The notes below the pieces were generated by a model, which worked only from the letters and a program-made list of their open reading frames with translations, did not search any database and was not told the origin of the DNA. The position numbers and the translations under genes were made by a program. Positions 1 through 64,000 of a DNA stretch of 64,000 nt are shown piece after piece. The DNA is taken from positions 613,609-677,608 of the forward strand of contig CAYYWQ010000001.1 in the NCBI GenBank assembly GCA_964474825.1, given 5' to 3'. The stretch is from an uncultured Candidatus Saccharibacteria bacterium. Its GTDB lineage: Bacteria > Patescibacteriota > Doudnabacteria > UBA920. Positions within the stretch are counted from its first letter, which is position 1, and every line of letters starts with the position of its first letter.

Positions 1-2451
1 CTTTAGGCGCGAAAGTTGCTTTATTGCTTTTGCCAGTTCTTCGTTGCGCTCCTGAGGCAGTGGGTAAGTCGCCATGTTAAAAGGCTTACTTGCTGTGCCG
101 CTTATCATAAGTTTGGTATATGTAGTAAACCGCTCTATGTTAACCAAATCAAACTGGTTAAATGTTGGGGCAAATTCTTTACCCAAAACTTCCGCGTCCT
201 CAGCGCCTGTACGGAACACAATCATAGTCCCCACGTTACCAAAAACCGCGTCGCGCAAATCTTTACTGCCGGCTCCCTGGGCCCCAGCCTGGGTTTCTAA
301 TTGTCCCAAGTATTGATGGGCCACTATTAAATTTAATTTATATTTTCTGGCCTCGGAAAGAATAGAAGAAAAGGCGTCGGTAATAAAATTCTGAAACTCG
401 TCCACATACAAATAAAAATCTTTTCTCTGGTCTTCTGGAATGTCAGCGCGGGACAGCGCAGCAATTTGGATTTTGCTAACTAAAATTAAACCTAAAAGCT
501 TAGCGTTAATTTCCCCGGTCCTGCCTTTGGACAAGTTAACAAGCAAAACTTTTCCCTCGTCCATAATTTTACGGAAGTTAAAACCGCTTTTGGGCTGGCC
601 TACTATGTTGCGCATCATGGCATTTTCCACAAAACGCCCAACCTTGGAAATTAAATAGCCAAGCATTTCCGACTTATGGAAATCCGAAGTTTTGGCCATT
701 TCTTTTTCCCAAAACAGACGAACCACAGGGTCTTTAAGTTTCGCAATTTTGTATTTTTGGAAATCAGTATCCGTAAAAATACGAGGGATGTCTGTAATAG
801 TCCCCGGGTGCTCCTCGTCCGCCATAAGCGTTAACATGGCGTTTCTCATATTGTGTTCAAACATGGGGCCAAGCATGGCCGGGTCAGTTACCAATTTGTA
901 AAAAATCTGGATCATTTCCTGCACCGCGAAATCTTTTTGTTCCTCGCTATCTACTTCTAGCATATTTAACCCAAGCGGTCTGTCCATGTCAAAAGGCTCA
1001 AACACAATAATGTCTTCGGCCCGCTCTTTAGGACAGCGCGTTAAAATATCTTCCACCAAGTCGCCATGAGGGTCTATAACACAAAGACCTTCGCCATTCT
1101 TAATATCCTGAATTGCCATGTTTGCTAAAAGCACGGATTTACCTCCACCGGTTCTTCCAAGAATATAAGTATGCCGCCTGCGGTCGTCACGCCCCATATA
1201 AATAGGAGTTTCCTGGCCGCGGTAAACATTTTTACCTAGTAGTAATCCTTCTTTTAGGCCATTTATGGGTGGCGGCGCTTTTTTTGACGTAAGCCACTTA
1301 ATGTTAGGTGTTTCGGTGTAAGGCGTAGGCAAATGCCAAAGACTTGCCAATTCTTCCGTGTTAACTATATTAGCTTGGCCGCTGTCGCGAAAAACACGAA
1401 AAATATAATCTTTAAGAATATCATTTTTGTCACGACGTTTTTCCTTAAGGCCGTTAAACGGCGGCATATTAAACTGCAAAAAAGATGACAACAAATTCCT
1501 CATGTGGCTTTTTGCGTTGCCGGGCGTGGGGGAAGAAGTCACCAAACGAATGTTTATTTTGTATCCGGGCCTGCTGGCTTTTTCTTCCAGTTTTTTTACA
1601 ATTTCATTTTGCATTGGTGTGAGCTGTATGGGCGAGCCGTAACCGGAAAGGTCTTTATGCGCGTGCGAAGGCTGCGAGCCTTTGTTCCCTTGTCCCACAC
1701 CGGCCAGGGCGCTTCCAAATGCCCGGAAAATACCAATGAACAGGCGGTAAACATGGCCGCGCTCTATAAGTTCCGGATTCTTACCCTGCTGTATTTCTAA
1801 AGCCATGTGCCGCGGCACACCCTGCCAAGTAGTCCCAGCCGGAGAAATTATAAACTGTATTGCCGCGCCTTCATTCTCGTCCAACTTACTCATTGCGTTA
1901 GTCAAAGAATTCAGGGGATCTGACTCTGTAACTTTGTAAGTCCGCAAAGGATAAACGTATTTTTTGGTAAGCTGTAATTCCTCCACTTCAATTTGGCCGT
2001 CGTCTTGGAACGGATTATAACCGCGCACTTGCTCCACAAAAGCAAAAGGATACTGCGCCTGGATTTGTTTTTCCACCAGTTCCTGCAAATGCTTGGGACA
2101 GTTAACAAAGAAAGATATTTTTTTGTCCGTACAGGCAATTTCAAAACTGTAATAATCTTTTCCCTGCAGCCAACCTTTGCTATGCCCGCTTTCCGAAAGC
2201 GTGGTAAAAAGTTGTTCTGCTACGGCAATTAGCAGTTTCTTTTCGTCCGGTGTTTTAGGTTTGTCTTTTTCCTCGGCATTGTCTTTAGGCACCATAATTT
2301 CCAAAAACACCCAATCCAGAGTTCTTGGCACAATATGTTTAGTGTGGTATATATGACGCTTATAGTAATAAAAAAAGACAGCCGCAAAAACGACTATCAA
2401 TCCAAGCAAAGCCAAGAATACAATATTAACTGTTGATAATTCAAACGACAT
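1..2451 (-). CDS. VirD4/TraD (TrwB/TraG)-family coupling-protein-like P-loop ATPase, 3'-partial (runs off window start)
   Basis: Absent from ORF track because no stop lies inside the window. Hand translation of reverse strand from ATG (2451-2449) gives an uninterrupted 817-codon frame to position 1. In-frame TAG a few codons upstream of the ATG. N-terminal TM helix VNIVFLALLGLIVVFAAVFFYYY, Walker A GRTGGGKS, Walker B LYVDEFQNF. Confidence 0.6.
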   Translation of the reverse strand, partial: MSFELSTVNIVFLALLGLIVVFAAVFFYYYKRHIYHTKHIVPRTLDWVFLEIMVPKDNAEEKDKPKTPDEKKLLIAVAEQLFTTLSESGHSKGWLQGKDYYSFEIACTDKKISFFVNCPKHLQELVEKQIQAQYPFAFVEQVRGYNPFQDDGQIEVEELQLTKKYVYPLRTYKVTESDPLNSLTNAMSKLDENEGAAIQFIISPAGTTWQGVPRHMALEIQQGKNPELIERGHVYRLFIGIFRAFGSALAGVGQGNKGSQPSHAHKDLSGYGSPIQLTPMQNEIVKKLEEKASRPGYKINIRLVTSSPTPGNAKSHMRNLLSSFLQFNMPPFNGLKEKRRDKNDILKDYIFRVFRDSGQANIVNTEELASLWHLPTPYTETPNIKWLTSKKAPPPINGLKEGLLLGKNVYRGQETPIYMGRDDRRRHTYILGRTGGGKSVLLANMAIQDIKNGEGLCVIDPHGDLVEDILTRCPKERAEDIIVFEPFDMDRPLGLNMLEVDSEEQKDFAVQEMIQIFYKLVTDPAMLGPMFEHNMRNAMLTLMADEEHPGTITDIPRIFTDTDFQKYKIAKLKDPVVRLFWEKEMAKTSDFHKSEMLGYLISKVGRFVENAMMRNIVGQPKSGFNFRKIMDEGKVLLVNLSKGRTGEINAKLLGLILVSKIQIAALSRADIPEDQRKDFYLYVDEFQNFITDAFSSILSEARKYKLNLIVAHQYLGQLETQAGAQGAGSKDLRDAVFGNVGTMIVFRTGAEDAEVLGKEFAPTFNQFDLVNIERFTTYTKLMISGTASKPFNMATYPLPQERNEELAKAIKQLSRLK

Positions 2452-2474
2452 TTGTTTTTGTTTTTAACTATCCC

Positions 2475-2846
2475 CTAATTACTTGAACCTCGTACTTGGT
2501 CTAGCAGTTCGCGGATACTTTTTGGGTCGTTTATATTAACATCCCCATTTAGAACATCTTGTAAAGTTTTAGCTTGAAGAGGCTGTAATTTATCGCTATC
2601 TTGATTAGACTCATTACCCTCTTGCAGCTTTTTTCGAAGATTTGGATCAACAACATTTGAACCTTCCACAAAATTAGAAATAGCTTCTTTCCTCAACTCA
2701 TCCTGCTCTTTTTCTTTTCTTTCTTGTAATATTTTTTCTAATTTATCAGTTGGTATATCTTGTGCCGCATCAAGATTTGGCAAATCCGCCTCAGAATCAA
2801 TTTGAGGTTTAAATTCTTCGTTACGTTTTTGCCCCATTGTAGCCAT
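2475..2846 (-). CDS. hypothetical acidic low-complexity protein
   Basis: ORF track 123 aa, Glu/Lys/Asp-rich, no recognisable motif; co-directional between the metallopeptidase and the ATPase. Confidence 0.4.
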   Translation of the reverse strand: MATMGQKRNEEFKPQIDSEADLPNLDAAQDIPTDKLEKILQERKEKEQDELRKEAISNFVEGSNVVDPNLRKKLQEGNESNQDSDKLQPLQAKTLQDVLNGDVNINDPKSIRELLDQVRGSSN

Positions 2847-2944
2847 AAATCTTAATTTCCTAATGTTTATTATATCACAAACAAATAATACGACCTAATA
2901 TTATAGGTCTTTTTGGCTGTTTTGTCAATCTTCTCACAATCAAA

Positions 2945-3310
2945 CTAAACCTTGCCTTCCTGTTGCCACTTTTGTTCCAGTTTTCTTATTTGCGCTTCGT
3001 CAAAACCAAAATGGTGGCCAATTTCATGCCAGACCACGCGGCGGACAAGCGCTGGGATTCGTGATTCATCTTGGGCAAACTTTTCTATTGTCCCCTTCCA
3101 AATAGTAATTTTGTCAGGAAGTACGCCGCCCATTCCATAAGATGAACCGCGGTGTAGCTGCGACACACCATGGTACAAACCAAACAAAGAATTATTTGGC
3201 GATTCCCCTTCTTCCATGGTAATCTCCACGTTATTTAATTTAGACCTAATACTCTCCGGCAACTCCGCCACAGCCTCACTAATTAAATTTTCAAATTGTT
3301 CTTTTTCCAT
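2945..3310 (-). CDS. metallopeptidase family protein (minimal MMP-like Zn protease)
   Basis: 121 aa with HEIGHHFGFDE zinc-binding motif (HExxHH) near C-terminus. Confidence 0.6.
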   Translation of the reverse strand: MEKEQFENLISEAVAELPESIRSKLNNVEITMEEGESPNNSLFGLYHGVSQLHRGSSYGMGGVLPDKITIWKGTIEKFAQDESRIPALVRRVVWHEIGHHFGFDEAQIRKLEQKWQQEGKV

Positions 3311-3331
3311 TCACCCGCCTAAATTTTAATG

Positions 3332-3372
3332 AAAAAATAAAAACCTGCCAATAATATTGGCAGGTTTATTGT
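3332..3372. terminator. bidirectional rho-independent terminator after secY
   Basis: A-run, hairpin CCTGCCAataatatTGGCAGG, T-run. Confidence 0.6.
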
Positions 3373-3382
3373 ATCAGTATTT

Positions 3383-3415
3383 CCTAAAACCTAAAAGCTA
3401 ACACCTAAAACCTAA
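3383..3415 (-). repeat. CCTAAAA/GCTAAC k-mer tract (family F) abutting secY stop
   Basis: cctaaaacctaaaagctaacacctaaaacctaa; on the mRNA strand reads TTAGG repeats giving TAG in all three frames; reverse-complement copy at 41035-41070. Confidence 0.5.
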
Positions 3416-4708
3416 TTAGAACCCTTCGTAATCGTGCATTGTTAGCTGGGCTTCTATCTTTTTGATGATCTCGATAACAACGGAAACGACTATAAGAAGT
3501 CCGGTGCCGCCAAAGGTTAAGGCCTGGGTGCCCGTGTAGTGCTGCATAAGCAAAGGCAGTACGGCAATTAAAGCCAAGAAGAAAGCACCAGCTAGAGTAA
3601 TACGGTTTAAAACTTTGGACAAAAATTCCGCGGTTTGCTGTCCTGGCCTAAGCCCCGGAACAAAACCGCCATTTTTTTGCACGTTCTCAGCAATTTCGTC
3701 GGGGTTAAATACCACGGCTGTATAAAAGTAAGTAAAGGCCATAATTAACAAAAAGTAAAAACCAACATAAAACCAACCCTGGTTATTAAACAGGCTAATG
3801 GTTTGCTCGGCCAAATGCTTTAAAAACGCGGACTTAGCACCAATGAAGAATTGTGCTATTAAAGCCGGGAACATCATTACGGAAATGGCAAAAATTATTG
3901 GAATAACTCCGGCTTGGTTTAAACGAAGCGGTAAATGAGTGTTTACGCCGCCAAATAGTTTATTTCCCCGCACTCGTTTTGCGTAAGCTATAGGCACGTT
4001 ACGTTGGGCCTCTGTTACCAAAACTACGCCCGCAATAACTATTAAAATAATTGCCAAAAAAGCAATCACGGTAGGAAGCTTGGTGGGATCATACCACTGC
4101 TGCACAAAGCTTAAGCTGCTTGGCAGCCTGGCCACAATACCGGCGAAAATAATGAGCGATGTCCCGTTACCCACGTCGAACTCGGACATAATTTCCCCGA
4201 GCCACATCATTAACATAGTCCCTGCGGTAATGGAAAGCAAAGTAATAAACCATTGAAAAGGAGTAAAAGTACCGAGCAAATTGGCTCCGCCCGTAACACT
4301 ACTGCCGGATTGCAATAAGCGGATTGTACCAAAGCCCTGAAGAGCGGCAAGAGGAATAGTTAGGTAACGGGTATATTGGTTTAATTGCGCGCGTCCTGCT
4401 TCCCCACCCTCTTTTTGCATTTCCGCGAAAGACGGTACGACGATTGTTAAAAGCTGCATAACAATAGAAGCGGTAATATAAGGACCCACACCAAGCATGG
4501 CAATAGAAAAATAAGACAACCCGCCGCCGGAAAAAATGTCTAACATATTAAAAAACTGGCTTTGCTGGAAAAAAGCCTTGAGCTGGCTGGCATCTACTCC
4601 CGGAATCGGCACATGGGCCAAAACACGGGTTAACAGCAAAAGACCCAGCACAATCAAAATCTTGTTGCGTAGGTCCTTGGTTTTCCAAATAAGGGCTAAT
4701 TTGTTCAT
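3416..4708 (-). CDS. secY: preprotein translocase subunit SecY
   Basis: 430 aa, 10 TM segments, SecY signature regions. Confidence 0.95.
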   Translation of the reverse strand: MNKLALIWKTKDLRNKILIVLGLLLLTRVLAHVPIPGVDASQLKAFFQQSQFFNMLDIFSGGGLSYFSIAMLGVGPYITASIVMQLLTIVVPSFAEMQKEGGEAGRAQLNQYTRYLTIPLAALQGFGTIRLLQSGSSVTGGANLLGTFTPFQWFITLLSITAGTMLMMWLGEIMSEFDVGNGTSLIIFAGIVARLPSSLSFVQQWYDPTKLPTVIAFLAIILIVIAGVVLVTEAQRNVPIAYAKRVRGNKLFGGVNTHLPLRLNQAGVIPIIFAISVMMFPALIAQFFIGAKSAFLKHLAEQTISLFNNQGWFYVGFYFLLIMAFTYFYTAVVFNPDEIAENVQKNGGFVPGLRPGQQTAEFLSKVLNRITLAGAFFLALIAVLPLLMQHYTGTQALTFGGTGLLIVVSVVIEIIKKIEAQLTMHDYEGF

Positions 4709-4710
4709 TG

Positions 4711-4776
4711 GTTTAGGGAGTAGCTGGTAGCTAGTAGTGGGTAGCTACATGCTACTTCCTACTTACTACAAGCTAA
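4711..4776 (-). repeat. intercistronic GTAG/CTAC inverted k-mer array element (family A, copy 1, variant)
   Basis: gaGTAGctgGTAGctaGTAGtggGTAG...CTACttcCTACttaCTACaagCTA between secY and rplO. Confidence 0.6.
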
Positions 4777-5211
4777 TTATACTACTTTTCCACCCATCTT
4801 CTCAATAACCGCGCGAGCGGACTTTGAAGTCGGCAATTTGATAACCAGTTTCTTTTTTATTTCTCCGCCTAAAATTTTAGCTTTTAAAGTTTCACTGTCT
4901 ACTAAACCTTTGGCTTTTAAAGCGGCCATGTCAACAGTGGCACCATCTTCAAAAACTGAAAGCTTGGTTAAAGATACAACAACATGCTTTTCTTCAAGCG
5001 CCCTAAAGCCACGTAATTTTGGCAACTGGCGAACCAACGGCTGACGACCACCTTCAAAATTCACAGGCATTTTGGTATGTCCGGTTCTGGCTGTTTGTCC
5101 TTTACCACCACGAGTGGAATAAGTGCCGTGTCCGCTACCCAAACCACGACCAATAACCTTGCGGCGATGGGTGGATTTAGGATTCTTTTTAAGTTGATGT
5201 AATTTGATCAT
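4777..5211 (-). CDS. rplO: 50S ribosomal protein L15
   Basis: 144 aa, KVIGRGLGSGHGTYSTRGGKGQ motif. Confidence 0.93.
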   Translation of the reverse strand: MIKLHQLKKNPKSTHRRKVIGRGLGSGHGTYSTRGGKGQTARTGHTKMPVNFEGGRQPLVRQLPKLRGFRALEEKHVVVSLTKLSVFEDGATVDMAALKAKGLVDSETLKAKILGGEIKKKLVIKLPTSKSARAVIEKMGGKVV

Positions 5212-5292
5212 ATTAGTTAGCTAGTAGCATGTAGCGGGTAGTTTGTAGCCATGCAGTTTCCTACAAGCTACTGACTACTTCCTACAAGCTGA
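5212..5292 (-). repeat. family A intercistronic element (copy 2)
   Basis: GTAG-array ... ccatgcagtttc ... CTAC-array; occupies the position where rpmD (L30) would normally lie. Confidence 0.6.
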
Positions 5293-5796
5293 TTACTTTC
5301 TCATTTGCGCTAATTGTTCTTTACTGCGCATTTTAGCAAAAGCAGCAAACACAGCTTTAACATTGTTAACTTTGTTGTTACTGCCCAACATTTTGCTGAC
5401 CACGTTGGTCACGCCTGCCAAATCCATCACACTGCGCACAGCGCCGCCGGCAATAACACCAGTACCTGGCCTGGCCGGTTTAAGCATTAGGCTGGAGGAT
5501 TTATACTTTATGTTTAATCCATGGGGAATAGTACCGTTAACCAAAGGCAAGGTAATCATAGTCTTTTTAGCGGCTGCAACTGCTTTGTTTACGCTCTCAG
5601 AAACGTCCGCGCCTTTCTTAAGGCCCATGCCGACTTTACCTTTGTGGTCACCAATAACTACTAAAGCACGGAAACGCATTCTTTTTCCGCCGGCAACAAC
5701 ACGGGTAACACGTTTAACTTCCACCACTTTTTGGTCGAATTCATTGCGTTCCCTGTCGCCGCCTTCTCTGCCTGATTGTCTGCGTCTTTTTTCCAT
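5293..5796 (-). CDS. rpsE: 30S ribosomal protein S5
   Basis: 167 aa, S5 dsRBD and C-terminal domain motifs. Confidence 0.93.
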   Translation of the reverse strand: MEKRRRQSGREGGDRERNEFDQKVVEVKRVTRVVAGGKRMRFRALVVIGDHKGKVGMGLKKGADVSESVNKAVAAAKKTMITLPLVNGTIPHGLNIKYKSSSLMLKPARPGTGVIAGGAVRSVMDLAGVTNVVSKMLGSNNKVNNVKAVFAAFAKMRSKEQLAQMRK

Positions 5797-5812
5797 AAAA
5801 TAAATATGCTAA

Positions 5813-6166
5813 TTAAAATTTCAAACCACCCTCGCGGGCGCCTTCTGCCAAAGCTTTAACACGGCCATGGTACTTGTAACCACCGCGGTCAAATACTACG
5901 CTGGCAATGTTCTTCTCAGTTGCTTTTTTAGCTAAAAGTTTACCGGTCTCTAGAGCTTTATTAACTTTTTTGTCCTTTGCCTTAATTTCGGCACTGGAGG
6001 CTGAAGCTAAAGTTTTGCCGGCCTGGTCGTCTATTAACTGGGCGTAAATGTGGGCGTTAGCACGGAATACACAAAGACGAGGTCGCTCTGCGCTACCACT
6101 TACCACCGACCGCACGCGGTTATGGCGAATTACTCTCTTGCTTCTTTTGTGCTTGTTGATATCCAT
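5813..6166 (-). CDS. rplR: 50S ribosomal protein L18
   Basis: 117 aa, [18 protein letters not shown]. Confidence 0.93.
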
Positions 6167-6255
6167 AAATTAGTTTACAAGTTTATAAAGTTCTTAAAGT
6201 TTGTAAAGTTACTGCAGTCCACTTTATGAACTTTATAACTTTACGAACTTTCAAC
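6167..6255 (-). repeat. intercistronic AAAGTT/AACTTT inverted k-mer array element (family B, copy 1)
   Basis: gtttataaagttcttaaagtttgtaaagtt ... actttatgaactttataactttacgaactttcaac; near-identical copies at 10666-10762 and 23552-23646. Confidence 0.6.
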
Positions 6256-6810
6256 TTACTTTCCGCCCCCTACTACTTTAACAACTTTACCCGCTTTCCT
6301 TCTAACAACTTCGTCTATATATTTAATACCTTTGCCTTTATATGGTTCCGGTTTCTTTAATTCTCGGATTTCTGCGGCGAATTGTCCAACCTGTTGTTTG
6401 CTGGCTCCGGAAATACTAATAACATTTTTGTCTACAGCTACAGTCAGCTCTTTAGGAATATCTACAATTACAGGGTGAGAAAAACCAAGGCTCATGTTTA
6501 ATTTACCGGGAGCAGTAGCGACTTTAAAACCTACGCCAATAACTTCCAATTTTTTCTCGTAGCCTTTGGTTACGCCGTCTACCATATTTTGAATAAGAGC
6601 GCGGAACAAACCCCACAAAGCGCGCTGGCGCTTGTCTAACTGCTTGGCCACGTCCACAAGAATTTCCTGTTCAGAAACAGTAACAGAAACTTTTGGGTGA
6701 ATTTCAATAGTCAAAGTCCCCTTAGGACCGGTTACGGACAAAGTTAAATCTTTCTTTTCTACTTTTACCCCGCTTGGGATAATAACTGGTTTTTTACCGA
6801 CTCTGGACAT
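6256..6810 (-). CDS. rplF: 50S ribosomal protein L6
   Basis: 184 aa, MSRVGKKPV start. Confidence 0.93.
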   Translation of the reverse strand: MSRVGKKPVIIPSGVKVEKKDLTLSVTGPKGTLTIEIHPKVSVTVSEQEILVDVAKQLDKRQRALWGLFRALIQNMVDGVTKGYEKKLEVIGVGFKVATAPGKLNMSLGFSHPVIVDIPKELTVAVDKNVISISGASKQQVGQFAAEIRELKKPEPYKGKGIKYIDEVVRRKAGKVVKVVGGGK

Positions 6811-6894
6811 AATTTAAGCTTATTTACTAATCAGCTGATCGGCAGATCAGCAACTGATTTGCTGATTCACTGATTAGCTGACTAGCTTGTTAAT
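6811..6894 (-). repeat. intercistronic ATCAG/CTGAT inverted k-mer array element (family C)
   Basis: aatcagctgatcggcagatcagcaa ... ctgatttgctgattcactgattagctgactagc. Confidence 0.55.
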
Positions 6895-7287
6895 TTACCA
6901 AACTTTACAAACAACTTCTCCGCCAACTTTAGTTTTGCGCGCTTGTCTGTCTGTTAATAATCCTTTAGAAGTAGAAATGACTGTTAGTCCCAATCCGCTG
7001 TTAGTGCGGGGGATTTTTTCAGAAGGCAAATAAATCCTTTGTCCCGGCTTACTAACCCGTTCAATTCCGGAAATTACCGGCTGTCCCTGACCGTCATACT
7101 TTAAAGCAATCTGGAGCATCTTGAATTTACCAGGAACTTCAGAAACAGTACCGACAAAGCCTTCCTTAGCTAAAAGAGTAGCAAGGTTATGCTTGAATTT
7201 AGAATAAGGCATCACTGCCGCTTCCTTGTGGGCTGCGGCCGCGTTTCTTATTCTAGTTAACATGTCGGCAATTGGATCTGTATACAT
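6895..7287 (-). CDS. rpsH: 30S ribosomal protein S8
   Basis: 130 aa, MYTDPIADMLTRIRNA. Confidence 0.93.
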   Translation of the reverse strand: MYTDPIADMLTRIRNAAAAHKEAAVMPYSKFKHNLATLLAKEGFVGTVSEVPGKFKMLQIALKYDGQGQPVISGIERVSKPGQRIYLPSEKIPRTNSGLGLTVISTSKGLLTDRQARKTKVGGEVVCKVW

Positions 7288-7319
7288 ATATTGGTTAAAT
7301 ATTTATTCTGATAACTTGC

Positions 7320-7514
7320 TTACCAGGATGCTTTTACAATTCCGGGTATTTCCCCTTTACTTGCTAATTCTCTAAAACAAATTCTGCACATATCAAAGTC
7401 TCTCATATAACCGGCTTTACGACCGCACTTCCAACAGCGCCTGGAAATCCTGGTAGAGAATTTGGCGTGGAACTTATTCTTCTTCGTCTTTGCAATTTGT
7501 GCTTGTGTGGCCAT
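7320..7514 (-). CDS. rpsN: 30S ribosomal protein S14 type Z (zinc-binding)
   Basis: 64 aa, [20 protein letters not shown] CxxC-CxxC. Confidence 0.92.
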
Positions 7515-7540
7515 AATAATTAATTAGCTAAAGCTTTGGG

Positions 7541-8086
7541 CTATTTGTCGTGTTTCTTAAATGGAAAGCCCATCTGTTTTAATAATTCATGAGTGACTTC
7601 GTCTTTACCAGAGTTTGTAACAATTGAAATTTCTAAACCAAAAACATTTTCTAAAGCTCCGGCGGAAATTTCTGGAAAAACCAAATGTTCTTTCATGCCC
7701 AAGTGGTAGTTACCGCGGCCGTCAAACTTGTCGGTTACTCCCTGAAAATCTCTTACCCTAGGCAAAGCAACATTTATAAGTTTGTCTAAAAAGCTATACA
7801 TTCTAAAACCTCTTAAGGTAGCAACAACACCGACAATCTGGTTTTCTCTGACTTTAAAACCGGAAATAGATTTACGGGCAATAGTCTTAACAGGAGCTTG
7901 GCCGGTTATTTTGGCAAGATCGGCGGCAACAGCGTCTACTTTTTTCTTGTCTTCCTTAATTTTGCCTACGCCGGAGCTTACCACAATTTTTAAAATCTTC
8001 GGCACTTCCATGACATTATTAAAAGCAAACTTGGCTTTTAAGGCCGGGACTATCTTTGTATTATATTGTTCCTGTAATCGTTCCAT
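7541..8086 (-). CDS. rplE: 50S ribosomal protein L5
   Basis: 181 aa. Confidence 0.93.
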   Translation of the reverse strand: MERLQEQYNTKIVPALKAKFAFNNVMEVPKILKIVVSSGVGKIKEDKKKVDAVAADLAKITGQAPVKTIARKSISGFKVRENQIVGVVATLRGFRMYSFLDKLINVALPRVRDFQGVTDKFDGRGNYHLGMKEHLVFPEISAGALENVFGLEISIVTNSGKDEVTHELLKQMGFPFKKHDK

Positions 8087-8160
8087 ATGTTTTAGTTAGT
8101 AGCTGGTAGTTAGTAGCCATGCAGTTTCCTACATACTACTAGCTACTTCCTACTGGCTAA
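8087..8160 (-). repeat. family A intercistronic element (copy 3)
   Basis: ttagtagctggtagttagtagccatgcagtttcctacatactactagctacttcctactggctaatt. Confidence 0.6.
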
Positions 8161-8478
8161 TTAAACTGCTTTACCACTGCTCTTACCCATTCGTTGTTTA
8201 GATCCGTTTTCTAAAAATTTATACTGAACTCTTGTGGTCTCACCGGAATTGGGGTCTACAAGCATAACTTTACCAGCTGGGAACGGCGCGGAGAAGGTAA
8301 TTTTTTTACCTGGCTCGCCGGCCTTGCGGCTGCGTTCAAACTTTGTATGCATGTTCACCTGTTCCACTACGACTTTCCCTGTGGAAGGAAAAACCTGGAG
8401 GATTTTGCCGGTCTTGCCTTTGTCCTTACCGGACAAAACCTTAACCGTATCGCCTTTTTTAATTCTGAGCTTGTTCAT
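8161..8478 (-). CDS. rplX: 50S ribosomal protein L24
   Basis: 105 aa, KIKKGDTVKVLSGKDKGKTGKIL. Confidence 0.93.
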   Translation of the reverse strand: MNKLRIKKGDTVKVLSGKDKGKTGKILQVFPSTGKVVVEQVNMHTKFERSRKAGEPGKKITFSAPFPAGKVMLVDPNSGETTRVQYKFLENGSKQRMGKSSGKAV

Positions 8479-8482
8479 AAAT

Positions 8483-8875
8483 TTAAATTACTTCCGGAGC
8501 TAAAGATAAAATTTTCTTAAAGCCGTCTTCGTACTTTCCAAGGGCCTTTTCGCGGATTTCTCTTGGGATGGGACCAAAAATACGGGTACCACGCGGTTCG
8601 CCTTTTTCTTTGTCTACTAATACTCCGGCGTTTTCATCAAAGCGAATGTAGCTGCCGTCTTTGCGGCGGATTTCTTTTCTTAAACGGACAATAACCGCGT
8701 AAACTTTGTCGCCCTTTTTAATTCCGGAATTGGCAGCAACTTGGCGAACTGAACCTGCTACAATGTCTCCCACAGTGGCAAAGCGCCTGCTGTTCTTGCC
8801 GTTAACACTAAAAACATTAACGACTTTCGCGCCGGTGTTGTCTGCTATTTTAATGTAGGATCGTACTTGTAACAT
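8483..8875 (-). CDS. rplN: 50S ribosomal protein L14
   Basis: 130 aa, [11 protein letters not shown] ... [10 protein letters not shown]. Confidence 0.93.
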
Positions 8876-8954
8876 ATTTAGAGGGTAGCTGGTAGTTAGT
8901 AGGTGGTAGCCATGCAGTTTCCTACAAGCTACTGACTACTTCCTACTGGCTAAT
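8876..8954 (-). repeat. family A intercistronic element (copy 4)
   Basis: On the mRNA strand TAG at offsets 12, 19, 26 and 33, covering all three frames, followed by a GTAG/CTAC hairpin. Confidence 0.6.
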
Positions 8955-9197
8955 TTATGCTTTACTTATTACTTTAAACTTTTTCTCTTTACTCATTGGC
9001 CTAATGGATTCAATTATCACGCGGTCACCTACTTTAAATTCATTGTTCTCGCTATGAGCCTTGAATTTTTTAGAAACGGTATAAGACTTATGGTATTTGG
9101 GATGACGTTTTTTGCTGTCAACTTTAACAACTACAGTCTTCTGCATTTTGTCCGAAACCACAATCCCTATTAGTTGTTGCTTTTTTGATTCTGTCAT
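8955..9197 (-). CDS. rpsQ: 30S ribosomal protein S17
   Basis: 80 aa. Confidence 0.9.
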   Translation of the reverse strand: MTESKKQQLIGIVVSDKMQKTVVVKVDSKKRHPKYHKSYTVSKKFKAHSENNEFKVGDRVIIESIRPMSKEKKFKVISKA

Positions 9198-9267
9198 ATT
9201 CTAGTGATTAGTGCTTAGCGAATAGAGAATAGTGTTTTATCCTTTTCTCTTATCTCTTTTCTCTATC
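9198..9267 (-). repeat. intercistronic TAGTGAATAG-type inverted k-mer array element (family D, copy 1)
   Basis: gtgattagtgcttagcgaatagagaatag ... ctcttatctcttttctctatc. Confidence 0.5.
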
Positions 9268-9456
9268 TTAGCTCTTCTTGTTATGTAAATAAAACATTAT
9301 TCTGGCAATATCTTTCTTAATAGAAGCCAATTCCCTGGTATTCTTAACCTGATTAAGACGCATTTTAACGGACAAGTCATGAGCCTTTTCTTTTAATTCA
9401 GCCAAAAGGTTCTTTACTTCCGCCTCTGGTTTAGTTGTAAGTTCTTTATACTTCAT
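9268..9456 (-). CDS. rpmC: 50S ribosomal protein L29
   Basis: 62 aa. Confidence 0.88.
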   Translation of the reverse strand: MKYKELTTKPEAEVKNLLAELKEKAHDLSVKMRLNQVKNTRELASIKKDIARIMFYLHNKKS

Positions 9457-9529
9457 AAAATTAGCGATTAGTGAATAGCGATTAGTGAATAGTTTCTATT
9501 GCCTGTTCGCTATTCGCTAATTACTCAAC
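9457..9529 (-). repeat. family D intercistronic element (copy 2)
   Basis: gattagtgaatagcgattagtgaatag ... ctattcgctaattac. Confidence 0.55.
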
Positions 9530-9946
9530 TTACCCTTGCTTCTCTTTCATTAAAAATCTGCTTTTTACCGGTAATTTATAGCTGGCCAACCTCATTGCTT
9601 CCTGAGCCTGTTCTTTAGTTACTCCGTCCATTTCAAATAAAATCTTGCCTTTTTTCACAACCGAAACAAAATGGTCAACCGCACCTTTACCGCCACCCAT
9701 TGGGCTCTCGTTACCGTGCAAGGTTACAGGCTTGTCCGCAAACACGCGGATCCAAATTTTACCGCCGCGTTGTACGTAACGGGTCATGGCTCTGCGGGCT
9801 GCCTCAATTTGGCGAGCTGTTACCCAGGAGCTTTCCAGAGCCTTTAAGGCAAACTGTCCGAATGCAATTTCCGCTCCGGCTGTTGCTTGTCCTTTAGTAT
9901 GACCGCGATGGTGCTTGCGGTGTTTAAGTTTCTTTGGAATAAACAT
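9530..9946 (-). CDS. rplP: 50S ribosomal protein L16
   Basis: 138 aa. Confidence 0.93.
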
Positions 9947-10005
9947 ATAGTAGTAAATTAGTTATTCAGAGAATTAGCGAGTTAGCTATCTAATTCTCTA
10001 ACTCT
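9947..10005 (-). repeat. family D-like intercistronic element (copy 3)
   Basis: tcagagaattagcgagttagctatctaattctctaactctc. Confidence 0.45.
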
Positions 10006-10665
10006 CTATTTCTCTGCAGTGACTTTCTTTGCCTCGAAAATATCTCCCTTATAAATCCAAACTTTAATTCCAACTGTGCCGTAAGTGGTAAATGCTGTGC
10101 TGCGGGCAAAGTCTATATTAGCTCTTAAAGTATGCAAAGGAATTTTGCCACTGGAGAGATGTTCTGTTCTGGCAATATCAGCACCATTTAGACGTCCGCC
10201 AATTGCTACTTTAGCTCCCTTGGCTCCGGCTTGAATAATCTGCTCCAAGGACTGCTTCATTAAGCGGCGGAAAGCAACACGCTTTTCCAACTGTTCGGCA
10301 ATGCCGTTGGCAATAACCTGGGCCTGTAGATTAATGTCGCGGACTTCTTCTATGTTTACTTTAAATTCTTTTTTTATACCAACTTTGGATTTAATCTTCT
10401 TTTTCAGCTCTTCAATTCCAGCGCCACCTTTGCCAATAATTAATCCGGGTTTCGTTGTTTTAATAATTACATTCAGTCCGCCGTCTCCGGTGCGTTCAAT
10501 ATCAATACGGACCAAGCCGGCCTTCTTTAACTGTTTTTCCAAATATTCCCGAATCTTCACGTCTTCCTTAAGTTGTCCTTGAAAATTACTCTTAGAAAAC
10601 CACTTGGATTTCCAGGTATCTGTAATTTTTATTCGGAATGATGTTGGATTAATCTTATGACCCAT
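10006..10665 (-). CDS. rpsC: 30S ribosomal protein S3
   Basis: 219 aa, KH domain. Confidence 0.93.
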   Translation of the reverse strand: MGHKINPTSFRIKITDTWKSKWFSKSNFQGQLKEDVKIREYLEKQLKKAGLVRIDIERTGDGGLNVIIKTTKPGLIIGKGGAGIEELKKKIKSKVGIKKEFKVNIEEVRDINLQAQVIANGIAEQLEKRVAFRRLMKQSLEQIIQAGAKGAKVAIGGRLNGADIARTEHLSSGKIPLHTLRANIDFARSTAFTTYGTVGIKVWIYKGDIFEAKKVTAEK

Positions 10666-10762
10666 AAAATATTAGTTACTCAAGTTTATAAAGTTCTTAA
10701 AGTTTGTAAAGTTGCTGCAGTCCACTTTATGAACTTTATAACTTTATAAACTTTCAACTCGT
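10666..10762 (-). repeat. family B intercistronic element (copy 2)
   Basis: near-identical to 6167-6255. Confidence 0.6.
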
Positions 10763-11335
10763 TTATTCTCCGCTCTTTCTATTAAATAGTCTTCGCTTGT
10801 TAGCCGCTTTGTTCATCTTAACCTGTTCTTCGCTCTTAAACAACTGTGGCTTTTTCGGAGTGTCGGAAACCGGCTTTATATTAGTCGCCTCTTTCTGGTC
10901 TACACTGATTTCCGGCTTCTCTTCCTTCTTGAATAAATTAAATTTGGACTTAGTCTTTCCGGCTTTTTTGCGTTCTTCCAAAACTACGTTAACGTGGGAA
11001 AGCTTTCTGCGGATAACAAACGCGCTGCCGCGGGCTCTTGGGAAATAGCGTTTTAAAACCTTGCCCATGTCTGCGGTAATGGTTTTAATATAGAGGCGAT
11101 TCTCGTCCATTGAAAAATTATTCTTGGCATTTGCCACGGCGCTGCGGAGAAGTTTAGCAACAATTGGCGCGCCTTTTTTGTTCAAATGCTGTAATTGAAT
11201 CATGGCATCGTTAACATTCATGCCTTTGAGCAAATTGGTAACCAAACGAATCTTTCTTGGAGCAAGATGAAGATCCCGGGCGCTGGCTCGTACTGTAACG
11301 GCTGATGGAGTTTTTTCGGCTAATGCTTTTTTCAT
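10763..11335 (-). CDS. rplV: 50S ribosomal protein L22 with ~75-aa basic C-terminal extension
   Basis: 190 aa; L22 core then K/E-rich tail. Confidence 0.9.
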   Translation of the reverse strand: MKKALAEKTPSAVTVRASARDLHLAPRKIRLVTNLLKGMNVNDAMIQLQHLNKKGAPIVAKLLRSAVANAKNNFSMDENRLYIKTITADMGKVLKRYFPRARGSAFVIRRKLSHVNVVLEERKKAGKTKSKFNLFKKEEKPEISVDQKEATNIKPVSDTPKKPQLFKSEEQVKMNKAANKRRLFNRKSGE

Positions 11336-11418
11336 ATTCTGGTTATGTATGAGGTAGCTTGTAGTTAGTAGCTGGTAGCCCTGCAGTTTCCTACAAGCTA
11401 CTAACTACTTCCTACTTG
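11336..11418 (-). repeat. family A intercistronic element (copy 5)
   Basis: gtagcttgtagttagtagctggtagccctgcagtttcctacaagctactaactacttcctac. Confidence 0.6.
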
Positions 11419-11751
11419 CTATTTCTTTGGTTCATCCTTTGCCGCGCTAAGCTTTGCCTTTTCGGCTTCAGCCTTGGCTGCTTCCTGTTCCTTAGCCATC
11501 TTACCACCATGTCTTATAAATTTTCGGGTTGGAGAAAATTCACCTAGCTTGTGGCCTACCATGTTTTCTGTTACGAAAACCGGTGTGTGGGCCCTGCCGT
11601 TATGCACCAAAAAAGTGAACCCAACAAATTCAGGGGCAATAGTGCAGCTGCGAGACCAGGTTTTAATTTGGTCCTTACCAGCTTTACCATTGAGCACTTT
11701 TTTAAGTACTCTCGGGTCTACGTATGGTCCTTTTTTTAGTGATCGTGACAT
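11419..11751 (-). CDS. rpsS: 30S ribosomal protein S19 (A/K/E-rich C-terminal tail)
   Basis: 110 aa. Confidence 0.92.
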
Positions 11752-11831
11752 ATAGTTAGGTGGTAGCTGGTAGTTAGTAGCGAGTAGCCATGCAGTTTCC
11801 TACAAGCTACTGACTACTTCCTACTGACTAA
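11752..11831 (-). repeat. family A intercistronic element (copy 6)
   Basis: ggtagctggtagttagtagcgagtagccatgcagtttcctacaagctactgactacttcctactgactaatt. Confidence 0.6.
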
Positions 11832-12668
11832 TTATTTACTTCTGCGCTTTACAATGGATTTGTTAGAATACTTCTTCTTTAGTCTGGTCTTAACACCCAA
11901 AGCGTGTCTGCCCCAGGGGGTTTTAGGATATTTCATACCAATTGGGTTATGTCCTTCACCACCACCGTGAGGGTGGTCTACCGGGTTCATAACTTTACCG
12001 CGGACACTTGGTCTCCAGCCCATATGGCGGCTGCGTCCGGCTTTACCGATTCTAACATTCATCCAGTCAGCGTTGGCCAACTGGCCAATGGTTGCGGTAG
12101 CGGTATCTTTAACGCGGCGGATTTCTCCGCTCGGCATTTTAAGTAAAGCGTAGTTTGCTTCTATGGTCTGAAGTATTGCATAGGCGCCGGCGCTTCTGGC
12201 AATTTTTCCGCCGTGTCCCGGAATTAACTCAATGTCGTGAATAAAGCTACCAACAGGAATATTTTTTATAGCCAAACGATTACCGGGTAAAATTTCGGCA
12301 GTGGGACCAAACATAATAGTGTCGCCAACTTTTAAACCCTGCGGTGTTAAAATAAAACGCTTGCTGCCGTCTTTGTAAGAAATTAAAGAAATAAAAGCAG
12401 TGCGGGTTGGGTCGTACTCAATTGTTTTAACAACCGCCGGAATACCCTGTTTGTCGGAACGGGAGAAATCTACCAAACGGGTTTTACGAATGGCGCCGCC
12501 GCCCTGGTGACGAACAGTAATTTTACCGCTGTTGTTGCGGCCGGCTGGCTTGGCTTTGCTAAAAATTAAACCTTTCGGGGTTTTATGCTTTTTGCGCAAT
12601 ACCGAATAATCCGTAACCGATTGGATACGTCTTCCTGCGCTGGTTGGTTTGTAAAGTTTTACGGCCAT
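11832..12668 (-). CDS. rplB: 50S ribosomal protein L2
   Basis: 278 aa. Confidence 0.95.
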
Positions 12669-12672
12669 ATTA

Positions 12673-13038
12673 TTAGACTACGTCTGTTAAACCTTCAATC
12701 TTGTCGCCTTTTTTTAAAGTAACAATTGCTTTTTTAAAATCTGACATTTTTCCGCTGGTTCTGCCGTAGTTCCTGTGTTTGCCTTCCATGCGGATAATGT
12801 TTACCTGAGTAACTTTAACTTTATAAGCATTTTCAACGGCCTTCTTAACTTCAATTTTATTGGCCGAATTCTTTACTTTAAAAACATACTTATTTAAAGA
12901 AACCAAATGGCCGGCCTTTTCGGAAATCCGGGGCTGAAGCAGTACAGCAGGAACTTTTACGCTAGACGAAGTAGCCACAGTTGCGCCTGCAACTGTTTCT
13001 TTCTTTTCGTCATCGGATTTTTTGCTAAAAATGGCCAT
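12673..13038 (-). CDS. rplW: 50S ribosomal protein L23 (N-terminal extension)
   Basis: 121 aa. Confidence 0.88.
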
Positions 13039-13114
13039 GGGATTAGGGGTTAGCTGGTAGTGAGTAGCGGGTAGGCCTGCAGTTTCCTACAAGCTACTGG
13101 CTACTTCCTACAAG
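13039..13114 (-). repeat. family A intercistronic element (copy 7)
   Basis: gttagctggtagtgagtagcgggtaggcctgcagtttcctacaagctactggctacttcctacaagc. Confidence 0.6.
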
Positions 13115-13750
13115 CTATTTACTCTTTAAATAAGTTTTTTCTATAACAGCCAAAGCATCTTTTAAAACTACAATACTGTCTGCTTTTAAAACTTCTACTA
13201 AATTCAGACTGTTGGCAAAAAGTGTTGTTATTCCTTGGAGGTTCCTGGTTGCCCTGACTAACTTGTCGTCTTTCTTTGGCAAAAGCAACATTTGCTTTTT
13301 ACCGAGATCTTTAAAATTGCCAATGATCTTTACAAATTCTTTAGTCTTAGCGCCTGGAAGTTCAATTTGGTCAACAACAATAAATTTCTGTTCTTTAACT
13401 TTATCGGACAAAGACATAAACAAAGCTTTGGTCTTGGCCTTCTTGTTGATCTTTAGTTCCCAGTTCTGGTTGCTGCGGGGACCGAAAGTCACACCACCGT
13501 GGCGCCAAATTGGGGACCTGGTACTACCTGCACGGGCGCGGCCTGTACCTTTTTGCTTCCATGGTTTCTTACCGCCACCGCTTACTTCGCCGCGGGTTTT
13601 GGTGTGGGAAGTCCCTTGCCTGCTGTTGGACTGTGAAATTCTAACAGCTTCGGCCAAAAGATGCTGGGATGGCTTAACATCAAAAATCTTTGAGTTTAAC
13701 TCAATGTCGCCAATTACTTCCGCTTGCTGATTGTAAAGAGATGTCTTCAT
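13115..13750 (-). CDS. rplD: 50S ribosomal protein L4
   Basis: 211 aa. Confidence 0.93.
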   Translation of the reverse strand: MKTSLYNQQAEVIGDIELNSKIFDVKPSQHLLAEAVRISQSNSRQGTSHTKTRGEVSGGGKKPWKQKGTGRARAGSTRSPIWRHGGVTFGPRSNQNWELKINKKAKTKALFMSLSDKVKEQKFIVVDQIELPGAKTKEFVKIIGNFKDLGKKQMLLLPKKDDKLVRATRNLQGITTLFANSLNLVEVLKADSIVVLKDALAVIEKTYLKSK

Positions 13751-13825
13751 GATTGAGTGAGCAGTGGGCAGTGTTTAGTGGATAGTGTGATTACTAATCA
13801 CCACCCACTATTCACTAATCACTTT
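13751..13825 (-). repeat. intercistronic AGTG/CACT inverted k-mer array element (family E)
   Basis: agtgagcagtgggcagtgtttagtggatagtgtgatt ... aatcaccacccactattcactaatcac. Confidence 0.55.
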
Positions 13826-14491
13826 TTACTTCTTTTTCTTCTCTTCCTTAACTTCCACAATTCTTACAACTGGCTTTACTTTACCTGTAGAAATAACTTT
13901 TACTAAACCGTTCCTGTGTCCCGGGACTGCGCCTTTAAGCATTAACAAATTCTTAGCTGGGTCAACTTCCACGACCTGTAAATTCTTTACGGTAACTTGC
14001 TGTACGCCCATGTGGCCGGCCATTCTCATACCTTTTCTAACGTGCTGAGGAAAACGTTGACCAATAGAACCGACAGAGCGGGGCTTGTTGTGACCGTGGG
14101 ACATTGGAAAACCGTGGAAACCATGGCGTTTCATGGCGCCGGCAAAGCCGCGGCCTTTAGAAACTCCAATTACGTTTACCATTTCTCCAACCTGGAAACC
14201 GGACAAATCCAATTTCTTGCCGAGCTCATATTCTTTAACATCTGTTACGCGGAATTCGGTTAAAACGGAAAAATTACCTAGGTCCTTAAAATGCCCTTTT
14301 AAAGATTTAGATAATTTTTTCTTTTTGCCAATGCCAATTTGCACAGCGTTATACTTGTCTTTTCCTTCGCCGGATTTAACATGAGTTACAACCATTTGGC
14401 CGCCCTTAATAACAGTAACCGGCACGACTTCGCCGCTCTTTTCGTCAAAATACTGAGTCATATTCAGTTTATGTCCGACTAAAAAGTTCAT
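13826..14491 (-). CDS. rplC: 50S ribosomal protein L3
   Basis: 221 aa. Confidence 0.93.
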   Translation of the reverse strand: MNFLVGHKLNMTQYFDEKSGEVVPVTVIKGGQMVVTHVKSGEGKDKYNAVQIGIGKKKKLSKSLKGHFKDLGNFSVLTEFRVTDVKEYELGKKLDLSGFQVGEMVNVIGVSKGRGFAGAMKRHGFHGFPMSHGHNKPRSVGSIGQRFPQHVRKGMRMAGHMGVQQVTVKNLQVVEVDPAKNLLMLKGAVPGHRNGLVKVISTGKVKPVVRIVEVKEEKKKK

Positions 14492-14572
14492 AGTTTAGGT
14501 TGTAGCTGGTAGTAGGTAGCAGGTAGCCATGCAGTTTCCTACAAGCTACTGACTACTTCCTACTGGCTAAAT
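14492..14572 (-). repeat. family A intercistronic element (copy 8) within the 217-nt rpsJ-rplC spacer
   Basis: ttgtagctggtagtaggtagcaggtagccatgcagtttcctacaagctactgactacttcctactggctaaatt; followed by GGGCacgatttGCCC hairpin. Confidence 0.6.
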
Positions 14573-14708
14573 TAAAACGGGCACGATTTGCCCGCATCAA
14601 TAAACGAAAGAATGTCTTTCTTTTACTTATGAGAGTAAATCGTTTTCTAATTTGCTAAGCTTTGTTGCGCTATCGCGAACTAGAACTAATTCACAAAATA
14701 TTTTTTTA

Positions 14709-15032
14709 CTAACTCATTTTAATCTCTACGTCTACACCGGCCGGTAAATTCAAATTTGTAAGGGAATCTATGGTTTTTGGTGTGGCGTCTAGAATATCAA
14801 TCAACCTTTTATGCACGCGCATTTCAAACTGTTCGCGGCTGTCTTTATGAACAAAAGTACTGCGCAAAACCGTATACTTGGTTTTGTCAGTCGGTAGCGG
14901 AATGGGCCCGGAAATAGTGGCTCCGGTCCTTTTGGCAGTATCCACAATTTGTTTAGCGCTTTGATCAATTAACTTATGATCGTAAGCTCTAATTTTAATG
15001 CGGATTTTCGGCTTTGCAGAGTCCTTGTCCAT
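14709..15032 (-). CDS. rpsJ: 30S ribosomal protein S10
   Basis: 107 aa. Confidence 0.93.
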
Positions 15033-15122
15033 TTGTTAAAGATGCCTTAAATGCGTGCCTTATTTGGGCGATTAAATGATATTAAATCAGGCCTTTTATA
15101 TAGCCTTTTACGTACTTGCAAT

Positions 15123-15151
15123 AGTTTATACGACTTATTCAAAATTGTCAA
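15123..15151 (-). promoter_or_regulatory. candidate sigma70-type promoter of the S10 operon (TTGACA-17-TAAACT)
   Basis: minus strand TTGACA at 15151-15146, 17-nt spacer, TAAACT at 15128-15123, about 90 nt upstream of the rpsJ ATG. Confidence 0.4.
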
Positions 15152-15235
15152 GGATTTCATAGTATATTGACAAATTATATCAAAAATGTCATAGTATAAG
15201 GTAAATTTTAAGGAGGCTTTAAACTAGGAAGCATT

Positions 15236-15286
15236 GGTCATAGCAATAAGATTCTATAAATCTTATGGTTTTTTATTGCTATGACC
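15236..15286 (+). promoter_or_regulatory. perfect 14-bp inverted repeat (nested hairpin) engulfing the start codon of the lipoprotein gene
   Basis: GGTCATAGCAATAA ... TTATTGCTATGACC with inner AAGATtctataaATCTT; the ATG at 15281 lies in the right arm; strong AAGGAGG 65 nt upstream. Confidence 0.5.
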
Positions 15287-15832
15287 AACCCAAAACTGCT
15301 TGTAACAGTGATAGTTTTAGCCACCCTGATTCTCGCTTCGTGCGGGACCCAGGCTCCGGCCAACAACAAGCTCATCGCTCCAACCGAGTCCAAGCCTGTT
15401 AAATCTCAACCCACGACCACTACACCGACCCCCGCCCATACCAACATCGAGACTGACACTGCCAGCAAGCTTACGCTGGCCCAAATCGAGCCGGAGTTAG
15501 AAAGGCTGGATACACGGTTGGATGAAGAGTATGACGCCCTTAAGGGTCATCTCAAAAAGGGCAACGAGGCCGACGTCCGGAACGAACTCAACTCCGTGTT
15601 GCGAACCGAACAGAAAAGGCGGAAAGTCATCGCCCGTTACACGGAGCTGACCAAAAAGAACCATTTCCTCACATACCCCATTCTCTGGAACGATCGTCTG
15701 GATGAAGCTGGGGAGCTCACTAAGGTAGCCGTCTCGAAGTTCAGTGTTCCCGAGCTCGAGAAGTGGAAAAAGATGGCCGGTACGATACCCTCTAACCCGG
15801 ACGGGGTTGAGGTTTGGTTCACAAACCGCTAA
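15281..15832 (+). CDS. putative lipoprotein (GC-rich, foreign codon usage)
   Basis: 183 aa; signal peptide with lipobox LASCG; Pro/Thr-rich linker; codons CTC/GAG/ATC/GCC in contrast to the host AAA/TTT/ATT bias. Confidence 0.6.
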   Translation: MTNPKLLVTVIVLATLILASCGTQAPANNKLIAPTESKPVKSQPTTTTPTPAHTNIETDTASKLTLAQIEPELERLDTRLDEEYDALKGHLKKGNEADVRNELNSVLRTEQKRRKVIARYTELTKKNHFLTYPILWNDRLDEAGELTKVAVSKFSVPELEKWKKMAGTIPSNPDGVEVWFTNR

Positions 15833-15886
15833 CCTCCAGCCCTCGACAGGGCTGCGCCGGCAATATCACCGCTTCCTAGTTACTCC

Positions 15887-15928
15887 TGGAGACGAACAGA
15901 CCCCGCTTGCTGTTCGTCCCCTTTTTCC
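15887..15928 (+). terminator. rho-independent terminator after the lipoprotein gene
   Basis: GACGAACAGaccccgcttgCTGTTCGTC then CCCTTTTTC. Confidence 0.55.
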
Positions 15929-16096
15929 CGCTCACGAAAATTCGCGAGTGGAAAATTGTTAATTTATAGTTAAATCTTTCCTGGAAATGTGGGTAAAATA
16001 TTTTTTACCTATTTTCCCCTGGGAGATTTGTTTAGTCTTCGTGACCAATAAGTATCTGGTCACAAAAGCAGGGGTTTTCAATAGGGAGAATTAGAA

Positions 16097-16393
16097 TTGC
16101 CAGAACCACGTTGGCTGCTGGAAGCAGCCTTAGAAGGACTCTCTGTCGAAAGACAGAGACTCGAGCAACAGATCGCGGCTATCCGAGCGGGGGGAATCGC
16201 ACCCCCAACGGGGCCTCGGACGCATCGCCGCACAAGAAAAAAGCGGCACATGAGCGCAACAGGCAGAGCAGTAGTATCTGCCGCTCAGGCAGTGCGGTGG
16301 GCCTCTACGCCTGCAGAAAAAAAGGCGGCGAAGGCAAAACTTGCTCAGGTCCAGCAAGTTCACCAGATGAGGAAGAAAAAGGCCAGCCGTTAG
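16097..16393 (+). CDS. small basic coiled-coil protein (TTG start), GC-rich
   Basis: 98 aa, N-terminal helical LEAALEGLSVERQRLEQQIAAIRAG then Arg/Lys-rich tail; GGGAGA Shine-Dalgarno 8 nt upstream; 7-bp palindrome GTGACCA-n9-TGGTCAC at 16041-16063 upstream; other frames overlap, so the frame choice is tentative. Confidence 0.4.
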   Translation: MPEPRWLLEAALEGLSVERQRLEQQIAAIRAGGIAPPTGPRTHRRTRKKRHMSATGRAVVSAAQAVRWASTPAEKKAAKAKLAQVQQVHQMRKKKASR

Positions 16394-16451
16394 GCTGACC
16401 AAAACGGAGGAAAAATAAAACGGACGCAGATCCGTAAGCAGTTAGCTCTAT

Positions 16452-16493
16452 GCCGGCGCCCACTTGAGTGCGCCGGCAGTTTTTTTTATTTTT
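16452..16493 (+). terminator. rho-independent terminator
   Basis: GCCGGCGCccacttgagtGCGCCGGC followed by T9. Confidence 0.7.
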
Positions 16494-16550
16494 GAGTCCT
16501 TATACGTTACTGCACTAGTGCATTAGTGCAAAAGGGCTAGGTCATTATAC

Positions 16551-16586
16551 AAAAACTCCTCCCAGAGATGGGAGGAGTTTTTGATT
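16551..16586. terminator. bidirectional terminator immediately downstream of tuf
   Basis: AAAAACTCCTCCCAgagaTGGGAGGAGTTTTTG. Confidence 0.7.
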
Positions 16587-16618
16587 TTCCTAAAAGCTAA
16601 TAGCAAGCAGCTAAAAGC

Positions 16619-17806
16619 TTACTTGATAATTTTTGTGACTACGCCAGCGCCTACAGTGTGGCCGCCTTCGCGGATGGCGAATTTGCCTTTTTCTTCTAGG
16701 GCTACTGGGGTGATTAATTTGATGACTAATTTAACAGTGTCACCAGGCATAACCATTTCCTGTCCTTCTGGAAGAGTTACGTCACCAGTCACGTCGGTAG
16801 TACGAATGTAGAACTGGGGTTTGTAACCTTTAAAGAACGGGGTGTGGCGTCCGCCTTCTTCTTTGGTCAAAACATAAATTTCAGATTCAAATTCCGTGTG
16901 AGGAGTAATAGAACCCGGTTTGCACAAAACTTGTCCGCGTTCTACTTCTTCTTTTTTAGTACCACGGAGCAAAATTCCGGCGTTGTCCCCTGCCATACCG
17001 CTGTCCAACTGTTTGTTGAACATTTCAATACCGGTTACAACTGTTTTGCTTGTTGGGCGAATACCAACGATTTCAATTTCTTCGTTGATCTTAATTTGCC
17101 CGCGTTCAATTCTACCAGTGACCACGGTACCGCGGCCTTCAATAGAAAAGATATCTTCAATAGGCATTAAGAATGGCTTTTCAACTTCGCGCTTTGGGTC
17201 AGGGATAAAAGAATCCAAAGTTTCCATTAATTTCAAAATGGAAGCTTCACCCATTTCGGAAGTGTCGCCTTCCAAAGCTTTTAAGGCACTGCCACGAATA
17301 ATTGGAGTGTCTTTGCCTGGGAATTCATATTTGGTCAAAAGGTCGCGGATTTCTTCTTCTACTAAGTCCAAAAGTTCAGCGTCCTGGACCATGTCGCACT
17401 TGTTCATATAAACGACAATGTAAGGAACGCCTACCTGCTTAGCTAAAAGAATGTGTTCGCGAGTCTGGGGCATTGGGCCGTCAGCGGCGGATACAACCAA
17501 GATAGCTCCGTCCATTTGGGCGGCACCGGTAATCATGTTCTTAATATAGTCGGCGTGTCCTGGACAGTCCACGTGCGCGTAGTGGCGCTTAGCTGTTTCG
17601 TATTCTACGTGCGCGGTGTTAATTGTAATACCACGGGCTTTTTCTTCTGGGGCGTTGTCAATGCTATCATAAGCACGGGCCTTGGCGCCACCGGTCTTGC
17701 TGAGTACCGTAGTAATAGCAGCAGTCAAAGTGGTTTTACCGTGGTCAACGTGACCAATGGTTCCTACATTGACGTGCGTCTTGCTACGGTCAAATTTGTC
17801 TGCCAT
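16619..17806 (-). CDS. tuf: elongation factor Tu
   Basis: 395 aa, [18 protein letters not shown]. Confidence 0.97.
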
Positions 17807-17948
17807 TGTTTTGTTCCTTCTTCCCGAAAATCGGGATTAGCCCGAGACCCCCTCACCGCTGTAGCCGATCGATCTGGCCACAGTGCCGAGGGTATCTCTT
17901 TCTTTCCTTGCGGAATCCAGGGCAATTTATTTAATTATTCTAAAACTT

Positions 17949-17977
17949 ATTTTAAAGATATTTACCCATTCTGTCAA
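17949..17977 (-). promoter_or_regulatory. tuf promoter TTGACA-17-TAAAAT
   Basis: minus strand TTGACA at 17977-17972, 17-nt spacer, TAAAAT at 17954-17949; gives a ~135-nt structured GC-rich leader. Confidence 0.55.
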
Positions 17978-18607
17978 CTAATTAGCAAACTTAAAGGAGC
18001 TCAAAAAATCTTTTTCTTCGGCACTTAAATCTTCCGCACCGGCTTTGTTGCCAAAAAATATTTCATAAAGATGACCGTTGTGCTGAATAAAAACAACATA
18101 ATAAACACCAAGACCTCCCTGACTAAAACCATAAGCAGTAACACCGCCAACTTTTATTTCCTTTACGTTAGACACGGTTTGCATTTTTGAAAGCAAGTCC
18201 GGTACCGTTGTAGCCTGTATGTTATTGCTAGCGTTTTCCGGATAGTCAGCAATGCTTTCATAATAATTTATAGTTACGTCGTTCTGGTATCCTTCCCCAT
18301 ACATTTCCCCTGACTCTACTTGCCTAAGCAGGCCCATGTTTTTAGGGCTATTAAAAAGGATCACCCTCTCATTAATTGCGTACTCAAGCCAATTAGCAGG
18401 GCAGGCCACACTATAACCAAGGGTAGAGTTTACATATGTCTGACATGAGACAAACTTGTCTGCAATTTTTTGGAAAGCATCGACTTGATCTGTTGGACTC
18501 GGGCTTTGTGTGGGAGTGGGACTTGGCGCAGGAAGGATAGCGGTATTTTTACCACAACCAGCTGCCAACATAATTACTGCGGCAATAATAAAATATTTTT
18601 TTATCAT
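17978..18607 (-). CDS. putative lipoprotein (paralog 1)
   Basis: ORF track runs to 18763; preferred start is the internal ATG at 18607, giving MIKKYFIIAAVIMLAAGCGKN (signal peptide plus lipobox); avoids overlap with the upstream gene; Pro/Thr/Ser linker. Confidence 0.6.
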   Translation of the reverse strand: MIKKYFIIAAVIMLAAGCGKNTAILPAPSPTPTQSPSPTDQVDAFQKIADKFVSCQTYVNSTLGYSVACPANWLEYAINERVILFNSPKNMGLLRQVESGEMYGEGYQNDVTINYYESIADYPENASNNIQATTVPDLLSKMQTVSNVKEIKVGGVTAYGFSQGGLGVYYVVFIQHNGHLYEIFFGNKAGAEDLSAEEKDFLSSFKFAN

Positions 18608-18614
18608 AACTATT

Positions 18615-19280
18615 TTACTTAATAAATCTAAAGTTGCCTCGCACAGGATCAAGCTTCGACCAAATTTGGCCTTTGTCGACTTCTTGTCTTGGAGGATTAC
18701 TTTTAACGTCAGTCCAAATAATGGTTTCATTAATTTGATAACACGTTTTATTATGATAACCACGGCTAATATGGGATTGGGTATGTTGCCCGGCTACAAT
18801 GTTGTCGCTCATGGCCGTAACAAATGTCACGCCATTTACTACTATAGGATTTTCCAAGTGTCCCAAACCTAACTCGGAAGCGGGGAATTCAGCGCATTTT
18901 GACAAGTCTGCCCGGTCAGTGCGCACCCTGACAGTAACTGCGGCGGAATTAAAATTAGTGCCTTTGTAAGGCTCACTTTTTAAAACAAAACAAACCTTGG
19001 GTGACTCACCCCCAACATTACACGCGGGTGAATTTTTTAACATAGTAAAATCACTAGTATAACCAATACTAAACACACCGGACGGGTCTTTATAAACAGA
19101 CAAAGTAAGGGGTGGGGTTTTAGGAATAACGGAAGGTGCAGTCGTCGTTGCCGTTGGAGTCGGCGAAGCGCTAGGGGTAACACTGGGTTGATTTTTTTCG
19201 GGAGCCAAAGAAACCGGCTGTGGCTTAGAACAGGCGGCTGCTAAAACTAAAACTGCTGCGATTGCAAAATATTTTTTCAT
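18615..19280 (-). CDS. putative lipoprotein (paralog 2)
   Basis: 221 aa, MKKYFAIAAVLVLAAACSKP signal peptide plus lipobox, Pro/Thr linker; tandem with paralog 1. Confidence 0.6.
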   Translation of the reverse strand: MKKYFAIAAVLVLAAACSKPQPVSLAPEKNQPSVTPSASPTPTATTTAPSVIPKTPPLTLSVYKDPSGVFSIGYTSDFTMLKNSPACNVGGESPKVCFVLKSEPYKGTNFNSAAVTVRVRTDRADLSKCAEFPASELGLGHLENPIVVNGVTFVTAMSDNIVAGQHTQSHISRGYHNKTCYQINETIIWTDVKSNPPRQEVDKGQIWSKLDPVRGNFRFIK

Positions 19281-19332
19281 GTTTGGTGCTTTTAGTTACT
19301 TTAGGATTTGGTAAAGAATTTCTGTAAGAAAT

Positions 19333-19755
19333 TTATAGGTCATCTATTTCCACCTTTGGCCCTTCAAAATCAAAACTTGGATCTATGACTTCGGCGCGCA
19401 AATCTTGGCGTGGAATGTGGGATTGAAACTCAACCTTTGGACCAAAATCCGCGGGCCTACGGGTTGGCTTTGGGTGTTCTACAATAGGAGTTATTTCCGG
19501 CTCTTGCAATTGCGCTTTTAAAATTTCCCTGTTAATTTTTTCAACATCTTCAACTTGCTGTTTTACCTGGCGCTGAAGTTTCCCCAAAAGCATGCGTTGG
19601 TAATCTTCCACATTCATAATAACTAACTTTACATCCCCGCCTTCGTCAATAACAAAAAACTTCCCGCCATCTGCTTTTGCTAGACTGATTATGTCTTGTA
19701 AATTTCCCATTACAGATTTATGATTAAGGATTGGAGATTTAAGAAAAAGATGCAC
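19333..19755 (-). CDS. hypothetical protein (weak Phd/YefM-like N-terminal resemblance)
   Basis: 140 aa in the track; alternative start at the ATG at 19710 (MGNLQDIISL...); KFFVIDEGGDVKLVIMNVEDYQRML segment. Confidence 0.4.
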   Translation of the reverse strand: MHLFLKSPILNHKSVMGNLQDIISLAKADGGKFFVIDEGGDVKLVIMNVEDYQRMLLGKLQRQVKQQVEDVEKINREILKAQLQEPEITPIVEHPKPTRRPADFGPKVEFQSHIPRQDLRAEVIDPSFDFEGPKVEIDDL

Positions 19756-19903
19756 TTAAATCCTAAATCTTTCAACTTAAATCTAGAGTGATTATAAACC
19801 TCTTTTATAACCTTTACAATCCCCTGTCTTTTTGATATTCTGCCATATCGCTACAAAGGGATACTGACCCAGAGGTCTAAAGCCCGGCGAGAGAGGAGGA
19901 TGA

Positions 19904-20152
19904 ATGGAGGAAACAATTGTGATGCAACAGTTGGCGGGACGTATTCGCAACCCTCAAAGACCCCCCAGAGTCACTTTATACCTAAAAAGTGGCCACAAGG
20001 TTACGGGTGACATGCAACAATTGCATGATGGGTGGATTGTCCTAAACATCACCCGCTGGTGGGAGCTCTTCGGGGATTACAGGTACTTTACTTGTCACCC
20101 GTCCCAGATAGTGGGATACAGCGCTAAGGGAATTGACCAGCCGGCGTTGTAA
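19904..20152 (+). CDS. hypothetical small protein, GC-rich with strong Shine-Dalgarno
   Basis: 82 aa; GAGAGGAGGA 5 nt upstream of the ATG; codon usage unlike neighbouring genes. Confidence 0.45.
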   Translation: MEETIVMQQLAGRIRNPQRPPRVTLYLKSGHKVTGDMQQLHDGWIVLNITRWWELFGDYRYFTCHPSQIVGYSAKGIDQPAL

Positions 20153-20207
20153 CTACATCCCCAACCCCCAGACAACCATATATCGCCCTGAAAAAAGTGG
20201 ACCGATT

Positions 20208-20241
20208 TCAAAAGGCCGTGACTCACGTCACGGCCTTTAAT
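20208..20241. terminator. bidirectional terminator after fusA and after the 19904 gene
   Basis: AAAAGGCCGTGActcacgTCACGGCCTTTAAT. Confidence 0.65.
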
Positions 20242-20278
20242 CTGCATCATCTTGTTTCTAATCTGCGTATCTGCGATC

Positions 20279-22402
20279 TTACATACCCTTACGTACGTTG
20301 ATACCAGCACGGCTTTCAATAATTTTTGTGGCTACGGCTTTTGGTACTTCGGCGTAATGGTCAAATTCCATGGTGTAGGAAGCTTGACCTTGGGTCATAC
20401 TTCTAAGAGAAGTAGCGTAACCAAACATTTCCGCCAACGGCACAAATGCGTCTATAACTTTTAAGTGCAGGCGGTCTGTCATTTCGTTAATTTGCGCGCG
20501 TTTGCTGTTTAAATCACCAATTACGTCGCCCATGTTGCTGTCCGGCGTTATAACTTCCACTTTCATTACAGGTTCGAGAATAATTGGGTCAGCGTGTTTT
20601 ACGGCGTCTTGCAAAGCTTTGGAACCGGCAATTTTGAAAGCCATTTCACTGGAGTCAACTTCGTGGTAGCTACCGTCAAAAGCAGCTGCTCTAAAGTCCA
20701 CCAAAGGATATCCGGCAATTACACCGTTAGCGGCAGATTCCTGAATACCTTTGTCGATTGGTTTAATATATTCTTTTGGAATAGCTCCACCAACAATTTC
20801 GTCTAAGAACTCGTAACCCTTACCGCGTTCCATAGGTTCAACGCGCAAGTAAACGTGTCCATATTGTCCGCGTCCACCAGTTTGACGAATGTATTTGCTT
20901 TCAGCTTCCGCTGTTTTCTTGATGGTTTCTTTGTAAGCAACTTCCGGTTTACCAACATTGGCTTCCACTTTGAACTCGCGCTTCATACGGTCAACAATAA
21001 TTTCCAAGTGAAGCTCACCCATACCGCCAATAATGGTTTGCTGGGTTTCTTCGTTTGTGGAAAGTCTAAAGGTCGGATCTTCTTCGGCCAACTTGCCCAA
21101 AGCAATACCCATTTTTTCCTGGTCTGCTTTGGTCTTAGGCTCAATGGCCATGGAAATAACCGGTTCAGCGAATTTAATTCTTTCTAACTGAATTGGTTTG
21201 TCTACATCGCAAAGAGTGTCTCCGGTAAAAGTATCTTTAGGTCCTACAAGGGCACAAATGTCGCCGGCAAAAACTTCTTTAACTTCTTCACGGTCGTCAG
21301 CCTTCATTCGCACAATACGGCCAACGCGTTCTTTATTTTGGGTACGGGCGTTTAGCACATAAGAACCGGCTTCTAATTTTCCGGCATATACGCGGAAGAA
21401 GCACAAACGTCCTACGAATGGGTCTGTAGCAATTTTAAAGGCTAGGGCTGTAAAAGGTTCGTCGTCTGTTGGCATTCTTTGAATGTCCGCGCCTGTTTTT
21501 AAGTCGTGCCCTTTTACGGCACCGCGGTCTGTTGGGCTTGGCAAAAAGTTGGTTACAGCGTCTAAAATTGTTTGCACAATAATTCCGCGACCGTCTCCGC
21601 CCAAAACCGGATAAAATTTAGCGCTCTGCACAGCCTTACGAATAGCAGTCAAGAATTCATCTTCCGTAAGTTCGCTGCCTGCCAAATATTTTTCCATTAA
21701 TACATCGTCACTCTCAACAACTTTTTCTAAAAGACGGTGTCTATATTCTTTAGCTTTTTCAAGCATGTCGGCCGGAACTTCACCAACTGTAAATTCTTTG
21801 TCGGTAAAATCTTTATAGGTGTAGGCCTTCATGTTAATTAAGTCCACAACTCCTACAATGTCTTTTTCAAAACCAATTGGTAATTGAATAGGAAAAGCGT
21901 TTGGGGACAAACGTTTATGTATGCTGTCCAGAGATTTGTAAAAGTCTCCCCCGGTCTGGTTGATTTTGTTAATAAAGCACATGCGAGGCACGCCGTATTT
22001 GTCGGCCTGGCGCCACACAGTTTCGCTCTGGGGTTCTACGCCCATTTTGCCGTCGAACACAACCACCGCACCGTCCAAAACACGCAAAGAACGCTCCACT
22101 TCCACGGTAAAGTCCACGTGGCCTGGAGTGTCAATGATGTTAATTTTGTGCTTGGTATCTTTAGCTAATTTAATAAAACGGGGCGTCCAATAGCAAGTCA
22201 CCGCGGCCGCAGTAATTGTAATTCCGCGTTCGCGTTCCTGTTCCATCCAGTCGGTTGTGGTTTCACCTTCGTGCACCGCGCCGATTTTATGGATCATACC
22301 AGTGTTATACAAAACACCTTCTGTTACCGTGGTCTTACCTGCGTCAATGTGCGCAATAATACCAATGTTACGGGTATACTCAATTGGAAATTCTCTGGGC
22401 AT
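20279..22402 (-). CDS. fusA: elongation factor G
   Basis: 707 aa, AHIDAGKTT, full EF-G domain order. Confidence 0.97.
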
Positions 22403-22541
22403 AGATTAATTTAAAGATTTAAAAAATAAATGATTTAAAGATTTTTGTGTCATCCTGAACTTGTTTCAAAATTTGATTCATGCTATTCTGGGCTGTCCAT
22501 TATCCGAGAAGTTTTCGGAAATAGGACTGAGAGGAGGAAAT

Positions 22542-22820
22542 ATGCCGCTTTACTCTTTGTACAAAAAAGATCTGGGGGCTTCTCACGATGATTGCGCCAC
22601 AATCAGCTGTGATGGAGGCAACCACGATGTCTACCTCAACAAAAAGGCCAAGGAAGAGATCAAGTTCTGCCCTTGTTGCGGGAAAGGACTAACCCTACCT
22701 TCGGACCAACTCACGTGCTACTGTGAGTCGTGCAAGAAAGAAGTGCCTGTATCGCGAAGCGGTGAGAACTACCTCACCTGCAACCGCGGCCACAGTTTTG
22801 AAATACCAGGTGACTGGTAG
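22542..22820 (+). CDS. small Cys-rich zinc-ribbon protein, GC-rich with strong Shine-Dalgarno
   Basis: ORF track 22461-22820; preferred ATG at 22542 preceded by GAGAGGAGGAAAT; CxxC-like pairs (CATISC, FCPCCGKG, CYCESCKK, CNRGH). Confidence 0.5.
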   Translation: MPLYSLYKKDLGASHDDCATISCDGGNHDVYLNKKAKEEIKFCPCCGKGLTLPSDQLTCYCESCKKEVPVSRSGENYLTCNRGHSFEIPGDW

Positions 22821-22826
22821 CCCTTA

Positions 22827-22870
22827 TGCCGACCCCCGCCAAACGGAGGGGGTCGGCATAATTCTTTTTG
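22827..22870 (+). terminator. strong rho-independent terminator
   Basis: ATGCCGACCCCCgccaaacgGAGGGGGTCGGCAT then TTCTTTTT. Confidence 0.75.
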
Positions 22871-22978
22871 TAAAAGTTCCTTTTACTTCTACTAAAATAC
22901 TAATCCAGACTAAATTACTAAAACTTTCAAATACAGATTTCGTAATTTCGTTTGTTTTCGTATTTTGTAGAGACTCTT

Positions 22979-23551
22979 CTAGCGCCTCCCGAAGCGTGCA
23001 AAATGCGCAAACGCTTTGTTGGCTTCGGCCATTCTGTGGGTGTCTTCTCTCTTTTTCATGGCAGCACCGGTTTTGTTGTAAGCGTCCATTATTTCACCGG
23101 CCAATTTTTCGGCCATTCTTTGTCCTTTTTTGGCTCTGGAAGCGGCCAAAAGCCAGCGGATGGCTAATGTGGTCTTGCGGGGTTCCATAACTTCCATTGG
23201 TACCTGGTAGTTAGCTCCACCAATACGGCGGGATTTTAATTCCATTAAAGGAGAAATGTTTTTCAAAGCTTGGTCAAAAACCGCGCGACCATCCAACTTC
23301 TTTGCCGCAGGTTTTTCGGCAGCGGACTTGTCGGCTTTGTCGTCTCCGGCTTTAGCGGCTGGAGCCGGGGCTGCCGGCATTTGCTCTATTTTTTCGCTAA
23401 GGATGTCTAAAGCGTCGTAAAAAATTTGGCGGGCGGTATTCTTTTTGCCGCGCTCCATTAAATAGTTTATGAATTTGGCATACTTAACACTCCCAAACTT
23501 TGGGTCAGGCAAGGGAACATGTTTGTCGTAAGATCGTGATTTTCTTGGCAT
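22979..23551 (-). CDS. rpsG: 30S ribosomal protein S7 with ~30-aa Ala/Pro/Lys-rich internal insertion
   Basis: 190 aa versus ~156 typical; insertion IEQMPAAPAPAAKAGDDKADKSAAEKPAAKKLDGR between conserved blocks. Confidence 0.92.
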   Translation of the reverse strand: MPRKSRSYDKHVPLPDPKFGSVKYAKFINYLMERGKKNTARQIFYDALDILSEKIEQMPAAPAPAAKAGDDKADKSAAEKPAAKKLDGRAVFDQALKNISPLMELKSRRIGGANYQVPMEVMEPRKTTLAIRWLLAASRAKKGQRMAEKLAGEIMDAYNKTGAAMKKREDTHRMAEANKAFAHFARFGRR

Positions 23552-23646
23552 AGGTTTTCAGTTTATAAAGTTTGTAAAGTTATAAGGTTCATAAAGTTTT
23601 AGGCAATTCCGACTTTATAAACTTTAAGAACTTTACGAACTTTCAA
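23552..23646 (-). repeat. family B intercistronic element (copy 3) between rpsL and rpsG
   Basis: agtttataaagtttgtaaagttataaggttcataaagtttt ... actttataaactttaagaactttacgaactttcaac. Confidence 0.6.
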
Positions 23647-24060
23647 CTATTTCTTCTTGGCTCCATACTTACTTCTTGAGCGTTTACGACCGTCAACGCC
23701 TAATGTGTCTAGTTTTCCGCGAACAATGTGATAGCGGACACCTGGTAAATCTTTTACTCTTCCGCCGCGGATCATAACAACGCTATGTTCCTGCAGGTTG
23801 TGGCCAATACCCGGAATGTAAGCAATAACTTCCATACCGTTGGTCAGTTTAACCTTGGCAACTTTACGCAAAGCCGAGTTCGGCTTTTTTGGTGTGGTGG
23901 TATAAACCTTTAAGCACACGCCGCGCATAAAAGGCGCACCGGTTTTTATAAACAGTGTCTTGTTCTTAATTAAGTTGATTCTGCGCATAAGAGCCGGTGA
24001 CTTGGATTTGTACCGGGCAACTTTGCGGCCTTTACGAACTAGCTGGTTGATTGTTGGCAT
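23647..24060 (-). CDS. rpsL: 30S ribosomal protein S12
   Basis: 137 aa, [11 protein letters not shown]. Confidence 0.95.
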
Positions 24061-24231
24061 TTTGTTAGTTAGCTGATTAATTTTTCACAATAAAAACTGA
24101 CGGAATGTCAGTTCGCGTCTACTTCGTTCGGCCAATACTATCCCGAAACCGTGGGATGAACTTCTCGGCCAAATCGACTAAAATTGAGTAATTTTCCGCC
24201 AAAGCGGAAGGTTTCTAATTCAATTAGAAAT

Positions 24232-24260
24232 ATTATACTAGCTAAAACTAAATATGTCAA
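24232..24260 (-). promoter_or_regulatory. consensus sigma70 promoter of the str operon (TTGACA-17-TATAAT)
   Basis: minus strand TTGACA 24260-24255, 17-nt spacer, TATAAT 24237-24232; leader ~170 nt. Confidence 0.65.
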
Positions 24261-24908
24261 TCAGGAAGAAAACAACCCAAACTGTAGTATCCTATTCAAA
24301 TCCCCAAAACTCAAATGAAATGTGTTCCAAAAAGTGCCAATTACAGGACCGTAAATCCAGTCAAACGCGCCCATGGACAGGAGAATAAATAGCAAAATAA
24401 ACCCATAACGTTCAAAACGGAAAACAACTTCCAGCCATTGCTCCGGTAATACAGCGGCTAAAATTTTACTGCCGTCCAGCGGAGGAATGGGAATTAAATT
24501 AAAAAAAGCCAGTACTAAATTAATTAAAATTCCGTAAAGCAACACGTCGTAGGAATAAAAGTTGGTCAAGCCGAGTTTAATAATTACAGCAAACACAATG
24601 GCCAACAAAATATTGGAAAACGGGCCGGCAAGGCTCACCAAAACCATACCCAATTTCTGTGGCCTAAGGTTATTAAAATTTACAGGTACTGGCTTAGCCG
24701 CGCCAAATATAACCGGCGAATGGGCCACCAAAAGTAAGAGAGGCAACAAAATACTGCCAAAAGGGTCAATATGAGGAATAGGGTTTAGAGTAATCCGCCC
24801 CTCGTCCCTGGCAGTAGTGTCCCCTAACCTTTCCGCCATAAGCCCATGCGCCACTTCGTGCACTATAACGGAGAATATTAAAATGATGAAAGTTATTAAA
24901 ATAGACAT
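24261..24908 (-). CDS. site-2 protease family (M50) membrane metalloprotease
   Basis: 215 aa, HEVAHG and NLIPIPPLDGSK motifs, multi-TM. Confidence 0.8.
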   Translation of the reverse strand: MSILITFIILIFSVIVHEVAHGLMAERLGDTTARDEGRITLNPIPHIDPFGSILLPLLLLVAHSPVIFGAAKPVPVNFNNLRPQKLGMVLVSLAGPFSNILLAIVFAVIIKLGLTNFYSYDVLLYGILINLVLAFFNLIPIPPLDGSKILAAVLPEQWLEVVFRFERYGFILLFILLSMGAFDWIYGPVIGTFWNTFHLSFGDLNRILQFGLFSS

Positions 24909-24986
24909 ACTTGATTATTTTATCACAATGTGTTAAACTGTTCTAGTTACTTTAAACTCTAAACTTTTAATTTTCAACTCACTCCC

Positions 24987-25163
24987 ATGCCCAGAACGTG
25001 CGCAGTTTGCGGAAAAATTTATTCCAGGACAATAAAAAGGTCCCATTCTATGAGAGCCTCCATTAGGAGACTGTTACCTAATTTGCAGTACTCGGTGTTT
25101 AATGGACAAAGAATAAAAGCCTGTACCAGATGCATTAAGACCAAGGCTAAAGTTACCAAATAA
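24987..25163 (+). CDS. rpmB: 50S ribosomal protein L28 (Zn-ribbon type)
   Basis: 58 aa, below the ORF-track cutoff; MPRTCAVCGKIYSRTIKRSHSMRASIRRLLPNLQ...CTRC matches the L28 consensus C.V.GK...RSH....RR..PNL. Confidence 0.8.
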   Translation: MPRTCAVCGKIYSRTIKRSHSMRASIRRLLPNLQYSVFNGQRIKACTRCIKTKAKVTK

Positions 25164-25167
25164 ATTT

Positions 25168-25203
25168 AAAACAGCCCCGTCGAATGACCGGGGCTGTTTT
25201 TTA
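25168..25203. terminator. bidirectional terminator after rpmB
   Basis: AAAACAGCCCCGtcgaatgacCGGGGCTGTTTTTT. Confidence 0.75.
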
Positions 25204-26244
25204 ATTCCACGTTACTCGACCAGGATAGTCATTTGGCACTAATTCCACCCAAACGGGCCCTGGGTTAAATTTTATTTCTTGACTGGATTTATCGTAATAA
25301 CGAGTTTTGCCATCGTTCATTTTTTCCCAAGTTCCTTCAACAACTTTTCCATCCTGAAAAATAATTGCGCGCCCTCCACTGTTTAAATCTACGTCAACAC
25401 TCAGCAAACGGTCGTTAGGTACGGGCGTAACTTTTACCAATTGCACCACTACGTTTTTAGCAATAATCTGGCTTTTATTTTCCGCGTCCATGTGCGGCTC
25501 AAAATATTGTAAACGTTTATAGGAATTTAATGCGGAGTCATAATTCCAACCGACCTCGTAACCGGCGCGGGAAAAATCTATACTTATTTTTGTTGCGGTT
25601 GATGTTGCCAGAGGCGAATCTTCTTTAAATTGTAGCGGCAAATAATTGGCGGTGTTAGAATATTTATGGAATCCAATAAGATCCCGCAGTTTTTCAGTAG
25701 AGGTAAAAATATGGTGTGGCTCGGGCTTATTTTTTTTGCGCGGAAAAAAATCAAAATTATAATATTCATTTGCGTCGTCCAAATTTTTATATTTCCCGGC
25801 CTTAATTTGGGCAATAACTTCATTGCTGCCGCCTACGTGGGCATAAACAGCGCCCCATTCGTTGGCAATTTGCGCGTAGTATTCACGGGCGCTCCTTACC
25901 GGACCAATTTCTTTAGCTTCCTTGGACTGGTAAATCGCCATAAACCTGGTTATACCGCCTTCTGCCAATGCTTCGTAAACAATGTCAGCCTGAGAAAGCC
26001 CTGACTGCGGCCGGGCGTCAGGATGGTTTTCCACCATAACGGCAATGGGCCGAAGCGAAGATACTTCGGGCTTAACCTGCTCTCCATTTATTGCCGGCTG
26101 AGTAAGTTGGTGATTTTCTGGAGGAGTAACTACAATATTTAAAACTGCTGGATGTTTTTTAAAAATCCAAGCAACAAAAACTAAAACTATTAAAATTATT
26201 ACAATCCAAAATACTTTTTTTCTGTGCATAAAATCTGTTAACAA
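25201..26244 (-). CDS. DUF3048 (YerB-like) domain protein with N-terminal membrane anchor
   Basis: 347 aa; IAVMVENHPDARPQSGLSQADIVYEALAEGGITRFMAIY block; the track start is TTG at 26244; the ATG 5 codons downstream (26229) is the more likely start. Confidence 0.6.
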   Translation of the reverse strand: MLTDFMHRKKVFWIVIILIVLVFVAWIFKKHPAVLNIVVTPPENHQLTQPAINGEQVKPEVSSLRPIAVMVENHPDARPQSGLSQADIVYEALAEGGITRFMAIYQSKEAKEIGPVRSAREYYAQIANEWGAVYAHVGGSNEVIAQIKAGKYKNLDDANEYYNFDFFPRKKNKPEPHHIFTSTEKLRDLIGFHKYSNTANYLPLQFKEDSPLATSTATKISIDFSRAGYEVGWNYDSALNSYKRLQYFEPHMDAENKSQIIAKNVVVQLVKVTPVPNDRLLSVDVDLNSGGRAIIFQDGKVVEGTWEKMNDGKTRYYDKSSQEIKFNPGPVWVELVPNDYPGRVTWN

Positions 26245-26277
26245 TGGGCATCATTGCTTAAGCAATAATGCCCATTG
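26242..26277. other. 36-nt near-perfect palindrome
   Basis: CAATGGGCATCATTGCttaaGCAATAATGCCCATTG, just upstream of the DUF3048 start. Confidence 0.6.
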
Positions 26278-26317
26278 TATTATCTGCGTTACCTGTTTCT
26301 CATCTGCGTATCTGCGG

Positions 26318-26746
26318 TTAAACTTTCCAGGCACCAATAATTATTCCCGCTGCTAATAAAGTCAACAACATATTACCAATACCTAACCAAAACAAAATCA
26401 TTTTGCCACCCCAAAGGGACTCGCCAAGCTTTAAAGGCACAACAAAACCAATCCAAATCCAACAAGCGGACTGGACCCCGCCCATAACAGACATTTGGTT
26501 CAAGCCACCCATAATCCAAGCAAAAACATAAAACATAACCAGGGAGGCAACAAACTGCCAAATGTAAGTAAAGGCCATGCTCTTCTTCATGGAATCCCTT
26601 TTTTCCTGACTCCAAGAGTCCATGCCCATGGCGCTCGTAAATTTTTTACCAAAAATTGGGCCGTACCACAAACTGCCGATTACCATACTGGCAACGGCGG
26701 AAACCAACACCGCCCAAAAATTAACTGTGACGCTCATACTTCTCAC
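26318..26746 (-). CDS. DUF1761-like small membrane protein
   Basis: 142 aa, 4 TM, WYGPIFGK motif. Confidence 0.5.
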   Translation of the reverse strand: MRSMSVTVNFWAVLVSAVASMVIGSLWYGPIFGKKFTSAMGMDSWSQEKRDSMKKSMAFTYIWQFVASLVMFYVFAWIMGGLNQMSVMGGVQSACWIWIGFVVPLKLGESLWGGKMILFWLGIGNMLLTLLAAGIIIGAWKV

Positions 26747-26851
26747 CCCCTTTCAAAACTTCTACTAAATATTAAAATAACTAAAGATACGAAAGCTAAA
26801 AAAATTAGGTTTAGTAGTTTAGTTTTCTTTAGTATTTAGTAGAAAAACACT
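26747..26851 (-). repeat. intercistronic TTTAGTAG/CTACTAAA inverted k-mer array element (family G) between purH and the DUF1761 gene
   Basis: cttctactaaatatt ... ttagtagtttagttttctttagtatttagtag. Confidence 0.5.
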
Positions 26852-28447
26852 TTAGTGATTAAAGAATCCTCGCGCTTGACTGTCCGGGAACATTACAAGA
26901 GTAATATTATTCTCCTGGCAAAACTTTTTTATTTCTGAATCCCTAACGCTTCCGCTTGTGGCCAATATAGCAGAAATTCCCGCTTTTTCCAAGACTTCCA
27001 CTCCGTCTACAAACGGAAAAAAACTGTCGCTGTATACACTAGCATTTTTTATTTCATGGCCTGCGTCAGTAGCTCTTTTTATAGCCAACTGGCAACAACC
27101 CACGCGGTCTTGCTGCCCTACCCCATTACCTAACAGATGACTATCTTTTACAATAGTAACCGTATTGCTGTTTGAGGTAGAGCCAATTGCCCAGGCTAAA
27201 ATTAAATCTGATTTTTGTTGGTTAGATAATTCCCCCGTGACCTCGGCCTTATTCATATCTAAAACAAAATTATAATTCGGCTGTTTTAAAAACCCGCCGC
27301 GCACGTAACGGAAACGGGGATGATTATCGAGCGAGTCTTTAGACAAGCTTGCCAAAGCTGGGTTTACTAAAAACCTACACTTGTCTCCTTTGCGCTTTAA
27401 TAATTCAATTGCTTCCGATGAAAAAGACGGGGCAATAATTCCATCTAATAATCTTCGTTGATTATTTTCCATTTTGTGAGTCAGTAAAACTTCGGCCAAC
27501 TTTTCGTCTACTTCAAAATTCAGCATGACCACACCTCCAAAAATGGCGCGCAAATCCCCTTCTAACATTTTTTGAATTGCTGCCGCTGGTTCGTCATCCA
27601 CCGCCACGCCACAAGGGTTGCCGTGCTTTACTCCTACAGCAATTTTTGGAGTCTGGTTAAAATTTACGTCAAACCCGGCGGCAATGTGAGTAATTGTTTG
27701 AAGCAAGCGGTCTACGTCTGCCAAATTATTGTAGGACGGGGTCGTGCCTGCTTCTAACTTAAAATTGGCGAGGGAAAGTTCGTCTACAATTTCATTTTTA
27801 AACAGCCCTGCAGGAACTTGCCAACCATTTTCTCCGTACTTAACTCCCAAAACTTCGTGGGCAACTACACCATCAATGTTGCCGTGACTATGGTAGCGGG
27901 CCGAAGCCAAAGCATAATCTGCCACAATAAACTCCGCTTTGGCGCAAAATTTATTAATAAAATTTTCTTTGTCAGGCTGGTCGGCTTTTAACCAATCAAT
28001 TACCTTTGGGCGGTCTTCTGGATCACATACCACAATCCTTCTGCCTTTGGCAGCGGAGCGCAGCATTGTCGGCCCTCCTATATCTGTCTTCTCAATTACT
28101 GACTCCAGAGTGGAGTTGTGTTTGGCAATTTCTTCAGTCAGCGGATACAAATCCACGCAAACTAAATCTATAAAAGGAATTTTCAAACTCTCAAGCTCTT
28201 TGCGGTCCTGCTCATTGTCTTGCGCTAGTAGCCCGGCATGAACCTCGCGCGAAAGTGTAACCACGCGGTGCCCTAAAATTGCCCCGCCGCCAACCAAGGA
28301 AGCTACATCGGTTACTTCTATTCCGGCGGATGTTAATTCTTTAGCCGTGCCTCCAGAGGCATAAATCTTAAACCCCAAACCTACCAACTCTTTCCCAAAC
28401 CCCACTATACCTTCTTTATTATAGACAGATATTAAAGCTGTTTTCAT
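26852..28447 (-). CDS. purH: bifunctional AICAR transformylase / IMP cyclohydrolase
   Basis: 531 aa, MGS-like N-terminal domain (ISVYNKEGIV...ASGGTAK) plus AICARFT domain. Confidence 0.85.
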   Translation of the reverse strand: MKTALISVYNKEGIVGFGKELVGLGFKIYASGGTAKELTSAGIEVTDVASLVGGGAILGHRVVTLSREVHAGLLAQDNEQDRKELESLKIPFIDLVCVDLYPLTEEIAKHNSTLESVIEKTDIGGPTMLRSAAKGRRIVVCDPEDRPKVIDWLKADQPDKENFINKFCAKAEFIVADYALASARYHSHGNIDGVVAHEVLGVKYGENGWQVPAGLFKNEIVDELSLANFKLEAGTTPSYNNLADVDRLLQTITHIAAGFDVNFNQTPKIAVGVKHGNPCGVAVDDEPAAAIQKMLEGDLRAIFGGVVMLNFEVDEKLAEVLLTHKMENNQRRLLDGIIAPSFSSEAIELLKRKGDKCRFLVNPALASLSKDSLDNHPRFRYVRGGFLKQPNYNFVLDMNKAEVTGELSNQQKSDLILAWAIGSTSNSNTVTIVKDSHLLGNGVGQQDRVGCCQLAIKRATDAGHEIKNASVYSDSFFPFVDGVEVLEKAGISAILATSGSVRDSEIKKFCQENNITLVMFPDSQARGFFNH

Positions 28448-28552
28448 TTACCCACCTAAATTTTGCCCTAATAAATTGGGCAAATATAAATGTTTAATAA
28501 TATATAAAAAAAAATAAAAAACTTTTGACCATCCCCGCAAAATTTTGACGGG

Positions 28553-29083
28553 TTAATTTTTACCACCTTTCCATTCTTTGTCTAAAATCGACATATGATA
28601 ATCGTTATAATAATTTCCTTTGAACTTAATAAAATCCCTTTTAATGCCTTCGTCTTTAAAACCCAAACGCTTGTAAACTTTAATCGCGCGCGGGTTATAT
28701 TCCAACACACCCAGTTCAATGCGGTGTAATTTTAACTCTTTAAACCCATAGTCAATTATTAACTTTGCGGCTTCACTGCCCAAGCCCTGGTTCCAATACT
28801 TTTTTTCGCCAATAAAAATTCCAAATACAGCCCGACTATGGTCAAAATTAACTTCTAAAGAGGTGCTCCCAATATGAGTCCCATTTAGTGTTTCGATTGC
28901 AAAATTTTTATGGCTTTTAGATTTAATAGCGCTTTTTATCCATTTTTTTTCTTCAGACAAAGTCAGATGCTTACGTGTCTGTAAAAATTTATGAATACTC
29001 GGATCATTCAACCACTTCACAAACCGCCCCGCGTCCGACATTTGTATTGGTCTTAGCACAACTTTTTCGCCCTTGATTGTCAT
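28553..29083 (-). CDS. GNAT family N-acetyltransferase (RimL-like)
   Basis: 176 aa. Confidence 0.7.
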   Translation of the reverse strand: MTIKGEKVVLRPIQMSDAGRFVKWLNDPSIHKFLQTRKHLTLSEEKKWIKSAIKSKSHKNFAIETLNGTHIGSTSLEVNFDHSRAVFGIFIGEKKYWNQGLGSEAAKLIIDYGFKELKLHRIELGVLEYNPRAIKVYKRLGFKDEGIKRDFIKFKGNYYNDYHMSILDKEWKGGKN

Positions 29084-29090
29084 AAATTGA

Positions 29091-29130
29091 TTATAACCCC
29101 GACTCTCAAGGGTGTCGAGGTCGGGACTTT
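29091..29130. terminator. bidirectional terminator after maf
   Basis: CCCCGACtctcaagggtgtcgagGTCGGGACTTTTAATT. Confidence 0.6.
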
Positions 29131-29133
29131 TAA

Positions 29134-29709
29134 TTAACTAAAAGAAACTCCAATTTTTTTAAGCATTTTCCCCAAAGCCTCCAAAGGCAAACCAACAACA
29201 TTTGTATAATCCCCTGAAACCTTTCTTATAAGACCCGCGCCATGGTCCTGCACTGCATACGCGCCGGCTTTGTCTAAAAAGTTACCAGCGGACAAAAGAT
29301 TTTCTATTGCTTGTTTATTTAGCTTCCTAAAATAAAGTTTGCTTTTTACAACCTTGGTAACTTTTTTATGGGCCGACAAATTAATTACGCAAACCCCGGT
29401 TAAAACATCTTGCGCCTGCCCGCTGAATTTACTTAACATTTTGCGCGCGTCTTCTTTGTCTTTTGGTTTGCCAAAAATTTTCCCTTTGTGGACCACTATT
29501 GTGTCGGCCCCTACAATTATTGAGTTAGGATATTTTTTTGCGGTCGCTGCCGCCTTGCCTTCCGCTAAAAAACCCACCAACTGTTTCGGGGTAAAATGTT
29601 TGTGGTGCACCTCGTGGTAATTACTTGCCACAACCTTAAAAGGAATTCCCAAAAGTTTTATTAGTTGCCTTCTACGCGGAGATGTAGACGCTAGAATTAT
29701 TTGTTTCAT
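29134..29709 (-). CDS. maf: Maf-like nucleoside triphosphate pyrophosphatase
   Basis: 191 aa, ILASTSPRRRQLI. Confidence 0.8.
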   Translation of the reverse strand: MKQIILASTSPRRRQLIKLLGIPFKVVASNYHEVHHKHFTPKQLVGFLAEGKAAATAKKYPNSIIVGADTIVVHKGKIFGKPKDKEDARKMLSKFSGQAQDVLTGVCVINLSAHKKVTKVVKSKLYFRKLNKQAIENLLSAGNFLDKAGAYAVQDHGAGLIRKVSGDYTNVVGLPLEALGKMLKKIGVSFS

Positions 29710-29871
29710 TAACTAATTATAGCAGATAATTAAAAGAAATTTTGTGTCAAAAACTTTCCACAATTTTGCTTGCAAATAAAATAACTTATGCTAACATTAG
29801 CTTAAACAAGGTTAATAAAGGCCAGGGTATTAAGTTTTAAGCCGGATTTTCCGGAGAAAAAAACCAAGCAT

Positions 29872-31068
29872 ATGGACGAACAAAGTATGCAAGAGCCCAA
29901 GCAGGGAGGAGCACTTAAATGGCTAGTAGCCATTTTTGTAATAGCAATAATAGTCTTAGCAGTAGTAATGGCTCGCAAAAACAAAGGCGGAGAAACTGCT
30001 GGCACCACCGAAGTCGCTGGGGATACTTATAAAATTGGGGTTCTTTTACCTCTTACTGGTGACGCGGCAGCGTATGGTGAAATTATGCGCAACGCCGAAC
30101 AAATTGCCTTTGACGAAATAAATAACGCGGGAGGAATCAACGGAAAAAAACTGGAACCAATTTTTGAAGACGGCAGATGCAACGGCCAAGACGCAACTAA
30201 TGCCATGCAAAAATTAGTTAACGTTGACCACGTGCAAGTTGTTGCCGGCGGTTTCTGCAGCAGCGAGTCCATTGCCGCGGCTGCAATTGCAAATACAAGT
30301 AAGGTCCTATTGCTCTCCGGAGGCTCCAGCAGTCCCAAGCTAACCGGGATTAGCCACTTTTTCTTCCGGAACTATCCAAGCGACGCTACTCAAGGACAAG
30401 TGTTAGCAGACATTTCCTACAACAAGGAGGGTTTTAAAAAAGTAGCGTTCATTCAAGAACAACAAGACTACGCACTTGGTATTTACCAAGCCTTTAGCGA
30501 TGAATTCCAAAAACTCGGTGGTAAAGTTGTAAAAGAGGAGTATCCCAAAGAAGCAGCTGACTTTAGATCACAATTGGTTAAATTAAAATCTGAAAACCCT
30601 GACGCTTTATTTTTAGACACCCAAACCCCGGCGGCTGCCCAAAGAATTGTTAAACAACTCCAAGACCTTAACTGGAAACCGAGGCTATTAATGTCCGACC
30701 AAAATGCGGGCGACAGCGAATTGCTTTCGGGAAATAAAGCATTCTTGGAAGGCGCATTAGTTGCTGAATTTGGAGTTGATGAAAATAATCCAAAATTTAA
30801 ACAGTTAAATGAATCCTATAAACAAAAGTATGGCAAGGAAATGGATTTTAAGAGTTACACACAAACAGTCTACGATTCCATCTACATAATTAAAGACGGA
30901 ATAACCGCTGTGGGTTATGACGGCCAAAAGTTAGCTGACTGGTCAAGGACTATTAAAGATTGGCCGGGAGCTTCGGACTTTGTAACAATACAAGACAACG
31001 GCGATCGCGCCAGCGGCCATAAACCGGAAATTATTAAAGACGGCAAAACAGTTCCTTACACCAAATAA
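29872..31068 (+). CDS. branched-chain amino acid ABC transporter substrate-binding protein (LivJ/K family)
   Basis: 398 aa, N-terminal TM/signal, Peripla_BP_6-like YKIGVLLPLTGDAAAYGE. Confidence 0.8.
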   Translation: MDEQSMQEPKQGGALKWLVAIFVIAIIVLAVVMARKNKGGETAGTTEVAGDTYKIGVLLPLTGDAAAYGEIMRNAEQIAFDEINNAGGINGKKLEPIFEDGRCNGQDATNAMQKLVNVDHVQVVAGGFCSSESIAAAAIANTSKVLLLSGGSSSPKLTGISHFFFRNYPSDATQGQVLADISYNKEGFKKVAFIQEQQDYALGIYQAFSDEFQKLGGKVVKEEYPKEAADFRSQLVKLKSENPDALFLDTQTPAAAQRIVKQLQDLNWKPRLLMSDQNAGDSELLSGNKAFLEGALVAEFGVDENNPKFKQLNESYKQKYGKEMDFKSYTQTVYDSIYIIKDGITAVGYDGQKLADWSRTIKDWPGASDFVTIQDNGDRASGHKPEIIKDGKTVPYTK

Positions 31069-31084
31069 TATCTGCGTCAGCAAT

Positions 31085-31120
31085 TTAAAGGCTCACCCGT
31101 GGTGAGCCTTTAAATTTGTT
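31085..31120 (+). terminator. rho-independent terminator after the first substrate-binding-protein gene
   Basis: AAAGGCTCACCcgtGGTGAGCCTTT then AAATTTGTT. Confidence 0.65.
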
Positions 31121-31147
31121 GATGAGTAAGACAAATTTTAGTATAAT
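31119..31147 (+). promoter_or_regulatory. promoter for the livHM-SBP-livGF operon (TTGATG-17-TATAAT)
   Basis: TTGATG 31119-31124, 17-nt spacer, TATAAT 31142-31147, ATG at 31154. Confidence 0.5.
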
Positions 31148-31153
31148 CCCAAC

Positions 31154-32020
31154 ATGAGCATTTTGCCTCAGTTAATTTTAAACTCTATTATTGCCGGCAG
31201 TATTTACGCCCTGCTGGCTATGTCTTTTAACCTCATTTTCGGCGTTACAAAATTCTTTAATTTTGTCCACGGCTCATACTCCGTTGTAGGCGGGTATGTG
31301 GTTTTTTATTTGTTAAAAACTCTGGGCTGGCCTTTTTATTTGGCAATAATAATTGGGGTCATTGCCGCGGGGCTTTCCGCTTATATTTTAGACAAATTGG
31401 TTTACTTGCCACTACGTAAACGCAAAAGCACCGACACAGTTAAGCTCGTTGCCTCAATTGGATTATTTACAATAATCCAAGCCGCAGTAGCCATATTTTT
31501 TTCCAGCCAATTTAAAACTCTATCGAATTCCCAAATTCAGCAAAAAATTTACCAAATTTCTACCGGCGTAATAACCCAAACGCAATTAGTAATGCTAATT
31601 TCGGCTTTGGTAGTTTTTGCCGGACTTATGCTCTTGTTTAAATTCAGCTTATTCGGCAAAGCCATAAAAGCGGTGAGCGACGACGAAGAGGTTGCCAAAA
31701 TTGTTGGCATTAATACCAACAGAATAATTGCCGCTGTATTTTTTATTGGCGCTACTATTTCCGGCGGGGCCGGGATTTTAACCGGTTTTGACACAGGCAT
31801 AGAACCTACAATGGGTTTACACTTATTTTTGAAAGGCGTGATTGCGGCTGTTATTGGTGGAACTGGTAGCGTACCCGGCGCTTTTTTAGGAGCATTCCTT
31901 CTTGGCTTTGCAGAAAACTTTGGCATTTGGAAAATTAACGGCGAATGGAAAGACGCAATTGCTTTTGGACTTTTGATAATCTTCCTACTCTTCCGCCCAT
32001 CAGGCATTATCAAAAAATAA
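31154..32020 (+). CDS. livH: branched-chain amino acid ABC transporter permease
   Basis: 288 aa. Confidence 0.8.
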   Translation: MSILPQLILNSIIAGSIYALLAMSFNLIFGVTKFFNFVHGSYSVVGGYVVFYLLKTLGWPFYLAIIIGVIAAGLSAYILDKLVYLPLRKRKSTDTVKLVASIGLFTIIQAAVAIFFSSQFKTLSNSQIQQKIYQISTGVITQTQLVMLISALVVFAGLMLLFKFSLFGKAIKAVSDDEEVAKIVGINTNRIIAAVFFIGATISGGAGILTGFDTGIEPTMGLHLFLKGVIAAVIGGTGSVPGAFLGAFLLGFAENFGIWKINGEWKDAIAFGLLIIFLLFRPSGIIKK

Positions 32021-32023
32021 TTT

Positions 32024-32890
32024 ATGGAATACTTAATACATCTTGCAATTTTATTTTCCATATACGCGATATTGGCATTATCGCTCAATCTAATTTTTGG
32101 CTACACCGGGTTACTTTCCCTAGCTCATGCCGCGTTCTTCGGCATAGGCGCTTACACTACCGCCATTCTAACCACTCAATATGAGTTTAACTTTTTCTTA
32201 TCCCTGGCCATTGGAATAATCCACGCAATGCTTGCCGCCGGACTTATTGGTTATGTGCTGAGCAAATTTAAAGGAGATTATTACGCCTTAGGGTCTTTAG
32301 GTTTTACTATTATAGTTTTTGCCATAATGCTTAACTGGCAAAGTTTAACCTCCGGCCCTTTGGGGATTCCAGGAATCCCCCGTCCCGTTTTATTCGGCAT
32401 AGATTTTTCCCAAAATTTAAATTTCCTTTTACTGACTACTATTTGCTTACTGCTTGTCTATATAGTCTGCCGTTTTATTGTTAACTCTTCATTCGGAAGG
32501 GTGCTTAAAGCCATTCGCGAAGACGAAGAGGCTATACAAGTATTTGGCTACAACGCGCATCATTTTAAACTTGCCATATTCACTATTGGCGCTGGGCTTG
32601 CGGCAATCGCAGGCAGTTTATTTGCCGCTTACATTACATACATTGACCCCAGCACTTTTGGCTCCAACGAATCGGTTTACTTATGGTCCATAATTATTTT
32701 AGGCGGACTGGCAAGTTTGCGAGGTTCAATTTTAGGAGCTTTGTTTTTGGTCTTGTTGCCAGAAGCTTTAAGGTTTGTGGGCTTTCCAACCGAAATAGCC
32801 GCCCAAATGCGCCAGTTGGTTTATGGACTTCTTTTAGTCTTACTGATGTTATATCGGCCGCAAGGCTTAATTGGGGAATACAAGTTATAA
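32024..32890 (+). CDS. livM: branched-chain amino acid ABC transporter permease
   Basis: 288 aa. Confidence 0.75.
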   Translation: MEYLIHLAILFSIYAILALSLNLIFGYTGLLSLAHAAFFGIGAYTTAILTTQYEFNFFLSLAIGIIHAMLAAGLIGYVLSKFKGDYYALGSLGFTIIVFAIMLNWQSLTSGPLGIPGIPRPVLFGIDFSQNLNFLLLTTICLLLVYIVCRFIVNSSFGRVLKAIREDEEAIQVFGYNAHHFKLAIFTIGAGLAAIAGSLFAAYITYIDPSTFGSNESVYLWSIIILGGLASLRGSILGALFLVLLPEALRFVGFPTEIAAQMRQLVYGLLLVLLMLYRPQGLIGEYKL

Positions 32891-32932
32891 TCTTTAAATT
32901 TTCAATCTTTAAATTTTTCAATTAATTACTCC

Positions 32933-34066
32933 ATGTCCAAACCTAACAAAATTATTCTAATCTCGCTGGTAATTGTAGCCGCTTTGGTCTGGTTTATTTA
33001 TAACAGAGGAGCCAAAACCGCTGACCAAGCCACTATTAAAATTGCCGCGCTAATTCCCCTTTCGGGAAATTCCGCCGGCCAGGGAGAATTAATTAAACAA
33101 GGTTTAGATTTAGCGCTAGACGAAATTAGTAGTAGTGGACAAAAAATTGAAATTGTTTATTCCGACACTCAAGGTGATTCCAAAAAAGCCGTAGGCGCTT
33201 ATTTAGATTTAAAGTCACGCGAAAACATTTCTGCAGTAATAACCTGGGGCTCTTCGGTAGCCATGGCTATTTCGCCCCTGTCTAACCAAGACCATATAAT
33301 CCAAATGGGAGTAGCTACAGCGGCTTCCCAGTATCGCAGCCTGCACGATTATAATTTCCGCAACTACCCCACTGCAGACCAGGAAGAACAATTTTTAACT
33401 CAAGCGGTAAAAGAAAAATTTGGTACAAATAAAAAAATCGCTATTTTTTACATTAACAACGACGCCGGCAAAAGCTCGGCCCAAAATTTTACACAAAATT
33501 GGCAGAAACTGGGAGGAAAAATTGCTTTTAACGAAGGTTTTGACGGCAGTCAAACAGACTACAGGAGTGAGCTGGCTAAAATAAAAATTACCAGTCCTGA
33601 TATTGTAATTTTAATGGGCTACCCAAGCGAAACCGGTATTATTTTAAAGCAGGCCCGCCAACTGGGAATTACGGCGCAGTTTATTTCGCCATCGTTTGTA
33701 CTGGGACCTGAAATGATAGAAGCGGCAGGTGATTCAGCTGAAGGCCTTCTCGTGGCCGACTCTTCCCCGGACATAAACACCAAGCCCAGCCAGGAACTTA
33801 AAACTTTCGCAGAAAACTTTAACAAAAAAATAGGACACCCCCTTACTGCCCAGGAAATTTATTCGCTGCGCTCCTACGATGCCTTGCGCGCTTTGGCAGC
33901 AGGCTTCAAACATTGCAATGATGATACAGTTTGCGCTCAGAAGGAATTAGAAAAAATAAATTTACCCGGACCATCCGGAAACGTTGCTTTTGACGAATAC
34001 GGGGATATAAAAGCTAATTTCCATTTTGTACAGTTCAAGAACGGCGTACCGCATCAAATTAATTAA
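32933..34066 (+). CDS. second ABC transporter substrate-binding protein (LivJ-like)
   Basis: 377 aa, N-terminal TM anchor, ALIPLSGNSAGQGE. Confidence 0.75.
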   Translation: MSKPNKIILISLVIVAALVWFIYNRGAKTADQATIKIAALIPLSGNSAGQGELIKQGLDLALDEISSSGQKIEIVYSDTQGDSKKAVGAYLDLKSRENISAVITWGSSVAMAISPLSNQDHIIQMGVATAASQYRSLHDYNFRNYPTADQEEQFLTQAVKEKFGTNKKIAIFYINNDAGKSSAQNFTQNWQKLGGKIAFNEGFDGSQTDYRSELAKIKITSPDIVILMGYPSETGIILKQARQLGITAQFISPSFVLGPEMIEAAGDSAEGLLVADSSPDINTKPSQELKTFAENFNKKIGHPLTAQEIYSLRSYDALRALAAGFKHCNDDTVCAQKELEKINLPGPSGNVAFDEYGDIKANFHFVQFKNGVPHQIN

Positions 34067-34069
34067 AAG

Positions 34070-34801
34070 GTGATGATTCTCCAAACTAAAAACTTGACCA
34101 AGCACTTCCAAGGAGTTTACGCTTTAAACGGTGTGTCTTTAAATTTTGAAAAAGGGCAAATCACCGGAATTGTCGGACCAAACGGCAGCGGAAAGTCTAC
34201 CCTGACTAATTTACTGTCCGGCATTTTTCCTTTTGACAGTGGTTCTGTAATTATAGACGGAGTGGAAACTAAAAAAATACAGCCTTACGACTTGCCGGAA
34301 TTTGGCATCACCAGGAGTTTTCAGGAAATTCGGCTGTTTGAACAAATGACGGTGCTAGATAATATTCTAGTTGCACTGACATCGCGAAATGTTTTAAGCG
34401 CGCTTTTTGAAAAACATGGCGAGCATCATTTAAAACAAGCTGAGCAAATTTTAAAAACCATTGGCCTTTGGGAAAAACATAAACAGCTGGCAATAAATTT
34501 GTCCTACGGCCAAAGGAAGCTTTTGGAAATTGGCCGGACACTCGCCATGGATGCTAAAATATTTTTGTTTGACGAACCCTTTGCGGGCTTGTTTCCGGAA
34601 ATGATCAAAATTGTTGTTAACGTAATGCGGCAATTAAAACAACAGGGCCGCACAGTTATTTTAATAGAGCACAACATGGACTTAATCCGCCAGCTTTGCG
34701 ATTATTTATATGTGTTAGACGGTGGCGAACTTTTGGCACAAGGGCATCCGCAAAAAGTCCTAGAAGAAAAAAAAGTTATTGAAGCTTATTTAGGCGAATA
34801 A
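34070..34801 (+). CDS. livG: branched-chain amino acid ABC transporter ATP-binding protein
   Basis: 243 aa, GPNGSGKST. Confidence 0.85.
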   Translation: MMILQTKNLTKHFQGVYALNGVSLNFEKGQITGIVGPNGSGKSTLTNLLSGIFPFDSGSVIIDGVETKKIQPYDLPEFGITRSFQEIRLFEQMTVLDNILVALTSRNVLSALFEKHGEHHLKQAEQILKTIGLWEKHKQLAINLSYGQRKLLEIGRTLAMDAKIFLFDEPFAGLFPEMIKIVVNVMRQLKQQGRTVILIEHNMDLIRQLCDYLYVLDGGELLAQGHPQKVLEEKKVIEAYLGE

Positions 34802-34809
34802 ATCATGGA

Positions 34810-34865
34810 TGTCATCCCGACCGAGGACGAGTGCATCCGAGTCCGAGCGGAGGGACCCCTTAAAC
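34810..34865 (+). repeat. ~56-nt repeat (copy 1) flanking livF
   Basis: tgtcatcccgaccgaggacgagtgcatccgagtccgagcggagggaccccttaaac; about 50 of 56 identical to 35612-35667. Confidence 0.6.
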
Positions 34866-34866
34866 A

Positions 34867-35604
34867 ATGACAAAAAATATGGATAACGAAATTTTACTAC
34901 AATTAAAAAATGCCAGCGTTCATTATGGGGGCGTAAAAGCTTTGAACGATGTTAGCATTGCCGTGGACGAAGGCCAGGTTGTGGCATTAATGGGACCTAA
35001 TGGCGCCGGAAAATCCACAGCTTTAAAAGCCATGTTTGGTTTGGCTAAGTTAGACAGCGGGCAAGTGCTTTGGCATGAGCAAACCATAAAACCCATTACA
35101 TACCAAATGCCGTCTTTAGGCCTGGCTTTTGTGCCGCAGGGGCGTAGGGTTTTTACGCATTTAACAGTGGAAGAAAATTTGGAAATTGGTGGCTACATTA
35201 TAAACGATAAACAAGAAATTAACCGCCGCAAAAACGAAGTCTTAGAATTGTTTCCTGGCCTTAAGCATAAAAAAAATGCCAAATCTGGCACTCTTAGCGG
35301 CGGACAACAACAAATGCTGGCAATAGCCAGGGGGCTTATGACAGACCCTAAAGTTTTGCTACTTGATGAACCTTCGTTAGGACTAGCACCAAAAATAGTA
35401 AAAGAAGTTTTTGCCACAATTAAAGACATTAACCTCCGCCATAAAACGGCAATAGTAATTGTTGAACACAACTTAAAATCACTTTTGGAAATAGTAGACC
35501 GGGCCTATGTTTTAGACAAAGGCCAAGTTGTGGCTAAAGGCTCAGGCAAAGAAATTATTAATAGTGATATTCTAGAAAAAGTTTTTTTGGGAAAGCCTTT
35601 GTAA
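34867..35604 (+). CDS. livF: branched-chain amino acid ABC transporter ATP-binding protein
   Basis: 245 aa, GPNGAGKST. Confidence 0.85.
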   Translation: MTKNMDNEILLQLKNASVHYGGVKALNDVSIAVDEGQVVALMGPNGAGKSTALKAMFGLAKLDSGQVLWHEQTIKPITYQMPSLGLAFVPQGRRVFTHLTVEENLEIGGYIINDKQEINRRKNEVLELFPGLKHKKNAKSGTLSGGQQQMLAIARGLMTDPKVLLLDEPSLGLAPKIVKEVFATIKDINLRHKTAIVIVEHNLKSLLEIVDRAYVLDKGQVVAKGSGKEIINSDILEKVFLGKPL

Positions 35605-35611
35605 GGTTCCC

Positions 35612-35667
35612 TGTCATCCCGACCGAAGGCGAGTGCATCCGAGTATGAGCGGAGGGATCCCTTATTC
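35612..35667 (+). repeat. ~56-nt repeat (copy 2) flanking livF
   Basis: tgtcatcccgaccgaaggcgagtgcatccgagtatgagcggagggatcccttattc. Confidence 0.6.
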
Positions 35668-35737
35668 TAGATTTAAGAAACTAACACTTAACCATTGCCG
35701 TTAGTTTCTTTTTTATGTATAATATTGAAGTTAAATT

Positions 35738-35811
35738 CGGGCTGTAGTATACCGGTAGTACGCATGCATGGGGTGCATGTAGACCGGGTTCAATTCCCGG
35801 CAGCCCGACCA
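35738..35811 (+). tRNA. tRNA-Pro (anticodon GGG)
   Basis: Hand-folded cloverleaf: acceptor CGGGCTG/CAGCCCG, D-stem GTAT/GTAC, anticodon stem CATGC/GCATG with loop ATGGGGT, T-arm CCGGG TTCAATT CCCGG, discriminator A, encoded CCA. Confidence 0.8.
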
Positions 35812-35813
35812 AA

Positions 35814-35847
35814 GAAAAAAGTGCGACCTTGTGTCGTGCTTTTTTCT
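35814..35847. terminator. terminator hairpin after tRNA-Pro
   Basis: AAAAAAGTGCGACcttgtGTCGTGCTTTTTT. Confidence 0.55.
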
Positions 35848-35892
35848 TTGTGGTAAGAGCTGTCCTGAGCGAAGCCGAATGGGCAGCCCGAC

Positions 35893-35932
35893 CAAAAAAA
35901 GACATATAACATTGTTGTGTGTCTTTTTTTGG
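35893..35932. terminator. second A-run/hairpin/T-run terminator
   Basis: AAAAAAAGACAtataacattgttgtgTGTCTTTTTTT; preceded by the GGCAGCCCGACCAAA duplicate of the tRNA-Pro 3' end at 35881-35896. Confidence 0.55.
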
Positions 35933-36045
35933 TGAAATAAAACAATGGGGAGGAGCCATTGTCGTTTGTAGATAGTATCACATGTTACGCGATAATGCTC
36001 TAAAACAGCAGTGACTCACTCCCCAAATTGCGATGATAGCTCTGA

Positions 36046-36243
36046 CTAGGGAACGACGTTCCCCGATGTTTGAAAATTCTGGAAATCCCAGAAATCGCCC
36101 AACTCGGCCATGTATCCCGAAGTGGCACGGGCTAGTACGACAGGTCTCGCGTCGCCATTCGGCTCGCGATAGGAATCCACGGTTTTGCGAGAGCTGGCAA
36201 TGCCAGACTCCGCGTTATCAGAACGGCTTTCATCTTTTTTCAT
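36046..36243 (-). CDS. candidate small protein (65 aa) with strong Shine-Dalgarno, inside the ORF-poor region
   Basis: ATG at 36243 preceded by AAGGGGAGGACT; MKKDESRSDNAESGIASSRKTVDSYREPNGDARPVVLARATSGYMAELGDFWDFQNFQTSGNVVP; downstream hairpin CAATGGctcctccCCATTG plus T-rich run on the minus strand; GC-rich codons. Confidence 0.3.
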   Translation of the reverse strand: MKKDESRSDNAESGIASSRKTVDSYREPNGDARPVVLARATSGYMAELGDFWDFQNFQTSGNVVP

Positions 36244-43271: not shown

Positions 43272-46142
43272 TTAAACTACAAAATTAATAAGGCGATTTG
43301 GCACAAAAATTACGCGCTTAACAGTTTGGTTTTGGACTAAAGACGAAACTTGTTGTTTAACATAATCTTCATTACTGCCTTGGGGTACTGTAATTTTAGT
43401 TTTAACTTTGCCGTTAATTTGCACCACGATTTCTACTGTGTCATCTACGGTTAATTTTTCGTCATGTTCAGGCCAAGCTTCTAACTGCAAAGATTTTTTC
43501 CCGCCAATAATTAAATGCAATTCTTCGGACATATGTGGAGCGAATGGGTAGAGCAATTTTAAAAACGTACTTACAAACTCCTTAGACACCGGCTCGTCCT
43601 TAGTTTGGTTATGGAATTCCATAAACGCGGAAATACAGGTATTAAAATGATACTGTGTTATGTCTTCAGTAATTTTTTTAGTTAGCTTATGCAAATGCTT
43701 TTGCGCTTTTGGGGAATTGGTGGCAAATTTTTTATTTGCTTCTAAATCGTTTACCCAAAACCAAATTCTGTCTAAGAATCTTTTAATACCCACAATGCCC
43801 TGGGTCATCCATGGCTTGGCATCTTCCAATGGACCCATAAACATTTCAAACATGCGCAGGGAGTCTGCGCCAAATTGCTTAACCACGTCGTCCGGGTTAA
43901 TTACGTTTCCCCGGCTCTTAGACATTTTTTCGCCGTCAGGCCCTAAAATTAAACCAATGTTGCGCAGCTTTAAAAACGGCTCACCAAAATCCAGCATTTT
44001 TAAATCGCGCAAGGCTTTAACAAAAAACCTGGAGTAAAGCAAATGAAGCACCGCGTGTTCAGCGCCGCCAATGTAAGTGTTCACAGGCAGCCACTGTTTT
44101 ATTTTTTTAGCAGAGGCAAATTCCTTTTTGTTGTTAGGGTCTGTGTAGCGCAAAAAGTACCAGGAGGAGTCCACAAAAGTGTCCATGGTGTCGTAGTCGC
44201 GCTCGGCCGGTTTTTTACAAACCGGACAAGTAACTTTTTTAAAACTTTTGGAGCGTTTTAAAGGAGACTCCCCAGTTGGCCTAAAGTCTACGTCTGTAGG
44301 CAGTTTTACAGGCAAATCTTTTTCCAGAACAGGCTGCTCACCGCAGTCTTTACAATAAATAATAGGTATAGGCGCGCCCCAGTAGCGCTGCCTCGAAACC
44401 AGCCAGTCGCGCAGTTTATATTTAGTAGTGAGCTTGCCGAATTTTTTTGCAATGCCTATTTTTGCCTGCGCTATGTCTTGACCGGTAAATTCATTGGACT
44501 CAATTAACTTTTCCTGCTCGTTCACTACCTGCTTAATAGGTAATTTATATTTTTCCGCAAATGCCGCGTCACGTTCGTCATGCGCGGGCACAGCCATAAT
44601 AGCTCCGGTACCGTAACCCATAAGCACGTAATCTGCCACCCAAATGGGGACTTTTTCTTTAGTGGCCGGATTAATGGCAAAAGCGCCTTTTAACTCTACG
44701 CCGCTTTTTTCTTTTTCCAGCGCTGAACGCTGAAGTTCTGTTTTACTTTTTGCCGCCTCAATGTAAGCAAAAACTTCCTTGGAATTTTCCACGTGCCTAG
44801 CAATGGCTTTGGCTGTAGGATGCTCCGGAGCCAAGACCAAATAAGTTGCGCCAAAAATAGTGTCGGGCCTTGTTGTAAAAACTTTTACATTTCCTAAGGC
44901 AACATTTAAAACCTCCGGCTCCTCTGTAGCGGTAAAATGCGGGTTTTGTGCCTTAAATTTAAACAAGCTGAAATCAAGATTTTTCTCAAAAGCTTCGCCG
45001 TCCGTTATAGGTACAACATAATCGCTGCTGTCGTAAAGCAAAGTAAAGCAGGTATTTTTTTTAATAACGTCAAAATTAAAACCTTTATTTAAAGCAGCTT
45101 CAACAGAAGGCCTTTTTTTGCCGTCTAGAAAGTTTGCGGAAAAGGGTGTAGAAACTAGTACTACACGATTAAGCTTTATTCCCTGTTCCAAAAGCCTTAA
45201 GGCCACCACGCCGCCAAAAGAATGACCAATAACTACAGTTTGCTCGTCTAAAGTACAATTATTTTTTACAAATTCCGCCTGCTCAACATCGCCGGGCTCG
45301 TTGGGGTTCGGCATAGCCGGCACCTGAACTTCAAACCCCTTGCTTTCTAATTCTTTTTTTAGCCAGGGAATAAAATTTTTCTCCGGGCCTCCGCCGCGGC
45401 CATGCAAAATTACATAGCGCTTTACCGGCGGCTGGGCTAAGGTAAAATCTATTTCCGCGCCCATGCTCTTGCCTATCCAGTTGCGCTGCATAAGCTTTAT
45501 TGGGTCCGGCCAATCTAAATTATTTAACTCGGACAACAACTCTTCAGCGTAATCTGTAATTTTAAAAAACCATTGCGAAAGATTCTTTTGCACAACAGTG
45601 CTACCGCAGCGTTCACATTTGCCGTCTATAACCTGCTCATTAGCAAGAACAGTATTGTCTTTAGGGCACCAGTTAACCGAAGCTTCTTTTTTGTAAGCCA
45701 AGCCTTTTTTGTATAGCTGCAAAAACAGCCACTGCGTCCATTTATAGTAAGAAGGGTCGGAAGTATTAACTTGCCTGCTCCAGTCATAAGAAAGCCCCAG
45801 ACTTTTAATTTGCTCTGTAAAACGTTTAATATTTTTTTGCGTGGTTTTTTGCGGATGAACCCCTTCTTTTATGGCATAATTTTCCGCGGGCAAGCCAAAA
45901 GCATCCCAACCCATTGGGTGCAAAACATTTATGCCGCGCATACGGCTATAACGGGAAAGAATGTCTGTAGCAGTATAACCTTCCGGGTGGCCAACATGGA
46001 GACCGGCCCCCGAAGGATACGGGAACATGTCTAAAATATACTGCTTTGGCCTTTTGTCAACGTCTTTAGCCTGAAAAGTTTTCTTGGTTTCCCAATACTT
46101 CTGCCACTTTTTTTCAATTTTAATATGATCGTATTTTTTCAT
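43272..46142 (-). CDS. leuS: leucyl-tRNA synthetase with an inserted RBBP9/YdeN-like alpha/beta-hydrolase domain
   Basis: Track ORF 43272-46199; preferred start is the ATG at 46142 (MKKYDHIKIEKKWQKYW, 4 nt after the tatD stop); HVGHPEGY class-I motif; about 175-aa insert (nt ~44910-45431) between EIDF and KVFTTRPDT carrying ILHGRGGGPEKNFIPWLKKELESKGFEV and the nucleophile elbow GHSFGG. Confidence 0.9.
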   Translation of the reverse strand: MKKYDHIKIEKKWQKYWETKKTFQAKDVDKRPKQYILDMFPYPSGAGLHVGHPEGYTATDILSRYSRMRGINVLHPMGWDAFGLPAENYAIKEGVHPQKTTQKNIKRFTEQIKSLGLSYDWSRQVNTSDPSYYKWTQWLFLQLYKKGLAYKKEASVNWCPKDNTVLANEQVIDGKCERCGSTVVQKNLSQWFFKITDYAEELLSELNNLDWPDPIKLMQRNWIGKSMGAEIDFTLAQPPVKRYVILHGRGGGPEKNFIPWLKKELESKGFEVQVPAMPNPNEPGDVEQAEFVKNNCTLDEQTVVIGHSFGGVVALRLLEQGIKLNRVVLVSTPFSANFLDGKKRPSVEAALNKGFNFDVIKKNTCFTLLYDSSDYVVPITDGEAFEKNLDFSLFKFKAQNPHFTATEEPEVLNVALGNVKVFTTRPDTIFGATYLVLAPEHPTAKAIARHVENSKEVFAYIEAAKSKTELQRSALEKEKSGVELKGAFAINPATKEKVPIWVADYVLMGYGTGAIMAVPAHDERDAAFAEKYKLPIKQVVNEQEKLIESNEFTGQDIAQAKIGIAKKFGKLTTKYKLRDWLVSRQRYWGAPIPIIYCKDCGEQPVLEKDLPVKLPTDVDFRPTGESPLKRSKSFKKVTCPVCKKPAERDYDTMDTFVDSSWYFLRYTDPNNKKEFASAKKIKQWLPVNTYIGGAEHAVLHLLYSRFFVKALRDLKMLDFGEPFLKLRNIGLILGPDGEKMSKSRGNVINPDDVVKQFGADSLRMFEMFMGPLEDAKPWMTQGIVGIKRFLDRIWFWVNDLEANKKFATNSPKAQKHLHKLTKKITEDITQYHFNTCISAFMEFHNQTKDEPVSKEFVSTFLKLLYPFAPHMSEELHLIIGGKKSLQLEAWPEHDEKLTVDDTVEIVVQINGKVKTKITVPQGSNEDYVKQQVSSLVQNQTVKRVIFVPNRLINFVV

Positions 46143-46146
46143 AAAT

Positions 46147-46986
46147 TCAAATTTGGAATAGTTGCTTGGCATTTTGGGTTGCCACTTCCGCAATTTCATT
46201 TACAGACACATTCTTTATTTGCGCCACGTTCTCTGCAACAAATTTTACGTAAGAAGGTTCGTTTCTTTTTCCGCGGTTAGGAACTGGAGTTAAGTACGGA
46301 CAGTCGGTTTCTAAAATTAATTTATCCATAGGAACCATCTTAACCAGCTTTTCCATATTACCACTTTTGTCAAAGGTAATTATACCATTAAAGGAAACAT
46401 AAGCGCCTAACTCTAAAAACTTTTGGAGGGACTCTGGACTGCCAGTAAAGCTATGGACTTCGAAGCGTAAATTTTCGATACTTTCTTGCTTAAGAATATT
46501 AATTAAATCATCATATAATGTTTCGTCGCCTTTTGCTGGGCGGCTGTGAATTACTAAAACTTTGTTTAGTTCTTTTGCTAGTTGCACTTGTAACCTAAAC
46601 GCGGCTTTTTGCTTTTCTTTAATTGGTTCCGGGTCTACGCCTTCTGGTAGTCTATAATAGTCCAGCCCGCATTCCCCTATTCCCACAACTTTTTTGTCCT
46701 GTGCCAATTTTTTATAAGCTTCATAGTCAAAATGTTCTTCGCGACTTTTAAAATGAGTTTCTTCCTCGTCCACAAACTGTGAATGCGTATGCTCTGGGTG
46801 CAGTCCAACAACCGCGTAAACTCCCTGTTCAAACTGGTTGGCCAATTCTACGGCCTGTCTGGATGTGTCGATTTGCGAGCCGACATTTATAGTCCACACA
46901 CCATTGTCCAAACCCCGCTGCAAAGTTTCCTTTGCATCGTCCTTAAAAGAGCGAAAATTCACATGAGCATGAGTGTCAATTAACAT
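46147..46986 (-). CDS. tatD: TatD family hydrolase
   Basis: 279 aa, IDTHAHV start. Confidence 0.85.
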   Translation of the reverse strand: MLIDTHAHVNFRSFKDDAKETLQRGLDNGVWTINVGSQIDTSRQAVELANQFEQGVYAVVGLHPEHTHSQFVDEEETHFKSREEHFDYEAYKKLAQDKKVVGIGECGLDYYRLPEGVDPEPIKEKQKAAFRLQVQLAKELNKVLVIHSRPAKGDETLYDDLINILKQESIENLRFEVHSFTGSPESLQKFLELGAYVSFNGIITFDKSGNMEKLVKMVPMDKLILETDCPYLTPVPNRGKRNEPSYVKFVAENVAQIKNVSVNEIAEVATQNAKQLFQI

Positions 46987-46988
46987 TA

Positions 46989-47285
46989 TTATTCCTCGTC
47001 CAACTCTGACAAGGCCTTAAGTTGTTTATCTATACGCAAATTTTCCAAAATATTTCTTGCCTCTATTAGCGTATCATAATAATTAGATTCAGACTGCGGA
47101 TTTTCCAACTTGAGCTCCAAAGTAGCTAATTGGGACAACACAGAGGTCCTTTCTTTAGCTAATTTTTTAGCTTCTACAATAATAGCTCTGGCTTCTGCGT
47201 TATTACGCAGCGCCATTTCTCTTGCTTCGGATTGTTGTTGGTCCTTCTGATTTAGCGGCACGTTACTAAGTTCCTCGTGTTTCAT
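46989..47285 (-). CDS. hypothetical coiled-coil protein
   Basis: 98 aa, helical and charged. Confidence 0.4.
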   Translation of the reverse strand: MKHEELSNVPLNQKDQQQSEAREMALRNNAEARAIIVEAKKLAKERTSVLSQLATLELKLENPQSESNYYDTLIEARNILENLRIDKQLKALSELDEE

Positions 47286-47287
47286 AT

Positions 47288-48775
47288 TTAAATCCTTGGA
47301 AACAACCTTGGAATACCTTCCGGTTTTATTTCCTTTAAGGCTTTTAAAATTTGCTGGCTGGTGTGAGGAAGGAACGGCTGGAGATTTACGGCAATTATTT
47401 GCAGCTCATTTAAAAGATGTTTTATGTCTTTTACCGCTTTTTCTTTGTCGGTTTTTATGGTTTTGAATGGCTCAGTTTTTTGAATGTATTCATCACAGCC
47501 CTGGATTTTTTTCCAGATTTCGTCCGCGGCTTTAACTAGCTCGTAATTTTCAAGTAATGGGCTTGATTGATAAGACGGAATGGAAGTAGTGGCGCTAACG
47601 CTATTTGTTACAGCCATTTTTAGTATACGGGAAGTTAAATTGCCAATACCATTGGCAAGGTTAGCATTATAGCTTTCCACAAATTTTTCCCAAGTGTAGT
47701 CCCCGTCTTCAAAGGTTGGAATTTCACGGAGTAGATAATACCGCATAGCGTCTATGGCCTGCTCATTACTAAGACCTTTGGCTTTAAGCTGATCGATAAT
47801 TACATATGGGTCAGCCACATTACCCAGAGACTTGGACATTTTTTGCCCGCCGCTATTTATAAAGCCATGAATTATAATTTGTTTACTGTTTGGAAGACCG
47901 GCAGATATAAGCATAGCCTGCCACATGGAAGACTGCTGGCGGAGATTGTCTTTTCCGGCTATTTGAATTGCATTGGGATTCTCCTGTGTGCCCCAATATG
48001 CATCAAACTGATTCGCTGATTTACTGATTGGCTGATTACTAACCTCTGGCCAACCTAAAGTAGAAATATAGTTAATTAGAGCGTCAAACCAAACATACAT
48101 TACATGGCTGTCGTCTTCCGGTACCGGGACGCCCCAGGGCATTTTTTCTTTCAGGCGGGAAATACTAAAGTCGTTAAGGCCCGATTTTACGAATTGCTTA
48201 ATTTCGTTAAAACGGAAATCCGGCACAACGAAATCTTTATTTTTTTCGTAAAATTCAAGTAGCGGTTGTTCGTATTTTTTAAAACGGAAAAAATAATTTT
48301 CTTCCTCTATTAACTCAATTTCCAAATGCGGGTGAATTAAACAGTGGCCTGTTGGGTCCAGGTCGCTCTCTGTTTTTTCCAGCTCGCAGCCCACGCAGTA
48401 TTTTACGTGGTAGATTTTTTTGTAAATATCACCGTTGTTAAAACAGCGGTTCCAAAATTCCTGGGCTGCAGCAACATGGTGCTTGTCTGTGGTGCGAACG
48501 AAGTGAACGTCTTCTGAAACTCCCAAAGCCGGCAAAAGCTTTTTAAACTTGTCCGCGTATTCGTCCACATATCCCTGGACTTCCTTGCCTTCTTCCTGGG
48601 CTTTGCGGAAAACCTTAACCCCATGCTCGTCCGTGCCCGTGTTAAAAAATACTTCCTTACCCAAAAGTTTTTGGTAGCGGACAATTGCGTCCGCCTGCAC
48701 CATTTCCAAGGCAAACCCCAAATGCGGGTCTGAGTTTACGTATGGCAATGTTGTTGTGATGTAAAACTTGTCCAT
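47288..48775 (-). CDS. metG: methionyl-tRNA synthetase (short form)
   Basis: 495 aa, class I, KMSKS. Confidence 0.93.
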   Translation of the reverse strand: MDKFYITTTLPYVNSDPHLGFALEMVQADAIVRYQKLLGKEVFFNTGTDEHGVKVFRKAQEEGKEVQGYVDEYADKFKKLLPALGVSEDVHFVRTTDKHHVAAAQEFWNRCFNNGDIYKKIYHVKYCVGCELEKTESDLDPTGHCLIHPHLEIELIEEENYFFRFKKYEQPLLEFYEKNKDFVVPDFRFNEIKQFVKSGLNDFSISRLKEKMPWGVPVPEDDSHVMYVWFDALINYISTLGWPEVSNQPISKSANQFDAYWGTQENPNAIQIAGKDNLRQQSSMWQAMLISAGLPNSKQIIIHGFINSGGQKMSKSLGNVADPYVIIDQLKAKGLSNEQAIDAMRYYLLREIPTFEDGDYTWEKFVESYNANLANGIGNLTSRILKMAVTNSVSATTSIPSYQSSPLLENYELVKAADEIWKKIQGCDEYIQKTEPFKTIKTDKEKAVKDIKHLLNELQIIAVNLQPFLPHTSQQILKALKEIKPEGIPRLFPRI

Positions 48776-48778
48776 AAA

Positions 48779-49126
48779 TTAAACTAATTCACATGTAAAC
48801 CGAGGTAAGTCGTTTTTTCTATTTTTTATATTTTTAGATGTTTCTTCTACTACCCGCACCATCACCGGCTCTCCATTTATTGCCGCATTATAACGATATG
48901 GTGCACCGGCTCTGTCTAAAATTAATACAAAATCAGAGGTTTGATGAACCAACTTAAATTTTCTTTTGGAGTCGTAAATCTTGTTAAAAACAATATTATT
49001 TAACAATTCACCGGCTTCAATTTTCTTAGGCCTACCATCAGCAGACGAAAACTCAATAGCATCCTCCCTAGATTGCTCTTTCGGTTGTTGTTCTTCAGAA
49101 TGATAGACTTTTAACGTTTCGCTCAT
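48779..49126 (-). CDS. hypothetical protein
   Basis: 115 aa. Confidence 0.4.
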   Translation of the reverse strand: MSETLKVYHSEEQQPKEQSREDAIEFSSADGRPKKIEAGELLNNIVFNKIYDSKRKFKLVHQTSDFVLILDRAGAPYRYNAAINGEPVMVRVVEETSKNIKNRKNDLPRFTCELV

Positions 49127-49129
49127 AAA

Positions 49130-49172
49130 TAAAAAAGGCTGTTAAAGCCTTATTATTATAGTCTTTTTGGTT
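49130..49172. terminator. bidirectional terminator
   Basis: AAAAAAGGCTgttaaAGCCTT then attattatagtcttttt. Confidence 0.5.
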
Positions 49173-49185
49173 GATTTTAACAACT

Positions 49186-50175
49186 TTAAGGAATAGCGGG
49201 TTTGTTCGGGAAAAATTCGTTAATTGCCACAGTTAAGGCTGTTGCCAAGGGCACGGAAATTATAAGCCCAAGCGGCCCGGCCAGCTTGTAACCAACCAGT
49301 AAAGCCAAAAGCACAAGCAGCGGTGAAGTCCCCACGGTTTTTTCCATAATTTTTGGCACTAGAATATAGCCTTCAAATTCGTGAACAAATAAATACAGTA
49401 CGCCCACCCAAATCGCCAACGTGGGGCTTTGAATAAAACCTATAAAAATTGCAGGCACAGCCGAAAGGAAAGGCCCAATATAAGGAACCACCTCAAACAA
49501 CCCTGCTAACAAAGCCAATACTAACGGATACTTAACATGCAAAATTAACAAACCAATATATGTAAAAACAAAAATACCTAGGGAGATTATAAACTGGCCC
49601 AAAACCCATAAGCCCATTTTCTCCTGGATTTTATTAATTAAATTTAAAGTAAACTCATGGTGGTGCGTGGGAATAAGAGAAGACACAAAAGTCTTCATGC
49701 CTTTTTGTTCGGCAACCAAATAAAAAGAAATAACAATTACGGCAATTGCGTCGAGCGCCCCATTAAAGACACCAAATGTCCCTTTTACCACGTTATCTCC
49801 GCTAAAACCTGCGGCTAAATCTTGAAACCAACCTTGAACATCTAGCCCGCCAAACTGAGTTTTTAAGGCCTCACTGTATTGGGGCAGGTTGTTGGCTAAA
49901 ATTTTAGTCTGTTCAATTACCGGTGGGATCATTAAATACACAACCAGGGCGCTGGAACCAATAACCACGATGTAAACCACAAACACGCTTAAGGCGCGGG
50001 GAATTTTTCTTTCATGCAAATAATCTACCAGCGGCTCTATGGCGGAGGCAATAATTAAAGACATAATTAAAAGCAAAATAACTTGCCTGGTTTCCCACAA
50101 TAACAACAAAGCCAAACCAGCAACAATAACTTTTAGGATTATTTTAGTGGAAGGCTCCAAATCTATATACTTCAT
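49186..50175 (-). CDS. AI-2E family transporter (PerM/UPF0118)
   Basis: 329 aa, multi-TM. Confidence 0.75.
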   Translation of the reverse strand: MKYIDLEPSTKIILKVIVAGLALLLLWETRQVILLLIMSLIIASAIEPLVDYLHERKIPRALSVFVVYIVVIGSSALVVYLMIPPVIEQTKILANNLPQYSEALKTQFGGLDVQGWFQDLAAGFSGDNVVKGTFGVFNGALDAIAVIVISFYLVAEQKGMKTFVSSLIPTHHHEFTLNLINKIQEKMGLWVLGQFIISLGIFVFTYIGLLILHVKYPLVLALLAGLFEVVPYIGPFLSAVPAIFIGFIQSPTLAIWVGVLYLFVHEFEGYILVPKIMEKTVGTSPLLVLLALLVGYKLAGPLGLIISVPLATALTVAINEFFPNKPAIP

Positions 50176-50214
50176 AGCTAAATTTTAACATTACTAAAAC
50201 AAAAAATCCAGCGA

Positions 50215-50403
50215 TTAAGCTGGATTTGATTTGTCTTTTAGGGCCTCTATTGCGTTCTCGCAATAAGCCATAACCTGGTCTATATAAAAATCATTTACAC
50301 CTTCGGCCTTAATATCCCGTATTAAAATTTGTTTCAAAGTCTGGTCCAGTGTTGATTTTTCCACTATAGACACCAGTTCTTCAGCTGTAATTTTTTCTTT
50401 CAT
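50215..50403 (-). CDS. hypothetical small acidic protein
   Basis: 62 aa; followed by terminator AAAAAATCCAGCgattaaGCTGGATTT. Confidence 0.4.
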   Translation of the reverse strand: MKEKITAEELVSIVEKSTLDQTLKQILIRDIKAEGVNDFYIDQVMAYCENAIEALKDKSNPA

Positions 50404-50404
50404 A

Positions 50405-50569
50405 TTAACTTTGTCCTACACCCTTAACTTGTTCAAGAATTTCTTTTAGGGAAACAACTGTTTTACTGCTAATAGAATCCGGAGTAGCCCCAACCATTTC
50501 TGCCATAAAGCCTCTTCCCAACCACTTTTTTGACTCTGGAGAGTTACCACCCTCTTTATTTATTTCCAT
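50405..50569 (-). CDS. candidate 54-aa protein, tightly packed between nfo and the 62-aa gene
   Basis: Hand translation MEINKEGGNSPESKKWLGRGFMAEMVGATPDSISSKTVVSLKEILEQVKGVGQS; stop 1 nt before the next start; below the track size cutoff. Confidence 0.25.
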   Translation of the reverse strand: MEINKEGGNSPESKKWLGRGFMAEMVGATPDSISSKTVVSLKEILEQVKGVGQS

Positions 50570-50578
50570 GTTATTATA

Positions 50579-51457
50579 TTAATTAATTTTGTTTCTTAAT
50601 TTCTTTAATGTTTCAATATCTTTTTTCACTTTATCATGTTCTGTTTCTAAAATCAACGGCAAGTCAAGGCTTTTTGAGTTAAAAAATTCCAGCAGGGCCT
50701 TAAAACCTTTTTCCCCAATTTTTCCTTCGCCAATGTGGTCGTGACGGTCTTTACGGCCACCCAATTCCGTTTTGGAATCGTTAATGTGGGACATTTTTAG
50801 CCACTTTAGACCAATGACTTTATCGAACTTTTTAAAAGTTTCCAGAACGGACGCAGAATCCCGCAAATCATACCCGGCAGAGAAGGCGTGCTGAGTGTCA
50901 AAACAAATCCCACCAAAAGTTTTAAACTTTACCAACGGCTCCATAAGGTAGGCCAGTTCTTCAAAAGTATCCCCAATTACAGAACCGGCTCCGGCTGCTA
51001 TTTCAAGCAAAAACTTTGTTTTTGCTCCTCCGACCGAAGCGTCGGAGTTGCCTTCATACTTTTCCAGCACTTCTTTTAAACACTTTTGTGTTTGGGCAAA
51101 AGCTTTTTCGTCTCCTAGATCTTTGGCGCTGCCCAAATGCGTCATAACATATTTTGCTCCCAAAAAATTAGCGCGTTTAAGTTCTTCTGCAACAACCGAA
51201 ATTGACCCATGGTAAATGCGTGGCTCTTTGGAACCAAAATTTACAAAATACGGGCAATGAACAACAAAAACATCGAGCTGATGTTTTTTCATCTCGTCTC
51301 TGAACTTTGTGATTATTTCGTCCGTTAATTCCGGCGCCTTCCCTCCCATTGGCGGACGCGTAAAAATCTGGAAAGTTTCGCACTCTAAAGCCGCCGCGTT
51401 ACTTGGCGCATTAAAAACTCCTCCTGCCGCGCTTACATGACAACCTATTTTAAGCAT
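50579..51457 (-). CDS. nfo: deoxyribonuclease IV (endonuclease IV, AP endonuclease family 2)
   Basis: 292 aa, TIM-barrel metal-site His/Asp/Glu pattern. Confidence 0.85.
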   Translation of the reverse strand: MLKIGCHVSAAGGVFNAPSNAAALECETFQIFTRPPMGGKAPELTDEIITKFRDEMKKHQLDVFVVHCPYFVNFGSKEPRIYHGSISVVAEELKRANFLGAKYVMTHLGSAKDLGDEKAFAQTQKCLKEVLEKYEGNSDASVGGAKTKFLLEIAAGAGSVIGDTFEELAYLMEPLVKFKTFGGICFDTQHAFSAGYDLRDSASVLETFKKFDKVIGLKWLKMSHINDSKTELGGRKDRHDHIGEGKIGEKGFKALLEFFNSKSLDLPLILETEHDKVKKDIETLKKLRNKIN

Positions 51458-52304
51458 TTTTTTCCAAAACTCCTTTTAAAAAATTAAGTTGGCCTGAATA
51501 ATAATTACCAAAAAATTTGCTTTGCCAAAACTTTAACCCTTTTTGCTGAAGGATGCCTCTAAATGCACTTTGATTCTCCGTAACTGCTAACCGACGGATT
51601 AAACTGACAAAATCATCAAAAACAAAAGAGTGCTGCTTTAAATATACTTGGTTAAAATGCCCAACTAAATCGGATATTTCTTCGATACTTTTACCTAACT
51701 GACTTACCACCGCGGGGTTAAAAGTCATCTCACTTTCTGCCAAGCTTCTCTGCTGTGGCGTTAAAGGCCTCCTGGGTGTTTCTTCAAAACTATTCTGACC
51801 CAAGCCATTTACCATGGCACGCATTAAAGCGTAGCGATAAGCAATTTGGTTAACGTAGTCCAAGCCTTTTGAAAAAGTTTGTTCTGCAAATTTCTGATTT
51901 TCTTTATTTACTTCTGGCCCCATTGCCAATTTAATATTTTTTACAGGATCTATTCCAATTTTTGGTTGTAATTTTTTGGGAACATCGTCAACAAAATAAG
52001 CAGCAATAAAACTGTCACCCGCCTTGTCTATATTATATTTATCTGGGACTCCAGAACTTGAAATCAAGGCCATTTCTTCAAGAGTAATCAAACATGTTAC
52101 GCCCTTGGCTTTGAGCTTTTCACTCAAAGCAAGGGACTTGGGAACTTCGTCCTCCCTGAACGCAGTAGGAAAAATATTTGGATCTTCTTCCGCCAAATCA
52201 AAATAAGCGGATGCCGAAGAATAGCCTTTTGTTCGGGAAAATTCTCTAGTATTATTTCTCCTAGACATCTCAAATTGAAATTTTCCTTCTAGGCTTTCAC
52301 TCAT
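51450..52304 (-). CDS. hypothetical protein
   Basis: 284 aa. Confidence 0.4.
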   Translation of the reverse strand: MSESLEGKFQFEMSRRNNTREFSRTKGYSSASAYFDLAEEDPNIFPTAFREDEVPKSLALSEKLKAKGVTCLITLEEMALISSSGVPDKYNIDKAGDSFIAAYFVDDVPKKLQPKIGIDPVKNIKLAMGPEVNKENQKFAEQTFSKGLDYVNQIAYRYALMRAMVNGLGQNSFEETPRRPLTPQQRSLAESEMTFNPAVVSQLGKSIEEISDLVGHFNQVYLKQHSFVFDDFVSLIRRLAVTENQSAFRGILQQKGLKFWQSKFFGNYYSGQLNFLKGVLEKNA

Positions 52305-53569
52305 ATTTGTAAAACCTTTTTGAATTGCTCCTCGCTTTTGTAAGGGCCAATTACGGCGAGGGTCATGTTTTTGCTTTCAAACAGTTCACTGGCCACGTTT
52401 TTTACGTCGTCTATGGAGACTTTGTCTATTTTTACAAAGGCTTGGTCCGGCGTGTCAGTTTCCGGAAAAAACGCGGCGCGTTCCAAAAACCAGTCTAGCC
52501 TTACTTGGTTGTCTTCCAGCGCCAAAGTAGTTTTGCCTTTTATGTACTCCTTGGCTTTTTTTATTTCTATTTCCCCAACCGGCACTTCTTTTATTTTTTT
52601 AAGTTCAGCTAAAATAACTTCCAAAGCATTAGTAATTTTGTCTACCTGAACTCCGCTCTGAATGCCAAAAACTCCGGTATCCTGATAATGCCCAGGCATG
52701 GCGCGCACATAGTAAGCAAGACCCCTGCGTTCACGGACTTCCATAAACAAACGGCTGGACATACCACCTCCTAAAATAGCTGCTAAAACGGAAACAGCAG
52801 CGTTACGCGGGTCACCATAAGGAAAAGCTTTAAAGCCTAAAGCCAAATGCGCCTGCTCGGTTTGTTTGTATTCAACTTTTAAACGGGGCTCGTTTTGCTT
52901 GTCTTTAACTTTGTCCCAGGAATTAAAAGTTTTCTTGGGGAACTTTTGCCAATGGGCTTCTATAAGCGCGTCTAAATGTTCCTGTTCGTATTTTCCAGAA
53001 ATACCCAAAAGCATATTCGGCGCCTGGTAGTGACGGTTAATATAGTCAGTAAACATTTCCTGAGTAAACTTGGTCACGGTTTCTTTACTGCCCGCAATGT
53101 CCCGGCCAAGCGCGTCGGCCGGCCACATAGTCTGTTCCAAAATATTGTCTATTTCGGCCATAGGCATGTCTTTATACATGTTTATTTCTTCCACAATAAC
53201 ACCTTTTTCGCGTTCCAGTTCTTCTTTGTCCAGCAGCGGAGACTGTATCATGTCTGTGAGCACTTCAAAAATTAAAGGCAAATGTTTGCTTGCCGCCTTT
53301 ATATAGTACTGGGTATGTTCCTTGCCCGTGTTAGCGTTCATTTCACCGCCAATGCTGTCTACCAGTTCAGAAATTGCCAAAGCCGAAGGATATTTTTTTG
53401 TACCCTTAAACAAAAAATGTTCCAAAAAATGTGATATGCCATTTTCTTTTTCTGTTTCACTCCTACTACCAGTCTTAACAAAAAAATCCACCACCACACT
53501 CTCCGCGTCTGAGGAAGGGACTTCTATTACAGTTAAGCCATTAGGTAAGATTTTTTTGGTGTATTTCAT
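52301..53569 (-). CDS. M16 family (insulinase-like) zinc peptidase
   Basis: 422 aa, inverted zinc motif HFLEH. Confidence 0.85.
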   Translation of the reverse strand: MKYTKKILPNGLTVIEVPSSDAESVVVDFFVKTGSRSETEKENGISHFLEHFLFKGTKKYPSALAISELVDSIGGEMNANTGKEHTQYYIKAASKHLPLIFEVLTDMIQSPLLDKEELEREKGVIVEEINMYKDMPMAEIDNILEQTMWPADALGRDIAGSKETVTKFTQEMFTDYINRHYQAPNMLLGISGKYEQEHLDALIEAHWQKFPKKTFNSWDKVKDKQNEPRLKVEYKQTEQAHLALGFKAFPYGDPRNAAVSVLAAILGGGMSSRLFMEVRERRGLAYYVRAMPGHYQDTGVFGIQSGVQVDKITNALEVILAELKKIKEVPVGEIEIKKAKEYIKGKTTLALEDNQVRLDWFLERAAFFPETDTPDQAFVKIDKVSIDDVKNVASELFESKNMTLAVIGPYKSEEQFKKVLQI

Positions 53570-53579
53570 AAAACTTTTT

Positions 53580-53960
53580 TTAAAACTCTTTATCCGCGTC
53601 TTTATTTGGGAGCACTATTTCATCTTCCGGTCTTATTGGCTTACCGTGTTCTAATAACTCTGTTTGCAATTCAATACTGTCTGTGAATTTATTAAAACCT
53701 TCCTCATAACGACCTTCATTAACTGCATCTGTCATTTGAATGACACCATTAAGCAATTCATTTGCCAGATATAGATTAACTTTACTTGCTCCCGCCTTTA
53801 GCTCAACAATTCCGCTAGCGCTACCACTTGCAGTTGGTGAAGTATATTTTTTATATAAAATTGTTAGCCTATCCCGCAAACCTTTTAAACGCTCACTTAA
53901 GACTTTTTCAGATTCAGACATTTCTGCTTCAGGTATTTGAGCACGCTCAATTTTTATCAT
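53580..53960 (-). CDS. hypothetical protein
   Basis: 126 aa. Confidence 0.4.
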   Translation of the reverse strand: MIKIERAQIPEAEMSESEKVLSERLKGLRDRLTILYKKYTSPTASGSASGIVELKAGASKVNLYLANELLNGVIQMTDAVNEGRYEEGFNKFTDSIELQTELLEHGKPIRPEDEIVLPNKDADKEF

Positions 53961-55027
53961 AAAATATTGTCTTTTAATTTTGTCGGAACGTTAATAAATT
54001 TTTTAACTTTTCCCTGTTCTAAATATACCAAATCTTCTATTCTTATGCCACCTAAGTTGGGCAAGTAAACTCCAGGTTCTATGCTAAACACCATGCCATT
54101 TTGTAAAATGTCCTTTGAATTTGGGGATAAATTAGGCAGTTCGTGTATTTCTAGCCCAGTGCCGTGACCTAGGGAGTGGATGAAGTATTTGTCTAGTTTT
54201 TTCTCCGCGAGCACATCTACCGATTTTTGGTAAACATCACCTGCTATCACTTCTTTATTCTTAAATAAGGGATCCCTCGGATACACTCGGGATGACACAA
54301 AGGCAATAGATTCGTTATAAGCTTTTTCTACCTGGTTATAGGCGTCTGCTAATTTTTTTGGCGCGGATTTTAAAAATACAGTCCTTGTAAAATCGCTGCA
54401 GTAATTTTTATATTTAAAACCGAAGTCGATGATTATGGATTCCCCCGCTTTCAGACGCTTAGCTGATGGAACATGGTGAGGAATGGCCGCGTTAGGACCG
54501 CTGGCTACTATTGCCGGGAAGCTAATATCTTCCGCTCCCATTTTAAGGCCACTTGCCTGAATAAATTTAGCAAGTTTTTCTTCGGTCATTTCCGGCTTTT
54601 TTATTTCCTTGCGGACCAAACCAAAAACTTTTTCCACTATCTGCATGGACTTTTTTACTTTTGCCAATTCGTCGGCGTCTTTTATTTGACGCATTACGTC
54701 AACCGGACTTCTTTGTGGTTTTGCTTTTATTTTTGGAGCTTTAAATTTTAAATATTCAGCCTCGCCAAAAGTAAAACCCCATTCTAAATCCAATTTGCCG
54801 CCTTTAATATAATTACCGATGTTCTTAAGCCTGTCTGCCTTTTTTACCCAGTCTATTTTTTCAAGGCCACTGCCAAAACCCACAACCTGTTTTTTAGTAA
54901 CTAACAAATATTCCTCAGCCCGGTAATCAAAAGAACGACCTGTTAAATAAAACAGGTTTTCTTTTTTCTTTATGAGAATGGGGTCGCTAAGCTTCTTTTG
55001 TAGGAGCTTTATCCTGTTGGAATGCAT
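53957..55027 (-). CDS. pepP: M24 family Xaa-Pro aminopeptidase
   Basis: 356 aa, HSLGHGTGLEIHE. Confidence 0.85.
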   Translation of the reverse strand: MHSNRIKLLQKKLSDPILIKKKENLFYLTGRSFDYRAEEYLLVTKKQVVGFGSGLEKIDWVKKADRLKNIGNYIKGGKLDLEWGFTFGEAEYLKFKAPKIKAKPQRSPVDVMRQIKDADELAKVKKSMQIVEKVFGLVRKEIKKPEMTEEKLAKFIQASGLKMGAEDISFPAIVASGPNAAIPHHVPSAKRLKAGESIIIDFGFKYKNYCSDFTRTVFLKSAPKKLADAYNQVEKAYNESIAFVSSRVYPRDPLFKNKEVIAGDVYQKSVDVLAEKKLDKYFIHSLGHGTGLEIHELPNLSPNSKDILQNGMVFSIEPGVYLPNLGGIRIEDLVYLEQGKVKKFINVPTKLKDNIL

Positions 55028-55031
55028 AAGA

Positions 55032-55808
55032 CTACTCTGCTTGCAATATGTTCAAATAAAATTTCAGCATTCTTACCTCCCCACGGGCTTTTTCACTGTC
55101 TTCTGAATTTAAATTTTCAAGAAGATTCAACAACCTCCCACAACGCTCAAACGACTCTTGGACACTTTTATATATTTCTTTACCACTCAATCCTTCGTTA
55201 ACGCCTTCAGCTATATAAGACGCAATTCTGTCCAGTTCCCCAATTGTGGCTTGTGTTTCCGATCTTCTTTGCTCTGGAGAAAAACTATCTTGATCTTCCA
55301 CAAACTCAACCTCTCGTTCTGATCCCAACAGTTGACGGCTAAACTGTTTGAACAAATCTTTTTTTGAATGGGCTTTATAATAATCATCCTTAACTAACTC
55401 TGAAACACTTGGGACCTCACCCAAAGTATTAAGCTTGTTCGGACTAATTCTTCTTAAACCCATAGGCCTATCGACCGCACTCATAAATCTTCTGCCAAAT
55501 TTCAATGCGCCTTCGCCCTCATTAACTTTTCTTAACCAATCGTGACGCTTGGAAGATTTAAGAACATTCAATTTGCCAGGAATTTGCGTTTGCATACTCC
55601 GTAAGGACTCTTGCGCTGTCGTGTCTAGTTTTCCCACAGTTTCAAGCTTTTCAACTCTGCCAACACCCTTACTTAAAAGAGTTCTGCCAATTTCTGTAAC
55701 ATTAGTTATAAAAAACCTTTCGTCTTTTCCGAAACGCTCAGCAACTTCAGGCGAATTTCCTTGATTTTCAAAATTTATACCTCTCTCAGAGTCTGGGATT
55801 CGGCCCAT
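55032..55808 (-). CDS. hypothetical protein
   Basis: 258 aa. Confidence 0.4.
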   Translation of the reverse strand: MGRIPDSERGINFENQGNSPEVAERFGKDERFFITNVTEIGRTLLSKGVGRVEKLETVGKLDTTAQESLRSMQTQIPGKLNVLKSSKRHDWLRKVNEGEGALKFGRRFMSAVDRPMGLRRISPNKLNTLGEVPSVSELVKDDYYKAHSKKDLFKQFSRQLLGSEREVEFVEDQDSFSPEQRRSETQATIGELDRIASYIAEGVNEGLSGKEIYKSVQESFERCGRLLNLLENLNSEDSEKARGEVRMLKFYLNILQAE

Positions 55809-55814
55809 ATAATT

Positions 55815-57116
55815 TTAGAGGTGCTTAGTTATAAAACTACTCAGTTCTTCTATTTTCACCCTTGGTTGTTCTTTTGTGTCACGGTTTCGCACGGTGACCA
55901 TGCCGTCTTGTAGACTGTCGAAGTCAACGGTAATACAAAATGGCGTGCCAATTTCGTCTTGGCTGTAGTAGCGCTTACCTACGTTGCCGCGGTCGTCCCA
56001 GGCCACGCTAAAGTGCTTTTGTAAGTCCTTATATATAGAGCGAGCCTTTTCCACTAATTCCGGCTTGTTTTTGAGCAAAGGGAACACAGCGGCCTTAAAA
56101 GGCGCGAGTTTTGGGGGCAGAGCTAAATAAACCCTGTCTTCTTCCTCGCGATAGGCTTCCAGCAGTGTAATAAGAATAGAACGGTCCAGACCAAATGTTG
56201 GCTCAATAACATGCGGTACAAATTTTTCGTTGGTTTCCGGGTCCATATACTGTAAATCCTGGCCGCTTGATTTAGCATGATTAGCCAAGTCAAAATCTGT
56301 CCGGTAGGCCAAGCCGTATAATTCCTTACGGCCAAATGGGTAGTCGTATTCAAAATCTATTGTTCTCTTAGAATAGTGGGCGCGGTCGCCGTCCCCAATT
56401 TCTGTTTCGTGGATGTGCGCCGGATTAGCACCAAGGTCAGAAAGCCATTCGTTCATTTCTTTCCGCCAATACTCAAACCATTTTTCCCATTCTTCAGGAC
56501 GAATAAAATATTCAAACTCCATTAAATTAAATTCCCGGGTCCTAAAAATAAAATTACCCGGGGTGATTTCGTTTCGAAACGCCTTGCCCTGGGAAGCAAT
56601 ACCAAAAGGCAAACGCTTGCGCATGGTGTCCAAAACATTTTTAAAATTTACAAACATAGCCTGGGCTATTTCCGGACGGAAATAGACGGTTGATTTTTCG
56701 TCGTCCACCGGGCCAAGGTTTGTTTTAAACATCATGTTAAATTGTTTAACCTCCGTAAAAGTTCCGGCTTTTTTGCAGCTCTGACAAGGTTCATCTAACT
56801 TTATTTGGTCTGCGCGATACCTTTCGTGGCAATATTTACACTCCACCATTGGGTCGTTAAACTCGCTTAAGTGGCCGCTGGCTTCCCAAACTTTTGGGTT
56901 CATAAGAAGCGCCGCGTCTATACCAACCATATCTGAACGGTTTTGCACAAACCGTTTCCACCACAGCTGCATAATATTATTTTTTAATTCCACACCCAAA
57001 GGACCGTAGTCCCAAGAGTTAGCAAGACCACCGTAAATTTCCGAGCCAGGAAATATAAAACCCCTGCGCTTACAAAGACTAACTATTTTGTCCATTAAGT
57101 CATTTTGTTCAGTCAT
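55815..57116 (-). CDS. glyQS: glycyl-tRNA synthetase (alpha2 dimeric type)
   Basis: 433 aa, class II motifs. Confidence 0.88.
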   Translation of the reverse strand: MTEQNDLMDKIVSLCKRRGFIFPGSEIYGGLANSWDYGPLGVELKNNIMQLWWKRFVQNRSDMVGIDAALLMNPKVWEASGHLSEFNDPMVECKYCHERYRADQIKLDEPCQSCKKAGTFTEVKQFNMMFKTNLGPVDDEKSTVYFRPEIAQAMFVNFKNVLDTMRKRLPFGIASQGKAFRNEITPGNFIFRTREFNLMEFEYFIRPEEWEKWFEYWRKEMNEWLSDLGANPAHIHETEIGDGDRAHYSKRTIDFEYDYPFGRKELYGLAYRTDFDLANHAKSSGQDLQYMDPETNEKFVPHVIEPTFGLDRSILITLLEAYREEEDRVYLALPPKLAPFKAAVFPLLKNKPELVEKARSIYKDLQKHFSVAWDDRGNVGKRYYSQDEIGTPFCITVDFDSLQDGMVTVRNRDTKEQPRVKIEELSSFITKHL

Positions 57117-57305
57117 AAATCTACAAAACTACTAATTATACGAGTCTACAAATGACTACAAAAGCTCCGCAGTTATTGGTAGTCATTTGTAGTGGCTTAT
57201 TTACTTATTTTCGTAGCTTTATTATACCAAAAACCGTGAATTTTTGCCAAAAAAAGAACCCCGTGTTGGCAACACAGGGCGACCGCATCATACTTAATGA
57301 AGGGT

Positions 57306-57527
57306 CTAGACGCTCCACTCAGGAGCTTCTTGGGGACCGGGCTTGGACTTCTTGCTGCCGGGCGGGCGGCCCCGCCGTTTACGCTTGGCTCCGTCCGTCA
57401 TCCAGGCGGGCGGGCGGCCCACCTTTTTCCCGCGGCTGCGGGCAAGGCGTTCCAGGGACAAAATTGCCTCCTCGATCGCTTCTCGTTCTCCTCGGAGCTG
57501 TTTTAAGGCTCCTTCGATATCCGCCAT
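57306..57527 (-). CDS. small GC-rich coiled-coil plus AT-hook-like basic protein
   Basis: ATG at 57527 (track lists the GTG at 57530) preceded by AAAGGAGAGTCAGTG; MADIEGALKQLRGEREAIEEAILSLERLARSRG then KKVGRPPA ... RKRRGRPPGSKKSK (two GRP cores); terminator CCCTGTGTTgccAACACGGGG plus T-run at ~57257-57285; 5' hairpin CCCGCcgctgtGCGGG. Confidence 0.45.
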   Translation of the reverse strand: MADIEGALKQLRGEREAIEEAILSLERLARSRGKKVGRPPAWMTDGAKRKRRGRPPGSKKSKPGPQEAPEWSV

Positions 57528-57650
57528 CACTGACTCTCCTTTGAACCCCGCACAGCGGCGGGATTGTTTTTAGTTTGCCTAAGTCCCCTCATGATCGGGA
57601 TTAGATAAACAGAACAGATTAACATAAAAATAATAAAAAGTCAATGCTAA

Positions 57651-57685
57651 AAATAAAAAATCTCCCAGCTTGGGAGATTTTTTCA
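57651..57685. terminator. bidirectional terminator after tgt
   Basis: AAAAAAATCTCCCAgcttGGGAGATTTTTTC. Confidence 0.7.
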
Positions 57686-57713
57686 CCGCAGACTACTATC
57701 TACAATCTACTAA

Positions 57714-58928
57714 CTACTTTGCTGTGTAGTCTTTATAATCTTTAACCATGGTATCAAAATAGTCATACTCAATAGCCTTGCGGATTTTTTCCATAAGATT
57801 TAAATAGAAGCGTAGGTTGTGCATGGTAGCCAAACGGATTGCCAGCTGCTCGCCTGTGGCAAATAAGTGCCGCAAATAGGCACGGCTATGGTTTAGACAC
57901 AAATAACAATTACAAGTACTGTCCACGGTAGTAAAATCTTCTTTGTATTTTTCTAAGGTAATATTCATTGTAGAATAACCCTCGCCACCGGTTTCGGATT
58001 TTGCACTTACATACAGCCTGCCATGCCGGGCTTCCCTTGTTGGAATTACGCAGTCAAAAGTGTCACACCCTCTGCTTACTGCCTGGACAATGTCAAAAGG
58101 CGTACCAACGCCAAGTAAATGTTTTGGCGAAGTTTCCGGCAAAAATGGGACCGATGCTTCTATGGCTAACATCATTTCCTTATGAGGTTCCCCTACTGCT
58201 ACGCCCCCAATAGCAAAGGCTTCGAACCCAAGCTCTACCATATCTTTAGCGGACTGCGCGCGAAGGTCCGGGAAACTGGCACCCTGAACAATGCCCCACA
58301 ATTTTTGCCCGGAATTAATTGGGTCGCCGTGGGACATAATATTTAAAAATTCTTTTTGCGCGCGCTCGGCCCAGCGTTTGGTAAGTTCAATAGATGCCTT
58401 AGACCTGGCGTGTTCAAATGGATAACCCGGAAAATCATCGAGGATGAGAGCAACGTCGCTCCCCAAGTTAGCCTGGATTTGGACGCTTTTTTCCGGACTT
58501 AAAATTTCCTGTTTGCCATCTAAATCAAACTGGAACAATACTCCCACTTCCATAACCTTGCGCATTTTTGCCAAACTATAAACTTGAAAGCCTCCTGAGT
58601 CCGTAAAAATTGGACCTTTCCAATTCATGAACTCATGAAGGCCTCCGGCCTTGTAAATAAGTCCGTCTCCCGGGCGTTGCCACAAATGGTAAGTGTTGGC
58701 GAGTATCATGTCCGACCCCCAAAACTTAAGCTCCTCACTAGTAACACTTTTTACTGTGCCTCTTGTGCCAATAGGCAAAAACGCCGGGGTCTTAACGTCC
58801 CCGTGCGCTGTGTGGATAATTCCATTCCGCGCTTTACTGCCGGAATCTTTTTTCAGAATGTCAAAATAAGCCATGCTAAGCTTTCGCGGCCTTGCTTTTA
58901 GATTTTTCGTCTTCTGCACCAAAGCCAC
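57714..58928 (-). CDS. tgt: queuine tRNA-ribosyltransferase
   Basis: 404 aa in the track (GTG start); the internal ATG (MAYFDILKK) about 18 codons in would abut the upstream ORF stop at 58876 and fits the Tgt N-terminus better. Confidence 0.88.
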   Translation of the reverse strand: MALVQKTKNLKARPRKLSMAYFDILKKDSGSKARNGIIHTAHGDVKTPAFLPIGTRGTVKSVTSEELKFWGSDMILANTYHLWQRPGDGLIYKAGGLHEFMNWKGPIFTDSGGFQVYSLAKMRKVMEVGVLFQFDLDGKQEILSPEKSVQIQANLGSDVALILDDFPGYPFEHARSKASIELTKRWAERAQKEFLNIMSHGDPINSGQKLWGIVQGASFPDLRAQSAKDMVELGFEAFAIGGVAVGEPHKEMMLAIEASVPFLPETSPKHLLGVGTPFDIVQAVSRGCDTFDCVIPTREARHGRLYVSAKSETGGEGYSTMNITLEKYKEDFTTVDSTCNCYLCLNHSRAYLRHLFATGEQLAIRLATMHNLRFYLNLMEKIRKAIEYDYFDTMVKDYKDYTAK

Positions 58929-59172
58929 TTTTGCCCGCTGGATTTAATCCTAAGTCTTGCGCTATGAGATTTTTTAGTAATTCTATCTTGTCTTTTCTTT
59001 CTGTTGTTTGAGTTATGCCTACAGTATTATAAAAAGAGGTTTCTAAAGACTCCAGGCGTTTCTTGTCAGCAGGCCCATAGTTGGAATCCATGCCACTTGC
59101 GGCAAGCAATTCTTGAAACTGTGAACTTTTAGGTAAAATTTCGGGAGATTGGGGTAATAATGTTTCGCTCAT
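58876..59172 (-). CDS. hypothetical protein
   Basis: 98 aa. Confidence 0.4.
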   Translation of the reverse strand: MSETLLPQSPEILPKSSQFQELLAASGMDSNYGPADKKRLESLETSFYNTVGITQTTERKDKIELLKNLIAQDLGLNPAGKSGFGAEDEKSKSKAAKA

Positions 59173-59183
59173 ATATGCTAAAT

Positions 59184-60485
59184 TTATTTTTTCAGCACGC
59201 CAACTATGCCTTGCACATATTCTGCGCCGTCACGGGGAACAGCAAAACCTAATTGCGGGCTGCCTTGGCCAATGAATTTTTCCTCACCGGTGAGGCCGGA
59301 AAAAATCCTGAATCTGCCATTGTCGTTTATAAGCAGCCATTCGTCGTCCACAACCGTTTCATACAAATTTAGACTTCCGCTGTAAACTACGGAGCTTGCA
59401 GTCCCGTTTAATGGAGCTTTTTTTATTTCAGACCGTTGTTCTGTTGGAGACACTCCGTAAAAAATATTATCACCAACTAATACCGTGGGGCTAAAAGCCC
59501 ACGAAGCTTTCTCTTCTTTAATTAAGGTCTTCTTTTCAGTTTGCAAATCTAAAGAATAAAGACTTACAACGCTGGAGCTATTTTCGTCCATGCCCATACT
59601 AGGAGAGTTATTGCTCAATAGCGCAATTTTTCTCTTGCTAACAACCCTTACCGGGAAAGTAAAATCTTCCAAACCTTTGTATTCTTTTACTGTCTGCTGA
59701 GAAATATTTATGGACCAAAGCTTGGCCGGCGCCGAGAATTCCCAAATGCCGCCCATAATATAGAGCGTCGCGCTGTCTTCCGACCAGTCGGCAATGTAGG
59801 CGCCGTTAAGTCCTGTTTCCGAAAAATTATAGTCTTTGCTTTGGCCGGACTCCAAATTTTTCACTCTTATGTTTTTACTCACTCCTGAATTTGTATCGGC
59901 CAAACTAAAGGCAGCATATTTTTTGTTGGGAGACACTACAGTTTGCAGCCATTCCGGCAATTGTTCTTCCGGAAATGCCGTGGCCTGCTCTTTTCCAAAA
60001 ACATCTATAATCACACTGTCCTGGTCATTTTTTACACGGTGGATTTTTATTTTCCCGCCGTGTTCGTCTATTATTTGGGCATAGGTAGAACCTCCAAACT
60101 CAGATTTGTTTAGAACTTCATAAATTTTTCTGTTAAATGTACCCAAAGCGTCGCGCACGTAAAAACGCATTAAGCTGTCTGTGGAATTATTTCCATAGGT
60201 TTTTAACACGCATTCCGTAGAATAAACAATTATGTCGCTCTGTGTGTTTACTTCGCCAAACTGCTTTATGGAGTCAGTGGGACAGAGGCTTGGAGACTCG
60301 GGAATTTCCGGAGCTGTTGGCCTGGGGCTTACAATGGGCCCGGCAGGAAGCGGAGAGGTTGGTTCGTTTTTCCAAAACCAGGCGGAAAAAACAACAGCCG
60401 CGGCAGCTAAAATGCCTAAAAAGGCAAACAGAAAACTGTTTGCCTTTTTAGTTGGAGCTGGTTGTGGGGGTAATTGTGGTTCCAT
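59184..60485 (-). CDS. hypothetical membrane-anchored protein with beta-propeller-like repeats
   Basis: 433 aa, N-terminal TM FLFAFLGILAAAAVVFSAWFW, Pro-rich linker, repetitive beta-rich C-terminal region. Confidence 0.45.
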   Translation of the reverse strand: MEPQLPPQPAPTKKANSFLFAFLGILAAAAVVFSAWFWKNEPTSPLPAGPIVSPRPTAPEIPESPSLCPTDSIKQFGEVNTQSDIIVYSTECVLKTYGNNSTDSLMRFYVRDALGTFNRKIYEVLNKSEFGGSTYAQIIDEHGGKIKIHRVKNDQDSVIIDVFGKEQATAFPEEQLPEWLQTVVSPNKKYAAFSLADTNSGVSKNIRVKNLESGQSKDYNFSETGLNGAYIADWSEDSATLYIMGGIWEFSAPAKLWSINISQQTVKEYKGLEDFTFPVRVVSKRKIALLSNNSPSMGMDENSSSVVSLYSLDLQTEKKTLIKEEKASWAFSPTVLVGDNIFYGVSPTEQRSEIKKAPLNGTASSVVYSGSLNLYETVVDDEWLLINDNGRFRIFSGLTGEEKFIGQGSPQLGFAVPRDGAEYVQGIVGVLKK

Positions 60486-60487
60486 AT

Positions 60488-64000: not shown

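Follow-up and report, generated by a model that had tools for sequence, protein, structure and literature searches.

Mirrored tandem-repeat arrays between the ribosomal protein genes of a Candidatus Doudnabacteria bacterium

A real and striking pattern of mirrored repeats separates the ribosomal protein genes of a Candidatus Doudnabacteria (CPR) bacterium in the 64-kb stretch of DNA analyzed here (the window). The S10-to-SecY cluster lies on the minus strand and, according to Pfam, has the gene order S10, L3, L4, L23, L2, S19, L22, S3, L16, L29, S17, L14, L24, L5, S14, S8, L6, L18, S5, L15, SecY; L30 was not found in the cluster with Pfam. Long spacers of 59–217 nt occupy 15 of its 20 junctions, and the remaining five (4, 4, 16, 26, and 32 nt) contain no array or hairpin. 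With the threshold set to give 1% false positives among shuffles, a hairpin plus tandem array was called in all 15 long spacers. These spacers and the S12-S7 spacer are made up of a tandem array followed by its reverse-complement array, and several unrelated k-mer families share this architecture, both as described in the initial annotation. The resulting hairpins of 60–100 bases fill about three quarters of the ribosomal gaps. The unit is mostly a heptamer with a conserved core of 4–5 nt and 2–3 free positions. Array periods in the window’s ribosomal spacers were 7 in 11 cases, 8 in two and 9 in two, and Tandem Repeats Finder (TRF) independently detected arrays of period 7, 8, 9, and 14 in the same spacers. 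We propose the name “mirror arrays” for what would be a lineage-specific class of intergenic repeats, and we lean toward the view that they are self-propagating palindromes of mirrored tandem repeats, similar to REP or heptamer-repeat elements, which are tolerated, arise by slippage and template switching, and are passive in the mRNA. The elements are the following (window coordinates and strand; folding energies in kcal/mol).

3383..3415 (−), one-armed array, x4.7, mRNA-strand unit TTTTAGG, immediately past the SecY stop codon; TRF
4709..4776 (−), family A variant, GTAG x4 / CTAC x4, no GAAA loop, 20-bp stem-loop, L15-SecY spacer; −25.6, z −3.7; TRF period 7
5212..5292 (−), family A hairpin, GAAA apical tetraloop, S5-L15 spacer; −30.5, z −3.8
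6167..6255 (−), family B, AAAGTT / AACTTT, period 9, 31-bp stem-loop, L6-L18 spacer; −22.4, z −4.1
6811..6894 (−), family C, AATCAG / CTGATT, period 8, S8-L6 spacer; −31.2, z −5.9
8087..8160 (−), family A hairpin, L24-L5 spacer; −28.2, z −4.2; ssDNA −10.1, z −1.5
8876..8954 (−), family A hairpin, S17-L14 spacer; −29.6, z −4.2
9198..9267 (−), GAGAAAAG/AATAG-type arrays, weak hairpin, L29-S17 spacer; −10.5, z −1.7; family also in L005 spacers
9457..9529 (−), family D, TAGCGAA/TAGTGAA, L16-L29 spacer; −23.7, z −5.3
9947..10005 (−), AGAGAATTAG-type, period 8, 14-bp hairpin, S3-L16 spacer; −14.5, z −3.0; family also in L001 and L002
10666..10762 (−), family B hairpin, L22-S3 spacer; −26.8, z −4.9
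11336..11418 (−), family A hairpin, S19-L22 spacer; −29.1, z −4.1
11752..11831 (−), family A hairpin, L2-S19 spacer; −32.6, z −4.4
13039..13114 (−), family A hairpin, L4-L23 spacer; −29.4, z −4.4
13751..13825 (−), family E, TAGTG/AGTGG then CACT, period 7, L3-L4 spacer; −30.2, z −5.2
14492..14576 (−), family A hairpin directly upstream of L3, 3' part of the S10-L3 spacer; −29.3, z −3.0
16590..16619 (−), one-armed array of heptamers, x4.3, mRNA-strand unit CTTTTAG, immediately past the tuf stop codon; TRF
22409..22444 (−), one-armed array of 8-mers, x4.5, plus-strand unit ATTTAAAG, immediately ahead of the fusA start codon; TRF
22880..22978 (−), TACGAAA-type periodic hairpin, weak, just past the S7 stop codon; −19.2, z −2.3
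23552..23646 (−), family B hairpin, S12-S7 spacer, str operon; −23.3, z −5.1
26747..26851 (−), CTAAA/CTAC then TTTAGTAG hairpin, pyrimidine-rich arm first, purH-DUF1761 spacer; −22.6, z −2.3
41035..41070 (−), one-armed array of CTAAAAG/CTAAC units, immediately ahead of the SHMT start codon
57692..57718 (−), one-armed array of GTAG-type heptamers, immediately past the tgt stop codon; TRF

The design was present at 16 of 21 ribosomal junctions and at none of the 39 other co-directional junctions in the window (Fisher p = 1.4e-10). Their distribution within the window is thus uneven and concentrated in ribosomal operons, contrary to the genome-wide spread assumed initially. Of the copies reported beyond the ribosomal cluster, those at 23552–23646 and 26747–26851 are indeed two-armed, the latter being the only such copy seen outside translation genes in the window, whereas 3383–3415 and 41035–41070 are one-armed and not hairpins. 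The one-armed array behind SecY is followed by a terminator-like hairpin at 3341–3367. The arrangement is absent from E. coli and B. subtilis-type operons, as had been supposed, and 66 non-Doudnabacteria control loci lacked periodic hairpins except for one in another CPR phylum. We found no description of such elements in CPR in the literature searched.

Folding of the mRNA strand yielded the long hairpins that had been anticipated: single stem-loops of 14–33 bp and −14 to −33 kcal/mol, with z scores of −3.0 to −5.9 against dinucleotide-preserving shuffles for 15 of the 18 elements tested, and weaker folds in 9198–9267, 26747–26851, and 22880–22978. Within families, the elements of the window are plainly copies of one another. 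Family A (GTAG/CTAC) has eight copies within 10 kb, seven canonical ones and the variant at 4709–4776, and family B has three in the window, in agreement with the earlier counts; families C, D, E, and G were each found as well. The family A copies have an identical loop and invariant GTAG/CTAC cores, and the 3-nt spacers between these cores look saturated with change, a pattern implying that the cores or their pairing are under purifying selection.

We compared the window with 14 related loci (L001–L014). Spacers of 60–270 nt occur at most junctions in the window and in L001–L006, and L007–L014 have mostly 1–30-nt spacers with only sporadic hairpin insertions. As judged from sequence, this comparison showed that the hairpins are lineage-specific gains in one Doudnabacteria subclade, whose operon was ancestrally compact and without Shine-Dalgarno sites. 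Since the more distant Doudnabacteria keep 1–30-nt spacers, the operon works without hairpins. The 74 hairpins sort into 46 sequence families. Different families occupy the L3-L4 junction in different genomes (AGTG in the window, TACGAA in L003, GTAG in L004 and L006, CACAGAT in L007), and the junctions holding family B differ among three genomes (the window, L001 and L004). The family B copy at 10666–10762 is probably orthologous to the one at the L22-S3 junction of L001, and an identical copy of the 8876–8954 element is present in the independent assembly L084. The sequences showed that families consist of multiple near-copies in neighbouring junctions, with turnover between genomes, and that units have been duplicated in tandem within one arm. 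In the 3' arm of family D (9462–9492), TRF detected a perfect 14-mer duplication (x2.2, 100% matches); L001 and L013 have arm-specific unit variants, and units are homogenized within one arm independently of the other. We do not think that these recently gained and fast-changing elements are a conserved control device of the ribosomal operon. Other, unrelated repeat elements occur at these junctions in L002 and L005.

From these sequences we infer a mechanism of slippage and template switching. DNA-level slippage, together with template switching or gene conversion from arm to arm and from spacer to nearby spacer, would create and spread mirror arrays with no need for a dedicated transposase. 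Persisting copies would be those that leave translation intact, and self-folding may be the reason why the elements are tolerated. Most of the spacers scored as arrays have period 7 (41 of 61), in agreement with the excess of heptamer repeats known from prokaryotes, which has been put down to slippage (Mrazek 2007, cited in PMC4679880). In polycistronic mRNA, mirror arrays would form stable stem-loops 0–6 nt past each stop codon. They probably act as passive mRNA stem-loops, most likely as barriers to 3'-to-5' exonucleases such as PNPase, which is encoded in the window, and as structural insulators between cistrons.

According to a rather unlikely alternative, proposed in the initial annotation, the hairpins are kept for a function as cistron punctuation in highly expressed operons without Shine-Dalgarno sites. 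Ribosomes that read through or shift frame would be caught in the stop-rich 5' arm, the stem-loop would be a putative site of processing by RNase III or RNase E or a block to exonucleases, and re-initiation would be aided by the stem base, which places the stop codon next to the following start. The strong ribosomal-operon enrichment supports this idea and is unexpected for a merely tolerated element, unless spread is local or linked to transcription. The invariant family A cores support it too, as does the folding of this family, which is strong as RNA (−28 kcal/mol, z −4.2) and marginal as ssDNA (−10 kcal/mol, z −1.5), with an apical GAAA (GNRA) tetraloop on the mRNA strand only; against our reading, the RNA-over-ssDNA stability and the strand-specific tetraloop favour relevance at the RNA level. 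Two other CPR phyla have similar elements, a hint of a common selective setting. Of 40 families with a clear bias, 30 start with the purine-rich arm, which also counts against the reading as tolerated repeats. Stem placement is uniform across unrelated families (0–6 nt past the stop, 5–25 nt ahead of the start), but such proximity is trivial because the insertions enter a 1–10-nt gap. Selected punctuation is further disfavoured by the missing hairpins at most L007–L014 junctions and by the rapid replacement of families, with neither position nor sequence conserved. Across the hairpins we found no sense-strand bias in stability (32 vs 35 hairpins, Wilcoxon p = 0.71). Compensatory covariation was not found by arm swaps (native vs chimeric arm pairs −29.8 vs −30.3 kcal/mol, permutation p = 0.74) or in family B across three genomes (covariation term +0.41; three pair positions with compensated change, several uncompensated breaks). 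Moreover, helices of 4–7 bp broken by 3x3 loops would be poor classical RNase III substrates. The initial preference for selection over spread is not supported, in view of the copying within families, the turnover and the lack of covariation.

In 12 of 14 spacers, all three frames are closed by stops over the 40 nt that follow the upstream stop codon, compared to 2.4 ± 1.4 spacers in shuffles; the three-frame stop tract noted earlier is therefore present in this genome and would suit punctuation. The TAGs of 8876–8954 have the reported 7-nt spacing, but lie at spacer offsets 3, 10, 17, 24, and 31 instead of 12–33. However, any repeat unit that includes a stop and has a period not divisible by 3 gives three-frame stops automatically, the tract reads alike on the antisense strand (10 of 14 spacers) because the palindrome is symmetric, and it is weaker in relatives (17/44 and 6/16). 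Some copies of period-9 families close only two frames. Also in line with punctuation, and as stated before, the ribosomal protein genes lack Shine-Dalgarno motifs (found in 1 of 23 in the window and 0–3 of about 20 in most relatives). Start-site accessibility was 0.53 with and 0.55 without hairpin (p = 0.26), and the hairpins look neutral for initiation. The elements leave an open A/U-rich leader of 5–25 nt, and the arm next to the start codon is poor in G and in start codons. In the last 35 nt before starts, NTG codons numbered 4 vs 17.6 expected in the window and 38 vs 58 expected in L001–L006. Genes without hairpins had the same NTG mean (0.70 vs 0.72 per 35 nt), and hairpin-free upstream regions had a similarly low start-codon count and were G-poor too, but less so. 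The G-poor, start-codon-poor 35 nt before each start are a more general constraint than the stop tract. The richness of the 5' arm in purines and stops, and with it the three-frame stop tract, would largely reflect this leader constraint in mirror image.

Enterobacterial REPs have GTAG as their conserved tetranucleotide, and GTAG is also the core of the main family here. This shared signature would fit a distinctly unlikely scenario, in which the mirror arrays are non-autonomous REP/REPIN- or MITE-type elements mobilized by an HUH tyrosine transposase (RAYT, IS200/IS605-like) from another part of the genome. This enzyme would recognize the hairpins and place them in DNA that is single-stranded in highly transcribed operons. 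Like RAYT-associated REPs/REPINs, mirror arrays are imperfect palindromes of small size that lie only in extragenic and intercistronic DNA, and multi-copy families, several groups per genome, and one family at different junctions in different genomes are consistent with mobilization. The definition of REPINs as hairpin-forming inverted REP doublets (PMC3337134) fits as well, and REPs have been credited with mRNA stabilization (PMC3337134 and references therein). In contrast, the arms of mirror arrays are tandem 7–9-nt units and not a single palindromic REP or inverted doublet, the elements concentrate in ribosomal operons, and the lineage is CPR. No transposase was found among the about 75 ORFs of the window, RAYT included. 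Families per kilobase are far more numerous in the window, with at least seven in 10 kb, most of them single-copy there. Family A forms a poor ssDNA hairpin, no target-site duplications are evident, and the arm-specific tandem duplications point to growth in place.

The TAACTGA repeats of Beggiatoaceae, Cyanobacteria, and Bacteroidetes are intergenic tandem heptamers that end a few nt before starts without Shine-Dalgarno sequences, occur inside ribosomal-protein operons, and in forward orientation have stops in three frames (PMC4679880); in Nostoc, heptamer arrays lie close to start codons (10.1101/2022.06.06.494920). Mirror arrays share with these TAACTGA and cyanobacterial (STRR-type) repeats the tandem intergenic heptamers, the ribosomal-operon sites and the leaders without Shine-Dalgarno motifs. 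The known repeats, however, are one heptamer per genome in direct orientation (1 inverted set out of 170), whereas mirror arrays have many units, each with a reverse-complement array, and fill most junctions of one operon. Protein binding has been proposed for the TAACTGA repeats, and CspB binds heptamers (PMC4679880). By analogy, the arrays themselves could be the functional unit and offer multivalent binding to a protein of single-stranded RNA that covers ~7 nt (cold-shock-domain, S1 or KH), with the hairpin secondary, which we consider very unlikely. The dominant heptad period, the one-armed arrays directly past stop codons and directly before start codons, and the independent homogenization of each arm would agree with such binding. 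On the other hand, the 46 families have dozens of unrelated cores, which one sequence-specific protein could not all read, periods of 8, 9, 10, and 14 also occur, and no candidate protein is linked to the elements.

Intercistronic stem-loops such as the T7 early RNase III sites and those of Rhodobacter puf and E. coli malEFG are stable hairpins just past a stop codon between cistrons, a position that the predicted hairpins of mirror arrays share. Those hairpins are single, conserved, and gene-specific, with shown processing or stabilizing roles, whereas mirror arrays are repetitive, periodic, and rapidly replaced. Neisseria Correia (NEMIS), ERIC, and other MITE-like elements are likewise intergenic, bounded by inverted repeats, co-transcribed, and fold into hairpins. 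They differ from mirror arrays, which have no evident target duplication, in their greater length (100–150 bp), defined terminal inverted repeats and target duplications, and a further difference is the internal tandem-array architecture.

The ribosomal cluster reads, by Pfam assignment on the minus strand, S10, L3, L4, L23, L2, S19, L22, S3, L16, L29, S17, L14, L24, L5, S14, S8, L6, L18, S5, L15 and SecY. L30 is absent from this S10-spc cluster, a loss that is usual among CPR bacteria. Long spacers (59–217 nt) occupy 15 of the 20 junctions, and the other five measure 4, 4, 16, 26 and 32 nt. Read on the mRNA strand, all long spacers contain a tandem array followed by an array of the complementary unit (hereafter mirror array). 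Initial strict periodicity thresholds underdetected the GTAGNNN arrays and were recalibrated against shuffled sequences. At a threshold giving 1% false positives in shuffles, a hairpin together with an array was called in 15 of 15 long spacers, with periods of 7 (n = 11), 8 (n = 2) and 9 (n = 2), and Tandem Repeats Finder independently recovered identical arrays. The window has at least seven different units, and every one is paired with an array of its own complement. The eight copies of family A (GTAG/CTAC) and three of family B (AAAGTT/AACTTT, including the S12–S7 spacer) counted in the initial annotation were all recovered and are all intergenic; families C (AATCAG/CTGATT), D (TAGCGAA-type), E (AGTG/CACT) and G are likewise present.

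Because noise hid the elements in a sliding 80-nt minimum free energy scan of the whole window, each spacer was analyzed separately. The long hairpins proposed from the initial reading were borne out: each spacer folds as RNA into one long stem-loop of 14–33 bp (−14 to −33 kcal/mol), and 15 of 18 elements reached z = −3.0 to −5.9 against dinucleotide-preserving shuffles, with weaker values for the other three. The stems consist of 4–7-bp helices formed by the conserved cores, with internal loops of 1x1 to 3x3 between them at the variable unit positions. Their base lies 0–6 nt past the stop codon and 5–25 nt ahead of the next start codon; the former distance is a trivial consequence of the insertion site, a gap only a few nucleotides long. 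In total, repeat-built hairpins make up ~1.2 kb of DNA in three quarters of the cluster junctions. This is unexpected, because CPR/Patescibacteria genomes are small and dense and few bacterial operons are as compact and conserved as S10-spc. The apical loops of families A (GGAAACTGCATGG, e.g. 8118–8130) and B (GTGGACTGCAGTAAC, 6206–6220 and 10708–10722) have ACTGCA(G) in common, which could reflect recombination between these otherwise unrelated families or a common generating step. A search of JGI metagenome contigs with the family A core returned three stretches, all chance matches without the element.

Within the window, a hairpin with an array was found at 16 of 21 ribosomal junctions but at none of the 39 remaining co-directional ones (Fisher p = 1.4e-10). 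The purH–DUF1761 gap (26747–26851) holds a visibly periodic copy slightly under the threshold. SecY, tuf and tgt each have a one-armed array immediately after the stop codon, and fusA and SHMT each have one immediately before the start codon. That hairpins are so strongly enriched at ribosomal junctions speaks for a selected function, as the initial annotation had proposed. Promoter-like sites were not enriched (27 vs 20 ± 5), and a DnaA-box search combined with GC skew yielded no origin placement. The window also encodes PNPase.

Comparison with relatives, identified through L2, placed the source within Candidatus Doudnabacteria. All cluster genes were located and junctions tabulated in 14 Doudnabacteria loci (L001–L014; L2 identity 86% to 62%), with Firmicutes and other bacteria (L015 onward) as controls. 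Long spacers at nearly all junctions are confined to the window and the loci most closely related to it, L001–L006. The more distant loci L007–L014 have spacers of 1–30 nt with a few isolated hairpin insertions, and since these spacers stay so short, the ancestral operon was compact and the hairpins were gained later. The 74 hairpins cluster into 46 families, and the dominant family differs from genome to genome. At the L3–L4 junction, unrelated families occupy the same position: AGTG in the window, TACGAA in L003, GTAG in L004 and L006, and CACAGAT in L007. Family B is found at differing junctions in the window, L001 and L004, the sole junction in common being L22–S3 (window and L001). The 66 non-Doudnabacteria loci are essentially free of periodic hairpins. 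Comparable mirrored-array hairpins were seen in ribosomal-operon spacers of a Buchananbacteria locus (L030, 10850–10943 and 17503–17586) and a Peribacteria locus (L040, 11050–11187), with units including CGCAGTT heptads and AGTACGAAAGAC, and the phenomenon may thus extend beyond Doudnabacteria. It was not to be expected that dozens of unrelated units would arrive at a single architecture, both across one phylum and in two other CPR phyla.

Two relatives, L002 and L005, carry a different repeat of 100–250 nt (TTCTCCCCAAAGC..GGGGAGATGTC..AGAGAGGTT..) in ribosomal junctions, including junctions that hold mirror arrays elsewhere:

L002, e.g. 14842–15053 and 15627–15829: GC-rich multi-hairpin repeat
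L005, 9483–9586, 11566–11702 and 12598–12733: GC-rich multi-hairpin repeat

Its 3' end, TAAGGAATAAGCTAT, is the source of most Shine-Dalgarno-like motifs upstream of ribosomal genes in both loci; in L002 such motifs precede 7 of 20 ribosomal genes. An exact L14 protein lookup returned a single 1.2-kb contig (L084, Logan SRR14271372), which stems from the same organism in a separate short-read assembly. It corresponds to window positions 7778–8934, is 100% identical over 1157 nt and shows no strain variation. The contig breaks off within a family A hairpin. This suggests that mirror-array repeats fragment assemblies of such genomes, and they may account for this particular break.

The comparative evidence favors the interpretation of the mirror arrays as a self-propagating repeat class. 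Such arrays would grow through slippage within the arms, and template switching or gene conversion would mirror them and copy them between nearby spacers. Copies would then be filtered by the requirement that the leader of the next gene stay open, G-poor and free of start codons, and the effect on the mRNA would be a passive stem-loop behind each cistron. Traces of tandem duplication are visible: the 3' arm of the L16–L29 element comprises 2.2 perfect copies of a 14-mer, and in L001 and L013 a variant common to all units of one arm is missing from the other, so that homogenization within an arm outpaces matching between arms. Period 7 dominates, with 41 of all 61 array-scoring spacers. Heptamers are the commonest long simple repeats in prokaryotes, with polymerase slippage proposed as the cause (Mrazek 2007, as cited in PMC4679880). 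Heptad-reading RNA-binding proteins would be a lesser rival explanation. The elements offer a natural system for the birth and replacement of tandem repeats and palindromes without an obvious transposase.

A transposase-driven REP or MITE mechanism is a further lesser rival. REPs and REPINs are associated with a RAYT gene, encoding an HUH/Y1 transposase, with flanking repeats. Like them, families A and B in the window are short imperfect palindromes that are exclusively extragenic and form multi-copy sequence groups. A REPIN consists of two inverted REPs, each palindromic, with a spacer between them (PMC3337134). The arms of mirror arrays, in contrast, are tandem arrays of non-palindromic 7–9-nt units. 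The ~75 ORFs of the 64-kb window contain no transposase domain, Y1_Tnp included. MITEs are recognized by terminal inverted repeats, by duplication of the target site and by an autonomous cognate IS. Mirror-array arms could pass as terminal inverted repeats; the family A alignment shows no direct flanking duplication, and the window contains no IS. Heptamer tandem repeats (TAACTGA/STRR) resemble the mirror arrays as intergenic 7-nt direct repeats near start codons that lack Shine-Dalgarno sites. The TAACTGA repeats of Beggiatoaceae, cyanobacteria and Bacteroidetes precede such start codons, also inside ribosomal operons, and also create three-frame stops (PMC4679880), and Nostoc has heptamer arrays near start codons (10.1101/2022.06.06.494920). 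These repeats use one unit per genome and direct repeats only, from which mirror arrays differ. REP/REPIN elements and these heptamer repeats are the nearest described counterparts, and none of them combines many units, mirrored arrays and near-saturation of one operon.

Other known structures were considered. No array hairpin was called as an intrinsic (Rho-independent) terminator or attenuator (G+C-rich stem and U-tract); the operon-relevant minus-strand calls lie at 3341–3367, past SecY, and at 14577–14595, within the S10–L3 spacer. Intercistronic RNase III sites of the T7 type comprise about two helical turns of double-stranded RNA with at most one internal loop and are cleaved in vivo; mirror-array stems are broken at every 4–7 bp by loops of 1x1 to 3x3. 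CRISPR-like arrays were rejected as the identity of the elements. So were Tas-associated TIGR arrays, which are long and contiguous, with ~36-nt units containing two spacers, next to a tas gene with a Nop domain (PMC12045711); the elements are single hairpins of 7–9-nt units with genes between them, and no Nop-domain protein is encoded in the window. At the gathering score Rfam returned only tRNA; relaxing the cutoff to an E-value of 1 added nothing beyond chance hits to miRNA precursor and snoRNA models, with no ribosomal-protein leader. Targeted searches of a paper library for intergenic or palindromic repeats of Doudnabacteria, CPR or Patescibacteria gave no description of such elements.

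A selected function remains the main rival, and it also draws support from family A, in which the GTAG/CTAC cores are invariant and the intervening 3-nt positions vary freely. This pattern makes covariation impossible in this family. Exchanging 3' arms between copies left stability unchanged and showed no arm-matching signal (chimeric −30.3 vs native −29.8 kcal/mol; permutation p = 0.74). Family A forms a strong hairpin as RNA and a marginal one as single-stranded DNA (−10 kcal/mol, z −1.5), and its apical loop reads as a GAAA tetraloop solely in the mRNA orientation. Both features point toward RNA-level selection and, coming from a single family, effectively amount to one independent observation. 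A small ORF in the family A loop was dismissed, as its ATG is missing in two of seven copies and, in the single copy examined (L24–L5), does not share the reading frame of the gene that follows. For family B, RNAalifold across three genomes gave no covariation signal (covariation term +0.41; three pair positions with compensated changes and several uncompensated breaks). Among the 74 hairpins the sense strand was not favored in stability over the antisense strand (32 vs 35, Wilcoxon p = 0.71), and G-U pairs showed no net strand bias; individual families lean either way, toward sense at L2–S19 of L013 and toward antisense in one family of L002 and L003.

The three-frame stop tract described in the initial annotation is present in the window, where 12 of 14 spacers close all frames within 40 nt (2.4 ± 1.4 in shuffles), and is weaker in relatives, with a modest excess (17 of 44 vs 9.8 expected, and 6 of 16 vs 2.9). 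The antisense strand closes three frames in 10 of 14 window spacers, a near-equality that follows from the symmetry of the palindrome. Closure is automatic where a unit contains a stop codon and its period is not divisible by 3; some copies of family B (period 9) close two frames only. In 58 of 73 hairpins the purine-rich arm is the leading one, as it is in 30 of the 40 families with a clear bias. As a palindrome is identical on both strands, an insertion-orientation bias is ruled out and the bias lies in the type of palindrome. The 35 nt upstream of start codons are G-poor and contain few ATG, GTG or TTG codons (window, 4 vs 17.6 expected; L001–L006, 38 vs 58; L007–L014, 11 vs 23), with a mean count per gene of 0.72 with a hairpin and 0.70 without. 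This leader constraint, which also holds for hairpin-less genes, can explain the palindrome-type bias, and the elements expose it in an operon without Shine-Dalgarno sites: in the 15 genomes surveyed such motifs are lacking upstream of ribosomal genes, the 7 of 20 in L002 apart. Start-site accessibility did not differ (0.53 with a hairpin vs 0.55 without, p = 0.26). Taken together, the functional claim of the initial annotation yields to self-propagation as the favored reading while persisting as its main rival.

A more far-reaching and, in our judgment, improbable form of the functional explanation is that CPR bacteria without Shine-Dalgarno initiation evolved a sequence-independent 'cistron boundary module', a heptad-periodic RNA stem-loop, for highly expressed operons. 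Its G-poor, start-codon-free 3' arm would serve as the leader of the next gene, the mirrored stop-rich 5' arm would end off-frame ribosomes, and the stem base would bring stop and start together for re-initiation. The periodic internal loops would evade RNase III, and slippage and template switching would regenerate the module from arbitrary k-mers without a transposase. If true, the elements would be a self-renewing functional repeat class. The hairpins are clear targets for metatranscriptomic studies of mRNA processing in uncultured bacteria.

Several further features were observed. The S10–L3 spacer is long in all Doudnabacteria loci (107–355 nt; window part 14577–14708, minus strand). In four of them (window, L001, L006 and L007) the spacer includes a structured leader with a GC-rich hairpin and a T-run at its end (window 14595–14577), which may be an attenuator or leader ahead of L3, with S10 belonging to the upstream (tuf) transcription unit. 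The 1.6-kb S10–tuf interval (15033–16618) contains opposite-strand ORFs without Pfam matches, very strongly structured intergenic segments (z ~ −6) and several terminator-like hairpins, and could be an inserted cassette or encode non-coding RNAs. The 576-nt S7–fusA gap (22403–22978) holds a periodic hairpin, a perfect GC-rich hairpin (22824–22861), a plus-strand ORF (weak zinc-ribbon match only), and an array of ATTTAAAG repeated 4.5 times that adjoins the fusA start. Two related minus-strand GCAGAT arrays (CGCAGATACGCAGAT.AGAAACA.G) lie past the stop codons of fusA (20240–20278) and of the DUF3048 gene (26245–26317; gene 25201–26244), each followed by a palindrome or terminator-like hairpin. 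Copies of a conserved element (GTCATCCCGACCGA..GAGTGCATCCGA..GAGCGGAGGGACCCCTTA) lie on either side of the last ABC-transporter ATPase gene, and L002 has a further copy:

Window 34808–34860 and 35610–35662, plus strand: ~48-nt GC-rich element, no Rfam match
L002, 5004–5056: the same element

Finally, the leucyl-tRNA synthetase (43272–46199, minus strand, 975 aa) carries an alpha/beta hydrolase-like insert at residues ~263–361 (Pfam Abhydrolase_1 and Abhydrolase_6).

Follow-up and report, generated by a model that had tools for sequence, protein, structure and literature searches.

The genes tuf and rpsJ are among the most stable neighbours in bacteria, and the question raised by the locus described here is what has come to lie between them and from where. 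An earlier note on this DNA had started from the premise that tuf and the S10 operon are normally adjacent, and our comparison agrees: in 118 other tuf-rpsJ loci the median gap was 113-119 bp, and most gaps measured 13-364 bp. In the CPR/Patescibacteria genome studied here the spacer occupies positions 15033-16618 exactly, that is 1,586 bp. Positions refer to the window, the whole 64-kb stretch that was analyzed out of a 1.21-Mb chromosome, and its 64 ORFs supplied the host baseline. Among labelled relatives, the nearest is a metagenome-assembled genome (MAG) of 'Candidatus Saccharibacteria'. Four near relatives of the locus are known (L002, L164, L082 and L083), with S10 identities of about 90-94%.

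Two atypical genes in the rpsJ-tuf spacer

The left border of the islet is rpsJ (ribosomal protein S10, 14709-15032, minus strand), first gene of the S10 operon, and the right border is tuf (EF-Tu, 16619-17806, minus strand), both as given by the ORF list; a Pfam Ribosomal_S10 match is recorded on the identical rpsJ of a Logan contig. The earlier note had seen about 1.5 kb with genes for a lipoprotein and a small basic protein on the plus strand, and both genes proved genuine by their homologues. They are ORF1 (15281-15832) and ORF2 (16097-16393), the only plausible genes of the ORF list within the spacer, and they read away from the S10 operon on the strand opposite to rpsJ and tuf. Each has its own terminator, as had been claimed, in the form of hairpins with T-runs at 15888-15926 and 16451-16487. 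A third, bidirectional terminator (16550-16583, inverted repeat I4), a perfect 15-bp hairpin with runs of A and T on both sides, is most likely that of tuf. The three were recognised by sequence only, as a GC-rich hairpin with a T-run. Outside the islet, the ORF-free stretch 1-2475 corresponds to a long minus-strand gene running past the window edge.

The composition of the two genes is clearly different from that of their surroundings. Their GC content is 53.4% (ORF1) and 57.9% (ORF2) vs. a window mean of 42.4%, and their GC3 is 0.658 and 0.535, where the host averages 0.407 (sd 0.059). In GC3 and in synonymous codon usage they are the two most deviant of the 64 window ORFs, ORF1 ranking first and ORF2 second in codon deviation. 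CTC makes up 37% of its synonymous set in the island vs. 5% in the host, ATC 64% vs. 10% and GAG 55% vs. 22%. The coding-strand skew of the islet genes also departs from that of about 60 other window genes, and there is a step in composition at both borders. The earlier note had described GC and codon usage unlike the host, naming a non-significant difference as what would speak against it; the G-test gave p = 2.6e-14 for ORF1, 9e-5 for ORF2 and 2.6e-16 combined. It could be argued that both genes are native and vertically inherited, with no transfer, their composition coming from constraints on the individual genes, such as low expression, lagging-strand position or control of leader and translation. 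Against this, the deviation lies in synonymous codon choice, so that the anomaly is not due to amino-acid content, and GC3 is normal (0.36-0.42) in the six host genes on the plus strand at 29872-35604. We will come back to this alternative with the data from the relatives.

The steps in composition at both borders could also be produced by an assembly chimera, in which a GC-rich fragment of another organism was joined between contigs of ribosomal genes. We give this practically no credence, since the Logan assembly, made independently from run SRR14271372, matches at 100% identity along 2,936 bp covering rpsJ, the islet and tuf, and relatives have the same architecture. Exact-protein look-ups with S10 and EF-Tu, aimed at strain-level relatives, returned the same Logan contig or nothing.

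Shine-Dalgarno (SD) sites provide a further contrast. Host genes in the window are without them, as previously stated, and loss of the anti-SD motif has been described in some Parcubacteria (PMC9297842). The 3' end of the host's 16S rRNA lies outside the window. Literature searches gave nothing specific to an islet at the rpsJ-tuf locus. The claim that both islet genes have GGAGG-type SD sequences held in part. For ORF1 it failed, there being none within 25 nt of the ATG, and the nearest candidate, AAGGAGG (15210-15216), lies 64 nt upstream. For ORF2 an SD-like site does precede the TTG start by 8 nt, although it reads only GGGAG (16084-16088, plus strand). Ahead of the island genes of L002 and L082 there are GGGAGAG or GGAGAG sites. 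Small GC-rich, SD-led ORFs were also seen at three other intergenic sites of the window.

The lipoprotein gene and its leader

ORF1 codes for a predicted lipoprotein of 183 amino acids with a signal peptide and a lipobox cysteine at position 21 (LILAS-C21). It also has a linker rich in Pro and Thr and, at residues 66-124, a helical hairpin; its C-terminal part, TYPI[LM]WN ... DG[VI]EVWF, is conserved. Its N-terminus, MTNPK-LLVTVIVLATLILAS-C21, has what characterises signal peptidase II substrates: positively charged N-terminal residues, a hydrophobic core and a lipobox of the form [LVI][ASTVI][GAS]C near residues 15-25. Judging from these features, the cell surface is probably where this protein is anchored. 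An exhaustive HMMER search of 1.84 billion representative proteins detected a single homologue, P0003 (45% amino acid identity, E = 2e-25), in which LILASCG is identical. Its gene sits in L082, in the same divergent position beside rpsJ. A word-indexed search of 5.8 billion proteins retrieved only ORF1 itself. The AlphaFold model has a mean pLDDT of 54 and is confident for residues 60-130 only; with it, Foldseek found only generic helical hairpins (E > 0.6), and a sequence search against solved structures produced signal-peptide or coiled-coil noise only. Neither ORF1 nor ORF2 had matches above threshold in Pfam, PHROGs or NCBIfam. We considered LprI / DUF1311 (PF07007) for ORF1, and rejected it: the match at residues 66-112 (14.2 bits, E = 0.059) falls under the 22-bit gathering cut-off, and P0003 does not match this profile. 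What ORF1 has in common with that family is being a lipoprotein with a helical domain. ORF1 is a fast-evolving predicted lipoprotein.

The region upstream of ORF1 is highly structured. A consensus scan predicts a sigma-70-like promoter at 15167-15195 on the plus strand (TTGACA-17-CATAGT with a TG extension, 10 of 12 consensus positions matching), whose TATTGACAA element and -10 region are conserved in L082. Back to back with it lies the predicted sigma-70-like promoter of the S10 operon (15123-15151, minus strand, TTGACA-17-TAAACT), found by the same kind of scan, and this sequence block is conserved in L082 as well. The leader contains a TTTAAGGAGGC box (15207-15217, plus strand) that is found once in the window and again in L082 (3139-3149). 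Because it is 64 nt from the ATG of ORF1, it is too far upstream for a Shine-Dalgarno role there. The box is followed by a hairpin (15234-15288, plus strand, inverted repeat I1) whose outer stem has 18 bp and whose inner stem has 6 bp; the start codon (15281-15283) falls within its 3' arm. In RNA folding its energy was -33.8 kcal/mol (z = -5.4), and none of 200 shuffled sequences was equally stable. At the corresponding place L082 has a hairpin (z = -5.6) of unrelated sequence, and the ATG is covered only in that of the window. Behind the gene, the terminator at 15888-15926 (plus strand, inverted repeat I16) consists of GGAGACGAACAG ... CTGTTCGTCCCC followed by TTTTT, and its TTCGTCCCCTT end is conserved in L082.

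Taken together, these elements suggest that ORF1 would be transcribed from the promoter opposing that of the S10 operon into an mRNA with a leader of about 80 nt, in which the conserved AAGGAGGC box would be followed by a hairpin burying the start codon. As the start codon is inside the hairpin, translation probably needs its opening. Two known types of leader offer leads here. One is the STAB-SD of Bacillus thuringiensis cryIIIA, an SD-like mRNA stabiliser in the 5' leader. The islet shares with it an AAGGAGG that lies close to where the 5' end is predicted, well away from the start codon, and that is followed by a strong hairpin, with positions kept in L082; it differs in that the host apparently does not use SD sites and in that the hairpin sequences of the window and L082 are unrelated. 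The other is the class of hairpins that occlude start codons.

The small basic protein gene

ORF2 (plus strand, TTG start) codes for a basic three-helix protein of 98 amino acids, in which a LEAALEGL helix at the N-terminus is followed by a basic linker and by a helix with the pattern RKKRxMSAxGRxxxxAAQxxRW. In the AlphaFold model (mean pLDDT 83) the helices span residues 5-30, 54-67 and 72-97; this confident model found no significant match among PDB structures. The word-indexed search of 5.8 billion proteins again returned the protein itself only, and it took a two-sequence profile to find the family. In a pairwise comparison ORF2 matched an ORF in the tuf-rpsJ gap of L002 (E = 3e-7), and the profile search gathered P0004-P0008 with E values between 7e-57 and 9e-5. 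ORF2 has the motif of this family, an AALEGL-type helix plus a C-terminal [RK]K[RK]R[KH]MSA...AAQ..RW, and K48, R50, M52, S53, A54, A63, Q64, R67 and W68 are invariant in the alignment. ORF2 thus belongs to a family of small, basic, helical proteins, so far uncharacterised, whose members also occur in unrelated GC-rich bacteria (e.g. L163, 61% GC).

From the arrangement of its parts, the protein probably binds nucleic acid through the basic linker and the C-terminal helix, and probably pairs through the N-terminal helix. AT-hook proteins are recognised by R-G-R-P in a basic stretch, and the ORF2 linker, GPRTHRRTRKKRH, has no GRP core; AT-hook-like motifs of the GRPPG type appear only in the linker of the distant members P0007 and P0008. 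The MSAxxRxxIxxAQxxRW helix of the family recalls NUMOD3-type motifs, and we mention both resemblances as leads only. Six members compared with Pfam models including NUMOD3, at E values up to 10, gave one spurious match only. A 74-aa ORF at 57306-57530 was tried as a relative and discarded (hhalign probability of 11% against the ORF2 family).

The leader of ORF2 contains an imperfect hairpin (15972-16029, plus strand, inverted repeat I2), supported by alignment and folding, whose core GGGTAAAATA ... TATTTTCCCC is conserved in the leader of the orthologue in L002 and L164. The palindrome GTGACCA-n9-TGGTCAC, in which the earlier note had seen a possible operator, does exist at 16041-16063, but we rejected an operator role: about 1.5 such repeats per island are expected by chance (7-bp inverted repeats with a 3-20 nt spacer), and this one is absent from the homologous leader of L002 and L164. 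The terminator behind the gene (16451-16487, plus strand) is formed by TGCCGGCGC, a loop of 10 nt, GCGCCGGCA and eight T, and a terminator scan with a loop limit of 8 nt had passed over it.

The junction in relatives and the origin of the islet

All four near relatives have the junction occupied by genes divergent from rpsJ. Three of them are on short contigs, and for L082 and L083, in which the position of tuf is unseen, occupied means that there is no tuf within >2.3 kb (L082) or >1 kb (L083) upstream of rpsJ. Empty sites were found only where S10 identity was <= 83%. Around the orthologous lipoprotein gene of L082 the promoters, leader, signal-peptide region and terminator can be aligned with those of the window. 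L002 (whose EF-Tu is 90% identical) and L164 have the orthologue of the small basic gene in a tuf-rpsJ gap of 1,621 bp. The partner genes vary: a TPR protein in L002, a 79-aa secreted peptide in L082 and a gene of the thymidylate-synthase family in L083. A swap was also seen at strain level, where the small proteins of L002 and L164 differ in their N-terminal halves. Between the window, L082 and L002/L164 amino acid identity is only 47-62% for rplW and 71-77% for rplC. Synonymous divergence between the window and L082 is saturated, yet both orthologues keep the codon anomaly.

The earlier note had taken the islet for horizontally acquired cargo, and its own counter-case was the same insertion in all relatives. 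What we find lies in between, with near relatives occupied and their content partly orthologous. The foreign-type composition and the SD contrast stand, while a recent, strain-specific insertion of a two-gene cassette does not. A recent event would fit the strong anomaly in composition and codons, the SD-like sites in a host without SD use and the singleton status of both proteins in the word-indexed search. It is largely refuted by synteny, given that the sole homologue of ORF1 is beside rpsJ in L082 with alignable promoter and terminator, that the ORF2 orthologue lies in the same gap of L002 and L164, that these lineages are far apart, and that the closest relatives do not have the empty site expected. 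The absence of an integrase, flanking direct repeats or a tRNA also counts against it, and we consider it improbable. The presence of orthologues at the same junction of L082 and of L002/L164 indicates that the insertion took place before the separation of lineages that share only 62-77% identity in their ribosomal proteins.

Vertical inheritance of native genes, introduced above, would agree with their common place in the relatives, with the host-like GC3 of the L002 island genes and with an ORF1 family known from this clade only. Besides the codon data, it is countered by the ORF2 family members in unrelated GC-rich bacteria and by the different content of the junction in near relatives, and we regard it as unlikely for the islet as a whole. 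The small basic gene in particular may be of native, ancestral origin, given the host-like GC3 in L002.

A third alternative is a remnant of a mobile element (prophage, integrative or miniature element) targeting the junction. Promoters and terminators of its own are present in the islet, hairpins are numerous (27 overlapping matches to 7-bp inverted repeats vs. 1.5 expected), it is enriched in TGACCAA (5 of the 20 window copies), and a similar GC-rich, SD-led stretch adjoins tRNA-Pro elsewhere in the window. With tRNA-linked islands and prophage remnants it also shares the contrast with host composition, and it has the atypical base composition and codon usage by which genomic islands are identified. 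Unlike them, it has no integrase and no border tRNA (none within 19 kb). Genes for recombinases and transposases are likewise absent, ORF1 and ORF2 matching no such families. Nor are there flanking direct repeats > 15 nt, the longest across both borders being 15 nt with 80% identity (D4), or matches in phage records, plasmids, IMG/VR viral contigs or PHROGs. The ORF1 leader hairpin, examined as a possible repeated element, is single-copy in the window. An origin of this kind appears very improbable.

We favour, at a probability of about 65%, the reading that the rpsJ-tuf spacer holds an islet of accessory genes specific to this clade, foreign in type of composition and subject to gene turnover. 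Foreign-type DNA would have entered the junction in an ancestor of the clade, with later gain, loss or replacement of cassettes, for which recombination within the highly conserved flanks tuf and rpsJ is a possible route. The persistent codon anomaly in the window and L082 is hard to reconcile with one old transfer, and we infer repeated replacement at the junction. No donor lineage was identified. Codon likelihoods under the ribosomal-gene backgrounds of L002, L082 and the window did not discriminate donor-like usage, and we found no evidence of an origin in the host organism of an epibiont.

Small genomic islets at insertion hot spots between core genes are well known in bacterial genomics. 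The rpsJ-tuf islet resembles them in its atypical accessory genes between core genes, in the variable content of the same junction and in its lack of mobility genes. It differs in that the flanks belong to the usually uninterrupted str-S10 supercluster, the cargo is two small genes and the host has a reduced CPR genome. At exactly this junction there is a precedent in Enterobacterales, in which bfd-bfr lies between tufA and rpsJ. We saw in Sodalis (L046) a 2,275-bp tuf-rpsJ gap with ORFs of 64 and 159 aa, which by their sequences we take to be Bfd and bacterioferritin. That pair, though, is co-directional with tuf and rpsJ, host-like in composition, devoted to iron storage and unrelated to ORF1 and ORF2.

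A much broader reading, which we think improbable, is that intergenic sites within the ribosomal supercluster and near it, most of all tuf-rpsJ, serve this clade as landing pads. Small GC-rich, SD-led cassettes would be swapped among CPR lineages or acquired from hosts through recombination in the ultra-conserved flanks, and in a host whose own genes have no SD, such SD-led genes, with their structured leaders, would make up a class of translation under separate control. If this were true, it would concern, for instance, factors of the surface or for DNA binding that certain conditions turn on.

The islet leaves current understanding unchanged. It defines two protein families, the scattered small basic helical proteins and a clade-restricted lipoprotein, the latter a candidate for a factor at the surface of what is probably an epibiont. 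In genomes of this sort, the contrast between SD-led island genes and SD-less host genes offers a simple way to mark genes that are foreign or under special regulation. The tuf-S10 junction ranks with the most conserved adjacencies in bacteria, and even there a reduced CPR genome can have an accessory locus of variable content.

The spacer between rpsJ and tuf

The source genome is low-GC (42.5% over the window). Its S10-spc cluster of ribosomal protein genes is long and lies on the minus strand, with rplB, rplW, rplD, rplC and then rpsJ. Between the genes of S5 (5293-5796) and L15 (4777-5211) an L30 gene is missing, as is characteristic of bacteria of the candidate phyla radiation (CPR; PMC9297842). 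The top matches of tuf and rpsJ were to metagenome-assembled genomes of Patescibacteria/CPR, the nearest labelled 'uncultured Candidatus Saccharibacteria'. The island proposed in the earlier note (15033-16618) coincides exactly with the spacer separating rpsJ (14709-15032) and tuf (16619-17806), both on the minus strand. An independent Logan contig (run SRR14271372) is 100% identical across 2,936 bp that include rpsJ, this islet and the start of tuf, so that the islet is not an assembly artefact. Besides, just past rpsJ, the 216-bp rpsJ-rplC spacer contains a hairpin that resembles a terminator (GCGGGCAAATCGTGCCCGT and then TTTAATTT; 14577-14595, minus strand) and may act as an attenuator inside the S10 operon.

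The two plus-strand genes of the islet, ORF1 (15281-15832; GC 53.4%, third-position GC or GC3 0.658) and ORF2 (16097-16393; GC 57.9%, GC3 0.535), were compared with the other 64 ORFs of the window (mean GC3 0.407, sd 0.059). When synonymous codon choice was tested amino acid by amino acid (G-test), they ranked first and second of 64 ORFs (p = 2.6e-14 and 9e-5, combined 2.6e-16). The anomaly is therefore no by-product of Pro/Thr/Ala content, and the proposal of a host-unlike GC and codon usage holds. CTC makes up 37% of Leu codons in the island genes versus 5% in the host, ATC 64% versus 10% and GAG 55% versus 22%, while AAC is used 11 times out of 11. The GC maximum of the 64 kb was found here as well (600-nt window 15301-15900, 0.545), other peaks reaching 0.52-0.53.

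The two genes and their signals

Both genes are real, since homologues were found for each. The ORF1 protein starts with a lipoprotein signal of the standard type, MTNPKLLVTVIVLATLILASCG, its lipobox cysteine being Cys21. When 1.84 billion representative proteins were scanned exhaustively with HMMER, a single homologue emerged, P0003 (172 aa, 45% identity, E = 2e-25); the alignment conserves the LILASCG lipobox and the blocks TEQKRR, TYPI[LM]WN and DG[VI]EVWF. Judging from the sequence, the protein probably sits outside the membrane, held by a lipid anchor, and in the predicted architecture a flexible Pro/Thr-rich linker would accompany a helical domain. ORF2 starts with TTG and codes for a basic protein of 98 aa. 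A profile made with its orthologue in L002, one of the four nearest known relatives (L002, L164, L082 and L083), retrieved P0004-P0008 (E 7e-57 to 9e-5), a small family whose members have in common an AALEGL helix at the N-terminus and the motif [RK]K[RK]R[KH]MSA..[RK]..I.AAQ..RW. The AlphaFold model has three helices (residues 5-30, 54-67 and 72-97; mean pLDDT 83), and the protein probably dimerizes via the N-terminal helix and binds nucleic acid via the basic linker and C-terminal helix. Distant members appear in unrelated GC-rich bacteria. One of them, P0009, lies on a 61%-GC contig, with a cobalt transporter operon on one side and a gene for D-tyrosyl-tRNA deacylase on the other; this neighbourhood offers no functional clue. 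Neither protein had a match above threshold in Pfam, NCBIfam or PHROG, nor a solved-structure match by sequence, nor a fold match.

The sequence scan located two back-to-back sigma-70-like promoters that would drive the S10 operon (15151-15123, minus strand) and ORF1 (15167-15195, plus strand) in opposite directions, an arrangement kept in L082. Downstream, a AAGGAGGC box also kept in L082 precedes an 18-bp hairpin (15234-15288; -33.8 kcal/mol, z = -5.4) with the ORF1 ATG within its 3' arm. With its start codon concealed in this way, ORF1 may be under translational control or have a stabilised mRNA. The L082 leader has a very stable hairpin of different sequence at the equivalent place.

Shine-Dalgarno (SD) sites are almost absent from host genes, as had been proposed, with even a 4-nt core in only about 6 of 62. 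A GGAGG-type site had been attributed to both island genes; this is right for ORF2 (GGGAG 8 nt upstream of the TTG), but ORF1 has no proximal SD and its AAGGAGG (15210-15216) sits 64 nt upstream of the ATG. In all four relatives SD-like sites precede the island genes (GGGAGG, GGGAGAG, GGAGAGAG and AAAGGAGG), and the adjoining ribosomal genes have none. In the window, the 10-mer CTACCAGCTA appears in seven copies, all on the minus strand (4730, 8109, 8895, 11378, 11773, 13060 and 14512) and each 15-25 nt upstream of an S10/spc cluster gene start. These G-poor leaders stand in place of SD sites in the cluster; the equivalent leaders of L002 and L082 do not show the 10-mer.

The island has its own terminators (15888-15926 and 16451-16487), as the earlier note described, and a bidirectional hairpin terminator at 16550-16583. 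The operator-like palindrome at 16041-16063 is present, but chance alone predicts about 1.5 inverted repeats of this type (7 bp) in each island, and the palindrome is missing from the orthologous leader in L002/L164. Two repeats were spotted post hoc: TGACCAA, with 20 copies in the window versus 7.7 expected and five inside the 1.6-kb islet (15234, 15282, 15648, 16042 and 16396), and the 11-mer GCTGACCAAAA, with exact copies at 15646 and 16394.

Similar small ORFs elsewhere in the window

Four further GC-rich, SD-led intergenic small ORFs were picked post hoc within the window, and are a lead rather than a test. A plus-strand ORF of 82 aa (19904-20152; GC3 0.59, strong AGGAGG site, no family match) lies on the opposite strand between fusA (20279-22402) and a 140-aa ORF (19333-19755), and is a second foreign-looking small gene interrupting the str gene cluster. 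The fusA-tuf interval (17978-19755, minus strand) holds additional genes of host-like GC: two code for lipoproteins (18615-19280 and about 17978-18600), and another is the 140-aa ORF, weak homologues of which lie upstream of tuf at other CPR loci. Two more small ORFs (36046-36246 and 36672-36842, minus strand) are found in an ORF-poor stretch directly after tRNA-Pro (35738-35811). This 1.9 kb (35812-37770) has no long ORF, a raised GC (up to 0.52) and no Rfam match besides the tRNA, and is possibly what is left of an element that integrated at the tRNA. The last (57306-57530, minus strand; GC 64%, GC3 0.69) codes for a coiled-coil protein of 74 aa in which two GRPPG-type motifs resemble AT-hooks. 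The gene has an AAGGAG site as well as a promoter-like site and a terminator of its own (region 57250-57700). It is flanked by ORFs of 433 aa (55815-57116) and 404 aa (57714-58928), which by their sequences resemble a glycyl-tRNA synthetase and a tRNA-guanine transglycosylase (tgt). In architecture the 74-aa protein is similar to the ORF2 family, but the hhalign probability is only 11%.

The junction in relatives and the origin of the islet

We have surveyed the tuf-rpsJ gap in 118 loci with both genes, 50 from species-representative genomes and 68 from metagenome contigs. The median was 113-119 bp and the gap exceeded 500 bp in 9 of the 118, confirming that tuf and the S10 operon are normally adjacent. 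The larger gaps in other lineages contain co-directional genes of host-like composition, such as those of Sodalis, presumably bfd-bfr, unlike the junctions of the four near relatives. In L002 (tuf 90%, S10 91% identical) a 1,621-bp gap carries two opposite-strand genes, coding for a 109-aa ORF2 orthologue (E = 3e-7) and a 207-aa TPR protein. L164, a near-identical strain, shares the promoter, leader and C-terminal half of the small basic gene (364-690 in L164, 2519-2848 in L002), but the N-terminal halves are unrelated; that of P0005, from L164, resembles ORF2 and that of P0004 does not. This points to recombination within the gene. L082 (S10 94% identical) encodes P0003 at the same divergent position beside rpsJ. 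Further small ORFs follow, one of them for a secreted peptide of 79 aa, and no tuf is seen within 2.3 kb. Its alignable parts with the window are the S10 and ORF1 promoters, the AAGGAGGC box, the signal-peptide region and the terminator. L083 (S10 92% identical) has different cargo at the same junction, a thymidylate-synthase-family gene (1-802, minus strand; Pfam E = 3e-18) divergent from rpsJ and with a perfect AAAGGAGG site.

In the next relatives (S10 identity 83% or less) tuf is 69-77 bp from rpsJ. With the junction occupied in the four near relatives and closed beyond them, its opening therefore goes back to an ancestor of a small clade, and the gene content was altered later. The lineages with an occupied junction are not close relatives of one another, their identity being 71-77% for rplC and 47-62% for rplW (protein) and 75-83% for rpsJ (DNA). 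The L082 lipoprotein gene has a GC3 of 0.54 versus 0.40-0.45 in the L082 ribosomal genes, while in L002 the values are alike for island genes (0.56-0.60) and host (about 0.55). In all three genomes (window, L082 and L002) the island genes favour CTC and CTG for Leu, and the ribosomal genes TTA and TTG. The non-host codon usage is kept in orthologues despite saturated synonymous divergence, and one possible explanation would be repeated replacement from a GC-richer pool, e.g. L002-like relatives.

No integrase, flanking repeats or tRNA were found at the islet, and searches of plasmids, phage records and IMG/VR viral contigs turned up no relatives of it. Database searches named no donor lineage, and nothing points to the host organism of an epibiont as the source. 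The idea of horizontally acquired cargo is supported by the composition, but its implication that the insertion is recent and the locus otherwise intact is wrong, the junction being occupied in relatives. The observation of the earlier note was, as a whole, largely correct. The rpsJ-tuf spacer is best described as an accessory islet, variable and specific to its clade, and it carries two uncharacterised gene families.

What the first reader, a model, noticed from the sequence alone, without database searches (positions are those of the whole stretch)
57117..57713. GC-rich island upstream of glyQS encoding a 73-aa coiled-coil plus AT-hook-like protein, resembling the 16097 gene product
The minus-strand gene 57306-57527 has the Shine-Dalgarno AAAGGAGAG, its own terminator, and a flanking GC-rich sequence (e.g. 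57360-57430 is above 65% GC). The product has an N-terminal amphipathic helix (EGALKQLRGEREAIEEAILSLERLARSRG) followed by RKRRGRPPGSKKSK, which contains GRP AT-hook cores. The 16097-16393 product has the same layout, LEAALEGLSVERQRLEQQIAAIRAGG then a basic tail. Together they may be a family of small nucleoid-associated or DNA-binding proteins carried on GC-rich cassettes in an AT-rich genome, possibly xenogeneic-silencer-like or stealth proteins, or phage Xis-like factors.
Basis: inference. Interest (0 to 1): 0.55.

Follow-up and report, generated by a model that had tools for sequence, protein, structure and literature searches.

The report
Small two-AT-hook protein gene, horizontally acquired
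The GC-rich patch is a real 73-residue gene for a helix-plus-two-AT-hook protein, probably a DNA binder; the family is large, unannotated and typical of soil Acidobacteria (Bryobacterales), and a tiny-genome CPR bacterium appears to have acquired it horizontally, but it is not demonstrably related to the 16097 gene.

Summary
Observation confirmed. Window 57300-57499 is 66% GC in a 42% GC window. The minus-strand ORF 57306-57527 (73 aa) has an SD, its own promoter and its own terminator.

It is a real gene. About 4,900 homologs exist (2,392 clusters at 50% identity), all roughly 65-80 aa, with a protein-coding substitution pattern. No Pfam, NCBIfam or PHROG model covers it.

Architecture: one confident helix (residues 2-31, heptad pattern) plus a low-confidence tail with two invariant GRPP hooks. 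The second hook (family consensus RGRPPGSKNK) equals the plant AHL type-I AT-hook and aligns to the solved HMGA1 hook-2 peptide.

The family is essentially Bryobacterales (Acidobacteriota, about 60% GC), where it is a syntenic chromosomal gene. The window is a 1.21-Mb Patescibacteria/CPR genome. Homologs were found only in this genome and its closest relative, at the same tgt|gene|glyS locus, and in none of 80 more distant relatives. GC3 is 0.69 against a host median of 0.42. This points to interphylum horizontal acquisition, expressed from host-type signals.

Not supported: similarity to the 16097 product (an ORFan; hhalign E=0.057, probability 1%), repeated "GC-rich cassettes", and phage or Xis origin. 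"glyQS" is really single-chain glyS. DNA binding is inferred, not shown.

The parts
57306..57527 (-). CDS of the 73-aa helix + two-AT-hook protein (stop codon included; an alternative GTG start lies at 57530)
   Evidence: ORF. 4,901 homologs with E<=0.01. 2,392 representatives at 50% identity. Codon-position entropy 0.71/0.49/1.50 bits in 88 Bryobacterales genes. GC 0.64, GC3 0.69.
57435..57524 (-). Codons for residues 2-31: the N-terminal amphipathic helix (ADIEGALKQLRGEREAIEEAILSLERLARS), a putative coiled-coil dimerisation element
   Evidence: AF2 helix 2-31, pLDDT 85-95. 7 of 8 a/d heptad positions are hydrophobic in the best register of the consensus. Invariant L8 L11 E14 A21 I22 L25 E26 R27 L28 A29.
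57399..57425 (-). Hook 1: KKVGRPPAW (family consensus RRRGRPPAWM)
   Evidence: G37 R38 P39 P40 W42 invariant in A1. Coding DNA is directly repeated with hook 2 (D1: 57398-57420 vs 57350-57372, 83%).
57345..57383 (-). Hook 2: KRKRRGRPPGSKK (family consensus KRRGRPPGSKNK), an extended AT-hook
   Evidence: R52 G53 R54 P55 P56 G57 S58 K59 invariant. The family profile aligns to the HMGA1 AT-hook 2 peptide 2EZD (E=0.2, short) and to other RGR(P/K)PGSKN hooks. The consensus decapeptide is the plant AHL type-I AT-hook. Pfam AT_hook is sub-threshold in homologs, 8.8-10.9 bits vs 17.4.
57536..57544 (-). Shine-Dalgarno AAAGGAGAG
   Evidence: Read from the sequence. AAGGAGAGT is conserved in the orthologous locus L091.
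57547..57562 (-). GC hairpin (CCCGCCGCTGTGCGGG on the mRNA strand) in the 5' UTR just before the SD; absent from L091
   Evidence: Function unknown (mRNA-stabilising 5' hairpin or translational control is inference).
57606..57643 (-). AT-rich host-type promoter region (TTGACT -35 box at about 57638-57643 and a downstream -10-like A/T box), conserved with L091
   Evidence: DNA alignment of window (reverse complement) with L091: TTGACT and downstream A/T-rich box conserved, placed after the tgt terminator. Not picked up by the consensus scan, so the assignment is inferred.
57258..57280 (-). Intrinsic terminator of the small gene (10-bp stem plus T-run)
57655..57683 (-). Terminator of the upstream tgt gene (13-bp perfect stem), which makes the small gene a separate transcription unit
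   Evidence: conserved in L091.

Best explanation
The island is a monocistronic gene for a 73-aa protein. The protein has a roughly 30-residue amphipathic helix, most likely a short dimeric coiled coil, and a flexible basic tail with two AT-hooks: (R)GRPPxW and RGRPPGSK(N)K. The proposed mechanism is as follows. The helix pairs two chains, so the dimer presents four hooks. Each hook inserts its G-R-P core into the narrow minor groove of A/T tracts. The protein would then act as a small nucleoid-associated or architectural DNA binder that bends or bridges AT-rich DNA. The gene belongs to a large, unannotated family that is a syntenic chromosomal gene of Bryobacterales (Acidobacteriota). An ancestor of a narrow Patescibacteria/CPR subclade acquired it horizontally, inserted between tgt and glyS. 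There it is expressed from an AT-rich host-type promoter and SD, while the CDS still has donor-like codon composition. Shown here: the gene is real, the family exists, the architecture, motif identity with bona fide AT-hooks, the taxonomic distribution, and the compositional anomaly. Inferred: dimerisation, DNA (rather than RNA) binding, AT preference and physiological role.
For: Real, selected gene:
- 4,901 homologs of 65-80 aa and 2,392 clusters at 50% identity.
- Third-codon-position entropy is 2-3 times that of positions 1 and 2.

Architecture:
- Invariant helix and hook residues.
- AF2 helix 2-31 with pLDDT 85-95, tail pLDDT 50-65.
- Heptad pattern 7/8.
- Linker between the hooks varies in length among members, as expected for independent hooks on a flexible tail.

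AT-hook identity:
- Family profile aligns to the HMGA1 hook-2 peptide solved on DNA (2EZD).
- RGRPPGSKNK is the plant AHL type-I hook consensus.

Donor lineage:
- The 80 best of at least 273 relatives in GTDB species genomes are nearly all Bryobacterales, Solibacteraceae or Terriglobia.
- SSF and amino-acid permease lie upstream in 60/80 loci.
- Their genes have GC 0.62 and GC3 0.68 in 0.60-GC loci.

Recipient:
- GlyRS relatives are Patescibacteria.
- Host ORFs of at least 150 aa have median GC3 0.42, sd 0.06, against 0.69 for this CDS.
- Only the CDS resembles Bryobacterales DNA, at 70-75% identity.
- The closest relative L091 has a homolog (E=7e-15) at the same locus, sharing promoter and SD.
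- 80 more distant CPR loci have none.
- Both junctions are confirmed by an independent assembly.
Against: - No experiment or structure shows DNA binding. AT-hook matches are short and statistically weak (E=0.2; Pfam AT_hook below cut-off).
- Hook 1 in the window has V rather than R before G-R-P.
- Extended AT-hooks can also bind RNA (own knowledge).
- Dimerisation was not modelled.
- HGT timing is unclear. The window and L091 copies do not group together (NJ, sister in 4/50 bootstraps). They are only 49-53% identical, although glyS is 85% identical. Donor-like GC3 persists despite an apparently old shared locus.
- Syntenic small proteins in L092 and L176 share only the helix. A native CPR 'helix' gene that gained hooks is therefore not fully excluded.
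- The taxonomic survey used patterns derived from Bryobacterales-rich sequences and was capped at 600 stretches.
Confidence: 0.6

Rival explanations
1. The protein binds RNA or the ribosome. The basic, disordered GRP-rich tail binds structured RNA (as reported for 'extended' AT-hooks) and the helix mediates self-association. It would be a small RNA chaperone or ribosome-associated factor rather than a nucleoid protein.
For: The tail is predicted with low confidence and is very basic. Both hooks have distal basic residues. The gene sits next to translation-related genes (tgt, glyS) in the CPR genomes, but this is not the context in Bryobacterales. That extended AT-hooks bind RNA is own knowledge.
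Against: The motif matches DNA-binding hooks (HMGA1 hook 2 solved on DNA; plant AHL type I) residue for residue. No conserved ribosomal or RNA-processing neighbour in the donor lineage.
Confidence: 0.15
2. The protein is a specific transcriptional regulator or partner-binding adaptor, for example controlling the adjacent SSF/amino-acid-permease genes in Bryobacterales, rather than a global architectural protein. The helix would bind a partner protein and the hooks would only anchor it to DNA.
For: Conserved adjacency downstream of the SSF + AA_permease pair in 60/80 Bryobacterales loci. In Myxococcus CarD, AT-hooks serve as a DNA anchor for a regulator that works through protein partners (PMC2919716, PMC4374960).
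Against: Paralogs sit in unrelated contexts. The CPR copies lack the transporter neighbours yet keep the hooks. AT-hooks give little sequence specificity (own knowledge).
Confidence: 0.12
3. The helix-type small gene is native to this CPR clade at the tgt-glyS locus, and the GC richness reflects composition and selection rather than transfer. Alternatively, transfer went from CPR to Bryobacterales.
For: L092/L093 and L176 carry small proteins at the same locus whose helix matches the family (hhalign E=1.1e-5; shuffle z=8.9 and 5.9). Amino-acid composition alone would give GC 0.55.
Against: GC3 of 0.69 is more than 4 sd above the host ORF median and equals the Bryobacterales median. Hook-type homologs were found in only two CPR genomes, against hundreds of Bryobacterales species with conserved synteny. 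CDS-level DNA similarity is to Bryobacterales.
Confidence: 0.1
4. The island is a structured non-coding RNA, or a spurious ORF produced by GC-rich sequence.
For: GC-rich islands in AT-rich genomes are often RNA genes. Three other long ORFs overlap the island on both strands.
Against: No Rfam family at gathering threshold or at E<=10 inside the CDS. Thousands of protein homologs show synonymous third-position variation. The other overlapping frames have no significant Pfam support.
Confidence: 0.02

Closest known systems
Eukaryotic AT-hook proteins: HMGA1/2 (hook 2, PKRPRGRPKGSKNK) and plant AHL type-I hooks (RGRPPGSKNKPKP)
   Same: Same extended hook: R-G-R-P core followed by (P/K)-G-S-K-N-K. 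The family-consensus decapeptide is identical to the AHL type-I hook. Several hooks sit on an intrinsically disordered basic chain.
   Different: Bacterial and only about 70 aa. It has an N-terminal coiled-coil-like helix instead of the HMGA acidic tail or the AHL PPC/DUF296 domain. It has two hooks, not three. Hook 1 is followed by an invariant Trp (GRPPxW). Whether the hooks are homologous or convergent is unknown.
Myxococcus xanthus CarD (HMGA-like C-terminal domain with RGRP AT-hooks)
   Same: A bacterial protein that uses eukaryote-type AT-hooks to bind DNA (PMC2919716, PMC4374960).
   Different: CarD is a large multidomain RNAP- and CarG-binding regulator with four hooks and an acidic stretch. 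The present family has no CarD_CdnL_TRCF domain (no Pfam hit).
Xenogeneic silencers and NAPs: H-NS, MvaT, Lsr2
   Same: Same logic of an N-terminal oligomerisation element plus a C-terminal element that probes the AT-rich minor groove with an (R/Q)GR 'AT-hook-like' motif (PMC4466236, PMC6936261, PMC8476142).
   Different: In those proteins the hook-like loop is embedded in a folded DNA-binding domain, and the N-terminal domain forms higher-order filaments. Here there is no folded DNA-binding domain. There is no significant match to Histone_HNS (10 bits vs 25.6) or to any other model. Silencing is untested.
Hin/Pin serine invertase minor-groove arm (GRPR / GRPP before the HTH)
   Same: The G-R-P-(R/P) segment inserts into an AT minor groove (own knowledge). 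This probably explains why JGI labels a few members 'DNA invertase Pin-like'.
   Different: No resolvase catalytic domain and no HTH. The JGI label is a motif-level mis-annotation.

Membership tests
AT-hook motif (Pfam PF02178 / SMART AT_hook) | Core G-R-P preceded by R, i.e. R-G-R-P | tested here: met
   Hook 2 is RGRPP in the window and invariant in the 28-sequence alignment A1. Hook 1 is GRPP, preceded by R in the consensus but by V in the window copy.
AT-hook motif (Pfam PF02178 / SMART AT_hook) | Basic residues flanking the core; extended type with a GSKNK-like C-terminal flank | tested here: met
   Window KRKRRGRPPGSKKSK; consensus KRRGRPPGSKNK, identical to the AHL type-I hook; aligned to HMGA1 hook 2.
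AT-hook motif (Pfam PF02178 / SMART AT_hook) | Score above the Pfam gathering threshold | tested here: not met
   8.8 bits (P0245) and 10.9 bits (L091 protein) vs cut-off 17.4. No hit at E<=1 for the window protein itself. The model is only 13 positions long, so single hooks rarely pass.
AT-hook motif (Pfam PF02178 / SMART AT_hook) | Binds the minor groove of A/T tracts | not testable with these tools
   Needs EMSA, footprinting or NMR.
H-NS / MvaT / Lsr2 xenogeneic silencers | Folded C-terminal DNA-binding domain of the family (Histone_HNS, Lsr2) | tested here: not met
   No significant Pfam or NCBIfam hit. Histone_HNS scores 10 bits vs 25.6 in one homolog only. AF2 shows no folded C-terminal domain.
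H-NS / MvaT / Lsr2 xenogeneic silencers | N-terminal oligomerisation and selective silencing of AT-rich foreign DNA | not testable with these tools
   A helix with a heptad pattern is present. Oligomeric state and silencing are unknown.
Uncharacterised 'helix + 2xGRPP' small-protein family (this work; Bryobacterales-type) | About 65-80 aa; N-terminal MD(V/I)xK(I/M)LxELRxERxxIEEAIxxLERLA helix; GRPPxW; RGRPPGSK | tested here: met
   Window protein vs family: phmmer E down to 3.5e-17, 56-71% identity, and all 26 invariant columns include the window sequence.
Same family as the window 16097-16393 product | Significant sequence or profile similarity | tested here: not met
   BLASTP E=9.2. hhalign E=0.057, probability 1%. 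Shuffle tests z=2.0 and z=0.0. The 16097 product has no homologs.
Phage excisionase (Xis) or mobile-element accessory protein | Homologs on phages or plasmids, or an integrase/transposase neighbourhood | tested here: not met
   No tblastn match in the phage or plasmid collections. PHROGs only at E>=0.06. Neighbours are tgt and glyS. Chromosomal synteny in Bryobacterales.

The most novel reading that the evidence does not exclude
The family is a previously unrecognised class of bacterial nucleoid-associated protein: a minimal coiled-coil dimer carrying eukaryote-type extended AT-hooks. It would act in high-GC Bryobacterales as a sensor or silencer of AT-rich (foreign) DNA. Its capture by one soil Patescibacteria subclade, with donor-like codon usage retained, would mark a physical host-episymbiont association between that CPR lineage and Bryobacterales.
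Probability: 0.2. Interest if true: 0.72.

Novelty: new variant of a known kind. Interest (0 to 1): 0.5.

Why it matters
Acidobacteriota are among the most abundant soil bacteria, yet their chromatin proteins are almost unstudied.

- A roughly 70-aa family, found in hundreds of Bryobacterales species genomes with conserved synteny and carrying textbook AT-hooks, has no database model. It is an obvious, cheap candidate for a new nucleoid-associated protein. It would also be the smallest known 'oligomerisation + AT-hook' design.
- The exact match to the plant AHL and HMGA extended hooks raises the question of convergence versus ancient sharing of this motif.
- For CPR biology, a gene of clear Bryobacterales type inside a complete 1.2-Mb Patescibacteria genome is a concrete lead to a possible host, or at least a close neighbour, for a soil CPR lineage whose hosts are unknown.
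- It also shows that streamlined genomes can recruit foreign DNA-organising proteins.

Tried and rejected
- Structured RNA as the cause of the GC island: Rfam at gathering threshold over the whole window and at E<=10 on 57100-57720 gave only noise in the AT-rich flanks. Rejected.
- Other frames or strands of the island (130-, 76- and 69-aa ORFs): no significant Pfam support and no family. Rejected.
- Curated family assignment: Pfam, NCBIfam and PHROGs gave nothing significant.
- Link to the 16097 product: BLASTP, hhalign, shuffle tests and a homolog search were all negative or marginal. A weak chain through the L092 protein is not enough to claim homology.
- Further paralogs in the window: tblastn with five queries found none.
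- Mobile-element origin: phage and plasmid tblastn were empty. BLAST's low-complexity filter was on, which may hide weak hits.
- Co-transfer of flanking DNA: blastn of the UTRs against 90 Bryobacterales loci found nothing.
- Monophyly of the two CPR copies: NJ with bootstrap on 69 columns was unresolved or negative. Synonymous-site comparison with the flanking genes had too few sites, 7/20 vs about 0.5.
- PDB sequence search gave only motif-level hits. A fold search was not run, because a single helix is uninformative.
- A NUMOD3-like reading of the 'S-x-x-G-x-x-x-I/V-x-x-AQ-x-x-RW' C-terminus of L092 and the 16097 product came from memory and got no Pfam support. Dropped.

Full report
**1. 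What is in the sequence**

- Window 57300-57499 is 66% GC. The 300-nt bin 57301-57600 (61%) is the richest of the whole 64-kb window, whose mean is 42.5%.
- On the minus strand, ORF 57306-57527 encodes 73 aa: MADIEGALKQLRGEREAIEEAILSLERLARSRGKKVGRPPAWMTDGAKRKRRGRPPGSKKSKPGPQEAPEWSV.
- It has the SD AAAGGAGAG and a terminator-like hairpin with a T-run right after the stop, at 57280-57258.
- The upstream gene tgt (57714-58928) has its own perfect 13-bp terminator at 57683-57655, so the small gene is a separate transcription unit.
- The downstream gene (55815-57116) is the single-chain alpha2 GlyRS (PF00587 + PF03129), not glyQS.
- An independent short-read assembly (L001) is 100% identical over 1,207 bp spanning both junctions, which excludes a chimeric assembly.

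**2. It is a real protein-coding gene**

- No Rfam family matches the island.
- The protein has 4,901 homologs with E<=0.01 in the 5.8-billion-protein collection. All are about 65-80 aa and mostly 56-71% identical.
- A word-free HMM search with the family alignment finds 2,392 representatives of 50%-identity clusters, 822 of them at E<=1e-10.
- Across 88 Bryobacterales genes the per-site entropy is 0.71, 0.49 and 1.50 bits at codon positions 1, 2 and 3. This is the signature of purifying selection on a protein.
- No Pfam, NCBIfam or PHROG model covers the family. Sources call members 'hypothetical'. A few JGI entries are labelled 'DNA invertase Pin-like', most likely a motif-level artefact of the GRPP segment.

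**3. Anatomy**

- The family consensus is MDVxKILAELRQEREQIEEAILSLERLARGRGRRRGRPPAWMTD-(variable)-KRRGRPPGSKNK-(variable tail).
- There are 26 invariant columns in 28 diverse sequences. They cover the hydrophobic face of the helix, GRPPxW and RGRPPGSK.
- AF2 predicts one helix, residues 2-31 (pLDDT 85-95), then a low-confidence tail (pLDDT about 50-65).
- In the best heptad register, 7 of 8 a/d positions of the helix are hydrophobic, which fits a short coiled coil.
- The spacer between the two hooks varies from about 5 to more than 25 residues among members, as expected for independent motifs on a flexible chain.
- The two hooks are encoded by a direct DNA repeat (57350-57372 and 57398-57420, 83%), which suggests an internal duplication.
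- Hook 2 is a canonical extended AT-hook:
  - The family profile aligns to the HMGA1 hook-2 peptide whose DNA complex is solved (2EZD, PKRPRGRPKGSKNK). The E-value of 0.2 is weak only because the peptide is short.
  - The consensus decapeptide RGRPPGSKNK is the defining sequence of plant AHL type-I AT-hooks (PMC7896510).
  - The Pfam AT_hook model hits homologs below threshold.

**4. Where the family lives**

- The 80 best are almost all Bryobacterales, Bryobacteraceae, Solibacteraceae or unclassified Terriglobia/Acidobacteriota. Two exceptions lie on MAG contigs of doubtful binning.
- In these genomes the gene is a stand-alone chromosomal gene. An SSF symporter plus an amino-acid permease lie upstream in 60 of 80 loci, and HtrA-CoaE-FolD lie downstream in a subset. 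Some genomes carry a second paralog elsewhere.
- These genes have median GC 0.62 and GC3 0.68, in loci of 0.55-0.67 GC.
- No relatives were found in 50,697 phage or 72,556 plasmid records.

**5. What the window organism is, and how the gene got there**

- The window GlyRS is closest to Patescibacteria/CPR proteins (named hits: Doudnabacteria, Paceibacterota, Wolfebacteria, Liptonbacteria). The exact proteins lie on a 1.21-Mb NCBI contig.
- Host ORFs of at least 150 aa have median GC3 0.42 (sd 0.06, maximum 0.66). The small CDS has GC3 0.69, against 0.46 expected for the same protein under host codon usage.
- So about half of the GC excess comes from the R/G/P/A-rich composition, and the rest is donor-like codon choice.
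- Only the CDS shows DNA similarity to Bryobacterales genes (70-75% over about 130 nt, up to 84% across the hooks). The UTRs are AT-rich and unmatched.
- The tgt-glyS spacer was inspected in eight close CPR relatives:

| Locus | GlyRS identity to window | What lies at the locus |
|---|---|---|
| L091 | 85% | Clear 66-aa homolog (E=7e-15; GC 0.56, GC3 0.58), sharing the tgt terminator, a TTGACT-type promoter and the SD AAGGAGAGT |
| L175 | 83% | A sigma-factor gene upstream of glyS instead |
| L090 | 82% | No homolog |
| L092 / L093 | 80% | 75-aa protein sharing only the N-terminal helix (hhalign E=1.1e-5; shuffle z=8.9), with a different C-terminus |
| L176 | 79% | Low-GC 108-aa protein with a helix-like segment (z=5.9) |
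| L177 | 79% | No homolog |
| L094 | 78% | GC-rich 63-aa ORF, with a 'KRGRPA' in another frame (possibly a decayed remnant) |

- Eighty further CPR loci with GlyRS at most 73% identical have no homolog near glyS.
- The simplest reading is transfer from a Bryobacterales-like donor into the ancestor of a narrow CPR subclade, followed by domestication under host expression signals.
- Interphylum HGT into Patescibacteria is documented but uncommon (PMC12455944).

**6. Loose ends on the transfer**

- The window and L091 CDSs are only 49-53% identical, although glyS and tgt are 85% and 77% identical.
- Each copy is nearer to Bryobacterales sequences than to the other. They are sisters in only 4 of 50 NJ bootstraps.
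- The window copy keeps fully donor-like GC3.
- Identity at four-fold sites (7/20) is not significantly below that of the flanking genes (about 0.5).
- The data therefore cannot distinguish one old insertion with rapid divergence from a later replacement of the CDS.
- The helix-only proteins at the same locus in L092 and L176 leave a minority possibility that a native small 'helix' gene pre-existed there.

**7. The claimed link with 16097-16393**

- That ORF (98 aa) has a TTG start, an SD (GGGAG) and a downstream GC hairpin with a T-run at 16451-16480.
- It has no homolog other than itself and no family hit.
- Against the 57306 protein, BLASTP gives E=9.2. Against the family profile, hhalign gives E=0.057 at 1% probability, over 20 helix residues.
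- Shuffle tests give z=2.0 (p=0.05) for the window protein and z=0 for the family consensus.
- A weak full-length similarity to the L092 protein (BLASTP E=0.001 as a single comparison; z=4.1) hints at a 'helix + S..G....AQ..RW' type. It did not survive a larger search space.
- The resemblance is therefore one of layout and composition, not demonstrable homology.
- The 15281-16400 region between rpsJ and tuf is nevertheless a second compositional outlier. ORF 15281-15832 has GC3 0.66, the highest of all large ORFs.

**8. Mechanism proposed**

- Shown: a conserved amphipathic helix plus two conserved AT-hook motifs on a low-confidence (presumably flexible) tail.
- Inferred: the helix dimerises, the four hooks of a dimer bind the narrow minor grooves of A/T tracts, and the protein acts as a small architectural or nucleoid-associated factor.
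- In a 60% GC Bryobacterales genome such tracts are rare and may mark promoters or foreign DNA. In a 42% GC CPR genome they are everywhere, so the role there may be more general DNA coating or compaction.
- Rivals are RNA or ribosome binding, a locus-specific regulator or adaptor (as for CarD), and native CPR origin. Each is listed with its refuting experiment.

**9. Verdict**

- The structural reading (helix + AT-hooks) is well supported at motif level, though function is untested.
- The family link to 16097, the 'cassette' notion and the phage/Xis idea are not supported.
- The find is a new, unannotated variant of a known kind (AT-hook DNA binders). It comes with an interesting interphylum transfer from Bryobacterales to a soil CPR lineage.

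Noticed in passing
window 57146-57192 (and promoter-like site 57250-57221, minus strand): A 17-nt inverted repeat (CTACAAATGACTACAAA / TTGGTAGTCATTTGTAG, 94%) sits in the glyS 5' leader, downstream of a near-consensus extended -10 promoter (TTGGCA-18-TATAAT, 11/12). No T-box or other Rfam hit. The orthologous L091 spacer is only about 60 nt and lacks it. It may be a glyS operator or attenuator.
   Followed up: partly
window 15281-16400: A second compositional outlier lies between rpsJ and tuf, on the opposite strand to both. It holds a 183-aa lipoprotein-like ORF (LILASCG; GC3 0.66, the highest among ORFs of at least 150 aa; no Pfam hit) followed by the 98-aa ORFan 16097-16393 (no homolog in 5.8 billion proteins). 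It may be another foreign insertion into the normally contiguous tuf-rpsJ region.
   Followed up: partly
L090-L094, L175-L177 (tgt-glyS spacer of related CPR genomes): The tgt-glyS spacer is a variable spot in this CPR clade. Depending on the genome it holds a hook-type gene, helix-only small genes with other C-termini, unrelated small ORFs, a sigma factor, or nothing.
   Followed up: partly
L094:3672-4000: A GC-rich (0.55) 63-aa ORF lies upstream of glyS, with 'KTKRGRPA' in a neighbouring frame. It may be a frameshifted remnant of a hook-type gene.
   Followed up: no
window 57547-57562: A GC hairpin (5-bp stem, all G-C) lies directly upstream of the small gene's SD. Read on the plus strand it looks like a terminator with a T-run, but no plus-strand gene precedes it. 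It is absent from L091.
   Followed up: no
L048 / L050, L057 / L076, L032 / L086: Several Bryobacterales MAGs carry two paralogs of the family, in one case on the same 247-kb contig. A minority context (ECF sigma - Ser/Thr kinase ... gene - 385-aa unknown - PMT_2) differs from the main SSF/permease context.
   Followed up: no
L059, L061: Two family members sit on contigs binned as Verrucomicrobiia (1.7 kb) and Gammaproteobacteria (24.9 kb). All of the family loci analysed have Bryobacterales-like GC (0.55-0.67). These may be mis-binned contigs or further transfers.
   Followed up: no
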